A DNA stretch of 64,000 nt, taken from the NCBI RefSeq assembly GCF_963921235.1, contig NC_086098.1, forward strand, positions 154,442,001 to 154,506,000, given 5' to 3'. Under the pieces are notes generated by a model, which was given only the letters and a program-made list of their open reading frames with translations, was not told where the DNA came from and did not search any database. Positions 1 through 64,000 of this stretch are shown here, one piece after another. Position 1 is the first letter of the stretch, and each line of letters begins with the position of its first letter. The position numbers and the translations under genes were made by a program. The stretch is from Mobula hypostoma (lineage: Eukaryota).

Positions 1-1067
1 CTCACTAGTCCCCGGCTTACTTTCTGACTTTTCCGGCGGACTCTCCGCGCCGTCCTGACTACCCTTCTGGTAGCCTTTACTCGGGGCAAACTTCATTTTA
101 TGCGTCAACGCATACTCATCCGCTAACTTAGCAGTTGCGGCTAACGTGGCTGCCTCTTTCTCATCTAAGTAGGGTCTCATACCCTCAGGGACACAACCTT
201 TAAACTGCTCAATCAGGATCAGCTGTAGCAGTCTGTCATAATCCCCCTCTACTCCCTTCGTGGCGCACCAACGCTCACAATATGTCTGCATCTCACGGGT
301 AAACTCTAAATACGTGCGGTCCCACTGCTTCTTCGCATTCCAGAACCTCTGCCGGTATGCCTCCGGGACCAACTCATAAATCCTGAGGATGGCCTCTTTC
401 ACCACCTCATACCTCTGGGCATCTTCCGCAGACAAAGCTGAGTAAGCTTGTTGGGCTCTCCTTTTCAGTACACTCTGAAGCAAGACAGCCCACTTATCCC
501 TCAGCCAGTCCTGACTTGTAGCAACTTTTTCGAAATGCAGAAAGTACCGATCCACGTCGGTATCGTCAAATGGGGGAACCGGCCTAACCTCTTGGGTCGC
601 CCGGAACCCTCCACCTTGGTTCGGCACAGGCCCCTGCTCGGATCTTATCTTTAACTTCGCCAGCTCAAATTCCCTTTCCCTCTGCCTCTCTCTCTCTTCT
701 CGCTCCCATTGCCTCTCTTTCTCTTCTCTCTCCAACAGCTCTCTCTGTCTCTCTCCTGCCTTTCTAACTGCTTCTCTTCGTGTTCTAACTGCCGTACCCG
801 GAACTCGTGCTCGAGTCTCAGTTTTTCAAGCTGCACCTGTATCGCGTCTCCGGCCGGATTTTCAATAGACACCACCTCCAGCTCGCCTTGGGGAAACACA
901 TCTTTAGATACATAGTGCTCTACGATAGCTCTGTGTATCTCCTCTCTCCTCATTGTCGACTTCCCCTTAGCAAGATTCAACTGTTTGGCCACAGCTACCA
1001 ATTCCGATTTCCTGGCATCCTCTAATGCCTCCAAGGTCGGCGCCTTTATAATTTCCTCAGCCTCCAT
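1..1067 (-). pseudogene. gag: Disrupted gag of a Ty3/Gypsy LTR retrotransposon with SCAN-like domain (Gmr1-like); pol lies outside the window
   Basis: Minus-strand ORF 651-1067 (MEAEEII...KSELVAVAKQL...LEKLRLEHE). Minus translation of ~100-245 gives DYDRLLQLILIEQFKGCVPEGMRPYLDEKEAATLAATAKLADEYALTH, typical of SCAN-type gypsy gag. Confidence 0.8.
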
Positions 1068-1143
1068 TTCTGCTGTTTGTCTTTTCTTTCTTTCGGGAAT
1101 TTTGACCCAATCAATTTACTTCGTCACAAATTTAGCGTTCAAA

Positions 1144-1161
1144 ATCCCGGACGAGCCCCCA
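1144..1161 (-). promoter_or_regulatory. Primer-binding site complementary to tRNA-Pro
   Basis: Reverse complement reads TGGGGGCTCGTCCGGGAT (18 nt), 4 nt inside the adjacent LTR end. Confidence 0.9.
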
Positions 1162-1165
1162 CTTA

Positions 1166-2015
1166 TGTTACGTACCCCGTAAATGGGTTGCCAAACCAGC
1201 AGAAATGGATCACTCAGTTGGAGTCTGGATTACTAGAACTAAAAAAGTTTTATTAAAGAAACAAGCAACACAGTACTCTAATCAAAAGGATAATGAATGC
1301 AACAGTTCAGCAATGATAAACATACATGTGCACAGAATTAAGATAACAGGATCAATCAAGCTCTATCGTTGTCTAGGGGTAAATGACCAGTTTCAAAGTG
1401 ACGCAAAGCTCAGTTCAATTTAGTTCAGTTCAGTTCGCAGTAATCGTTGCCGTGGCGATGGACAGTGGGGGGAAGGAGAGAGAGAGCAAAACGAATGAAT
1501 ATTCAAGGCTTCCACACAGACCTTCGCAGTCAGCTTTCGGGCGAGTCCTTTGTGATGTCATCTGAGGTCACCGACCGTGACCCCTCCGTTTCCAGATACG
1601 ATCGTTTCCCTGCGGTGAACCTGGCACCCAGGCAAGGGTGGACACACACCAGGTTCCCACCGATCGTGCCTTTCCACCCTGTGCGTCTATGGCCAAGTAC
1701 TTCCCACCGACTTGTGAGAGACGCACCGTTTCCAGGGTCTTGTTACCTCGGGTGTCGTGTGTGTCCTGCCTTAGCGAACCTGTCCCTTTTTATCCCCCTG
1801 CTGGGGTATCGCCTGTCCATCACTTCAAACAGTTCAGGGTTCAAAGGGGGAGCCGATCTTGACAGTTCTCCTTCCCCTTCATTAACATCTCCAAATGCTG
1901 CTCCATTTTTTTCCTTATCTCTCTCACTCCTGAAAACAGGTGGCAGACCAACTGCTGATCCCACTGGTGCCGGCACAGGACAGCTACACCTTAATCTATG
2001 TGTATTTTTGTCACA
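1166..2015 (-). mobile_element. 5' LTR (~850 bp) of the Gypsy element, inserted into L1 ORF2
   Basis: Minus strand begins TGTGACA and ends CGTAACA next to the PBS. L1 ORF2 coding sequence starts directly at 2016. Confidence 0.75.
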
Positions 2016-4960
2016 GGTAGTAATGGGGCTAACTGTGACTTCAGCGATTTGTACCACTCTGTGGTAAACCCACCAGAACCTGGAGACTTTCCAGCCTTTA
2101 ATCTAGGGATGGCCACATTCAGTTATTTCACAGTTACTGGTTCAAATAGGCATTCATTTTGTAAATCTGTTAGCTTGACTTTAGATCTAAAGAATTCAAT
2201 AAAGTGTCTATTTAGCCCTCATTGGAGGCCTGGGGTTGGGAGTACAGCTCTTGATAATATGTTTCAAAACTCTCTTGAATTTTCCCTATTGTATTCTCCA
2301 CAAGCTTTGTCTTTGGATTCTTAATTTTATGAATTGTATTGTCTGTTTGTTGTTTTCGTAACTTATATGCTAATAATCTAGCTGATTTACCTCCTACTTC
2401 ATAATTCTTCTGTCTCAGGTAAAGAAAATTTCTTTGAGTTTCCAATGTACAAATATCATCAATTTCACTCTGCAATTTCCTAATTTCCTGTTTTAAATTA
2501 GAATTACTTTTGTTACAATTACAACTTGTAGTTGTTTTAATTTTCCTTGAAGGTCTGCTAATTTTTGTGCATTGATTTTTTTTCATGTGAGTGGTAATGG
2601 AAATAATTTTTCCTCTCAGTACAGCTTTCATTGTATCCCATAAGATCACTGGTGATATTTCTCCCGTGTCATTAAGGCCTAGGTATAGTTTGATTTCTCC
2701 CCTTAATCTCTCCATTACTTTGAGGTTATTGAGTATATGTGAATTTAACCTCCATTTTCCTTTCCAGGATTAGAGGCATAGAGACTGGGCTATGATCCGA
2801 CAGATCAATTGTTGCAATATTACGGATTTTTATCCTGCGTCCATCTGTATTAAAGATAAAGAAATAGTCTATCCTTGAACAGGCTGAATGAGGGAAAGAG
2901 TAATATGTATAATCTTTACCTGTGGGGTGTAATTCTCTCCACACATCTATAATTCCCAACTCCTCCATCAATAAATTCATTTTCCGAGTCAGAGGGTTAT
3001 TCTGAGTAACTATTCTTGAAGAATCTAATGCAGGATTTTAACCTAATATTAAAATCCCCTCCACAGATTACTACCCCTTGAGAACTGAACATTAGGTCAA
3101 AAATGTGTCTATAAAATGACCATTCACAACCTGGCGGAGCATAAACATTCAGCAATGTTATTTCTGTACCTTCTATTCTTCCGGTAATTTTTACAAATCG
3201 TCCATCTTTGTCTTTAGTCTCTGAAATATGTTCATAATTAAGAGTACTTGATAATAAAGTAGCTACCCCTCTTTTGTGGCTCAATTTATATGATGAATAA
3301 AATACATGCTTAAAGCCCATTCTTTTTAATTTTTCATGTTTGGATTGGCTCATATGTGTTTCCTGGAGGAAAGTTATTTGTGCCCTCTCTTTTTTCAATT
3401 TAGACATAATCTTATTTCTTTTAATTGGATTCAAAACCCCATTAACATTATAGGAAATTATTTTTACCAATTCAATTTGCATTTTTTCTAACAGAAAAAA
3501 ATTCTCCTTTTCTAACCAAACAGTAAGCAATCCCTTCTCAACAGTAAACCAAAACATATAACCACACCCTCGACATGTTTGAACATATAACATTTTGAAA
3601 TTTTTCCCGACTTCCAACGGTGAGGCCTGAGCACTGACCCGCCTCAGTTCAGAGGGATAACCTCTATCTTCACCCTGTGTTAGAGGGCCCTCAGCAGTGT
3701 GAATAATCATAGAGAATTTTCTCCTATTTATGTCTCGACCATATTGCTATCATTCAAGTTATTCCGTCCAGTTTATTTTCAGCTACCAGCTTTCATTTTA
3801 CCTTTAAGTCCGATTTAGTCTTTTCAGTCATTTCTCTTAATTAATCTGTACTCTCTGTACATTCGCGTCTGAATATTTGCAGCTTTTCCTTGTAGTTTGA
3901 CACTTTGGTTCGTGTGGAGCGTCCTCGCCACACTGGCTGCCACGACTTCTGCCGAATCCTCTCCAGTAGCGACTCCGGTTGGGTGATAATTTTAATAGGT
4001 AGTCCCCGGTCCGCCAGGTCCGACGTTGCCTCCTCAGCCGTAGCGTAAGTTTTTGTCCCTTCGTCGTAAAAGACTCTCAGCCGAGCTGGATACAGGGTCT
4101 GGAATCTGATGTTGTTTTCCTTCAGGACTCTCCGTGTTTCCGTATATTCCTTCCGTCTGGCAAGAATCCCCGGTGCGTAGTCGTGGTCTAAACTGATTTT
4201 CCAGTTGTTCCACATGAAACCTTTCTTTTGCCATGCTCTTTTAAGCACCTCTTCCTTCGTTCTGTAACTGAGAAATCTGATCAGAATCGATCTGGGCTGG
4301 GCGCCTGCCGGAGGCTGTGGTGCCAACGCGCGGTGAGCCCTTTCTATCTGTAGGTCTTTTGCGGCCGGTATATCAAGGTTCTCTCTAAGCAGCTTCTCCA
4401 CGAAGGGAATCATCAATCCGGGTTTACCTTCAGTTCCTTCGGGAACTCCGTAGATCCTCACATTTTCCGTTTTTGAGTGGAACTTCTTGGTCTATTAGTT
4501 TCCACTGGAGCTGCCCTTGTAGCTTTAGCATTTCTGCTATCACTTCCTCTGCGTTTTATAGCTTCTCCTCAATTCCAACAATCCTCGCTTCGGCTTCATC
4601 TATCCTCGAATTAGTTTTTACTATTTCTCCTTTAATATCTTCCGGCTGTTTGTTGTTATCTTGTCGGAACTCGCGAATTTCTCTGAGAATCAAAGACAGA
4701 TTCACCGATTCCTCCTCATTATCTCCGTCCTGGCTCGCCGTGGGGGAGCGAGGCCCGTCGCCTTGCTGCGTCTCTTTGTGTTTATCAGCCTTCTGAGCGG
4801 ACTTTTTAATCTTGTTCTTAGACATCAGCCTTGACCCTTTTATTAATATAGTTATACTACAGTAAGTATTTGTCTAATTTCGATTTTGGGGCAGTTTACC
4901 TTCTTTTTTGTCGACAGCCCTTTTCCTTACGCCGCCATTCCCTTGATGACCCGGAAGTCT
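2016..4960 (-). mobile_element. L1-clade LINE, 5' half (5' UTR, ORF1, endonuclease and linker of ORF2), disrupted
   Basis: ORF1 pieces 4556-4825 and 3841-4461 (RIYGVPEG, IERAHR, ILIRFLSY, RFQTLYPARLRV). APE endonuclease motifs SYNVNG, FLQETH, NVYAP, GGDFN, SRIDYF, SDH. ORF2 linker WDTMKAVLRGKII. Confidence 0.9.
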
Positions 4961-5083
4961 TCCCCTCTCTGTTTCTTCTTATTTGGAATACAGACACACA
5001 GACATCAATTAGATGCATCATAAGAGTTCTTCTGAAACGTCAAGAATGCAAAGAACATTCTGAAATTTCTGTCTTGAGGAAAT

Positions 5084-5218
5084 AGGAGATAAGACATTGG
5101 AGCAGAATTAGGCTTTTCAGAACATCGAGCCTGCTCCGCCATTCCATCATGGCTGATCCCGGATCCCACTCAACCCATACACTTGCATTCTTTCCATATA
5201 CTTTGATGCCCTGAAGTT
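5084..5218 (-). repeat. CR1-type LINE 3' tail fragment
   Basis: Resembles the reverse complement of the CR1 3' end seen at 7690-7730 plus 17832-17887 and at 23174. Confidence 0.55.
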
Positions 5219-5339
5219 GAGAGAGAATGGCCAAGTTATGTGGGACTTCCTTTGACCTTCATGACCACAGTCAATGTCCTGTTTTTTTCTAGTGTGGCCG
5301 ATGATTAATTGATCTCTCTCTGGCTACCCAACCTATAGG

Positions 5340-5790
5340 ATGATGATGGTCCCTTTCAGTCAGTTAGTGGGTGGTACCCCACTCCTCAGAAAGGAGTGTG
5401 CGTGAGTGGATTTTAGCTGAGTATGGGGTTGCACAGGTCTAGACCCACCCTCTCGACATCCCCTCCCGGATCCAGCGGCATGGTGGGGTCCAAGGTGGCT
5501 GGGGGAAGTTCTCTTGCAGTGAATAGCCAGACCAAGCTTCGATGCAAGGGATGGCCTTTCTGCGCTTCATGGCACGTGTTTGCTAGATGGCCGTTGCCCC
5601 TATGACAGGATTCATCCACCCTTTGACAGGTCTTGTTTTTCGTCCTGCAGGGTGTCTAGCCACCCTCCTCACCAGGCAAGCCTGGTGGGGCAGTCGGTTT
5701 AGTCACCGACCACTCGACCATGCAACAGGTAACACTGGGTTACCTGGCACCAGCAGCACTCAGACCAGTGACCTGACCAATTTATTGATA
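5340..5790 (-). repeat. Probable RTE-like LINE/SINE 3' fragment
   Basis: GATGATGATG at the left end (a (CAT)n tail on the minus strand). Family assignment is by recollection of repeat appearance only. Confidence 0.3.
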
Positions 5791-5794
5791 ATTG

Positions 5795-7731
5795 ACAAGT
5801 GAAGTCAGAGCCAAAGTAAAAGTAAAAGAGAGAGCATACAAGGAAACCAGAGCTAGTGGGAAGATAGAAGATTGGGGAGCTTTTAAAAACTTGCAGAAGG
5901 AAACTAAGAAGGTCATTCAGATTAAAAAGATGAATTACAACAGGAAGCTAGCAACTAATATCGAAGAAGATACAACAGCTTTTTTAAGTATATAAAGCGT
6001 AAAAGCGAGTCGAGGGTAGATATAGGACCAATACAAAATGACGCTGAAGATATTGTAATGAGAGATGCAGATATGGCAGCGGAACTGAATGCGTATTTTG
6101 CATCAATCTTCACAGTGGAAGACATCTGCAATGCACTGGACATTCAAGAGTGTCAGGGAAATGAAGTTTGTGCAGTTAAAATTGCGACTGAGAAGGTGCT
6201 CAGGAAACTTCATGGTCTGATGGTGGATAAATTTCCTGGACCTGATAGAATGCACACTTGTGTTCTGAAGGAAGTAGCTGGAGAGATTGCAGAGGCATTA
6301 ACGTTGATCTTGCAAGAATAGATAAATTCTAGCGTTGTACCAGATGACTGGAAAATTGCAAATGATACTCCGCTACTTAAGAAGGGAGGGAGCAGCAGGA
6401 AGGAAACCATAGACCTGTTAGCCTGAAATCAGTTGTTGGGGAGTTGTTGGAATCGATTGTTCGGGATGAGGTTACGGAGTACCAGCAGCAACATGACAAG
6501 ATAGGCCAAAGCCAACATGATTTCCTGAAAGGAAAATACTGCCTGACGAACCGACTGCAATTCTTTGAAGAAATTACAAACAGGGTAGACAAAGGAGATG
6601 CAGTAGATGTGGTGTACTTGTATTTTCAGAAGGCCTTTGACAAGGTGCCACACATGAGGTTGCTTGGCAGGGTAAAAGCCCACGGTACAGGAAAGTTACT
6701 AGAGTGGGTGGAGCATTGGCTGGTCGGCAGAAAACAGAGAGTGGGAATAAAGGGATCCTATTCTGGCTGGCTGACGGTTACCAGTGGAGCTCTACAGCGG
6801 TCGATGTTGGGACTGCTGCTTTTTACAATGTATATCAATGATTTAGATTGTGGTATTAAAGGAATTGTGGCTAAATTTGCTGATGATACAAAGATAGGTA
6901 GAGGAGCGGGTAGTGTTAGGAAACAGAGAATCTGCAGAAAGATTTGGATAGTCTAGGGGAATGGGCAAAGAAGTGGCAAATTAAATACGATGTTGGAAAG
7001 TGTATTGTCGCACACTTTGGTGGAAGAAATAATCGGACAGACTATTATTTAGATGGAGAGGCAATTCAAAATGCAGAGATGCAAAGAAACTTGGGAGTCC
7101 TTGTGCAAGATACACTAAAGGTTAACCTCCAGGTTGAGTCGATTGTGAAGAAGGCGAATGCCTTCATTTCTTGAGGTATACGATATAAGAGCAGGGATGT
7201 GATGTTGAGGCTCTATAAGGCACTCGTGAGACCACACTTGGAGTATTATGTGCAGTTTTGGGCTCCTTATTTTAGAAAGGATATACTGACATCAGAGAGG
7301 GTTCAGAGAAGGTTCGTGAGAATGATTCCAGGAATGAAAGGGTTACCGCATGCGGAACGTCTGGTAGCTCTTGGCTGTATTCACTGGAGTTAAGGAGAAT
7401 GAGGGGGGATCTCAAAGAAAATTCCGAATGTTCAAAGGCCTGAACAGATAGCAAAGTTATTTCCCAGGGTACGGGGTTCTAGGACAAGAGAGCACGATTT
7501 CATGATTGAACGATCTCCTTGAAGAACTGAGATGCAGAGAAATTATTTTAGTCAGAGGGTAAACCTGTGGAATTTGTTGCCACGAGCAGCTGTGGAGGCC
7601 AAGCAATTGTGTGCATTTATGGCAGAGATAAACAGGTTCTTGATTAGCCAGGGCATGAAAAGGTATGGGGTAAAAGCAGGGGAGAGGGGATGACTGGAAG
7701 GATTAGATCAGCCTATGATTGAATGGCGGAA
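5795..7731 (+). mobile_element. 5'-truncated CR1 LINE (RT part of ORF2); its last ~55 bp lie beyond the ERV at 17832-17887
   Basis: ORFs 6058-6321 and 6444-6956 (GPDRMH, KAFDKVPH, KFADDTK), 6944-7174, 7199-7393 (LVRPHLEY). The tail GAATGGCGGA|GCAGAC is split by the ERV. Confidence 0.9.
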
Positions 7732-8313
7732 TATTGGAAAATTCAAATGCATGCATTGTATTTTCTATGTATTACAATATTTACTCAACAGTATTTACTC
7801 AAATGCACAAATTGTATTTTCTATATTTACTATGTAACCACTGCTAGCTCAATAGAAGGTATTCACTATGTAGCCATGACTTTTAACCTGTTCACTATTA
7901 ATTCATGAAGAGAACTAGAATGAAATCAAGTAGAAAGATAACGGTGGCGAGTAAAGTGATGAAATATGCGGCAGTATGTCAACGCAAGACTAATTAGGAA
8001 ATAACTGTGGTTAGGGATGAGAGGACATATGGTCTAAAATGTAAACTAGGACATAATTAAGTTGGGGAGTAAAACAATAGTGGAAAGCCGAGAGCGGATA
8101 TATTGATGATATGTAATCACAGGCCGACTGGATATAAAATGTAGCTAAGATAGGAAAATTGGTATAAAAAATGCTGTATATAAGACTCGACGGGCAGTCA
8201 GCTACTAGCTTTCTGATTGTCTCAGCTTTGATTTGCAAATTAAAGTTTCAAACGCCTTGACGAGTTTTCTGCGTCTCCTTGTCGTTTGTGAGAAACGAGA
8301 AACCACGGCAAAA
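7732..8313 (+). repeat. ERV 5' LTR (582 bp)
   Basis: Direct repeat of 17250-17831, about 25 differences by hand count (~95-96% identity). Confidence 0.95.
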
Positions 8314-8314
8314 T

Positions 8315-8332
8315 TGGCGTCACGAACAGGAT
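8315..8332 (+). promoter_or_regulatory. ERV primer-binding site, tRNA-Ser(CGA)-type
   Basis: TGGCGTCACGAACAGGAT is the complement of CCA plus the 3' end of a vertebrate tRNA-Ser(CGA) (...ATCCTGTTCGTGACG), matched from memory. Confidence 0.8.
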
Positions 8333-8992
8333 CGGATAGAGACCCGCGAGGAAGCGAACGGCAGATTGGGACGCTTCCCGGTCCCTCGGGAACCCTCACG
8401 GGGCTAACAGAATTAAGGGTGCACCCAAAGATAAAACGGTGAGCGCTTTTTGCGATAATTCAGACTAAGAATTCTGTTGGTTTTGGGGGGTCTCGGGGAC
8501 TCCGAAGTGTGAAGCAACTGCCAAAGGGTCTCTCCGATCCAAAGAATCTGGCAGAATTGGGAATAAAAGGAGGCTAAGAGGATTAATCAAGAGCACGGCA
8601 GTGGGGGTAAGTACGAATAAAATAATAATAAGTTAAGTAAGGAAATTCCACGTGGTGTTGGTAAGTCCCTGTGGATACCGCTTCGCACGAAACGAAGGTC
8701 TGAACCGGCAGGGAAAGAGAATTAAAAATCCTCGTGAATACCGCCTTCAGAAGTGTAAGGGTCTGCATAGGCGAGGTGTAAAAGGAAAAGGTTCTGCGGA
8801 TACCGCCCTAAGTAGGGGTCTGCACGGGCAGAACGTAATAAGAAATAAAGATAGTTTAATAGATAATTCATACGCTGGTGAGATAAACCATAAGGCTAGG
8901 CATAGAAATAGAGATAGAGAAGTAGTATTATTAAATACGCAAGTCGTGAGATTCTAAAAATACCATAATAGAAAAAGGAAAAAGAGAACAAC

Positions 8993-11187
8993 ATGACAGA
9001 GACAGGAACAGCAGTAGAAATATTGAGCTGAAAATTCCCGGTGTGTCAAGGTAAGATCGCGGAAATTTCAGAAAAATGGGAAAAGAGAACTGAAAAACTG
9101 GTTACGAAATGGCCAAGAGAAGGAATGTTTGATGTAAGCTAATGTGAGGAAATGGAAGCCCTAATTAAAAACCACAAACCCAAAGATAAATCTAAGGAAA
9201 GAGAGGGGAAAAAAGGGAACAAGGAATGGAAGTGTTAAAACTCTTTAGGATGGAGGGAGAAAGGTAAAGGTTAAGAAAGACGGGAAGTATATTAATAGTA
9301 AGTAAAAAAGACACCGAGAAACGAAAGGAGCAGTCTGATAAAGAAAAGGAAAAGCATAACAGGGGGCCGGCTTCGGCTCTATACCCAGACCTGAAAGACG
9401 TAGAAAAACCTCCTCCCCATTATGAGAAAGAAACCCTTAAGCAGTGTCCGATGATAACAGGAACAGTGGATCTAAATGGAGAAATTAAAGTCTGGGATAC
9501 CGAGGAGGAAAGAAAGAATCACGAAAAGGAGCAGGAGGAACTACGGAAGATATTAGAAGAAGATAGGGCAAAGATAGAGCAGGAGAGAAGGGAAATAGAA
9601 GAAGAGATCAAAGGGTTACAGGAATTAAAAGCGAAAAGGGATGAAGAGAAATCTTTGTTATATGGGTACGGAACTGAACAGGCCAGAGCAGAAGGAGACT
9701 TGTCGGGAGAGCAAGAGTTAAGTAGGGAAAGGGAGGGTGCCAGAGAGTGAAGGCAGAGGATCGGAGATAAAAGCCTTGAAGGGGAAAAAGAGAGAGTGAA
9801 AAGGCAGATATTAGAAACAGAGGGAGAGATTAGGAAATTACAGCGGAGACTGAATTTCCAACAGGAGTTTGAAGATTTCACACGGGCCCAAGCAAATGCT
9901 AGCTCAAGGCAGAAAGGAAGAACTCCACAAGGAGGCCAAGGGAGAGAGGAAACCCCGGAAAGAATCATGTGGCAGCCAGTAAAAACGTGCTCAGAAACAA
10001 ATGGGGAGTCAGGCGAGGAGGAGAGTCAGGAGATGTGGAAAAGGAAAGGGAGAATGATGCCGTTGTTAGTAAAAGGATTGGGACAAGTACAGTATATTCC
10101 TTGGGGATCCCAGGACCTGGAAGGTTTGAAAAACACCCTACCCAGTCTACATGAGGGTGCAGGGAAGTGGATTAGGGCCTTTGGGGAAGAAACCACGGGG
10201 CAAATGTTGGCTATGGGAGATTTGAAGGCGCTGCTGATAAGGCTGATGGGAACCTCCAAACTACAAGAGTTGATGGAAGTGGCTGGCATACAGAATGCGG
10301 ACAGCACACTGATTGACGGGGCCAGATTTGGCACAGCGAGGCAGAGGGTACGGGGGGCCCTCAGGGAGCTCTACCCACCCAAAATGGACCCCAAAGCCAT
10401 GAAAGGGGATCCACTGGGAGACACTGAAAATCCAGCAGCCTATATAGAAAATCACTTGAAAAGGTGGAGACTGGAAACTGAACAAGAGGTGGAAGGCAAC
10501 CCGTTTATGACCTGGATGTTCCGAAATGCTGTTTTGGATGCAATGCCTCCCCAAGTTAAGTCTAAACTTGAAGAAGTAGTTGGACTGATGTCAATGACCC
10601 CACAGGAATTCAGGGACCACGTAGTCCATGCGGTCGAGAGATATCGAAATGACAAACGAAAGTTGACTGAGCAGCAAGAAGAAGTGCAAAGAAAGCTGAT
10701 ACAAATGCAGCTTGAAGAACTTAAAAAGAAGGAAAAAGAAAAAGGCAAGAAGGTGCTGCCAGCAGTGACCGATTTAAGCACAGCCATTGAAATGAATGAA
10801 ATGCCATTATATGGAGGGACCGGTCGTGCCTTAAGACAGAGCCCAGAAAACCCCATACTAATAATAAACGTCTTTCGGGGAGCTTTTCTGCAAATGCCCT
10901 ATCAGGGACAGGATAGATTTAAACAGCAGCCCAGACAGGACTGGAAATCCCAAGCAGGGGGGCAGAGAGGTTATGGGCAGGAAGGGCCAGTAAGGAAACG
11001 AGGGGAAAGAGAGATACAGAGACTGTGCTAGGGATGTAACCAGCCAGGACACATGAGAAGGGACTGCCCACGTAAGCCATGGGCCGTCACGTACCAGCGG
11101 GAACCAATGAGATGGGAACCACAGTCTAGCCAAGGACCAGACCCCACAGGCTCGAGTGGACCTGTGAACCCCTATGCAAGACATTAG
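8993..11187 (+). pseudogene. gag: ERV gag, disrupted
   Basis: ORFs 9451-9750 and 9796-11031 (capsid-like PWGSQDLEGL...LHEGAGKWIRAF). Zinc knuckle C*GCNQPGHMRRDC with TGG>TAG at 11029. Natural stop TAG at 11185-11187. Confidence 0.9.
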
Positions 11188-14100
11188 GGGTGCCCAGAGA
11201 ACCCAGGTGGGAAGGGACACTACCCAGTGATAACAAGGGAGGCAGAAGAGGAACCGATTGTTCAGGTTGTGTTAGAAGGGCAGCTGACACCAATGATGAT
11301 AGATACTGGAGCCACGTATACTTGCGTACAGCCACAGTATGCCCTTCACCTAACCATGTCAGGAAAATTTATTAAGACTGCAGGGTTCTCGGGAAAAACA
11401 CAGTTGACACAATGTACAGCTCCAGTGAGATTAAGGATGGGCAGCAAAGGAATAGTTTTGCCGATATTAATGTCCAAAGGAACTCCGATGAATTTGCTAG
11501 GCAGAGATGCCCTATTAAAACTAGAATTAAAATTAGAATTTACCAGAAGTGGGTTGAGTGTGGAAAGAGTAAATGCTCAATTACTAGTGCGGGACGTCAA
11601 GAAAACTAATGACTTTTGGATAGGAGACATAGAAGATCAGATCTGGGAAACCTGGGAAAAATGGAAAAAGAGCGTGCAGGCTATATTGCCCCAGGCTGTA
11701 GCGCCCAAATCTGAGTTACATTGCACAGTGATTTTTGACGAAACTCAGAATGAAGAGCTAGAGGAGGGATGGCACAAGGAGGCAGGCAACCGGCAGCATC
11801 TAAGAGGAGAAGCTATAATAATTAGGAGACAAGGGGCAGCCCTGCAAGTCAGGTGGAATACCTTCTTGGAGAAATGATACAGGATACTGGAAGCTGAGCC
11901 CCACATAACACTGCTGGTAAATGAGGGACATCAGTCTAAAGACCTAGGACCCTTAGTAAAGCACGCTGGAACCGTGACAGTGTGGAGGAAAATTATGCCA
12001 CAGGTGTGGGCATCAGGAGACAACAACTATTTTAAAATAGAGGTAGATATAGATATAGTAGGAACAACAAAGGAGGTTGAAGTAACTCCCCAACCACACC
12101 TGACGTTATTGGGAAAGGAGGAAGGCCAGCAGAGAGATAACAGGCTGGATAGGTTACCATCTATTCTGTGGTCACAACATGACAGGGATGTAGGGAGAAT
12201 AAGAACAGCCAGTCCTGTAGAAATACAGCTGAAAGAGGAAGCAATTCCACCCAGGAGACCACAATATCCCTTGAAACCAGAGGCAGAAGAGGGAATAGCG
12301 CCAACGATGCAGGGGCTACTGGAGGCAGGAGTACTCTAAAGGACAGACAGACAGACCATGTAATACCCCACTGTTACCTGTCCTTAAAGCGGATAAATCT
12401 AAATGGAGACTGGTGCATGACTTGCGAGCGGTGAATGTGGTAGTGGAGGACTGGCCAGTGGTAGTTCCCAACCCACACATGCTCTTGACTAATGTTCCAC
12501 CAGAGGCAGACTATTTTTCAGTGATTGATTTGTGTTCGGCTTTTTTTGGCGTTCCCCTGGCAGATCAGTGTCAGTACCTATTTGCATTTACATACAGAGA
12601 CAACCAGTATACCTACACTAGAATGCCGCAAGGATTTAAACATTCACCACACGTGTTTAATCAAGTGTTAAAGGCAGACCAAGAGGGCATATCGTTGGAA
12701 AGTACATTGATACAGTATGTGGATGATTTGTTGATTTGCTCCAAAAGTGAGGGACAGTGTGAACAGGATACCATAACCCTTTTAGAGAGACTGGTGCATG
12801 GAGGGCATAAGGTATCTGGAAAGAAGCTGCAATTTTGTAAGCAACAGGTAGAATACCTAGGTAGAGTGATATCCAAGGGAGCGAAGGCGATAGCGCCAGA
12901 TCAAATTAAGGCTATAACTAAAGCTCCCAAGCCCCAGACAGTGAGATAGATGATGACGTTTCTGGGACTGACAGGATATAGTTCAGATTGGATTGGGGAA
13001 TATGCTGAAATTGTAACGCCACTAAGGCAACTAATGAAGGAAGCAGGACATACAAGCTTGAGGAATAGCCTATAGTGGAATGAGGAGGCGGAAGTGGCTT
13101 TCAATACTATAAAGCAGGAATTGCAGTCAGCCCCAGCATTAGCTTTGCCTGACTACAAGAAGGCCTTTCATCTGTACGTATGCAACCGACAGGAAGGTTA
13201 TGCCACGGCAGTTCTAATGCAGGAGACTGGCACAGGTAAAGCAAAGCAGCCGATAGCATACTACAGTGTGAAACTGGATGAGGTGGCTCAGGGGTACCCA
13301 CCTTGTTACCAGGGATTGGCGGCACTATACTGTGCATATGAAAAGGCCTCATCCGTAACCATGGGCTATCCTGTGATTCTGTACACACACCACAAGGTAG
13401 CAGAATTACTGGAAAGAGGGAAATTCGTATTGACACCAGCCAGGATAGCAGCATATCAGATACTACTGATATTTCCAGATATAACTATACAGAGATGCAC
13501 CACCAGTAATATAGCTGATTATGTACCTTTAGGGTATGAAGGAGAACCCCATGATTGTGTAGGGAAAACAATGACATTCGTTAAATTGAGAGCAGATTTA
13601 CGATCAGAACCATTAGAGGACGAAGATAAAAAGGTCCTGTTCGTAGATGGCTCTTGTTACAGGGATCACGATGGGAATCACGCAGGTTCTCAATAGTGCA
13701 ACAGGATCATGCAGGCTTCAAGGTCATCGGAATAGAGGCATGTCCCCAACCGTGCTCCACCCAGCTGGCGGAAATCAGAGCTTTGACAGCAGCGTGTGAA
13801 ATGATGGAAGGAGAGAAAGTAGATATCTATACAGATTCAGCATATGCTCATGGAGTGTGTCATTTATTTGGGGCAGTGTGGAAACAAAGAGGATTTAAAA
13901 AGAGCAATAGAGATCCCATACAGCACTGTCAGCAGAGTTTAGATCTAATAAAAGCATTGATGAAACCTAATGCACTGGCTATAGTAAAATGCCAGGCACA
14001 TTAAAAAAGCAATGATTCAGTAACAATGGAAAATCAAGCTGCAGATGAAACTGCCAGGAAAGCGTCTGGGTGTACATCCGCTGTTAAGTCTAGAGCTGGA

Positions 14101-15307
14101 ACCTATGGTAGAGGACCTAATTGAAATACAGGGGAAGGCAACTTTGGCAGAACAAACACTGTGGAGACGAAGGGGGGCCAGGCAGAACCCATAAGGCCTA
14201 TGGACGACGGAAGATGGCCTACTGGTAGCTCCCACCCCTTTACTGACTATCCTGATCTCAGAAGCACATGGGATGGATCATTGTGCAAGGGGGGAAGTAA
14301 TAAGGAAAATAAAAAAGGATGGATTTTGGTCGCCTTATTTACAGGCTTCAGTAGACCATGTATTGTCACAGTGCGAGGTATGTGCGCAGAATAATGTTCG
14401 GAAAGGAATTACAACCCCAATAGGTCATATACCCATACCTGAAGGGCCATTTAAACACCTAGTGATTGACTATGTAGACATGATAAAAACAGTAAGAGGG
14501 AAAAGATACATGTTGATGGTAATCGACAGATTCAACAGGTGGGTAGAGGCAGTACCCTCGAAAGATCAAGGGGCAGAAACAGTGGTGAAATTCCTGACAA
14601 ACGAAGTGATCCCAAGGTTTGGGATACCGACAGAAATTAGCTCAGACAATGGTTCAGCTTTCACCCAAAAAGTGGTCAAGTTAATACTGCAAGCACTGAG
14701 AATAAAGCAAAGATTTGGATGTGTGTATGACCCTCAGTCGCAGGGTATGGTGGAAAGAATTAACGGGACCTTAAAAACCAAACTGAACAAAATCTCTGCA
14801 GATAATAAACTCAACTGGGTTGATGCATTACCATTAGCATTAATGAGTTACCGCATGCAGACTAATCGGATGACGTGTCTAACACCGCATGAAATGTTAA
14901 CCGGAAGGCCCATGCCAGTGCCCCAGTGAAGAGGACCATATAAAGGGCCTAGTTTGGAACAATTGGAAATGGAATTAAAACAATACGTGCGGCAATCAAC
15001 TATGATACATAAGTCTATTTATGCATAGGAAAAACAGAAAGAGTCAGAGATCAATCAAGGGGAAGGACCAATCAAGCCAGGCGATCAGGTCTACGTGCGA
15101 GCGTTTCGAAGAAAGTGGAACACACCCAGAAGGGAAGGGCCCTTTATAGTAACCAAAGCATCACCCACTGCAGTTCAAGTGGAAGGATGCTCCACCTGCT
15201 ATCATCTCAATCACTGCGCTAGAGCAATCCCGCAGGTACAGTCAGGTGGGCCACCTGAGGTAAGTGGTGAAGAGGAACAAACAGTAGGGGACAGGCAGGA
15301 GCAATAA
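11188..15307 (+). pseudogene. pol: ERV pro-pol (protease, 2H-like insert, RT, tether, RNase H, integrase), several stops and frameshifts
   Basis: In frame with gag after the TAG. Motifs MIDTGA; DLCSAFF; MPQGFKHSP; QYVDD; FVDGS, AEIRAL, YTDSAY; HHCC remnant, IDYVD, SDNG, QSQGMVER; C-terminal GPF motif. Confidence 0.95.
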
Positions 15308-15401
15308 GAAGCTGATACTGAACCGCAGGAACTTGACCAAGTAATACGGGAAATTTTTTGGTCCTGAGGACAGGCCCGAAGACCTTAAGGATGGGTTATG
15401 G

Positions 15402-16967
15402 ATGGTAGTACTCTTTCAGATAATGGGGACGACTTGGGGGTGACCAGTCCCGTCCCCCGGGATGATACACTCAGATACTCTTGTGCAGATTTGGAGACCA
15501 TTAATTTGGCAGATGTGGCATCGGACTGTTAGGATCCCACAAAATCTGAGAGAAAGGAGTAAGAGGAGCACAACGGTTACCTCCGTACCATGGTACCAGA
15601 ACATGTGGTACCAATGGGCAAATTTTACAGCAGGGATGATGAAGAGACAGAAGTGTTTTCTATGCTCAAGGGCAAGTCCGGTGCAACACGTAGCCCCCAT
15701 GCCTTATAACTCCTCCACCTGCACACAATGGCGAAAGGAGCAGAGGGGGCAGTGTGTGCGGCAGTGTCCAACTGTAGTCAAGACCTGCAGTACGGGAATT
15801 TGTAGCAGGACAGATCCTTGTTATCAGAAATGTATTGATAACACACCAATGTGCCCTTATTGCTGTATGTTATACCAGGCTTCCTCGCAGTTTGATCAAA
15901 ACAAGCTTGCCTCTAACTGTAATTACAGCAGACCGTGGGCTATAAATAAAAGAAGCCAGACACTCACATTGGGAAAGCTTAAAATGCAGGAACATTTGAG
16001 TTATGAATGTTTCACGCAGACAGGTGACCTCTCGGTTGGGCATTTCAGCGGCCACTGTGTTAAGATTTGGGATGTAACCCCAGGCCGAAGATACCAGACA
16101 GGTGCCCCTCTGCCCAAGGGTGCACTGAACTCCCAGACCATCCCGTTAGCAGATACCTCGTGGCTGTGTGGACAAGAGGGGGATCTGAGATCCACACTTC
16201 CCCTTAATTGGGCGGGTACATGTACGCGTGTTATGCTGATTCAAGAAGTTGTAGTATCCCCTGAAATACAGTTTGACACCTCAAGGCAACAGACACTAAA
16301 ACGGAGGAAGAGAAAATATGAGCCCAACCTGACAATTCGGATCGACAGAATAGGACAGCCGAGGGGTATACCTAACGAGTTTAAGGCAAGAAATGAGATT
16401 GCTGCGGGCTGGGAAGCACTTATACATGTAATAGTGATTAACAAAAATGTTGAGTGGATAAATTATATATATTATAATCAACAGAGATTCATTAACTACA
16501 CCGATGATGCGCTAGAGGTTTTGGGACAGCAGCTAGATGCAACCAGTAGAGTGGCATGGCAAAATAGACAGGTACCAGACTGGCTATTGGTAGAGAAAGG
16601 AGGAGTTTGTGTAATATTTGGGGAACTGTGCTGTACTCTTATACCGAATAACACTAGTCTGGAGGGATCGTTTACCAGAGCAATGAATAAACTGAAAAAT
16701 CTAAGAAAACAAGTTAAACAAAATGCAGGGTTTGGACACCAGTTCTTTGACTGGTTAAATAGTGAAGTAGGAGGGTGGGGAGCATGGCTGACCAAGATTG
16801 CAGTAACCATCGGTATTGTATTACTAAGCTGTGCGGTCATTCTGTGCTGTTTTCTTCCATGCCTCAAGTCGCTTGTAGTGCGTGCTGCAATGAAACGGTT
16901 TCCGATGCTGCTGGAAATTATTGGGTCGAGCCCTACAGAGAAAGAAGCACCGATGATGTATTCGTAG
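15402..16967 (+). pseudogene. env: ERV env (gamma-type SU-TM): 501 open codons from 15462, cut off from its signal peptide by one TGA at 15441
   Basis: CFLC (CxxC), furin site RRKRK, ISD-like QNRQVPDWLLVEKGGVC, CX6CC (CVIFGELCC), TM IAVTIGIVLLSCAVILCCFL. Upstream in-frame hydrophobic WMVVLFQIMGTTWG*. Confidence 0.9.
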
Positions 16968-17249
16968 AGTCTACGAGACACGCAAGACAAACAGGAGAGA
17001 GATGAAATATGTGGGGATTAGACTGTGAAGGCTCCTGAGTCTTTTTCCCTGTCTCAGATACGAAGGGATGGGTTTTTGGCTCAGCGGCCTAGGGAGGTAG
17101 GGAGAGAACGCTTTGAGTCCTAAGCGCAGGAAACTATAGTTTAACCCAAATTTGGGAGTAAATGCGGGGCTTTATTTGAGCTTTTGTGCATAGACTCTCA
17201 GTCCTCTCTCTCTCTGTATGAGACCCTGTAGGTCTCAAAGGGCTTATTA

Positions 17250-17831
17250 TATTGAAAAATGCAAATGCATGCATTGTATTTTCTATGTATTATAATATTT
17301 ACTCAACAGCATTTACTCAAATGCACACATTGTATTTTCTATATTTACCATGTAACCACTGCTAGCTCAATAGAAGGTATTCACTATGTAGCCATGACTT
17401 TTAACCTGTTCACTATTAATTCATGAAGAGAACTAGAATGAAATCAAGTAGAAAGATAACGGTGGCGAGTAAGGTGATGAAATATGCGGCAGTATGTCAA
17501 CTCAAGACTAATTAAGAAATAACTGTGGTTAGGGATGAGAGGACATATGGTCTAAAATGTAAACTAGTATATAATTAAGTTGGGGAGTAAAACAATAGTG
17601 GAAAGTCGAGAGCGGATATATTGATGATATGTAATCACAGGCCGACTGGATATGATAATGTAGCTAAGATAGGAAAATTGCTATAAAAATGCTGTATACA
17701 AGCCTCGACAGGCAGTCAGCTACTAGCTTTCTGATTGTCTCAGCTTTCATTTGCAAATTAAAGTTTCAAACGTCTTGACGAGTTTTCCGTGTCTCCTTGT
17801 CATTTGTGAGAAACAAGAAACCACGACAAAA
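17250..17831 (+). repeat. ERV 3' LTR (582 bp)
   Basis: Direct repeat of 7732-8313, followed by GGAG and the rest of the CR1 tail. Confidence 0.95.
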
Positions 17832-18789
17832 GGAGCAGACCGGATGGGCCAGATTGCCTATTTCTGCTCCTATATCTTATGATCTTAGAATCGCATTGTG
17901 CTGGCTAAAAGTAATTGGGTTCCGAGGATGGAGGCTGAAGTCATGCATGCAATTGGTGTTTCATTCCGGAGAGTTTTGTGAAAGTTTCAGTCTTTCTTAT
18001 GTTAGCATTCTGTTTTTCTTTTATACACCGTGTTCATGGAATCACAACTTTCATCTCACTGACTTGCTGAGGCCTATGGACCATGGACAGTGAAACACTA
18101 GTGCATAAATTTCTACTTCTGTGCATTGGTAGGCGTGATTGGCACTTCCCATTGACTACTAAATTTTAGTGAAAAATTTGGAATATAGACATGGCAAGAT
18201 TTTTCTAGAATGAGTATTTTTTCTACTGCTTATGGTTCAATGTACCACGTGGATGCTTTATCTTAAAACAGTAATTCTGCTTTCCATCCCAACCATTTAT
18301 CTTAAAGTTAATGCAAGATAACAGAAAGATTATGTCATAGATAATGTTGTGAATGATACAATAAATCAAAGCATCTATGACAGTTTTGTTTTCTTCCGCT
18401 TCATCTTCTGTATTATCAGTATTGGATTTTACAACCAGAGCTCTAAGATCCTCCGTATACAACTTACCCGTGGTGGAGTAGACAACTATTGATATCACAA
18501 CCATTGCAGTGTCCACTGTTGCCAGCTCCTTGTTGAGTGATGAGTTTCAGACAGATACAAAAGAAGTAGGACACGTATTAGTAAAACAGACGAACGAATT
18601 ATTCTTGTACCAGGTGTATAAGCGTTGTACTCTATGTATAAGTGTGACAGGACTACAAATTCCTAGCTAGTGTGGAATCAGCCTCCAGGATCTTCACCCA
18701 GACACATAAACAATAGTGTGATCCCTACAATGTTTTATGGATTAGAAAGGGGGATATGTTGTCCATGAAGAAATGAAAATACAGAAGAA

Positions 18790-19622
18790 AACTTCGAGCT
18801 TCCGGTAAGATGGCGGCGTGTGTACACGTAGCACCCCCTCGGGGGCCAACCGAGGATGCTTGTTTTCCCTTGTTAAATAAGTTTTTATGAATAGTATTAA
18901 TTCTTTACAATAAGAACTACTTCTACAGCAAGTCGATCACATCAGAGAGCTACTCACTGTTAGGACTAGCCAGCCGGGTGTCATAAGAGCCTGACAGTGG
19001 TTCGGAATAGGTGAATCAGCCAGCTAGGCCGGCGAAAAGGTCGAATCGGCTGGTAGGGCCTGGGGAGAGGTCAAATCGGCCCATGGGGCCGGGCAAAACT
19101 GGATTCGGTTCGGAAGAGTAGACCTGGGTGATTAGGGTGCTGCTGTCTGCTTACTCTGTGGCGCCGGAGTTGACGCAAAGGCGGCGTTTAGTGTAACTGT
19201 GAATGACTGTCTTGCACTTTTGTTTTACGATCGCAAGACCCTGTTGGAAATTGATTGCCTCAGACCTGTTTCCCTTATTTGGTGAGGAACAGGCGGTGAG
19301 GAGGCAGTGTCGCCGTGGTTGTAACTAGAACTAGGCCTCAGTCCTCAGGTTGCGTTATAGAGTCAGTCCGGGCTCGCTTGAGGGTGGCACCAATGGCGGG
19401 ATGGTGAAATTACAGACTGGATGTCTGGGAATCATTAAATTGCTTTCTTAAATTTGTTTTCTAAAGTTTGATTTCTTAAGAAATTGTTATCTTCTTTTTC
19501 CTTGGTCATCATTTTGAATGCGAGGGCATGTTTTTGCATCTTGGCCCCTGGGGAGCTTGGCCTCATTCAGCTATATCCATCTATATTTTGAATGCTAATT
19601 AAACTTTATTTGATTTGATTAG
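18790..19622 (+). repeat. Unclassified interspersed element, probably a non-autonomous retroelement
   Basis: CpG-rich start CTTCCGGTAAGATGGCGGCG like the L1 5' end at ~4960. Internal ~29-bp imperfect tandem units at 19010-19110. AT-rich (ATTTG)n end. Confidence 0.35.
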
Positions 19623-19778
19623 AACTTCAATGGATCAAGGACAGTGGAAGTAGAGAAGCCAGGGGTCTTTGTTCTGGCCATGTGCTTGAAGGAATGGAGT
19701 CTGTCATTTTGAAAGGCTGCTCTGGAACCAGGATGTTATGAACTGTTTGATGAACTGGTTCTTGCTCTGGGATAACAT

Positions 19779-20373
19779 CAGACATCCCACCTCTCCCGGA
19801 ACTTCCGGGAGTCTCCCGTATAGTAATAGTGGCTGCCTGATGCCCGCATATTATATACAATATCACGGAAATCAATTTTTTGAGAGCGAGCGAGAGAAAA
19901 GCAAGGGAGAGAGCGCGCGCGAGAGAGACAGCGAAAGCGAAGGCGAGCGAGAGAGGGAGAGAGAGCGAGAGAGAGCGAGCGAGAGCGCTTGAGAGCGCGC
20001 GAGCGACCACGAGAGAGAGCGAGCGAGAGCGCGCCGCGGCAGAGTGTTCCAAAAAAATATAAACCGTACGTCACCTCAGACTACACTAAAGTGTACCCCT
20101 GCCTAATAGGGGTCAAAAAAATGACAGTGTTGCTCGCTGCACTGTTTGCAACAGTGACTTTTCTATTGCCCATGGTGGGTTAAGACTGTAAAAGACATGT
20201 TGAGGTGAGTTTAACGGGTGTCATTCGTTTATTAGCATAGCTAACGTTATTTAAACTAGCTGGCCAGCTGCTAAGGAGCTACTCTATTGCAGACATCCCA
20301 CCTCTCCCGGAAGTCTCCCGCAAATTGATGGTGCTACCTCCCTGAAATGAGTTTTTGCAGGGTGGGATGACTG
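19779..20373. mobile_element. Non-autonomous DNA transposon (MITE, hAT-like TIRs) containing a GA/GAGC microsatellite
   Basis: TIRs CAGACATCCCACC and GGTGGGATGACTG (12/13 match). Flanking direct repeat TAACAT at 19773-19778 and 20374-20379. Internal copy of the left-end motif at ~20290. Confidence 0.75.
19882..20040. repeat. Compound (GA)n/(GAGC)n microsatellite
   Basis: Visible low-complexity purine-rich tract. Confidence 0.9.
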
Positions 20374-21959
20374 TAACATGAATCAGAGAAATTAAATGTG
20401 AACACTAAGAATTTCTGATAATGATCTGCTAAACTTGAGAACGTTCTCAGCTGAACTGTTCATTGTGTATAGTGGCAGCTTTGCAGGAGTATTGTCGTTA
20501 TTTCAGCCAGTGTCTGGGTAACCCGGTTTTACTGGTTTGAACCAGAGTTGAACAGTACAAAAGAAGTTACCAGAGGCCTGAAGTTGTTGTGTATCTCTTG
20601 GCTACATCCATTAGGAACCTCACGCAGTTCAGTCAGATAATCACGAGCCAACGAGATTGATACATAACATTTGAACTGAGTATAAGAATATGGCGCTTTG
20701 AATGCAAATCAGCAAGAACTCCGGAGACTAACTATTGCAAGGAAGACTCCCACGCTCGGGGCTGCGAGAAGAAGGATCTTTTCAACGGGAAGAAAGACAA
20801 TGGGAGATCCTTTGTATTGTTGTTATAAATTGGAGAAGTGGTCGGAACCAGTATTAGTTCCAAGGGAACAGTACAGCTCATGTTTAAGTCATTGTCCTGC
20901 TGTCAGCACAGTTATGTTGGTGTTTGTGCAGAGATGATAAATGCAATCTTCAATTAATTGCCTCACACAGATCAATTGATAATAGTCAACAATATTACTG
21001 AGGTTCAAAATAATTCTTTACTTTAATATTTACGGAATTTTGCATTTCATATGGATAAGGAACACGTATGTTGTTTTGAAAACTCTTTCAAGAGCTCTTT
21101 CGTACTTTGGCAACATTAGCAATAACAACCAGCAGTTTATATTCAGGGAGGGCGGCATGTAAATGCACCTGTAAGCTCAATGAACAACGTAATTGTGGTT
21201 AATGCAGCAGTTGTTGGATATTTGCTCAAAAGTCTATTCAAGATCGGGCAAAAAATTTATTTTATATTCTGAAGCACCTGGGTATATTTAGCAATCATCA
21301 CCAGAGCCAAAAACTCGGCATGCACTCTTTTTTTCTGCCTGATTTCGCAATACAATCGCAAGCAACAACTAATGTCAGCAACAACAGTTGCTCAAAAATG
21401 TTAGCTGAGATTGTGCTCTGCTGGAGATAAACACTGCAGCTGAATTTATACAGGACCTAGAATAGAATGTCCTCGGGATGTTGTGGGTTTTATGGGAATT
21501 CACTATATCCTCTGTGGCTAGACCTTCCTTGACATTGCATAGAGTTGACTAAAAAGTTTCTTCTTTGATTGCACAATCTAATGAAGAGGTTGACAAGAAC
21601 TGAACATCTGGTGTTTCCGGCTGAAAACAATTCAGTCTTTGCTCTCTTGCTCACATCCTGCTTTCTGACACAATGTGTCACCCAGTTTCACTATTTTTTT
21701 AGTTTTTAATCACAGGATGTAACAGAAATTCAAATCTCTGATTTCAACAGATCTTGTGGAGCATAGAGCACATTGAGAGGAGCATTAATCCATAATATTC
21801 TTCTTCAATGTGTAAGTGAGTGTGTAACTGTTGTTGCAACTTCTGGCTGATAATTCTTGCCCAAGTCAAACAATCAAATTACCTGGAAGCCTATCCCTGC
21901 TGATTAACAAATTAGTTTGAGTCAAATTAGGGTTTGTCTGCCTGTCTGGCTGGCTGGCT

Positions 21960-22840
21960 GAATGGTGCCACATCAACTTCTCATTCAATGTCAGAAAAAT
22001 CAAGGAACTGATGATTGACTACAGGGGGACGAAACCGGAGGTCTATGAGCCATTCCTCATTAAGGGATCATAAGAGGAGAGGGTCAGCCACTTCAAATTA
22101 CTCTGTATTATAATTTCAGACCAGCAACTAAATTCCTCTCATTTCAGAAGATCTGACTTGTGAATAGCAGGTAGGTGCCATTACAAGGAATGGATGGTAG
22201 TCCCTCTACTTTTTCGGTATGGCAGCTAAAAAATTGACAAAATTCTATAGATATGTGGTGGAGAGTTTATTAACTCTTTGCAGCACTGCCTGGTATGGAA
22301 ACACCAATGCGCTTGAACGGAAAAGCCTATAAAAAGTAGTGGACACAATGCAGTCCATCACAGGTAAAGCCACTGAGTACAACAATAAGGAGTGCTATCG
22401 TAGGAAAGCAGTATCCATTACCAAGCATGCACAACATCCAGGCTATGCTCTCTTCTCGCTACTGCCACCAGGAAGGAGATACAGAAGTCTTGGGTCCCAC
22501 ACCACCAGTTTCAGGCAGAGTTATTACACCTTAACGTTACTGAACCAGAGGGGATAACTTCACTCACTCCAGCACTGAACTGGTTCCACAATCTGTTGAC
22601 CCACTTTCAAGAACTCAAGAACTCATGCTCTCAATATTTTTATTGTTCTTATTTTCTTATTTTTCTTCTGCATTTTCACAAATTGTCTTTGCCACATTGC
22701 TTCTATGTTTTGTTTGAATGCATTTTTCACTGATTCTGTTGTGTTTCTTCATATTTACTGTGAATGCCTGCAAGAAAATGAATTCCAGGGTAAGATATTG
22801 TGACATATATACTTAAATAATCAAATTTACTTTGAATTTT
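21960..22840 (+). mobile_element. Rex/Babar- or L2-like LINE 3' fragment with tail
   Basis: Degenerate ORF (HPGYALFSLLPPGRRYRSLGSHTTSFRQSYY). The tail recurs at 56290-56520. Confidence 0.65.
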
Positions 22841-23173
22841 AACTTCAGTCATAGAAAAATGAATGCACACCTAAGTTGCAAGCCATCACTGGGATGACAT
22901 AAACATTTGCATTTATTTCACTGAGACCAGTGTGACTCTTATTTAAGCCCAGTAAACCTATTCTCTGCCAATATATTGTAAATCCGAAGCCTGATAACTC
23001 GAGAACTATTTTGGGTCAGTGTTTTTGATCAAATCCATCCATGAGAATCAAAGTTTTTTCCCAATGCAGGATCTCGATCCAAAACTTCAATCATCCCATC
23101 ACATCTCATACGTTGCCTGTTCGGACAGTCTTTCAGAAAAGTTTGCTCTGTTCTTCCTCATTTGTTGTTCTGC

Positions 23174-24455
23174 TATAAGACCACAAGCTATAGGAGCAGA
23201 GGTAGTCCATTCGGCTGATCGAGTCTGCTCCAGCATTGAATCATGGGCTGATCCAATTCTTCCAGTCATTGCCATTCCTCTGCCTTCTCCCCATACCCTT
23301 TCATGCCCTGGCTAATCAAGAACCTAGCTATCTCTGCCTTAAATGCACCCAATGACTTGGCCACCACATCCGCTTGTGGCAACAAATTCCACAGATTTAT
23401 CACCCTCTGACCCTAAAATAATTTCTCCGCATCTCTAAATGGACGTCCTGCAATCTTGAAGTGGGGCCCTCTTGTCCTAGACTCCCCTGCTATGGGAAAT
23501 AACTTTGCCATATCTAATCTGTTCAGGCTATTTCACATTCAGAATGTTTCTATGAGATTCCCCACCATTCTCCTGAACTTCAGTGAATACAGACCAAGAG
23601 CTGCCAGGCGTTGCTCATATGGTAACCCTTTCATTCCTGGAATCATTCTCGAGAATCTTCTCTGAACCCTCTCTAATGTCAGTATATCATTTCTAAAATA
23701 AGAAGCCCAAACCTGTGCACAAGTGTGGTCTCATTAGTACCTTATAGAGTCACAACTTCATAGCCCTGGTCTTATAGTCTATATCTCTAGAAATAAATGC
23801 CAATATTGCATTCGCCATCTTCACCACCGACTAAACCTGGAGGTTAACGTTTAGGGTATCGTTCACAAGGAATCCCAAGTCCCTTTGCATCTCTGCATTT
23901 TGAGTTCTCTTTCCATCTAAATAATAGTCTTCCTATTTATTTCTTCCACCAAAGTGCATGACCATACACTTTCTAAAATTGCATTTTATTTGCCACTTCT
24001 TTGCCCATTCCCCTTAGCTATCTAATTCTCTCTGCAGGCTCTTTGTTTGCTTAATACTACCCACTCTTCCACCTATCTTTGTATCATTGGCAAATTTAGT
24101 CACAAATCCAATAATCCCATAGTCCAAATCTTTGACATACATGGTAAAAAGCAGTGGTCCCAACACCGACTCCTGTGGAACTCCACTGGTAACTAGCAGC
24201 CAGACAGAATAGGATCCCTTTATTCCTACTCTCTGCTTTCTGCCGACCAGCCAATGCTCCACCCAGGCTAGTAACCTCCCTGAAATTCCATGGACTCTTA
24301 TCTTGCTAAGCAACCTCATGTGGCACCTTGTCAAAGGCCTTCTGAAAATCCAAGTAGGCCAAATCTACTGCATCTCCTTTGTTTACCCTGGTTTGTAATT
24401 TCCTCAAAAAACTGCAGTAGGTCTGTCAGTCAGTATTTTCCTTTTGGGAATGCCA
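23174..24455 (-). mobile_element. 5'-truncated CR1 LINE present only in unit 1
   Basis: Minus ORF 24014-24334 (GVPQESVLGPLLF, KFANDTK). The CR1 tail begins at ~23174. Confidence 0.85.
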
Positions 24456-26055
24456 TTCTGTATTCACTGTAATCCTTACAGCAATTCTTCGCAATATTGT
24501 TCCTCTCCGCCCAACTACATGCATTCTTTGCGATCTCATTTCTTAATTGTAATCATCGACATCAGCCACTTCTGCTTAGTCAGCCGGTGGGGAGAAGCAG
24601 ATGACGTACAGCATAGTGTTTAATTTCTGCGTGATATCCATGTATAATACATCATTGGATTGAGGTAAATGGTAGTTCCTCGAGTAACTTCATCCGAAAT
24701 GTTCATCATTTTGCTCTTAGCATCTTTGGTGTGTCAGTCCTCTTGGAGAAATGGCCATAAATAGGGAAAATATTTCATATATAAAATCTGAATTTAGTTT
24801 AATTTTGTGATTCTGGCTAATGGAAGATACCACCTCTTCTTTGGGCAGACACAACGGTCGGATTGACTGACCAGGGCCTGTCTTTTATTTGCTTACATTA
24901 ACAGTCTTGTGAAGTTTGCTTTTGGAGTGCGAAGATTATCCAGAGCGTAGATTATTTGGGTTCTTACATATTAGTCTCCGGCTGCAGTTCGATTAAATCT
25001 GTTAGGATACTGAAGACGGTTGGGAGACAAACAACCGCTGGATTGGTGGGTCTGGAGTCCCATCATTAATTTAAAAGCAACTATCATTTGATATTGCGCC
25101 ATCTACATTTGGCCAGTAGCTGGAAATGGTGTTCTCTGCATTTTGCATGCCGGACTATACGGGATGAAATAATAGACACAAGAAATTCTGCAGATGCCGG
25201 AAGTCCAAAGCAACACACACATAATGCTGGAGGAACTCAGCAGGTCAGTCAGCATCTAGGTTTAAATTCAGCTTTGGCAGAGGAGACTTCCATGTTAATA
25301 GCAGTTCCTGCGCAGTGTTCCCAAGCTGAAAAATTAGGGACGGGCAAACCTCCTCGCTGCTTGTGCTACCTATTCCACGGAACTTGTCCTCAAGGACTCC
25401 AAAAGTATCAGATAGCCCCAAGACCGGACGTTTTGTGTATCAGCATAGCGTCTAACAATGGAGCTGGATGAGATGGGTAAAGTAAACACCACTCACAAAA
25501 ATCCTTTCAATCACTCTTGTAACCAAAGCATCGGATAAGGTAAAAATAAAAATCTGTAAGTCACTGAAAAGTTTACTGTTCTAAAAGGCACTGTTTTCAT
25601 AACTTCCCGGCGATGTTCGAAAGAATTACCCAAAGTCGCTCTATGTTTCTACATTTCTTCCTTTCACATACTTAAGTAATCTATTAACCACTGAAATTAA
25701 TCATTATCTCAAACTCTTCAGGCTACCAGTGAGTCAGTACCTTCCAAATGCAGTGAAGGGGCTTATAGCTAATATGCTCTATTTAAACGGGTGAACATAA
25801 AACAGGCCACAAGAAAAGCATCTGTAGGAGCTATGTTCCCTCTAATTTGTCATGAACAGTCTGCGCAAATATCTTGTGCTATGCCATTTTTTGCTAACAA
25901 CATGTGCACAGTGAATTTTAAAGTGGAAGTAAACATGAAGCTAGTCAAAAGATAATAAACTACCAAGTCCCGTTGTTGTTCATTGTCTAAAAGATAGAAA
26001 ACAGCTGTCAGTAAGAACTTTGATCTCCTCTGGGTTTGATCGTTTTCTGTCATGT

Positions 26056-26450
26056 TCATCTGCACTCGCACAAAACATACGTAGCAGACCTGTAGCGAGT
26101 AATGAAGGATTTTCTCGTCGGATTTTCTGGCCTGTAAGTGATCGGCACAACATTGTGGGCCAAAGAGCCTGTAATGTGCTGTAGATTTCTATGCTCTATG
26201 AGCTTGTACACCTCGCCCATATGTGACTTACTTGCTAAATGACACCTTACAGAGTCAAGTTTCCAAATATAACTCCACTTCTTCCCACTTGCAAATTCTC
26301 CAGCAACTTTTGCTCGCGGCAATGGACGCAGGTAACACCAATTTCTGTATTGTACATTAGTATTTCTCGGAGCTGCACATTCCTGGCCTCATGACGTCTC
26401 GGTGTAGCAGTTTCTACTGTTTCCTTCAACCGTTTCGTCTTAAATGAACT
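26056..26450 (-). mobile_element. Degenerate hAT-type transposase N-terminus (ZNF862/TTF zinc-finger-like); paralogous copy at ~57530-57800
   Basis: Merged frames give LMYNTEIGVTCVHCREQKVAGEFASGKKW...KLDSVRCHLASKSH, a C2H2-like CxxC...HxxSxxH pattern. Confidence 0.5.
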
Positions 26451-27549
26451 AGCAGATCTTTTGCGCGTAACGCCCTTTGCTTCTTTGGAATTCGGCTTAG
26501 GGAATTAATAAAGACGTACAAAAAAGTATAAATAAGCCAGTTCGCAAACTTCACCTTGTCTACACCGTCCGCATTAGAAACGAAAATGTGATTGTGTACG
26601 ACCGTGAAATATACCTAACATGCCAGTGAGGCAGAAGGAGACAAGCTTTTGTGCCCAGTTTAAATTCCCTTGTGCGCTCGTAGCAAAAGATGCGTTCTCG
26701 CGCGCAAACCTTACAGGGGATGTTGTGGAGCAGGTTTTCATAATTCACCGCGTAATTTTTGTTTAATCCCAAGCGACCCTCACAGTCTTCGGTCATTAGA
26801 GTACCACAGAATGGAATATTTGAACGTTAGTAAAATAGAAAACTATTTGGCCTTTGAAACCTTCAGGTCTTTTTCCATGTATCGCGATTATGACTGATAC
26901 GTAATTTGAATGTCGTGTTGTCACTCCTAAACAGTAGTCCCGAATCCCAGGAATTATTTGTATCCCTTCTATGGCAAATAGATCCCACCCAATTTCAGGG
27001 CATTGCAATTTTAGAAATATTGCACTCGGTTCCTTCAACCAACTCATTGGAATACATTGCAAATGGGTGTGGCTTAAGCACTGGTTCCTGCAATTAATGA
27101 CTTCCTTCTCTTTAAGTCCTAGTACAGGTATAAGATCCCTGTCAGTCAAGATATTCAAATTTGCCAGTACCTTGCCCCCGTTCCATGTGATTTACTTTTC
27201 GACACTAAACTATGAGGCACAACATTATTACAAACTATTCGCCTGTAATTTCCACCTCCTATCCTAGGCAATCTGCTTACATTTGCGAACGCCAAAGTTT
27301 CTATCACCTGCAAAAGTTTGGGAACGGAGCAACCAGTGAATCCGATCCATCACGTCTACTTACTTCAGTAAACATGGTTGCTTATTATCTGCTGATATTC
27401 GGAGTTTCGTCTGCGTTAATTTACCCAGCACTTCTTTGAACGTTAATCGATGCCTCTCGACAGTCACACCTTTCAATGCAACTCCCCAATTTGTGTTCAT
27501 CGTCATCGTCATTATGTGCCACGTCCTATGACGTGGTCGAACATAAGTC

Positions 27550-27900
27550 TGTGACCATGATTGCTCTTGGCAAATTCTACAGAAGTGGTTTGTCATTGTC
27601 TTCTTCTGGGAAGTATCTTTACAAAACGAGTGACCCCAGCAATTAACAATACTCTTCGGTAGATTAACTGCATGGCGTCGTTGGTCGTATAACCAGGACT
27701 TGTGATATGCTCCTGATGCTCATACGACCATCCCCCACCTGCCCCTATGGTTCACGTGTCCCTGATGGGGGGAGGGGTTAAGCAGATGCTGGTGCGACAT
27801 CTTGCCCAAAGGTGAACTGCAGGCTAGCAGAGCGAAGGAACGCCTTACACCGCCTTTGCTAGAGACGTTCCTCCACGACACCACCCAACCCTGTGATAGC
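27550..27900. repeat. SINE-like insertion shared by both Ig units (second copy ~58875-59220)
   Basis: The same ~350-bp element (GACCATGATTG..., GTGACCCCAGC..., CTTGCCCAAAGGT...) sits at the equivalent position in both units, so it predates the duplication. Confidence 0.6.
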
Positions 27901-28843
27901 GTTGCCATTTCTTATACAATAGCTTCCATCGCTTTCATTTAGACGCCCGGTGTTGATAGTTTCTGAACATTCATTCCATTCTTACAGGCGCAGAAATATC
28001 TGTCTCCCCACCTCTCAGCTCCTCAAGCTTCGTCACACTCGCTCTCTTACCCGTTTACTCGCCCACTGTGGTGTCAACGTTAAGATGGTCGTACTTCCTG
28101 GCTTTAAAGTGGTTCAATTTAATATCAAAAAAATCCACATCCAACCTGAAATTGTTACGCTTCACAGAGTCAACCAGAAGAAAGAAACCCCAAAGAATGA
28201 CTGATAGTGATATTACAACCCCGAACCCTGTCCCCCAACGCAAAAGCAAAAGCGGAAGCATCCACCCAACCCTCCCCTCTCGCCAGTTGCACCAACAGAC
28301 GTACCAACCCCACCCTATAGCCAAAGCCCCCAAAGTGACCTTGATCTACAGTCTCACTGGGTGCATTCTTTCAAGGAACTACTACCCCCAAGATTATCTA
28401 AAAGAGAAAACCTGGCTTAAGTTCTTAAATTGCAGTTGAACGGAAACCTAAGATAATTGCTTTGAACGTTATCCTGTGCCACCCCACTCCGGATAGCACA
28501 CGTGATTTTTTTTTATCTTTACATCTTCAATGTTTGTTTCCATGCAACAATTTATTCGGTTTACAATGTGTCTCTTGGCTGTGCATGAGCCCTTCGCCTG
28601 GAGCAACTGAAACAATTCAGCTACTCCCGTCTGAAGTAATATTTGGTCTCTATCGCTCGCATCTACAAAGAATCTGTTGTTCCTTCCTGCTTTGTCATAC
28701 GGTTTACCCTGACGCTTTGCACTATTTGCCTGGACCGTTTCGCTGTGTTTCTCTCTTGCCTCCCCTGAAGGACTGGATCGGTGTAAATATAAAAATCCTC
28801 TCAGGCCAACTGTTCCGTGTTTTGGTGCAATGTGGGTAGAGTT

Positions 28844-28875
28844 TTGCATGAATAATTAATATGCAGTGACGTAAC
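28844..28875 (+). promoter_or_regulatory. IgL promoter block 1 (inverted octamer-like half sites plus TGACGT CRE-like motif)
   Basis: TTGCATGAATAATTAATATGCAGTGACGTAAC is 31/32 identical to 60137-60168 and lies ~85 bp upstream of the ATG. Confidence 0.75.
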
Positions 28876-28959
28876 AATACTTGGTGTCCCGCTTAAACTT
28901 AAAAGGCGACTTGGAAGGAGCAGAGAACTGAACTTGTGTCGGAAAGCAACACTTTCACC

Positions 28960-29008
28960 ATGTCCGAATGGATTCGGTGTCTTGTCGCACTGGTGGTCTG
29001 CTTCCAAC
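28960..29008 (+). CDS. Ig lambda cluster 1 leader exon
   Basis: CACCATG Kozak context, MSEWIRCLVALVVCFQ plus 1 nt, donor GTAAGT at 29009, 87-nt intron ending CCCCAG at 29095. Confidence 0.9.
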
Positions 29009-29095
29009 GTAAGTACAACGCATAATCTATAATATCGATGCATTTCACTTTGTGTGCATGCATGACAACTCTAAGATTAATTTACATTCCCCCAG

Positions 29096-29437
29096 ATACA
29101 GTCGCAGATTTTGTTTTGACTCAGTCCCCGTCTATCTCAACTTCTGCGGGGAAAACTGTAAAGATCACTTGTACCATGTCAGGAGACAACGTCGGTAGTT
29201 ACTACGCGAGCTGGTACTGGCAGAAACCCGGCAGCGCCCCTGTGTATGTGTGGCATGAAAGCTATGGCAGAGCTTCCGGTATTCCAGAGCGATTTACCGG
29301 TTCCGTAGACTCATCTAGCAGCAAGATGTGCTTAACCATTGACAACGTGCAAGCGGAGGACGACGCCGAATATTACTGCGCTGTAGGTAAAAATTATGTC
29401 ATCACCTTCGGAAAAGGAACCAAACTGAATTTAGGCA
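29096..29437 (+). CDS. IGLV: Germline-joined Ig lambda (type II/NS3-like) VJ exon, cluster 1; open but has no cognate C exon
   Basis: DFVLTQ...ITC...[10 protein letters not shown]...[19 protein letters not shown]. No RSS between V and J. Donor A|GTAAGT at 29438 (phase 1). Confidence 0.92.
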
Positions 29438-29946
29438 GTAAGTGTTTTTTTCCTTCTAATGGTCATTTTATGTTATTTCGGTTTCAAAACGGTGCTTAAG
29501 TTGACTCTTAATTGTTGGGATATTAGCCACTAAAAACATTTCTGAAATCTCTTAGATCGATATAGTGAGTCAGTTTAAAAGGGGAGAAAACATTGTCATT
29601 AAAGGATATTAATTTAGCTTTGCATACATTGACGATTGAGTGTTTTTAAGAACAAGAAATCGAAATGGCGCCTGATATTATTGATGGTGCCGAATCATGA
29701 AGAGGGCATACAAGCCATTTATTACCATGTTACAACAATGTGGCTTCAACTTTGATGGGAAACTGGAAAACACAGGAAAGTAACTTCCAAATGCATTGAT
29801 TTGATTTCCCCAGGGAATGGTGTAAGGCTGAAACAGAGCGACGGAAGTTATTCAGCTGAGAATGGAGAACAAATCTTCCTTCCTCCGCAATATGGACCAA
29901 CGACTTATCCAAATTACATGTAACTTTCCTCATTCCCTGCTGCACA

Positions 29947-30101
29947 AACATTAATTCTTCTTTTTTCAAATCTTTTTATTGTTATATACAGGAAAAATAA
30001 CACGAGTACATCGAAGTAACAACACTGACAATGCCTCAAAAAAAACATTATCTTAAAGATTTGAAAAATAAATTTCAATCTTTTTTAACATTAATTCTTC
30101 T
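29947..30101 (-). mobile_element. Tiny 5'-truncated LINE (probably L1) 3' end with 15-bp TSD in the J-C intron of unit 1
   Basis: AACATTAATTCTTCT at 29947-29961 and 30087-30101. T-run and TTTATT at the left end (poly(A) side on the minus strand). Unit 2 has a single uninterrupted site. Confidence 0.75.
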
Positions 30102-30189
30102 AAACTCTGTTTTCTATTTCCCAGTTCCCTGTCGTTCTTTTCTCCCCTTGTATTTGTTGAATACATTTTCTCCCAGTTAAGAAATTACT

Positions 30190-33100
30190 AACTTGAACTA
30201 CAGGGGGACCAATATCCTTTCAGGGAGGTTTATTAGTGCTATTGGGGAGGCTTTAAACTAGATTTGCAGGGGGATGGGAACCAAAGTACCAGAGCTGACA
30301 GCATGGCTGGGGTGAAAATAAATGTTGTTAAAAGTTCAAGCAAATCCGCTAATAGAAAGGTTGTGAGTGGTGGTAAAAATCTTCTGAGCTGTATATATTT
30401 CAATGCTAGGAGTATTGCGGGGAAGGCGGATGAGTTGAGGGCGTGGATTGACACGTGGAATTATGATGTTGTAGCAATTAGTGAAACTTGGCTACAGGAG
30501 GGGCAGGACTGGCAGCTTAATATTCCAGGGGTCCGATGTTTCAGATATGATCGAGGCAGAGGAATGAAAGATGGGGGAGTAGCATTGCTTGTTAGGGAAA
30601 ATATTACAGCAGTGTTCAGGCAGGACAGATTAGAGGGCTTGTCTACTGAGCCCTTATGGGTGGAGCTGAGGAACAGGAAAGGTACGGCCACATTAGTGGG
30701 TTGTATTACAGACCACCCAATAGTCAACGAGAATTGGAAGAGCAAATCTACAGGGAGATAGCAGGTAACTGTAGGAAACATAAAGTTGTGGTGGTAGGGG
30801 ATTTTAATTTTCCATATATTGATTGGGACTCCCATACTGTTAGGGGTCCAGATGGTTTAGATTTTGTAAAATGTGTTCAGGAAAGTTTTCTAAATCAATA
30901 TATAGAGGGACCAACTAGAGGGGGTGCAATATTGGATCTCCTATTAGGAAACGAGTTAGGACAAGTGATAGAAGTCTGTGTAGGGGAGCACTTTGGTTCC
31001 AGTGATCATAACACCATTAGGTTCAACTTGATCATGGACAAGGATAGATCTGGTCCTAGGGTTGAGGTTCTTAACTGGAAGAAGACCAAATTTGAAGAAA
31101 TCAGAAAGGATCTAAAAAGCGTGGATTGGGACAAGTTGTTCTCTGGCAAGGATGTGATCGGTAGGTGGGAAGCCTTCAAAGGAAAAATCTTGCGAGTGCA
31201 GAATTTGTATGTTCCTGTCAGGATTAAAGGCAAAGTGAATAGGAATAAGGAACACACATCAAAGTTGCTGGTGAACGCAGCAGGACAGGCAGCAGCTCTA
31301 GGAAGAGGTACAGTCGACGTTTCAGGCCGAGACCCTTCGTCAGGAATAAGGAACCTTGGTTCTCAAGGGATATTGCAAATCTGATAAAGAAGAAGAGGGA
31401 GTTGTATGACATGTATAGGAAGCAGGCAGTAAATAAGGTGCTTGAAGAGTATAAGACGTGCAAGAAAATACTTAAGAAAGAAATCAGGAGGGCTAAAAGA
31501 AGACATGAGGTTGCCTTGGCAGTCAAAGTGAAGGATAATCCAACGAGCTTTTACAGGTGAGATTAAGAGCAAAAGGATTGTAAGGAATAAAATTGGTCCT
31601 CTTGAAGATCAGAGTGGTCGGCTATGTGCGGAACCAAATGAAATGGGGGAGATCTTAAATAGGCTTTTTGCGTCTGTATTTACTAAGGAAACTGGCATTA
31701 AGTCTATGGAATTAGGGGAAACAATTAGTGAGATCATGGAAACTGTACAGATCGAAAAGGAGGAGGTCCTTGCTGTCTTGAGGAAAATTAAAGTGGCTAA
31801 ATCCCCGGGACCTGACGACCTGTTCCTCGGACCTTGAAAGAGACTAGCGTTGAAATTGCAGGGGCCCTGGCAGAAATATTTAAAATGTCGCTGTCTACAG
31901 GTGAGGTGCTAGAGGATTGGAGAGTGGCTCATGTTGCTCTGTTGTTTAAAAAAGGATCGAAAAGTAATCCGGGAAATTATAGGCCGGTAAGTTTAATGTG
32001 GGTAGTAGGTAAGTTATTGGAGGGAGTACTGAGAGACAGAATCTACAAGCATTTGGATAGATAGGGACTTATTAGGGAGAGTCAACATGGCTTTGTGCGT
32101 GGTAGGTCATGTTTGACCAATCTCTTGGAGGTTTTCGAGGAGGTTACCAGGAAAGTGGATGAAGGGAAGGCAGTGGATATTGTCTACATGGACTTCAGTA
32201 AGTTTAGCCTTTGACAAGGTCCCGCATGGGAGGTTAGTTAGGAAAATTCAGTCGCTAGGTATACATGGAGAGGTGGTAAATTGAATCAGACATTGGCTCA
32301 ATGGAAGAAGCCAAAGAGTGGTAGTAGAGAATTGCTTCTCCGAGTGGAGGCCTGTGACTAGTGGTGTGCCACAGGGATCGGTGCTGGGTCCATTGTTATT
32401 TGTCATCTATATCAATGATCTGGATGATAATGTGGTAAATTGGATCAGCAAATTTGCTGATGATACAAAGCTTGGAGGTGTAGTAGACAGTGAGAAAGGT
32501 TTTCAGAGCCTGCAGAGGGACTTGGTTCAGCTGGAAAAATGGGCTGAAAAATGGCAGATGGAGTTTAATGCAGACAAGTGTGAGGTATTTCACGTTGGAA
32601 GGTCAAACCAAGGTAGAACATACAGGATTAATGGTAAGGCACTGAGGAGTGCAGTGGAACAGGGGGATCTGGGAATACAGATACAAAATTCCCTAAAAGT
32701 GGCGTCACAGGGTCGTAAAGAGAGCTTTTGGTACATTGGCCTTTATTAATCAAAGTATTGAGTCTAAGAGCTGGAATGTTATGATGAAGTTGTATAAGGC
32801 ATTGGCGAGGCCGAATCTGGAGGATTGTGTTCAGTTTTGGTCACCAAATTACAGGAAGGATATAAATAAGGTTGAAAGAGTGCAGAGAAGGTTTACAAGG
32901 ATGTTGCCCGGACTTGAGAAACTCAGTTACAGAGAAAGGTTGAATAGGTTAGGACTTTATTCCCTGGAGCGTAGAAGAATGAGGGGAGATTTGATAGAGG
33001 TACATAAAATTATGATGGCTATAGATAGAGTGAATGCAAGCAGGCTTTTTCCACTGAGGCAAGGGGAGAAAAAAACCAGAGGACATGGGTTAAGGGTAAG

Positions 33101-33372
33101 GGGGAAAATGTTTAAAGGGAACATTAGCGGGGGCTTCTTCACACAGAGAGTGGTGGGAGTGCGGAACGAGCTGCCAGACGAGGTGGTAAATGTGGGTTCT
33201 TTTTTAACATTTAAGAATAAATTGGACAGATACATGGATGGGAGGTGTATGGAGGGATATGGCCCATGTGCAGGTCAGTGGGACTAGGCAGAGAATGGTT
33301 CGGCACAGCCAAGAAGGGCCAAAAGGCCTGTTTCTGTGCTGTAGTTTCTATGGTTCTATGGTTGTATGGTTT
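30190..33372 (+). mobile_element. CR1 LINE (end of ORF1 plus frameshifted ORF2 EN-RT) occupying the position of the deleted C exon
   Basis: CIYFNARSI, ISETWL, VGDFNFP, SSDHN, GVPQGSVLGP, KFADDTK; (TATGGTT)n-like tail. No TSD: the flanks match sites ~2.7 kb apart in unit 2. Confidence 0.92.
31254..31345 (-). repeat. Short Penelope/retrozyme-like repeat carrying a minimal hammerhead ribozyme core, inserted in the CR1
   Basis: Flanked by AGGAATAAGGAAC at 31241-31253 and 31342-31354. Minus strand reads CTGACGA-AGGGTCTCGGCCT-GAAAC-GTC-GACT. Related pieces occur at ~25190-25260, ~50140-50230 and ~63310-63480. Confidence 0.65.
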
Positions 33373-33373
33373 A

Positions 33374-33445
33374 GACGTTGCCTGTTTGAATTTCGTGGAT
33401 ACATTTTCAGTCACAGCACATAAACTGTGATCGCGTGAATGCTTT
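33374..33445 (+). other. 3' flank of cluster 1, homologous to sequence just downstream of the C exon of cluster 2
   Basis: Ungapped 60/72 match to 63929-64000. Confidence 0.88.
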
Positions 33446-34251
33446 ATCTGTGGTATGCCAGTGTAATTTCATAAGTGGAGAAATGTAATAAAATCTCTTA
33501 TCTCCCATATTGACCTAAACTTTCGTACTAACAATAGTAATATTTTGAATATCTGAGTATTTATAAAGGATGATTACCAGAAATCGATATTTGTGTAGAC
33601 GTGTTAGGGAATTTTGGTAGGGCTGGTGGGTGGCTGTGAGCGTAGAATCAGTGAAAGGATGATTCCCAAAGGAAACCAAGCGCCGTCCATCTGAATCGTC
33701 AGTTCTGCGCTTACTATTAGCGCCATTTCACCATTTAAATGCTTCCAGCCTTTTCTCTCTTTATTCCAGAATTAGGGCGACTGCAGCATTTTCTTAGCTG
33801 TATGTTTCTAGAAAGGGTATTGCGTGAAGTTAATAAGTCATAATAAATCCCACTCACGAAAGTTCCCTGGAAAAGACTGCAAAATACACGCCCAATATGC
33901 CCTCTATTAAAACGTTTCGTTATTTCTGAAAGTCGCCCACATTGACAAACGACCATCTAAAAACTGAAAAATAATCTATTCAAATGGAGAGAAAAGTCAA
34001 TCCTGTGCCACAACAACTCGGATCTCATTACTCACTAAACTGATAAAAGCCGCGGAGTTGCACAATTACCAGTGCCCCAGTAGTAGAGCTGGGTCATGCA
34101 CTTTCGGAATTCCGCGCTCATGCGTACATCCGGAAACACGCCAATAATAACCTGCCATCTCCGCCAGGGAAATAATTGTAAAAGTAACATTGTAGGAATC
34201 ATTTAGCTCCTGCTAGTACCCGGACAACAAGCATCCAATCCATTAACGTTT

Positions 34252-37200
34252 TGTAACGCTCAGGGCTATCGGCTCGTGTTTATCTGGGGAAAACCCCGTC
34301 CGCCCGCCAAACCGTGCCTCACGTTTGCGTAGTTGCTGTGCAATGCACCCTGGTACAAACTCACACATCAAATATCAGACAGCACACGATGTACGATTTA
34401 CAGATTGCACTTTGTAGATTTTACTGGAACTATGTAATTAATAGAGATACAATATAAAAGGAAAGTAAAAGGCGCCAAACTGATCAGAGTTCAACCATTT
34501 CATGCACAACCGTTGGAGCTCAATTAACGGGGTCTTCTTTCCACCAGTCGATCCCCTCCGACCTCCTCGACCCGCCGCCTGGGACCACCCACGGTTGTCG
34601 ACCAGAGCGCGTCCTGCACTTCCTTCTTCTTCGGTTCTCCTCCCGAAAAGCCCGCGCACTCACCCCGGTTCCCACACATACAGATACAGTAACATAGCTT
34701 CCATTGGTCAGCTCCTCCGTTATCTATAACTATAACCCAAACATTTCACTGCAGAGAACATTACCTCATAGTTAATACTGAAAAGAAGCCATTGCATTAT
34801 TACACTTCAGGGGAGCATAATTAGCAATTAACAGTTAACATTACAGTTAATATTACTCAGAATCCTACATTCACCCCCCACCTCATGACATTCAGATAAT
34901 TCGTCAACCCTTCCTGCAGAGCACACAGCCCAATCCAAATGCTGAAAGCAGTGGCATAACTCCCCAAAACTGTAGACATCACACCTTTCTCCCAAGCACT
35001 ACATAAGCCAACCTGTCCGGAGGGTTCCTAATCTGCTGAGACTTCCGTACCCGCCCGCCACCCCGAGCTTCTCCTGCTCAGCCACTACTGGGGACACTTT
35101 GGGGCTAGCTGGCGAAACCTCCCGCGATCTGTCACTCAAACCCCTCTGCAACTCGGAGCCCCTTGCCTCGTGTTCGGGACTCCCTCCCTCTCCTCCAGTG
35201 TCCGGCTGCACTCCCTGTTGCACACCAATAGCCCCCCTCATCTCCCCTAAAGCAGTGGGAGAAGGGGCTGGAGTCTCTTCCTCCATGAGGAAGAGCGGTT
35301 AGCCACCGGCAGCATGTACCGTACATCGGAATCCTCATCCTCCGAATCATTATCCCTTTCCGGGGCTGGGCCCGGCCCCGTCTCTTTCACGGTGGGCTCT
35401 TCCCTCGCCCCGCGCCTCCGCAGAGTCCTCGTACTAGGCGTAAACTCCAATTCGGGCTGTTGGTCTACCTGCACCTCTTGGCTCAGGGGCGACAGGTGGT
35501 TCCGATGGAGTATCTGGACAGGTCCCTTCCCGTCCTCTGGCCTCACCCGGAAAACCGGTAGGCTGGGCATCTGATTTTACACCACATGGGGAATGGCCGC
35601 CCAGCGGTCAGCCAACTTGTGCTTTCCAGGTACAGTAGTCCCAAATTCCTTATGAGGACTCGGTCCCGGCAGGAGTTGGGAGAACCTCACTTTTTGATCA
35701 TACCTTCTCTTATTTCCTCCATTCTGCTTGCCGGCCGCCACCCCCGACAATTCATAAGCTCTTTTCAGCTCTCTCGTCATATCAGACACATACTTCAGAT
35801 AAGGCTTCGGCTGTACGTCACCCGTGTCAGTCCCGAAACAGAGGTCAATGGGCAACCTCGCCTCACGCCCCAACATCAGATAATAGGCTGAATACACAGT
35901 GGCTTCATTGCGTGTACAATTGTGACAGTGAACCAGAAGCCCAATATGTTGGATCCATCTGCTTTTTTTGCTGATCTCTAGAGTCCAGTGCATGTCTAGC
36001 AAGGTCCGATTAAACCTCCCTAGTGGGGATCACAGGATGCATGATAGGGCGTGGTCCTCTATTTCTGAACTCCCAGCATGCCCAGTAACTCATAGATGAG
36101 CTTACTCTCAAAAACCCGTCCCTGATCACGATGTATCCGCCGGGGAAGGCAATAATGCACGAAACACTTCTTCCATAACACTTTTGCCACCGTAGTCGCC
36201 CACTGGTCCTTGGTCGGAAAAGCCTGAGCATATCTAGTGTAGTGGTCCCTGATGACTAAGACATTCGCCGTGTTGCTGGCATCGGGTTCTATGGACAAAC
36301 AGTCCACACACACACCAAGTCCAGGGGCCCTGCACTCTGCAGGTGTGAAAAAGGAGCGGCCTGGACAGCCAGTGTCTTCCGGGGTATGCAGCGAATGCAT
36401 GACGTGCAGTACTCTTCAACCTCCGACTTCATTCGGGGCCAGTAAAACCTGTCTTTGAGCAATCCATAGGTCTTCTCCATCCTTAAATGTCCAGACTCAT
36501 CATGCAGTGACTTCAGCTCAATCTTCCGATACTTCTCAGGCAAGACCAACTGCCAACACCGCAGTCGATCCGGGGGTGACGTGACCCGGTAAAAAAATTT
36601 GTTTCCTCAACTTCAGCTGAGGCCATTCCCTCAGTAACGGAGGCACCGAGGCGTGTTTCGTCTTCTCCACCCATGCCATATCTCCGTTTTCCACCGCGTA
36701 CCAAACGGTGCCAATGCCCGGGTCCTCTCGCTGAGCAGCTGACACTTGCCCCGGACTCAATTCCAGCAGCTGCTTGGACTTCAAAGCAGTCAAGTCACAG
36801 TAAACTGCGGGTAAGGCGTCGTCAGAAGTCCCCAATGAGTCCACTGCGCAATACGACATCTCCTTTTCCTCAGCCTTCACAGTGACGGCAAACTGACAAA
36901 TGGCCTTCACCCCAGAGGCAGGAACGCTCTCCCACTCCTCGTCCCTCTCCAGTTCCTCATGCATCCGTCAGGACAAAGCGTCCGCATCGACGTTCCGGCT
37001 CCCCGGCCGGTACTCCAGGCTGAAATCACACGACGACAAGGCCGCCAACCACCGATGGCCTCTAGCATCCAGTTTCGCCGACGTCAAGATATGAATAAGC
37101 GGGTTGTTGCCCGTTCTTACCTCAAACTTGGCCCCGTAGAGATAGTCACTCAGCTTATCCACCACCGCCTATTTCAACGCCAGCAACTCCAACTTGTGGA

Positions 37201-40200
37201 TTGTATAGTTTTCTCGGAGGGCGACAAACTCCGGCTGACAAACGCTACAGGTCTCAACCCGGCTCCCTCATCTTGATACATGATGGCCCCTAATCCCCCT
37301 CGGCTGGCATCGGTGTGGAGTACATAGGGTAACCGGGGATCCGCAAATGACAGAACCGGTGCCTGGGTCAGCAACTCCTTCAGCGATTTAAAGCCTCCTC
37401 ACATTTTGCATCCCACCTCTGTCCGAAGAGTTCCGACGGGTTGAGATAGTCTCCAGTATCCCATCACCTTTTACTTTTCTGCCCGTGGCGGGAGGGGGGG
37501 GTGGGGGCGGGGTAACCACGCAGAAGCTGGGTCAAGAGGTGACTCATTTTGGCGTAGCCCTTCCCGAATCTCCGGTATTAACCACAGAACCTCAAAAACG
37601 AGTGCAGAGTGCACACAGTCTGGGGCCTCGGCCACGTGGTCACTGCTTCTATCTTCGCCGGGACTGTAGCTACTCCATGACTCGAGATTACGTGCTGAAC
37701 ATAGCTAACAGACGTGTTGCAGAACTGATATTTGTCCCGGGAGAGTTTTAAACCCTTCCTCCTTCCGTCTGCTTCGCACTTTCAGTAGCCTGACTTCGTG
37801 CTTTTCTCAGAATCAAAGTTCCACGATACAATTTCCACTATGACAACAGTCTTAACCATACTCAAACCTCGGAGTATCACTTCCTCCGATACATTAGTCT
37901 CCACTCCCCTCAACATGCATGCATTGCTTACTAGCACCCTCGCAGCCGCACACCATCGCTGAAAGGCAGTCTCCATGACAACTGTACTTTAAACAGAGTG
38001 ATAGCACAGCATCTACAGAATTCAATCCCGGACGAGCTCCCACAAATGTAACGCTCAGGGCTATCGGCTCGCGTTTATCTAGGGGAAACCCCGTCCACCT
38101 GTCAAACCGTGTCTCACGTTTGTGTAGTTGCTGTGTAATGCATCCTGGTACAAACTCACACATCAAGTATCAGACAGCACACAATGTACGATTTACAAAT
38201 TACACTTTATAGATCTTACTGAAACTATGTAATTAATAGAGATACAATATAAAAGGAAAGTAAAAGGCGCCAAACCTATCAGAGTTCAACTACTTTGTGC
38301 ACAACCGTTGGAGCGCAATTAACGGGGTCTTGTTTCCACCAGTCGATCCCCTCCGACCTCCTCGACCCGTCGCCTGGGACCGCCCAAAGTTGTCGACCAC
38401 AGCACGTCCTGCACTTCCTTCTTCTTCGGTTCTCCTCCCGAAAAGCCCGCGCACTCACCCAGGTTCCCACACATACAGATACAATAACTTAGCTTCCATT
38501 GGTTAGTTCCTCCGTTATCTATAACTATAACCCAAACATTTCACTGCAGAGAACATTACCTCATAGTTAACATTGAAAAGAAGCCATTGCAGAGGAATTA
38601 CAGAATAAGCTGAAGGAACTAGAAAAAAAACACAAACTGAGTTTGGCACAGGATACACTGGAGGAAATTTTTAAAAATTAGGAAAGAAATTAATCGTTTG
38701 GCTGCACAAGAAAATTAGAAAAAATTTAATGTTTCTCAAACAGAGACACTATGAAAATACTGGCGTGGAAAATGAAAAAAAATATATATGTAGCAGAAAA
38801 TACAATTCATAGAATTAGGGATCCAAGAACAGAAGTGATTTAAAAAAAATAAGCTAAGTGAAATTCAAGAAGCTTTTGAAATGTTTTACAGAACACTATA
38901 TTCCAAAGTTCCAGGGGGAAGCATAATCCGAAATGAAACCCTCCTGAATTTATTAGAATTACCCACAAAAAACAAAGAGCAAAGAACAAAATAAAACGAT
39001 GACTGCTGACATAACTGACGCTGAACTTAAAACTGCAATTAATAGGGTTAAATTAAGCAAGTCACCAGGATCAGATGGATATACGGCAGAGTGGTATAAA
39101 GAGTTTAGAAGTGAGTTAATTCCTGTTTTGATCCCCACACTGAACTGGGCCCTAAGAAAGGTGCAAATGCCACCCAGCTGGAAGGAGACGATAATCTCAG
39201 CTATACCGAAAGATGGCAAGGATAAAATGGGATGTGGGTCATTTAGACCAATATCTGTTCTTAATGTGGATTATAGAATATTTACCACCATCATTGCCAA
39301 ACGATTAGAAGATTTTCTACCCACACTGATACATAATGATCAGACAGGTTTTATACAACAACGCCAAACACAAGACAACATATGAAGGACACTTCACATT
39401 ATGGATCATATAAAAAAATGAAATTGAAGCAAGGAATAAGCGAGGAAGCTGAAAAGGCATTTGATTCGGTTAATTGTAATTCTCTTCACACAGTTTTACA
39501 TAGATTTGGTCTACATGACATAATTATTAAAACTATACAGGCACTATATGACAATCCTACTGCCAGGATTAAAATCAGTGGATATTTATCTAATAGTTTT
39601 ACCCTAGAAAGGGACACGAGACAGGATTGTACATGGTCACCGCTATTCTTCGCATTATATCTGGAACCATTAGCTCAATACATCAGAGAAAATTAAGATA
39701 TCAGGGGAATTGCTATTAAAGAGACAGAGCATAAATTGGCCTGTTACACGGATGACATTTTGATCTGTCTGGGGCAACCAACGTACTCTTTACCTAAATT
39801 GATGCAATCCTTTGACAATATGGCCAATTATCAGGATACAAGATCAACATAGATAAAACCCAACTACTTTCATATAACTATAGCCCACCAAGAGAAATTG
39901 AAAGTAGATATCGTTGGGCATGGCAAACAGAGTCTGTCAAATATTTGGGCATCACTATGCCAAAAGCTTTGGCAAAATTATCAGAATGAAATTATCAGCC
40001 TATATGTAAAAAATTAAGGAAGATATAATAAGACGGACCTAATTCCTTTTCTTGGTCTCAATTCAAGGATTGAATCTATTAAAATGAATATACTGCCCAG
40101 ACTACTATATCTCTTTCAGACCCTACCAATAGAGATTAACCAAAATCAATTCAGTGAATGGAACAAGATGCTATCAAGATATATATGGCAAGGTAAAAGG

Positions 40201-41759
40201 CCTAGGGTTCATCTCAAAACTTTGCAATTAGCCAGAGAAAAGGGGGGATGGGGACCACTTTTTCCTACAGATTATTATTTTGCAGCACAGTTGAGAGCTG
40301 TGATATGCTGGTGCAACCCATCATATGACGCTCAATGGAAAAACATTGAGGAGAGGATACTTTCCATCCCCATACAAGCAATCTTGCCTGATAACATCCT
40401 ACAAAGTTACATAAATAATATTGACAAACGGTGGGTGAAATGGACTCTTAAAATATGGAAAACTATTACAAAAGAATATAAACTAGAGAGAGACATTGCA
40501 ATTCTTAAATGGTGTGCATATGATTTGGATTTTACGCCGAATGAACTGGATGCTAGATTTAAGGACTGGACAGCTAAGGGGATAACAGCTATTTGCAATA
40601 TAATGAAAGAAGGAACACTGTTCAGTTTTGAAATGTTCAAAGGGAAACTCTTATTAGAAAAACAAGAGTTTTACCGGTATTTACAGATGCGACAGTATGT
40701 TAATAAGACGGTTAAAAATGTAACCAAGGCAAGTACATGTCTGATAGAGCTATTTAAAAAAGCATATAATTCAGACAACGGTAGTAGAATAATTTCAAGC
40801 CTGTTTAAGGGTTTGTCAAATCTTAAAACACATTCGACTTCATAGATTAAAACAAAATGGGAGAAGGAAGGAAGGATAATAATATCTGAGTAAGACTGGA
40901 AATAATATGGAGGTATCAATGGAAGTGTACCAGTTCACAGAAATGGAGGGAGTTCGGGTGGAAAAACTTGATAAGATATTTTATTACACCATCTCAGAAA
41001 TCCCATTATGATAGTAACTCCCCAGTTTGCTGGAGAAATTGTGGAAATCAAAATGCAAACCACTATCATATTTTCTGAGAATGCCCCGTTATCAAAGACT
41101 ATTGGAGTGGGATACATAATGCCCTACAAGACATCTTTAAATGTGAAATACCCTTAGGGAGTAAGACCATATATTTTGGGTATATACCTCAAGAATGGTT
41201 GAAAAGAGATAAATATTTAATGACTGTACTGCTGGTGGCTGGTAAAAAGACGCTTACCAGGAAATGGTTATCACAGGAGAGCCCAACTTTAGATGTATGG
41301 ATGGAAATTACAATGGACATTTACAAAATGGAGAAGATAACAGCATCTGTTAATCATAAGTTGGAACAATTTTATTCATACTGGAAAAAATAGTTTAACT
41401 ACATAACACCTCATCAGCCTGATTTTATTCTCACAAGTCAATGAATATGTTGTTTAAAAAAAAGATCACTCCCTACTCTATACATAGTTTTCTTTCGATT
41501 GTTCTTTCTTTCCTCTCCCTTCTATAAGTGTATACCTCAGATAAGTACTATGTGGAGATTTGTGACAAATATGATTATATGATATATATGTACAGTGTCT
41601 GAAATACAGCCTGTGGAAATGTTTGTTTGATGATGAAATTCAACAAAAAAAATTACAAAAAAAGAAAAGAAGCCATTGCATTATTACACTTCAGAGGAGC
41701 CAATTTATAATTAGCAGTTAACAGTTAACATTACAGTTAATATTACTGAGAACCCTACA
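34252..41759 (-). mobile_element. Internally deleted Ty3/Gypsy element with PNMA-like gag; its 5' LTR is split by an L1
   Basis: 3' LTR 34252-34869 with PPT at 34870-34880. 5' LTR 38047-38591 plus 41681-41759. PBS TGGGAGCTCGTCCGGGAT at 38025-38042. RT-RNase H pieces (LTQAPVL, LHTDAS, RWLAAL) and integrase pieces (GHLRMEKT, DHYTRYAQAFPT, HRDQG). Confidence 0.9.
38592..41663 (+). mobile_element. 5'-truncated L1 (ORF2 RT and C-terminus, frameshifted) with A-rich tail and 17-bp TSD
   Basis: KSPGSDG, RPISVLNVDY, AEKAFD, SPLFFALYLEPLA, MNILPRLLYLFQ. TSD GAAAAGAAGCCATTGCA at 38575-38591 and 41664-41680. Confidence 0.93.
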
Positions 41760-42222
41760 ATTATATTCTGAGTCGCGAAACCTAAGACAGATGCCCACCT
41801 ATGTCCAGTATCTGACTGCAATCCCAGTATGACCTGTCCTGGCAGACTTCAAATAATTTATTTTTCTAAACTTATTGATTTATCTGCGATGTTCTCAGCC
41901 TTCTGCAGTCTTGCACCAATGTGACTCTGATATTTTCACATTTCCTCTCTATATGTTTCAAATGGTTTTCATAATATTACAGATTCGTTTTCAAAAGAGG
42001 CAAACATTTATTTGCAGAATTCGCAGCTGCGTCCTAAATATCTAAATTATGGACTTTTTACAAGGTCTTCTTTGTTCTTCATTCTATCCGACTGTGAAGA
42101 TTTAGTCTGTACAATATTTACTGTGCCTTTCAACTCGGCAATAAAAATATTACTGCGTTCAATAGACCAGAATGGACTACTGGTGTAGTGAGAGCGCAGT
42201 CTGAATAGTGAGCTCGTCTGAG

Positions 42223-45200
42223 TGTCATGGTCCCGTCCAGCAATGCCCCATCTTGCTATTATCTCCTTGATTAGGTCTTAATCCCCTCGTCTGATTTCCA
42301 ATTGTTCCCAATTTTCATTAATCACCGCACACCTGCTTTCCATTAGCGAACTGAGGATAAGAACCTCACTGTCATGCTTCGCCAATTCGTTGGTCTATTC
42401 TCCTATGTGTAAACCTCGTTCCCTGATTCCTTAGGACTGTCAGTTCTAAATCCGCGCCATTCGCTAGATAATCTACGTAAACCTTGTCTCCGTGTAAAGA
42501 TTCTCCTGAATACCTGTTCCATGTTCGTGGCTGTGCTAACCCCTCACGAGCCTGTCTCCGTGCCTGTGTCCCGCTCTTTGGTTCGCCCCCAGTCACGTCC
42601 TTGCAACAGAAAGAACTGGTCAGAATGAACCCAGCGGACACGGACCCCATGAACAGGCTCTCGCCAGCCAAGGCTACCTACTGGGAGCCCACGACCAATT
42701 GCTCATAGTGGTCACGGAAAACCTTCGTGCGCTGTCCATGAATGTAAGGAAGGTCAGTGAGCAGGTTGACCGGGTATCCGCTTCCCTTACTCCGTCCCTG
42801 TGAGCAATACGCACAGCCTGGGATGGCTACGCCCCTTGGGTCGGCCACACAATCCCCTCGAGAGCCCTAGGTACCCGAACCGGAACCCCACGCTGGGAAC
42901 CGACCTTCTTACTACAATGCTCTTTGGTCTTTGAGCAACAGCCATGTACATACACGTCGGACAGATCAAAAATCATGGGGCCTTTACGAGGGGATGCCTT
43001 GGCATGGGCCACCGCGATCTGGGACAACCGACCAAAAGTCTCTTCTTCCTTCTCCTCCTTCGTCTCCGAAATGAGGAAGGTATTTGAACAGCCCATTCGC
43101 TGTAAGGACGCCGCTAAGCGCTTGTTAATTCATTATCAGGGTTCGCGAAGCGTAGCAAGATAATCCATCGAGTTCCGAACATTAGCGGCCGACTCTGGGT
43201 GCAATGACGAGGCACCACGTGAAATGTTTCGGCAGGCCCTCTCAGATAAGATAAAAGATGAACTGGCAGCGAGGGAGGACGCGGACAGCCTGAACTCACT
43301 GATCCCTCTAGCCTCCAGGCTAGATAATCGACTTCAAGAAACATCGACTGAGAGAAAAGACCAGTCGCCCCGCTCCTCGGGTCATCCCACGGTCCACCTT
43401 ACCATCTTCAGCAAGCCTCCCTTTCCCGGCCGCTCAAAGTATAGCTCATGCTCCGACTGTCCCCACTACCCTGGGGGAGGAACCGATGAAGCTGGGACGG
43501 AACCGTCTCTCCCCTGCCGATCGACTTCGGAGGCGGAGAGTTGGGGATTGTTACTACTGCGGCCAGCCGGGACATTGCTGGGATACTTGTCCTCTGCGCC
43601 CAAAAGAGAGGGCTCAGCAGTAGAAGGGGGGACCCTGGTGAGCCGGACGACATTCCCTTCCAGACCCGAATGCAGATCGCGGCTACCGTGAACTATCAAC
43701 AACAGTCCCTGTCCCTATCTGCCTTGGTGGAATCCGGTACCGAGGGAAATCTGCTGGACGAGGACATAGTCTCCCGGGCCGGAATACCTCGGGAGCCGTT
43801 ATGTACCCTTCTGGAGGCCCGGGCGCTGGACGGAAAACTGCTGGCTCGCGTTACCCACTGTACGGCACACCTGACCTTGATTCTGTCCGGAAACCATTGG
43901 GAGGAGGTACGATTTAATCTTATCCTTTCTCTTCAACCTCCTATAGTTCTAGGATATCCCTAGCTAAACCACCACAACCCCTACATCAACTGGTCTACCG
44001 GGAGGATAGCCAGTTGAAGCCCGTTTTGCCACACCACCTGCCTGCGGTCGGCTCCATCCTTTAGGGAGGCTACCGCGACCTCGCCAGTCTTGGAACCCCT
44101 CGACTTGTCCGGGGGCCTCGTTATACTATAGAGTCTTTTAAGAGACTTTTAGATAGGTACATGGAGCTTCGTAAAATAGAGGACTGAAGGTAAGCCTAGT
44201 AATTTCTAAGGTAGGGACATGTTCGGCACAACTCTGTGGGCCGAAGGGCCTCTGTTGTGCTGTAGGTTTTCATTGTTTCTATTTTTCTCTGTTTCTATAA
44301 CAGTAAAAAATAAGTACCCAATGCCCCTCATAACTCGGCATTTGAACCACTTCACGGAGCCACCATCTTCTCGAAGTCTGACCTTCGTAGCGCCTACCAT
44401 CTAGTCAGGATGAGGGTGGGAGACGAGTGGAAGACGGCCTTTAATACACCATTAATTCATTTCGAATAATTGGTCATGCCATTTGGCCTCACCGATGCCC
44501 CCGCCGTTTCTCAAGCCCTAATCAATGATGTGCTGAGGGACTTTATTAACCGCTTCGTGTTCGTCTACCTTTTATGCTATCTTAATATTTTCTAGCAGCC
44601 TCCAGAAACATATTCACCATGTCCGTGTAGTCCTGCAGAGACTGTGGGAAGACAAGTTATTTTTGAAGGCGGAGAAGTGTGAGTTCCACGTTCCCTCGGT
44701 CAGTTTCCTGGGCTACATCATCGAGAGCGGGCAAGTGAGGGCAGATCCTGTGAAGATCCGGCCGGTGGAAGAATGGCCCAGACCCACGACCCGCAAGCAG
44801 CTTCAGCGGTTTTGCGGTTTTGCAACCTTTTTCCGCAGATTTATCAGGGATTATAGTCGGGTGGTCGCGTCCCTCACCCGATTTACATCGCTCACAACAC
44901 CTTTACTTTGGGACTCCGAAGCCGATTCAGCTTTCACGGAACTAAGGAGACGTTTCACGACCGCACCCATCCTGGTCCAACCGGACCCCTCCCGCCAATT
45001 CATTGTTGAGGTTGATGCCTCCGACTCCGGGGGGGAGCAGTCCTTCTCACGATCAAGTCCGGACGAGAAGCTTCATCCCTGTGCTTTCTTTTCTCGCCGG
45101 CTGCCCCCGCCGAGCGGAATTACGACCTGGCGAATTGGGAACTACTGGCGGTCAAGCTAGCGCTGGAGGAGTGGAGGCACTGGCTGGAGGGGGAGGAACG

Positions 45201-46170
45201 CCCGTTTATTGTTTGGACTGATCTTAAGAACCTGGGATATATTCAGACCGCCAAACGTTTGAACTGCCGCCAGGCCCGTTGGGTATTATTTTTTGGACGA
45301 TTCAAGTTTTCTATCACATACCGTCCAGGGTCCAAGAACGGGAAACCTGACGCGCTCTCCCGCCAATACAATTCCAAGGAGGACACTTCTAGCCCAGAGA
45401 CTATCCTCCCACTATCCTGTGTGGTGGCTACCCTCATTTAGGAGATTGAGTCCTTAGTAAAGGAAGCCCAGCGGGATGACCCTGACCTCTGCAATGGACC
45501 CGCCGATCGCCTTTTTGTGCCTGAATCCGTCAGTTCTCAGGTTCTCCGGTGGAGGCACACATCTCGGTTCGCCTGCCACCCCGGGAATGATCGGACACTG
45601 GATCTCCTGAAAAGACACTTTTGGTGCTTTCATGAAGGCGAATACCCGGTCCTATATCTCTGCATGTTCCGTCGTTGCCCGTGGAAAAGCCTCCCATCGG
45701 CCACCTGCGGGATTACTTCGTCCCCTACCTGCCCTGGTCGTCCTTCGTCGCTCACCGCCCTAGATTTTGTCACCGGTCTACCCCCTTCAGGAAACACCAC
45801 AGTACTCACCGTGGTAGACCGGTTCTCCAAGACAGTGCACTTTGTAGCCCTCCCTAAACTCTGAAGTCCTTCTCGTCTGCCACGTCTTTCGCATCCATGG
45901 AATTCCCGCGGACATCGTCTGCGATCGAGGTCCTCAATTCGTCTCGAAGATATGGAAGGCCTTCTGTCAAGCCTTAGGTGCCTCGGTCAGCCTGTCATCC
46001 GGCTTCCACCCACAGACGAACGGGCAAACGGAACGGGTCAACCAGGATTTGGAGGCGACGTTACGTTGTTTAACAACCCGCAACCCGTCTACCAGTAGCA
46101 ACCACCTGGTGTGGGTTGACTACGCCCACAACTCTCTGGTTAGTACTGGCATCGGAAGGTCTCCCTTCGA
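42223..46170 (+). mobile_element. Sushi-like Ty3/Gypsy element, 3'-truncated (5' LTR 42223-42608, gag-pol remnants)
   Basis: LTR TGTCATGG...TTGCAACA. gag MNPAD and CCHC CYYCGQPGHCWDTC. Protease-like [16 protein letters not shown], RNase [15 protein letters not shown], integrase DFVTGLP, VVDRFSK. No 3' LTR found. Confidence 0.88.
44120..44296 (+). repeat. CR1 3' tail inserted in the Sushi pol, with loss of ~0.3 kb of pol
   Basis: GATAGGTACATGGAG...GTTCGGCACAAC...GGGCCGAAGGGCC tail. Pol jumps from LEPLDLSG to ITVKNKYP. Confidence 0.7.
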
Positions 46171-48949
46171 GTGCAACAAAATGTGAATGAATTTCTTAGA
46201 AAGTCTCTATAACGTCATCCTAAATATTTCAAAGTATCTTTTGTATTGGCAAGAACTCGAAAGATAATTGTTGACTATATCGTCTCCCCTGATTCACTAC
46301 TAAAATTCCTTTCAAAAAGTGTCATCAGGTATTAAATACTTCCTTTACAATTGCTAGCTCACCACCCAATCTTCCGTACATCTGTTCCAAAATTAAAATA
46401 AAATCGTAGGGGTTGTAAATCTGAAAAGAAAATCAGAAAATGCTGTTAGCTTTCGGCGACAGGCGGGGGGAGCGGATGTTGGGTTATACTGGAGGGCTTT
46501 TGACTTAAAACATAAACACCGCAGTTCGTTCTCCTGTACACATTTGCAGATATCCCATTTGCCGCGATACGATGTGACATGGATAGAATTTGCAGGAATA
46601 ATTGAAACTTAGTGATGTTGCTGTGTTTCAGGGTTATTAAAGGGAGGCCAATAATAGAGATCCGAAATTGTGCACAAAAATATTTCGTTTTTGAACCTTA
46701 ACCATCTCTTTCACGGTGCCTGAATAGGTTCCGTGTCTCGCTTCGTTCATGTTTCGTTTACACTGTAAAGCAAACCATTAAGGCAGTAACTCGTTACACT
46801 GTATCTGAATATTCATTTTATCGTTTCGGTAGCTACAAACGCTGAGACTTTGTTTACTCGGTGTCTTACTTTTAATTCTATTTCTCCGGGGGAAACCGGC
46901 AAGGTGACCTGTCCATATCAGGAGACAGTATAGGATATTATTACCCGAGATGGTATTGCCAAACACATTTGCGTGATATGAAAGCGCCAGTCGTATAGCA
47001 ATCCCCATTGTTTCACTGGTACTGTGGACAAACCGAGCTGCTTTTTGCTTCACTTGACCATCTACCGTCTTTTGTGTCTCCATTTTAAAAAAAATTCAAG
47101 TTGGTACTGGATTCACTTATTAAGATGGCCCTCTCCGGAGACACTTTCACTTGAAAGGAGATAGAAATGTTAAGTCCAGATGTAGCATAGACATGGGTGA
47201 TACATTTTAAAGCACATTAGCGGAGTCAGTGAAAATAAAGAATTCCCAAATACACCAGTGCAACATCGGCCAGCTTGTGTTCTTTACTCACGGGTCTTCA
47301 TTGCACTAAGTTCCATATTCTTGGGAGCATACAAATGTTTGTTGTCATATTATAACACGCATCAAAATCTCGTACTCCCTCTTTCACAACCCGTCCCCGT
47401 TTCGATCCAGCATGGTATACCCTTGCTCATAGATAAATCTTAGAGTGGATTGTAAGGTCGGCACGAATTCGTGGGCCGAAAAGCCTGTACTGTGCTGGAG
47501 TGTTGTATGTTTTGTTTTCTAAACCGATATTCAATTATGTTGGTCCTTCGCCCCACCCAGTTTAAATGCAACCCGTCCTTCTAATCTTGGTCCACCTGTC
47601 CCAGAAAGGAACACAACGATCCTTATACATAAAACCCTCCTTCCCTCATCAGCTCCGTGGACACGCATTTAATTGCACTATATTCCTAATTTGCGCCTTG
47701 GCAGTGCGTGGCACGATGGGTGATTGTAGGATCACCTCCCTTAAGGTCCTTTTTTTTAATACTGGTATGTCCTTTAGCTGAAGGGCGTTAAAGTCCCAAA
47801 GTACGAGGAAGTAAGTTTCTGGACAAAACAGTCGCTGACGCTTCATATACAATATTGCAGTCAATTTGGGACATTGAAGCTCAGGAAAGATGTTATTGGT
47901 TTTAGGGAGGATCCAGAAATTCCCTGGGATGACAGGGAGGCTCTATGGACTCATCCAATAATAACAATTAACATGACGGAATACTATACAGTAGACAGAG
48001 CGGGGGAAATCCTCTGCAAGGATAATAATGAAACATGTTGGAGTTTGCAGTTAAATTATATCGTTCAGATGCGATATTTTGCAGCATTTTTTCTCGTTTA
48101 CAGCAATACGAATCTGTACCTCAATCTACTAAAGCCGGGATACTGAATAAATAGATAATTTCAAAAGTATCATCAATAATTTTGATTCAGAAAAGAGAAA
48201 ACTGCATTACATATTCGTTTCGGTATTTTCAGTTGCCCCAGGGCAGAAATGTTCACTTAAAAGGGAGTAAGGGACTGTTCTTAATTTGCGTTGTAACAAA
48301 CGAGAATTAAATGATAGAAACATGCTCTAATTTCAGTTGGGTGCCTACTTTGCGCGGATAGAAATATCAGTTTTTAACATTGTAATCCTTACTGCACTCA
48401 AAATCTATTCAGAATAGGTAATCTCTCTTTATTCCCCAACCAATGAGTTTTACATATTGGATAAAAGAGTTTAAACGCCTCTAGCATATTTCATTAAGCT
48501 CCCAGAATGTCTGGGAACTAAATCAAAATACCTCAGCAGCTGAAGCAGTTTGCCTTCACATTTTGCGGATGTTGAACTGCTGACAAATGTCCATCCAATC
48601 CTAAAAAGCGATGGCGAAAAAGGGTTTAAAATTTCAAGGTCTTCGAATGACCATGAATATTTCTGACACTTAGACATACTCACAAACGGGATTTTTAAAT
48701 GACCATAATATGCATTTAAATTAAACAACTAAAACTTGTTAACTCGCCTCTAAAAGTTAAAGATAAAAATGTTCAAGATTGCAAAGCTTAACAAAATCCA
48801 CTTCAAAATAAGCCAGTGCCTCGTGTGCCAGGAACGAAAGACCAATTTCTCTAACAGTATTGCTGAAGATGTCATTGACTTTCTGCTTCACTGCTCGTGA
48901 TAACCGCCTGAATTTTACTATTTTACATTTATTGGGAGCTTAGTTTTCC

Positions 48950-49370
48950 TTTTAATATTTGAAGATGCGTTAAATATATGGTAGGATAGGTGTGGCAGAG
49001 GGGGTGGCGTGGCTCTGGTGGTAAAGAACGACATCAAATCATGAGAAGGATGTCCCATAGAATAGGAAGAAGCTGTAGGTTGAGTTAAGAAACTGAAAGG
49101 GTAAAAGGACCTTGATGGCAGTTGTACACAGGCCTCCAAACAGTAACTATGGTGTGGACAACAAAATTATAACGGAAAATAGAAAAGGCGTGTCAAAAGG
49201 GCGATGCTATGATAGTCATAGGCGATTTTACCATACAGGTAGATTGGAAAAATCAGGTTGGTAATGGATCACAAGAGAGTAAGAGAGTGAATTTGTTGAA
49301 TTTGTTTAATGCCTACGAGATGGCTTATTAGAGAAGTTTGTCGTTGAGCCTACAGGTTTGGGTGTTATAG
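48950..49370 (+). repeat. Degenerate CR1 endonuclease fragment
   Basis: GGGVAL-like, YRPPNS-like (gtacacaggcctccaaacagt) and GDF-like segments. Confidence 0.55.
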
Positions 49371-50714
49371 AATGAAACGGGGCTGTCCTTAACCTTCCTT
49401 GTCAGCTACGATTGTCCAGCTCTGCCATTTATGAACAATTTCGTCTGTCTATCCTGCGCCTTATGAATCGTTCACAGATACTTCAGCCACCTCGGTTCTG
49501 CCGTCACCCCGGCCACTATCCCTCTCCTATCCAGTGGGCAAGCTCCTCTTTCATTCGTCTGTAATTCCTTTTTTTCCATTGTGATGCTGATAATGTGCTC
49601 TGATAAGGAAATATATAGGGAGATTTAGTATTTAGCATTGGAAATGTGAGACAATCTGACTTGGAGAAGGTGATCCCACAATCGGTGGATCTAGAATGAG
49701 ATCAGATAAATATAAGGCTGCATCAACTATATAGTTGCTTGAGAGTATGGCCTTGCTGTTGTTCAGAAAGTACGAGACAAAGGCTGGGATTCTAATTTGC
49801 CCATGATTTTCTGAATAGCTGAAATTGCATTAGGGTCAGAGCAAGGAGAGACGTGCACCAGTACGTGGAGTTGAGCAATGATATGGGGATGGATTTACTT
49901 TTACCTCCGGGGATTCGTTACTGAGGACACGTTATGTTATCTGCATTCACCACCCACAGACATTGTCTTCTTTGGATGTGGAGGAACCACTTTCTCTGGT
50001 CGAGCTTGACCAAGTAAAAAAACGGGGAGGCAATGAGTGCAACAGAACCCTGAATAATTAAAACAAACGTAATTTATATTAGTCTTATATTTCACACCCA
50101 CACTCTCCATTTAAATAAATGCGTCGTGCATAGAAGAGGTACAGCAAATGCTGGAAACCCACGTAAATGCTGGAGGACCTCAGCACGTCAGGCTGAAAAA
50201 GAGGCCCTAGACTGAGATGTGAGAAGGGAATGCGGATGGGAATTAAAATTGTTCGCCACTGGGAAATATCGCTTTTTGCGCATGGAATGAGGGTAGTCAA
50301 CAAATTGGTCCCCCCAGTTTACGTTGAGTCTCACCAATGTAGAAGAGGCCGCATCGCAAACACAGGATACAGAAGCCGACCCCAACGGATTCTCAGATGC
50401 AGTGTTGCCTCAGCTAGAAGGACTGTTCGGGGCTCCAAATAGAGGTGATACTGGCAACTTCAGCAGACTCTTTTTTACAGAAAGTATTCCAAGTTAATAT
50501 CGCTGATGAACGAAACCAGCTCCTGCATACTTCTCTTCGCCGAATCAATACACTGCATCGAACAGTTCTTGTTAACGTAGTAACCGCGTTTAACGACCGC
50601 TGCTCTGGTATTTTAATTATCAGTTTATATATTGGCATGAATTTCACTTCGCCAGAAAATTGGCGTGGACAAGTCTTGCTCACTCCCAGCCCACTGATAT
50701 GTACAGTATAGATC

Positions 50715-51335
50715 CAAACAATGCATTGGCCTTCAACAACAGTCGGATTGAGTTTAAGAGCTGAGAGGTAATGTTACACCTTTATAGGACTCTGGACAGA
50801 CACCACTTGGAGTACTGTGCTCAGTTCTGGTCACCTCACTACAGGAAAGATGTGGAAGCCATGGAAAGGGTGCAGAGGAGATATACAAGAATGTTGCCTG
50901 GATTGGGGAGCATGCCCTATGAAAATAGTTTGGCCTTTTCTCCTTGGAGCGACGGGGGATGAGAGGTGACCTGATAGAGGTGTATAAGATGATGAGAGGC
51001 ATTGATTGTGTGGATAGTCAGATGCTTTTTCCCAGGGCTGAAATGGCTTACATGAGAGGACACAGTTTAAAGGTGCTTGGAAGTAGGTACAGAGGAGTTG
51101 TCCGGGAAAGTATTTTTTTACTCAGAGGGTGGTGAGTGCTTGGAATGGGCTGCCGGCGACGGTGGTGGAGGTGGATACGATAGGGTCTTTCAGGAGACTC
51201 CAGGATATGTACATGGAGCTTAGAAAAAATAGAGGGCATGGGTAATCCTTGGTAATTTCTAAACTAAGTAAATGTTCGGCACAGCATTGTGGGCCGAAGG
51301 GCCTAAATTGTTCTGTAAGTTTTCTATGTTTCTAT
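50715..51335 (+). mobile_element. CR1 LINE 3' fragment
   Basis: HLEYCAQFWSPHYRKD, RGDLIEVYK and a CR1-type tail. Confidence 0.85.
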
Positions 51336-52274
51336 GTTAATGAGTTGCCCTGAGAACCAGGTTCGGATACGTTACGAGTGGCATGCCAGCTGCGCAGGTG
51401 AACAATTTACAGTTCAGTTCGGACTTATTGTCTGCGAAGCTCCTAATACTGGCGTGCTCGTTGACATATTGTAATCTGCAATGGCAAGTCTGTGAAAGGT
51501 CTTGTAGTTTTCTCAGTAATGCAACCCCTCAAAAACACTTGATGCCGCTGAATGTTCCTGACACGCGGAAGATCTTGAAATCTCTCATGAGCACTGAAAA
51601 GTAGAATAGAATTTAAAGGAATGCTATTGAAAAATTTAATTAGTAGCTAATCAGCATTTGTATATATTTTAAAGCTGTAAAATATGTTTAGTTAATGCAA
51701 AACTATTGAACATTGTTAGGCTGATCATTTTCCCAGTGCAACTGTGACCCTTCGTTCAATTGTTCGTTCTTAATTAGGTTACCAGATTATCGGCCTCTGA
51801 CATTAGTGATTTTATCCTTCACTGCTGGGCCTCACGTGAACTCCACGTTGAACTTTATTTCTGAGGACTCTCTGGAATTCTCTGCAGAGGGTCGCCGGTA
51901 AGTTCCAGTTATTCGCGTTTAGGTAGATTTCCAAAATTAAAGTTAGATGTTACAGTACTCCCAGTCCAGTGCAGCATTTCTGAGCAGATCTGGCGTTTCC
52001 GACATCTGCGACTTGACCAGCAGATGGCAGAAACGTATTACGTAATATTTCGTACATACCGCCGCGTTAAATAGTTGTGTATGCATTTTAATGGCAGGGA
52101 ATTCTGCAATTAACAACAACAGAGAACTTATTTTCCATGAGCAAGTAAACCAAAGCACATTTAATAACCGTTTCGCTTCTTTAGATGCAATATTACCAAC
52201 AGTAGCTGAATTTAGAAACAGAAGCTTTGTCGAAATAAGAAGCGGAAACGAGAGGAACCAGAACAGAAAGTCAT

Positions 52275-52800
52275 ACAGTGCTGGTCTCAGAAAACAGACT
52301 AGATTCTACATGAATATTTTGAGTTGGTAGACTGGACAACGATCACAGACTCAGCCTCCAGTCTACATGAGGATGTCACCACCTTCACAGATTTTATCAG
52401 AAAGTGTGTTGAGGACTGTGTACTACAGAGGACACCCAAGTGTTCCCATACCGGAAACCACGGGTGAACCGGGAGATCCACTCTCTTCTGAAGTGCAGGC
52501 CTGCAACATTAAAATCATGTAACCCTGACCCGATAAGAAATCAAACTGTAACTTCCATAAAGATGTTAAGAGACTATCCCAGTCCACCGTCGAGTCTCGG
52601 TCCAGCCGTTGCTATGGCAGTCCTTACATATTTTAAAGGATTACACAATCAAATGGGCAACATCGCCGAAAATACCACAGTCTTTCCCGAGCAATTTCAC
52701 AGATTCTCTCCACGCTTTATGCAGAAGGGACGGGTATGATATGATGCACGTGAATCTACTGTCACCGTTGCGGACGTAAGATCAGGCTTAAACATTTATT
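52275..52800 (+). repeat. Degenerate Rex/Babar-like LINE ORF2 fragment
   Basis: Remnant FPYRKPRVNREIHSLLK resembles the FPNxKPW region of this LINE group. Confidence 0.45.
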
Positions 52801-54369
52801 TGGATGCCTGTGGTGTGGAGGTGATTCTGGAGGTGTGAAATTTGTATGTAGTTTCAAATAACTATTTTCTATACTTAATAAATACAGAATTGTCCTTTGA
52901 TGTTTGGCACATAAAATGCCGAATCCCAAGATGGGCCAGCCAGACCTTTCGACAAATAGCGTCTCCATATGGTGTCTGCTGTACCTGGTTTTGTCGAATA
53001 AAGAAGCTGCTTTGTATCCAACACTACTTTTCTTTTGTGACTTCATTGACGCAGCAACAGAGAGGTTGTTGTTTTCCAGATTATCACGCAAAACATTTAC
53101 AGCATCATGTGATATGTCATTAATACATCGACTTACTGCACTGCATCTTGATCTAGCATTTTACCTTTTATAATTTTAAATGCTGGCATTATTAGGTTCT
53201 CACCAATTGTGTGACCTTTCCTTTCCTGGGTAATAAGTTATGCTGCTAAACAGCTTGCATCCTGAGTACTTTTACTGAATGTGGCTTTGTTGACAAAAGC
53301 TTTACACTGATTGTTTTAAGATTCAAATAGCTGTTTAAAATAATCAGCACTTTTACGTATCACATGGCAATGATTTGTAGTTAAAGGTCCTTTCTAGTTT
53401 GCTGGAGACAATGCTGCACGTGTAAGTTGTCTGCCACAGACTGGGCGCAATAGAATGGGACGACTTGAATCGCCAGTCCATATAACACCGATTGATAAAG
53501 TAGCTTTCGTTGTAAAGACGGATTTGTTTGTGTCTGTTATTGCACTAGTGCGGGGAATTGACTTAAAGAATTATAATTCTTCATCATTAACTTTATCAGA
53601 ATTGTCCATAGGCACAGGCCTAGAATCCTCCTCTTCCATCTCACACCTCCTCTTCAAAAATCGCCACATTGGACCATGAAACATGTCCGTGAAACACATG
53701 GATTAATAAATGGGAACATTGAGAAGAAAATATGGTGAGGCTGTTGTTGGGGAGGGGGTGGAAATTCGGATGGGAGAGAGTGACATCACAGCCCAAGTTG
53801 GGCAAGGCCATTCAATGCACATAAAACGCACTTCATGCTCCTCATCAGCCAACAGCCCTTCCCCCCGTGTAATACAGCGCTAAGCAATTATCAGCGGCCT
53901 CCCCATCTCACATTAAAAACTAACAGATAACTCAACCAAATAACATGGTCCTACTGCGCACTGATAAACTGTGCTGGGAGACTTCTAATGAGATTGCTGA
54001 CGGGACTGTTCAGACACTGCCCAGCACTGCGAGCGCGCGCATTGTGTGTTGTTATTGCTGTTGAATTCTAAACTGCTCCACGTCCTTAGATCTGATAATG
54101 TTTCTTATTCCTTGCAAAGTTATATCACTGTTTTATGGATCGAATACTAGTCATTACATCTTCTGCTGGAGATTATTTGATCTTCTATTTCCCTTTATAC
54201 GCTGTACCAAACATAGAAATACTTTACAGATTTTTAAAGTGTTATGGACTACTCGGGAACATTTTCTGGAAGTGATTTTATCAAGAAAGCAGTTTTGAGT
54301 TTTGACCGATTAATTTGCAGTTTAATGTTGATAGAGAGCAGGTCCCTATTGACGCTACAGTTAGATAAT

Positions 54370-56180
54370 ATGAGGACAGGGTATGTACTTTTGCGGGTGC
54401 AAGTGAGGCAGAAGATATGATGGAAGACTGAAAGGCCAGACAGATCATTATAGATTGGCTGGCGCCTTGATCCGAAAACCCAGAGCAATGCGGATTTCCA
54501 AGACAAACAGAGGTAGATGCAGATAAAGTTATTTAGACTTTGTTAATACAGGGAGTTTTGCAAGAAATAATATATACAAATAATTCTCCCCCATGATCAG
54601 TTCAAAAATCCGATGAAAGTCGAAGGGTTGCCATAGATTACCGGGAATTGAATAAAGTTATCCCTTTAACGCCTCTACTGTAGGCGTAAGTTCTGAGACT
54701 ATGATTAAGCAAAATTATGTAGCACTACTGAATGTAATCAACAGAATATGGTCTGTCCCATTAAAAAGAGAGTGTCAATATAAAGTTGCTTTCACTTGGA
54801 AAGCACAACGGTATACGTGGACAGTTTTGCCGCAAGGATTTCATAATTCTCCATCCATTTTTCATAAATGGTTGGCTAGTGGGCTGAAAGCCTTCTCAAC
54901 TCCATACTGTTTCATTCAATATGTAGATGATCGACTGTTACAAAGTCCCGAAATGAGCATTATGAGTTATTTAAAGAACTACTGCAATTGTTACAGGAGA
55001 TGGCTTTGAAGGTTTACCCGAAAAATGCTCAAATCATAAAGCGGCAGCTTAGTTACTTGGGACTGGTCATAGTCCACGGGAAAAGAGGGAAAGATAAACA
55101 GCATGTGGATGTAGTGGCTAAACTACATTTCCCCATTGACGTGAGGAGATCGAGGTAGTTTCACCGTCTGATAAGGCTTTGGAGAGACCACAAGAAGAGT
55201 TTTCCACCAAAGCCGACCCACTTATGGAGCTCCTCAAAAACACTGTTCGTTGAAATGAAAACTAGAACACAAATAAGAGAATTTTAGATCTCAACACTCG
55301 CCTTGCAGAAGCACCATCTCTTAAGACACCAAACAGTTCCGAGCCATGCCCTTTGGAGGCCGCTGCCACCAGTAGCTTGATATCAGCAGTGTTACTCTAG
55401 GAGACACATGGTCGTCTGGAGCCAATGACGTATGGATCTCGAATGCTTACTCCAGTAAACCAAGGATATACAACACGTGAGTATCAACTATTAGCAGTGT
55501 TTAGGACAGTTAAGCATTTCACATATCACGGCTCCTAATCCGCTAACTATTTTACCAGAGAATACTACAATTTAGCTTTTTTTTGGATGGTCGTTAAAGA
55601 TTGGAACATTCAGTCAAACTGGATAAGTCCGATGGGCATTGCTATTAGAGGGTTATAATGTCACAGCTAAAAGTGGTAACACGACAAACGTGCTTGCTAA
55701 CAATTTAACTTATCTGCATGAACCTCCTGAGTGTCAGGTGACAATAGTCCAAGTACGGAATGGACATTCGTTCCCATCAAAAATCAGGAGAGGAAAATAA
55801 AGTCGTGTGACTGGAAAGTTCCTCTTTAAGGATGTTTGTTGATGCATCGTCACCAGTTCAGGATGCAGAGAGACTTACAGAATGTGGTATATATGTAGAA
55901 GTGGAGGAAGTATTGGAGATCGAGTTACCTGAACCATTAAGTGCACAAGCGGCAGAGCTTGCTGCAATAGTTTTTGCTGTCAGCCATCCAATGAGAGATT
56001 TCCTTCAGGAGGAATCATATTCCTCAGATATTATGTGCGTTTATAATAGATTGACTATTATAAACTTACCGTCATGGGAAGCTCGGGGGATATGCCAGAA
56101 GGTGAAAGAAACCAGATGATGTATTGGTACCGTGATATTTGTGAGCATCAAGGAGCAGATAAAGCTATGGAGCAGTTGAC
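54370..56180 (+). pseudogene. pol: Highly decayed retrovirus-like pol (RT, gypsy-type RNase H/tether, second RNase H); class III/spuma- or lokiretrovirus-like
   Basis: IDYRELNKV; WSVPL, FTW, VLPQGFHNSPSIF, QYVDD (ORF 54701-55009); YGSRMLTP..QGYT..EYQLLAV (~55430-55510); FVDAS...SAQAAELAAI (ORF 55832-56119). Confidence 0.8.
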
Positions 56181-59100
56181 GCATCTGTGTTGCTGGCAAA
56201 AATACAAGGTGATATAGAACATTATTGTAAGAATTATTGATTTGTATCCTGTATAACCGAAATAAATTGGCTAGAAAAGTGGGTCTATCCTGATTACACA
56301 GCCTGTTAACTCACTTTCAAGAACCCTACAACTCATGCTCTCCATATTTATGACTTGCGTATATATTATTATTAGTTTGGGCTTTTTTCCTTTTATAATT
56401 TCACAAATTGTTGTCTTTGTAATATTGGACTTACTGTGATTCCTGCAAGAAATTGAATCCCAGGGAAGTATATCGTGGCAAATATGTATTAGGGTAATAA
56501 AATTGACTTTGAACTTTGGCCCTAGAAAACTGAACGAATGTCTATGTCACAAGCTGTCGCTGGAATGACATTTTATAAATGGTTTTGTTTCTTCGAGCCA
56601 TGTGTGTCTTCTATTTAAGGCAAGTAACAGATCTGTCCAAGCTGTTTATCGTAAATCGAATGCCTGATAACTTGAGAACTGCATGAGGTCAGCGTATTTT
56701 GAATAACAGTGTCTATTTCAATGAAAGTTTTGTTCCGAAGCAGAATCTCAATCCGAAACGTCTATCACCCTGTTACCTTCTCAGATGTTGCCTGTTCGGA
56801 CAGTGTTTCGAAAATATTTGCTCTGTAGTGCCAGACGGCCCCAAAACCGGATCCTCTGTGCATCAGCGCAGCGTCTAACAACGCAGCAGGATGAGATGGG
56901 TAAAGTAAACTCCATTCACAAACTTTCTTTAAATCACTCCTGTAACCACATCATCGGATAAGATAAAATAAAGATGGGTAAGACACTGAAAATAATCTCT
57001 GCTCTGAAGTGTTCTAAATGGACACGCATTGCTTGCGCAACTTCCCGACGATGGTCGAAAGAATTACCCAAAGTCACTTGTATTTCTACATTTCCTCCTT
57101 TTCAGATACTTGATGCTCTATTCCTGTTATCCATTAGCCACTGAAACTAATCGTTAGCTCAAACTCTTCAGGCTACCAGTGAGCTAGAACTTTGCAAATG
57201 TGGTGAAGGGGCTTATCACTAATATGCTCTATCTAAAAGGGTGATCACATAACAGGCCACATGAAAAACACCTATGGGAGTAATGTCCCCTCTAATTTGT
57301 ACTGACCGGTGTGTGCCAACAAAATGTGCACGGAGAATTTTAAAGTGGAAGTAAACTTGAAGCGATTCTAAAGATGATAAGCTACCAAGTCCAGTTGATT
57401 GTTCATTGTTTGAAAGAAATAAAGTAAATGTAAATAAGAACTTTGATCTCCTCTGGGTTTGACCGTTTTCGTTCTCGTTCATCTGCACTCTCATAAAACA
57501 TACGAAGGAGGCCTGCAGCGGTTTATGAAGGAGCTTTTACGTACCGCCATATGTGACTTGCTCGTTAAATTACAATTTAAAAATTCAAGTTTCCAAATAT
57601 CCCTCAAATTCTTTCCACTTGCAAACTATCCAGCAATTTTTTCATCGGGACAATACACGCAGTAACACCAGTTTCTGTAGTTTACGTAAATGTTTCTCAC
57701 AGCTGCGCGTTCCTACCCTCGTGAGCTTTCAGTGTAGCAGTTTCTCATGTCTGGTTAAACCATTCCGCTTTAAATGAACTAACAGTTCTTTAGGTTTCAC
57801 GCCCGTCGCTTCTTTGGAATTCGACTCCGGGTAAAATAACTTCTTCAATAAAAACAGTATAAATAAGCCTGCACTAAATTCAATAAACAAATCATTGCAA
57901 ACTCCACGGTGTCAACGCCGTTCGCATCATAAACGGGAAAAGGAAATGTGATTTGTGTACTTAACATGCCAACGAGGTGGGGGGTGGGGTGGTAACAATA
58001 TTTTGTGCGCATTTTAAATTCCTTTCTGCGCTTGTCGCAAAGGATGATTGCGCTCACACCTCAGAAGGAACATTGTGGAGCAGTTTTACATAATACACCG
58101 TGTAATTTCAATTAATCCTACACGACCCTAACTGTCTCCGGTCATGAAAGTACCGAGAAACGGAAAATATGAACGTTAGTAACAGAGAGAGGCAGCTGGT
58201 ATTTCGCACCTTCTATCATACAATGCGATTATGACTGATACGTAATTTGAATGTCGTATTGCGACTCCTAAACAATAGTCCGGTATCCCAGGAATGTTTT
58301 CTACTCACTCTATGGCAACTAGATCCCACCGAATTTGATAGCATTGGCCAATTCAGAAATATTACATTCACTTCCTTCAAGCAACTCATTCGAATACATT
58401 CTAAATGGGTGCGGCCTAAGCACTGATTCTTGCAATTAATGACTGCTTTCTCTTCATTCCTTGTACAACATTCCTGTCAGTCACGAAATTCTCAAGATAT
58501 GCCAGTATATTGCCCCAGTTCCATCTGATTTAGTTTACGACTCTAAATTTCGAGGTAGGACTTTATTCCATACTATACGCCTGTAATTTCTTGTCATCCT
58601 TTCACCTCCTTTCCTCGGCGATGAGATTACATTTGCGAACGCCAGAATTTCCATCACCTATATAAAATGTGAACAGAACAGTCACTGAAACTATTCCGTC
58701 CACGTCTGTTTACTTTAGTAATACTGGTTGCTTATTATCTGCTGATTTTCGGGATTTCGGCTCCATTAATTTGTCCAGCACTTCTTTGAATGTTGAACAG
58801 TGCCGCTCGACAGTCGCAACTTTCATTGCAACTCCCCCGTCTGTGTCAATATGATTATCATTATGTACTGCGTTGTATGACCATGATTGTTCTTGACAAA
58901 TTCTACAGAAATTATTTGTTATTGCCTGTTTTGTCTTTACATGGCGAGTGACCCCCAGCAATTATCAATACTCTTCAGAGATTATCTGCCTGGCGTCACT
59001 AGTCCCATAACCAGGACTTCTGATAAGCACCAGCTTCTCATACATCCATTTACCACAGCTTGCATGGCTTCACGTGATCCTGAGCGGGGGGGGGGGTGGG

Positions 59101-60136
59101 GGGGGGGCTCAGCATGAGCTATACCCTTGCCCAAAGGTAATCTGTAAAGTAAAGGAGGGAAGAAGTGGCTTACAACTCCTTTGGTAAAGATATACCTTCA
59201 CCCGGCACCCAACTCTGTTAGCGATGTTCCATTTATTATACAATAGATTTAATCCCTTTCATGCAGACACCTGGTATTGATACTTCCTGAACATTCGCTC
59301 CATTCGTAGCAGAAATAACTGTTTCCTCACTCTCAGCTCCTCGTCCTTGATCTTCCTCACTCTTGCTCTCTCACCCGTTTTCTCTCCCACTTTGGTGTCA
59401 CCCTTAAAATGCCCACACGTCCTGGCTTTCAAATGGCTCAAATTAATATCTGAAGATGTATTCACCATACAACCTGAAAGTCTTACGCTTCACAGAGACA
59501 ATCACGGAGCAAGAAACCCGAAAGTATGAATGATGGTGACATCAGATCCCCAAAGTCCCCCCACCTCCTCCACACACAAGCAGCAGCACCGACCACAGCA
59601 CCACCACCCCGAACGCCCTCACCATGCAGTCAATAGTAAATGCCCCAAAGACACCTTTGATCCAAGTCCATCATTTGATGCATTCTTTCAAGGATCTACA
59701 ATTCCCAAGATTATCTAACAGAGAAAACCTGATTTAAGGACTTAAATTGGAATCAAACGGAAATCTAACATAATTGTTTTCAAAGTAATGTTGTCCGCCG
59801 CACCGCAGGTAGTACACGTGAGCTTTTCTTCTTTATAATTTCAATGTTTGTTTTCGCGCAATAATTTATTCGGCTACAATATGTTCATCTGTGTGTCTCT
59901 TGACAGAGCATGAGACAGTCTCCTGGGCAATTATCGCCCTCCAGCTACTCCTGTCTGAAGTAATATTTGGGCTTGTATAGGTCGCATTATATCGAATCTA
60001 TTGTTCCTTCCCGTTTTACCGTGCGGTTTACTCTGATGTTTTCTACTATTTGCTTGTCCCGAAGGGCTGGTACGATGCAAATATAAGATAAATTCAGACC
60101 AACAGTTTCGTGTTTTGGTGTCACGTGAGTAGACGG

Positions 60137-60168
60137 TTGCATGAATAATTAATATGCAATGACGTAAC
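60137..60168 (+). promoter_or_regulatory. IgL promoter block 2
   Basis: TTGCATGAATAATTAATATGCAATGACGTAAC, with TATTTAAA at 60181. Confidence 0.75.
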
Positions 60169-60252
60169 GATACTTAGGACTATTTAAAGGGGGGTTCAGA
60201 TGGAATTAAGAACCGAACTTGTGTCGGAAAACAACACTTCTACTCCTTCACC

Positions 60253-60301
60253 ATGGCCGAATGGATTCGGTGTCTTGTCGTACTGGTGTTCTGTTTTCAA
60301 A
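60253..60301 (+). CDS. Ig lambda cluster 2 leader exon
   Basis: CACCATGG context, MAEWIRCLVVLVFCFQ plus 1 nt, donor GTAAGT at 60302, 91-nt intron. Confidence 0.92.
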
Positions 60302-60392
60302 GTAAGTACAATGCCTAAATAAGCTATAATATCGCTGCATTTTACTTTGTATGGATGTGTGACAACTCTAACACTAATCCATATTTCCCCAG

Positions 60393-60734
60393 ATACAGTC
60401 GCGGATTTTGTTTTGACTCAGTCCCCGTCTATCTCGACTTCTGCGGGGAAAACTGTAAAGATCACTTGTACCATGTCAGGAGGCAACATCGGTAGTTACT
60501 ACGCGAGCTGGTACTGGCAGAAACCCGGCAGCGCCCCTGTGTATGTGTGGGATGAAAGCGATGGCAGAGCTTCCGGTATTCCAGAGCGATTTACCGGTTC
60601 CGTAGACTCATCTAGCAACAAGATGCACTTAACAATCACAAACGTGCAATCGGAAGATGCTGCCGACTATTACTGCGCTGTAGGGAAAAGTGGTGTCCTC
60701 ACCTTCGGAAAAGGAACCAAACTGAATTTGAGCA
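60393..60734 (+). CDS. IGLV: Germline-joined Ig lambda (type II/NS3-like) VJ exon, cluster 2
   Basis: DFVLTQ...WYWQKP...[19 protein letters not shown], 342 nt like cluster 1. Acceptor CCCCAG, donor GTAAGT at 60735. Confidence 0.95.
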
Positions 60735-63552
60735 GTAAGTGTTTTTTTCCTTCTTCGGTCATTTTATGTTAATAAGTCCAATAAGAACAATAAGTCCAAA
60801 TGGCGCCTGATATTATTGATGGTGTCGAATCATGAAGAGGAGATACACGCCATTTATTTCCATGTTACCACAACGCGTCTTCAACTTCGACAGCAAGTTG
60901 GAAAAGGCAGGAAGGTAAGTCCCAAAGGCGTTGATCCGATTTCCCCACCGAATGGTGTGAGGCTGAAAGAGAGCTACTGAAGTTATTGAGCTGAGAATGG
61001 AAAACACTTCTTTCTTCCTCCGCAATCTCGACTCGCGACTTTTCAAATTTACTTGTAACCTTACCCCATTCTGTGCTGTGGGAACCTGAATTCTTCTAAA
61101 CCCTGTTTTCCATTTCCCAACTCCCTCTCGTCCTGTTCCTCTCCTGTGTTTATTGACTTATAATTTCTCCCAGTTAAAGAATTACGTACGAAAAAAATGT
61201 CACCCTTGTTATGATATGATCCTTAGGCTTGGACCAATTTCATTTCTGTAGTATTCAACCTTATAACCAGTTGCGATCTAATTTTCGCCACTTAATCATG
61301 TTAGCAGCGCTTTCATGTGTAGATGCTCCAAGCTCTGAAATGCCATCCCTAAAACACTCTATGTCGTTATCGTTCTTTGTTCTTTTTTAAAAACTTTTAA
61401 AACGTATGACTTTGTCCAAATTTTGCTCCTCTAGTTTTCAGTGTTTATGGGCTCAAATTTGGTCTTGTTGTGTTACTATGACATGTTTTGTTGTCGTTGA
61501 AAGCACTACATAAAGGATTTTTGTATTATTTGTGAGACGATTAGGGACACTAAGGTTCCTTTTTGACCGATGTTATCAGACAATCAGTAAGTCCCATCTG
61601 AAACGGAAGTTCAAACAGTACAAACGGGTAATTAACAATAGACAAAGTCAGAGAGTGCAGGTTTCAAGAAAACGTTGACACCAGATCGACTCCCTTCTGA
61701 ACTGTTAAATCTTAAGACCTCCGAGACTCAGGTTGTCTTTGACTGTTTTCCAGACTGTCTGATCTGCACAATCTGAAACCCCAACAGGAAACGCTTATAT
61801 TTTACCATTTATTCTCCATGTGATTGTACAACATTAAATTCTTCTTGGACAGTGCTGCAAATTGCTTCAGCTCATGTCCGAAATCACACTAAAAGCCTTA
61901 ATGCCACTGTCACGTAACTTCCCTTTGGTAGACGCAGATCTGAATATGAGGTTTTTTTTTCGAAATACCTTCTCAGAGTTTCTGTTTATTGACTTTTGCC
62001 ATTTCTTCTGTGATTTGTGTCACCAAAAGTGTAATATCGATGAACGTGCCTATAATCTCTCAGGATATTAAATCCTATTCCGATTTAAATACTCGCCGTC
62101 AGTCTTCTCTGTGATATGTGGGTTCGGAGATTCAGGTGTGTTGCTGAAGGGTAGAGGAAGGAAGAGATTAGGACGAGATCGCTTCAGCAACTTTACCTAG
62201 TACATTCCCTTAACATAGTTGTGAGCTTGCATGAAGACAAAATGTAAACCTGCATTGATGGCGCACTTTCCCAAAGCTCGTGAGTGCATTCAGCACCGCA
62301 ATCGGGGGTGAGTTACAGACAATTGTCCCGGAGTTAGCAATGTGAAAACGAGATGATTATTTGTTTCGTCTACTTTTTATGATGGACAATTATAGGAGAG
62401 AAAACTCCAGGTGTAAAAACAGATTATTTCTTGGAACTTAAATGTAGCATTGTCTAATTTGTTTAGAAGAAAATTTAGTTTTAAGAAAACTTTAGTTTTA
62501 AGAAAACAATTGCTTTTATTCAGGTAGCGCCTGACATTCCGACTCTGGTTCCGTCCCCAGAAGCAGATCCCGAATGTGACGGGATTGCTGGATTTTTTGG
62601 GAGGGGGGAGTGGAACTTGCTTGCCTCATTGGCGCGTGGGAATTAGTAAAATCTACCAGTTAAATAGTTCAAATAATCGAAATAGTTCGGTCAGTGATTG
62701 TCCCGGTTTGATATTTGCAACTGTCAGCAACATTAGCGCCTAATGGGAGGCAAAAGCAAATTAATGATCGATTTAGCAACTTGAATTGACCCGAATTTTT
62801 TGAGTTAAATATTACAATATACAGTCTTTCCATTCGGCACGCTTAGGCGTTTATTCAAAGTTCATATCTATTATTTGTTTCGACATGCATGTCGAAATGT
62901 GAATGCGACAAAGAAGATACAATCTTAATACCCACAGTAAGTTCCTTATTCATTTCCATTGCTCGCTGACCTTCCCCCATCAATATTTATTCCGAATTCC
63001 ATTCGAAACTTGTATAAGGTAAAGAAAATGCATAAAATTGGAAACTCTACGGCCTCTTTGATTGACGGCGCGGTTAATTTTGAAATTCAAAGCATCTGAT
63101 TAGTCAACATTGTTTTCTTTGAGAAAGAAAGATTTGTTTTTGCTTTTTGTCTTGGTTATATTCTTTAAATACCCCCAGGCTATTGCATTTACAGTCACCT
63201 CGGCTTCTATCGCTATTCACGTTCAATAAATCGGGTTCCATTGGATAACAGTTTTCATACTGATACAGCGATGTCGGTCGTGTAATCAATAAAGAAAAAC
63301 TTTTTAGTAAAATTAAAGCTACTGGAGGAACTCAGCCTGTCAGGCAGCATGTGTCGAGGCAAATGGGTCCTAATGCACGACTGTCTCTTTGCTTCTACAG
63401 ATGCTGCCCGACCCGATGAATTCAGTCGGTTGGCAGTTCTTTTGCTTCAGATCACAGCATGTGCAATCTCTCGTAGATCCGAGGAAAGGCATTAATTTCA
63501 GATTACTCAATCAGTAATTGATTGGCAGCTATACATGTTTTTTTTATTTCAG

Positions 63553-63875
63553 ATCCACAACCCCCCGTGGTGTCCGTCCTCGGACCTTCGACAGAAGAAC
63601 TCAGGGGAAAGGGCACCGCCACCCTGGTGTGTTTGGTGAGTGGGTTTAATCCGGGCGCTGTGAATATCGAGTGGACTATGGATGGTAATACCAGAAAGAA
63701 TGGCGTTGAGACCAGCCGGATCCAGCAGGACACGGACAACACGTTCAGTGCGAGTAGTTACCTGACTCTGCCCGCCTCAGACTGGAACTCACACGAGCTT
63801 TTCTCCTGCGTGGTTAAACACGAGACTCAAGCAGCCCCACTTAAAGCAAACGTCATGAGATCCAGCTGTATCTAA
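63553..63875 (+). CDS. IGLC: Ig lambda constant exon, cluster 2
   Basis: Acceptor TTTTTATTTCAG. PQPPVVSVLGPS...ATLVCLVSGF...EW...SSYLTL...FSCVVKHE...RSSCI*. L+VJ+C totals 714 nt, or 237 aa in frame. Confidence 0.95.
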
Positions 63876-63911
63876 TTCAAGCAATCTATGTACCGATTCA
63901 TTACATTTGAA

Positions 63912-63917
63912 AATAAG
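63912..63917 (+). terminator. Candidate variant poly(A) signal AATAAG
   Basis: It is the only AATAA-like hexamer between the C stop codon and the window end, and is followed by GT/T-rich sequence. Confidence 0.35.
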
Positions 63918-64000
63918 TGTCTCGTTTCGACGTTGCCTCTTTGATTTTGTTGGATACATTTTCGGTCATAGCAGATGAACAGTGATTGCTTGAATGCATT

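What the first reader, a model, noticed from the sequence alone, without database searches (positions are those of the whole stretch)
30188..33374. CR1 LINE insertion replaced the constant exon of cluster 1 (~2.7 kb target-site deletion)
Similarity to unit 2 stops at 30188 (matching ~61185 in the J-C intron). It resumes at 33374 with a 60/72 ungapped match to 63929-64000, which is downstream of C. The CR1 abuts both breakpoints and has no TSD. Unit 2 has no CR1 at either point, which favours retrotransposition-mediated deletion over recombination between two old copies. This is a direct record of how a cartilaginous-fish Ig cluster becomes C-less.
Basis: seen in the sequence. Interest (0 to 1): 0.7.

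Follow-up and report, generated by a model that had tools for sequence, protein, structure and literature searches.

The report
Jumping gene replaced antibody constant exon
In a devil-ray genome, one of two neighbouring antibody light-chain genes has lost the coding part of its constant exon, and an old CR1 jumping-gene copy fills the gap exactly; this is a clean but ordinary example of a known way that jumping genes delete DNA, and this window cannot show whether insertion and deletion were one event.

Summary
The window holds two tandem germline-joined lambda (type II) light-chain clusters. Unit 1 (22580-30188) matches unit 2 (56290-61185). The match resumes at 33363/33374 against 63918/63929 (60/72 ungapped; next best in the window 35/72).

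- **Unit 2** has 2.73 kb between the breakpoints, including the window's only C exon (63553-63875).
- **Unit 1** has a 3.2 kb, 5'-truncated, decayed CR1-like LINE there: endonuclease, reverse transcriptase, 3' hairpin and octamer microsatellite.
- **Right breakpoint.** It lies 42 nt after the C stop codon, so it is probably inside the 3'UTR. Unit 1 keeps a probable UTR relic with an AATAAA.
- **Age.** The 3' junction also occurs in a contig from a second organism that is 2.6% diverged, so the event is old and probably fixed.

My odds:

| Reading | Odds |
|---|---|
| One-step insertion-mediated deletion (most economical) | ~0.5 |
| Ordinary insertion into the UTR, then a deletion running into the CR1 5' part (same structure) | ~0.3 |
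| Recombination between two CR1 copies | ~0.06 |
| Assembly artefact | ~0.03 |

The 5' junction was not verified by reads.

RefSeq model XP_062929427.1 (Mobula hypostoma) splices unit 1's leader and VJ onto unit 2's C exon. "C-less" therefore need not mean dead; this is untested. The scan had noted that in-frame splice option on this window before (s1-142471).

The parts
28960..29008 (+). Unit 1 leader exon (ATG at 28960; donor C|GTAAGT)
   Evidence: Sequence. It matches residues 1-16 of XP_062929427.1 (P0001).
29096..29437 (+). Unit 1 germline-joined VJ exon, open reading frame intact, donor A|GTAAGT intact
   Evidence: V-set Pfam hit. Coordinates and translation; donor. The sequence is identical to the VJ part of P0001.
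29438..30188 (+). Retained 5' part of unit 1's J-C intron. It corresponds to 60735-61185 of unit 2, plus insertions specific to unit 1.
   Evidence: blastn, MAFFT identity profile and junction alignment.
29962..30086 (.). 125-bp interspersed repeat inserted in unit 1 only, flanked by a 15-bp TSD (AACATTAATTCTTCT at 29947-29961 and 30087-30101)
   Evidence: Appears as a gap in the unit 2 alignment. TSD read. Depth is about 1e4 in all runs (bins 29883-30204).
30189..33373 (+). CR1-like LINE copy. It is 5'-truncated 63 nt before the ORF1 stop and holds a complete but broken ORF2 (endonuclease about 30396-31018, reverse transcriptase about 31816-32700).
   Evidence: Pfam Exo_endo_phos, Exo_endo_phos_2 and RVT_1. 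Collinear pieces switch frame and carry stops. Summed depth is 1e5-1e6 in four organisms. Other copies run on 5' of 30191 (loose end in X9). The U_UUA_AAC heptamer plus UAG sits at 30252.
31254..31341 (.). Nested 88-bp short repeat inside the CR1, with a 13-bp TSD (AGGAATAAGGAAC at 31241-31253 and 31342-31354)
   Evidence: Joints that skip 101 bp appear in all four runs, and this bin has the highest depth. TSD read.
33301..33372 (+). CR1 3' end: hairpin (33301-33341) followed by octamer microsatellite TTTCTATG GTTCTATG GTTGTATG GTTT (33345-33372)
   Evidence: Fold and octamer positions. Compare the 8-bp CR1 microsatellite ATTCTRTG and hairpin described in PMC8665684.
33363..33374 (+). 3' junction zone. 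The bases fit both the CR1 tail and the target (TGTATGGTTT here, TGTCTCGTTT in unit 2), so up to about 10 nt of possible microhomology.
   Evidence: Alignment and blastn block start. The contigs bridging the junction start at 33342 (X1) and 33340 (X5).
33375..33500 (+). Probable relic of unit 1's own C-exon 3'UTR, with AATAAA at 33487-33492
   Evidence: It is homologous to 63930-64000, which begins 42-54 nt after the C2 stop codon. In a third cluster the same stretch is read through as a 23-aa tail (P0004).
60253..60734 (+). Unit 2 leader exon (60253-60301) and germline-joined VJ exon (60393-60734), both intact
61186..63917 (+). Segment of unit 2 with no counterpart in unit 1: 2367 bp of J-C intron, the C coding sequence and 42 nt after its stop codon
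   Evidence: blastn and alignments.
63553..63875 (+). The only C exon coding sequence in the window (acceptor TTTCAG|AT; stop TAA at 63873-63875)
   Evidence: C1-set Pfam hit. Confirmed by tblastn, profile HMM and the sequence itself.

Best explanation
Unit 1 was once a complete leader-VJ-C lambda light-chain cluster like unit 2. A CR1-like LINE RNA was reverse-transcribed from a nick in the bottom strand, probably inside the 3'UTR of its C exon, 42 nt after the stop codon. There the target resembled the element's octamer tail. The new copy's 5' end was not joined a few bases away, which would have made a target-site duplication. It was joined about 2.7 kb upstream in the J-C intron, so the intron's 3' part, the C coding sequence and the first 42 nt after its stop codon were lost in the same event (LINE insertion-mediated deletion).

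Shown:
- the replacement itself;
- the LINE's identity and its intact 3' end at the junction;
- the 5' truncation;
- the lack of a TSD;
- the considerable age of the event.

Inferred: that insertion and deletion were one event.
For: - **Both flanks belong to one cluster.** They are collinear with unit 2, and the flank matches are far above chance.
- **The right flank is a probable 3'UTR relic.** It carries a poly(A) signal, so a C exon was once here.
- **The LINE's 3' end is complete at the junction.** Hairpin plus about 3.5 octamers are present, with 8 of 10 bases shared with the target. This is what target-primed reverse transcription at this very site predicts (PMC8665684).
- **The 5' end is a truncation.** Other copies continue beyond 30191, and at most 4 nt of microhomology is possible there.
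- **No TSD**.
- **Unit 2 has no CR1 at either breakpoint**, so one event suffices.
- **The mechanism is established for other LINEs.** L1, Alu and SVA cause target-site deletions from a few bp to 1 Mb (PMC4859970; PMC3362811).
- **The 3' junction is real.** It is bridged by a 0-mismatch contig of X1 and by a contig from a second organism (X5, 17 differences in 654 bp).
Against: - The structure does not distinguish one event from two. A later deletion ending inside the CR1 mimics 5' truncation.
- The comparison is with a paralogue 20-25% diverged, not with an empty orthologous site.
- CR1 insertions do not always carry TSDs, so the missing TSD is weak evidence (PMC4316615).
- Kilobase-scale insertion-mediated deletions are a small minority of LINE insertions in primates (my own recollection of Han et al. 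2005; that paper is not held).
- The 5' junction was not confirmed by independent reads (none listed).
- I found no report that CR1 elements cause such deletions.
Confidence: 0.5

Rival explanations
1. Two steps. A CR1 copy, 3.2 kb or longer, first inserted normally 42 nt after unit 1's C stop codon. Later an unrelated deletion removed everything from the J-C intron (at the 61185 equivalent) through the C coding sequence and the 5' TSD copy into the CR1's 5' part.
For: - It gives exactly the observed structure: an intact CR1 3' junction, an apparent 5' truncation and no TSD.
- A sense-strand 3 kb insertion between the stop codon and the poly(A) signal may already have crippled the gene, which would relax selection against the later deletion.
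- The event is old, so there was time. The copy differs from the bulk of its family at about 155 positions, roughly 5%, in run X1.
- My rough estimate from primate indel rates (own knowledge) puts the chance of such a deletion in the same range as that of a kilobase insertion-mediated deletion.
Against: - It needs two events where one suffices.
- In the 7.6 kb of aligned unit 1 and unit 2 sequence, the large indels I examined are insertions; no other kilobase deletion stood out.
Confidence: 0.3
2. Recombination between two same-orientation CR1 copies, one in the J-C intron and one just after the C stop codon, deleted what lay between them and left one chimeric copy.
For: - It would also leave a collinear CR1 without a TSD.
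- LINE and SINE recombination-mediated deletions are well documented (PMC4859970).
Against: - It needs two independent long insertions of the same family, in the same orientation, within 2.7 kb, both after the duplication, plus a recombination.
- Unit 2 has neither copy.
- Long LINE pieces are sparse here, about three in 64 kb.
Confidence: 0.06
3. Assembly artefact. Two real CR1 copies were collapsed, dropping a C exon that exists in the animal.
For: - The 5' junction was not bridged by any listed contig, and the junction word search listed no run.
- The element is extremely repetitive.
Against: - The 3' junction is bridged in the probable source run and in a second organism.
- Both flanks have equal single-copy depth, 15-27 in X1.
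- The copy is decayed and carries private changes and a nested insertion, which long reads resolve easily.
- The chromosome-scale public assembly that encodes P0001 has a gene span of 34,916 bp, exactly the distance between the same points in this window. This may be the same assembly as the window, so it is not independent.
Confidence: 0.03
4. Endonuclease-independent capture. A CR1 cDNA was used to patch a pre-existing double-strand break or gap that had already removed the 2.7 kb.
For: - No TSD, and target DNA is lost.
- The pathway is known for L1 (PMC1920257, listed; I read only its abstract).
Against: By my recollection, such L1 insertions are typically 3'-truncated and lack the tail. 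Here the hairpin and octamer tail are complete and pair with the target.
Confidence: 0.05

Closest known systems
L1 insertion-mediated deletions (cell-culture target-site deletions; L1IMD in human and chimpanzee; Alu and SVA equivalents)
   Same: A 5'-truncated LINE with an intact 3' end takes the place of kilobases of target DNA and has no TSD. Reported sizes range from a few bp to 1 Mb (PMC4859970; PMC3362811).
   Different: - The element is a CR1-like LINE that primes on an octamer tail, not a poly(A) tail.
- The pre-insertion state is inferred from a paralogous cluster rather than an orthologous empty site.
- What was lost is an Ig constant-region coding exon.
Amniote CR1 LINEs
   Same: APE-type endonuclease plus reverse transcriptase, severe 5' truncation, and a 3' hairpin followed by an 8-bp microsatellite. 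The repeat here is GTTCTATG against ATTCTRTG, 7 of 8 (PMC8665684; PMC4316615).
   Different: This is a batoid family. Other agents of this scan describe a U_UUA_AAC heptamer at its ORF1/ORF2 junction, and that heptamer is present here at 30252. Placement in an RT tree was not tested.
Germline-joined type II (lambda) light-chain clusters of skates and sharks
   Same: Leader, pre-joined VJ and C lie in a cluster of a few kb. The best named hits are lambda chains of rays, sawfish and sandbar shark. Germline joining of light-chain genes in the skate is described in PMC2192082.
   Different: Unit 1 lacks its own C coding sequence. The next C is 34 kb downstream, behind another intact VJ.
LINE/SINE recombination-mediated deletions (NAHR)
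   Same: A single repeat copy is left at the site of a deletion.
   Different: NAHR needs two pre-existing copies. Unit 2 gives no trace of either.

Membership tests
CR1-clade LINE | ORF2 with an APE-type endonuclease followed by a reverse transcriptase | tested here: met
   Exo_endo_phos E 3.5e-10, Exo_endo_phos_2 E 2.9e-11 and RVT_1 E 3.1e-15, on collinear pieces.
CR1-clade LINE | 3' end made of a hairpin followed by an 8-bp microsatellite, with no poly(A) tail | tested here: met
   Hairpin at 33301-33341 in the minimum-free-energy fold. About 3.5 octamers at 33345-33372, matching ATTCTRTG at 7 of 8 (PMC8665684).
CR1-clade LINE | Reverse transcriptase groups with the CR1 clade in a phylogeny | not tested
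   No curated LINE library or named CR1 reverse transcriptases were available. The FNADKC..H.G motif recalls CR1, but that is from memory only.
LINE insertion-mediated deletion | The LINE abuts both breakpoints, and the ancestral sequence between them is absent | tested here: met
   measured against the paralogous unit 2.
LINE insertion-mediated deletion | Intact LINE 3' end at a plausible priming site, and no target-site duplication | tested here: met
LINE insertion-mediated deletion | An orthologous pre-insertion allele shows the undeleted, LINE-free state, with no intermediate | not testable with these tools
Cartilaginous-fish lambda (type II) light-chain cluster | V-set exon with J already joined, a C1-set exon, and closest named relatives that are elasmobranch lambda chains | tested here: met
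   Met for unit 2. Unit 1 meets the V/J part only.
Cartilaginous-fish lambda (type II) light-chain cluster | Own C exon within a few kb of the VJ exon | tested here: not met
   Applies to unit 1. There is no C-like sequence between 29438 and 63500.

The most novel reading that the evidence does not exclude
Losing C did not kill unit 1. Its intact leader and VJ exons, with intact donor, are transcribed and spliced across 34 kb, skipping VJ2, onto unit 2's C exon, exactly as RefSeq model XP_062929427.1 is drawn. A transposon-linked deletion would then have turned two autonomous clusters into a (VJ)2-C gene with alternative pre-joined variable exons. That would be a small step from cluster organisation towards translocon-like organisation. 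The near-identity of VJ1 and VJ2 over codons 1-75 (pS 0.038, against about 22% divergence in the flanks) would fit continued use, or gene conversion between the two exons.
Probability: 0.2. Interest if true: 0.7.

Novelty: new member of a known kind. Interest (0 to 1): 0.33.

Why it matters
Cartilaginous fishes carry tens to hundreds of small Ig clusters, many of them incomplete. How clusters die or are remodelled is rarely seen at base-pair resolution. Here both breakpoints, the probable 3'UTR relic and the inserted element are all legible, so a specific route of C loss can be named and tested in related rays.

If the one-step reading holds, large target-site deletions, best documented for mammalian L1, would extend to a CR1-like element that primes on a microsatellite tail.

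The more consequential question is whether the orphan VJ now uses the neighbour's C exon. Spleen RNA would answer it directly.

Tried and rejected
- **5' junction in reads.** A second run search with the 61-base junction (30160-30220) sampled only 2 words and listed no run. This is uninformative, not evidence against the junction. Read laying listed no contig across 30188, because a repeat at 29962-30086 and the CR1 leave only about 100 unique bases.
- **Orthologous or own-genome DNA.** The look-up of encoding contigs for P0001 (Mobula hypostoma) and P0002 (Hypanus sabinus) returned gene spans but no DNA, because the files are too large.
- **Rfam.** A scan of 29400-34200 at E up to 1 found only a chance hit. 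The hammerhead-like motif in the nested 88-bp repeat is not recognised, and its fold is no better than shuffles.
- **Han et al. 2005** (PMC1179734) is not held. L1IMD frequencies are therefore from memory and marked as such.
- **TSD search.** There is none at the ends. The 10-mer ATACATTTTC on both sides lies 25-27 bp away and is imperfect on the left side in unit 2, so I treat it as chance.
- **Possible extra homology.** GACCAATATCCTTTCAG (30207-30223) resembles GACCAATTTCATTTCTG in unit 2. I rejected it as flank, because read depth shows these bases belong to the repeat.
- **Literature.** A search for C-less or orphan clusters made by retrotransposons in cartilaginous fish found nothing relevant.
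- **CR1-CR1 recombination and misassembly** were considered and ranked low; see the rival explanations.
Full report
**What is in the window**

The window holds two tandem immunoglobulin light-chain clusters on the + strand.

- **Unit 1:** leader exon 28960-29008 and a germline-joined VJ exon 29096-29437.
- **Unit 2:** leader 60253-60301, VJ exon 60393-60734 and a C exon whose coding part is 63553-63875.

All four V-side exons are open, and their splice sites are intact.

A protein search with the unit 1 VJ frame returns only cartilaginous-fish lambda (type II) chains. The best hit is from Mobula hypostoma, followed by Hypanus sabinus, sawfish and sandbar shark lambda. Germline joining of light-chain genes is an old observation in skates (PMC2192082).

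**Check of the observation**

blastn gives collinear blocks from 22580/56290 to 30188/61185 at 70-82% identity. One further block, 33363-33445 against 63918-64000, stops only because the window ends.

The next best placement in the window is 35/72.

Between the breakpoints, unit 1 has 3.2 kb of + strand LINE and unit 2 has 2732 bp that include the C exon. The LINE has no counterpart anywhere in unit 2.

No other C exon lies in the window. tblastn with C2, tblastn with 58 lambda chains and a profile HMM of their C domains against every six-frame piece all find only 63522-63872.

**The element**

- **Coding content.** Collinear pieces in shifting frames, with several stops, carry an APE-type endonuclease and a reverse transcriptase.
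- **5' end.** The copy starts 63 nt before an ORF1 stop. It includes the U_UUA_AAC heptamer (30252) that other agents of this scan described for this genome's CR1 family. Contigs of other copies continue 5' of 30191, so this copy is 5'-truncated.
- **3' end.** It ends in a hairpin (33301-33341) and about 3.5 octamers, TTTCTATG GTTCTATG GTTGTATG GTTT (33345-33372). This is the CR1 hallmark; the usual amniote repeat is ATTCTRTG (PMC8665684).
- **Abundance and age.** The family is enormously abundant in all four organisms laid. In run X1 this copy differs from the bulk of them at about 155 positions, roughly 5%.
- **Nested insertion.** It carries an 88-bp repeat with a 13-bp TSD.

It is an old, dead copy.

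**The breakpoints**

*Left breakpoint.* Homology to unit 2 ends at 30188-30192. At most 4 nt (TTAC) could be shared with the canonical CR1 sequence, and that rests on only three contigs.

*Right breakpoint.* The last 10 bases of the CR1 tail (TGTATGGTTT) match the unit 2 target (TGTCTCGTTT) at 8 of 10 positions. The junction therefore lies somewhere in 33363-33374 and may reflect pairing of the octamer tail with the nicked target.

This point is only 42 nt after the C2 stop codon. In a third cluster of the same genome, a stop-loss reads this same stretch as a 23-aa tail (P0004). Unit 1 has an AATAAA 113 nt further on (33487).

Unit 1 therefore appears to retain the distal 3'UTR and poly(A) signal of a C exon whose coding part is gone. 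I take this as the strongest sign that a C exon was deleted rather than never present.

No TSD flanks the element.

**Reality and age of the junctions**

A 161-bp contig of run X1 with no mismatch covers 33342-33502. X1 is probably the source animal, so this is not independent.

A 654-bp contig of run X5, from another organism label, covers 33340-33993 with 17 differences and no gap. The 14 differences that the output lists individually all lie at 33402 or beyond. The other 3 are not shown, so the tail and junction are identical or nearly so in that organism.

The insertion therefore predates that split and is probably fixed. A PCR hunt for an allele that still has C is unlikely to succeed.

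The 5' junction could not be checked. It sits between two repeats, and the word search listed no run.

**Mechanism**

*One-step reading (about 0.5).* This is target-primed reverse transcription at the site just after the C stop codon, with the 5' end joined 2.7 kb upstream. It explains everything with one event and has ample precedent for L1, Alu and SVA (PMC4859970; PMC3362811).

*Two-step reading (about 0.3).* The final structure is equally well produced by an ordinary insertion at that site followed by a deletion reaching from the intron into the CR1's 5' part. A truncated LINE has no diagnostic 5' end, and the 5' TSD copy would have gone with the deletion. CR1 TSDs are in any case not always present (PMC4316615). 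My rough rate estimates, from memory of primate data, put the two routes within a few-fold of each other.

*Other readings.*
- Recombination between two CR1 copies needs three events and two insertions that unit 2 does not show (about 0.06).
- Break-repair capture is a variant of the coupled reading (about 0.05).
- Misassembly is about 0.03.

*Size of the deletion.* The figure of about 2.7 kb is measured on a paralogue. The Hypanus protein closest to VJ1 comes from a 4.8 kb gene, against 3.6 kb for unit 2. The true loss may have been up to about 1 kb larger.

**An unexpected point**

The top protein hit, XP_062929427.1 of Mobula hypostoma, is exactly unit 1's leader and VJ followed by unit 2's C. 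Its gene span of 34,916 bp equals 28960-63875 in this window.

The public annotation thus lets the orphan VJ use the neighbour's C across a 34-kb intron that contains VJ2. No VJ2-C2 product appears in the protein collection.

A homology-built model could produce this without any RNA support, and I could not test it because the read tools were exhausted.

- **In favour of continued use or exchange.** VJ1 and VJ2 differ at only 7 of 225 positions over codons 1-75 (pS 0.038). Over codons 76-113 pS is 0.31, and flanking divergence is about 22%. That is less than would be expected if both had drifted apart since a CR1 insertion about 5% ago. It points to later gene conversion or to selection.
- **Against.** One octamer motif, ATGCAAAT in unit 2 (60075), reads GTGTAAAT in unit 1. 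The relic poly(A) signal also lies in the path of any long transcript.

I put the shared-C reading at about 0.2.

**Verdict**

This is a clean new example of a known kind of event, of modest interest in itself. Comparative loci can test the mechanism, and spleen RNA can test the shared-C question.

Noticed in passing
28960-63875: RefSeq model XP_062929427.1 (Mobula hypostoma, 237 aa, gene span 34,916 bp) equals leader 1 plus VJ1 spliced to the C exon of unit 2, skipping the intact VJ2. No VJ2-C2 product is in the protein collection.
   Followed up: partly
29096-29437 vs 60393-60734: There is a sharp identity step inside the VJ exons. Codons 1-75 differ at 7 of 225 nt (pS 0.038). Codons 76-113 have pS 0.31 and pN 0.14. 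Introns and flanks are about 75-80% identical. This fits a gene-conversion tract covering roughly 28935-29322 (compare s1-144233).
   Followed up: partly
31254-31341: An 88-bp short repeat with a 13-bp TSD is nested in the CR1 and is the most abundant piece of the stretch in all four runs. Its minus strand reads CTGACGA...GAAACGTC, a hammerhead-like core (compare s1-143064). Rfam and a single-strand fold give no support.
   Followed up: partly
29947-30101: A 125-bp interspersed repeat with a perfect 15-bp TSD (AACATTAATTCTTCT) is inserted in unit 1's J-C intron about 100 bp upstream of the CR1. It is absent from unit 2.
   Followed up: partly
46832-47062 (+): A degenerate V-domain relic with stop codons (…SPGETGKVTC…FTGTVDK…LHLTI…) lies between the two units. 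It may be the remains of a third, fully decayed cluster. No C relic is nearby.
   Followed up: partly
28842-28880 vs 60120-60160: A nearly invariant promoter-proximal block (TTGCATGAATAATTAATATGCA[G/A]TGACGTAAC, with a CRE-like TGACGTAA) sits about 85-120 bp upstream of both ATGs. An upstream ATGCAAAT octamer in unit 2 (60075) reads GTGTAAAT in unit 1.
   Followed up: no
63873-63941: The 3'UTR directly after the C2 stop codon is read through as a 23-aa tail (QFKQSMYRFITFENKCLVSTLPL) in a third cluster's product (P0004, 260 aa). This matches the earlier stop-loss note s1-143980.
   Followed up: partly
23151-25409: A 2.2 kb stretch is present in unit 1 but absent from unit 2 (56826-56832). It contains a minus-strand LINE reverse-transcriptase fragment (24069-24379) of a different family.
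   Followed up: no
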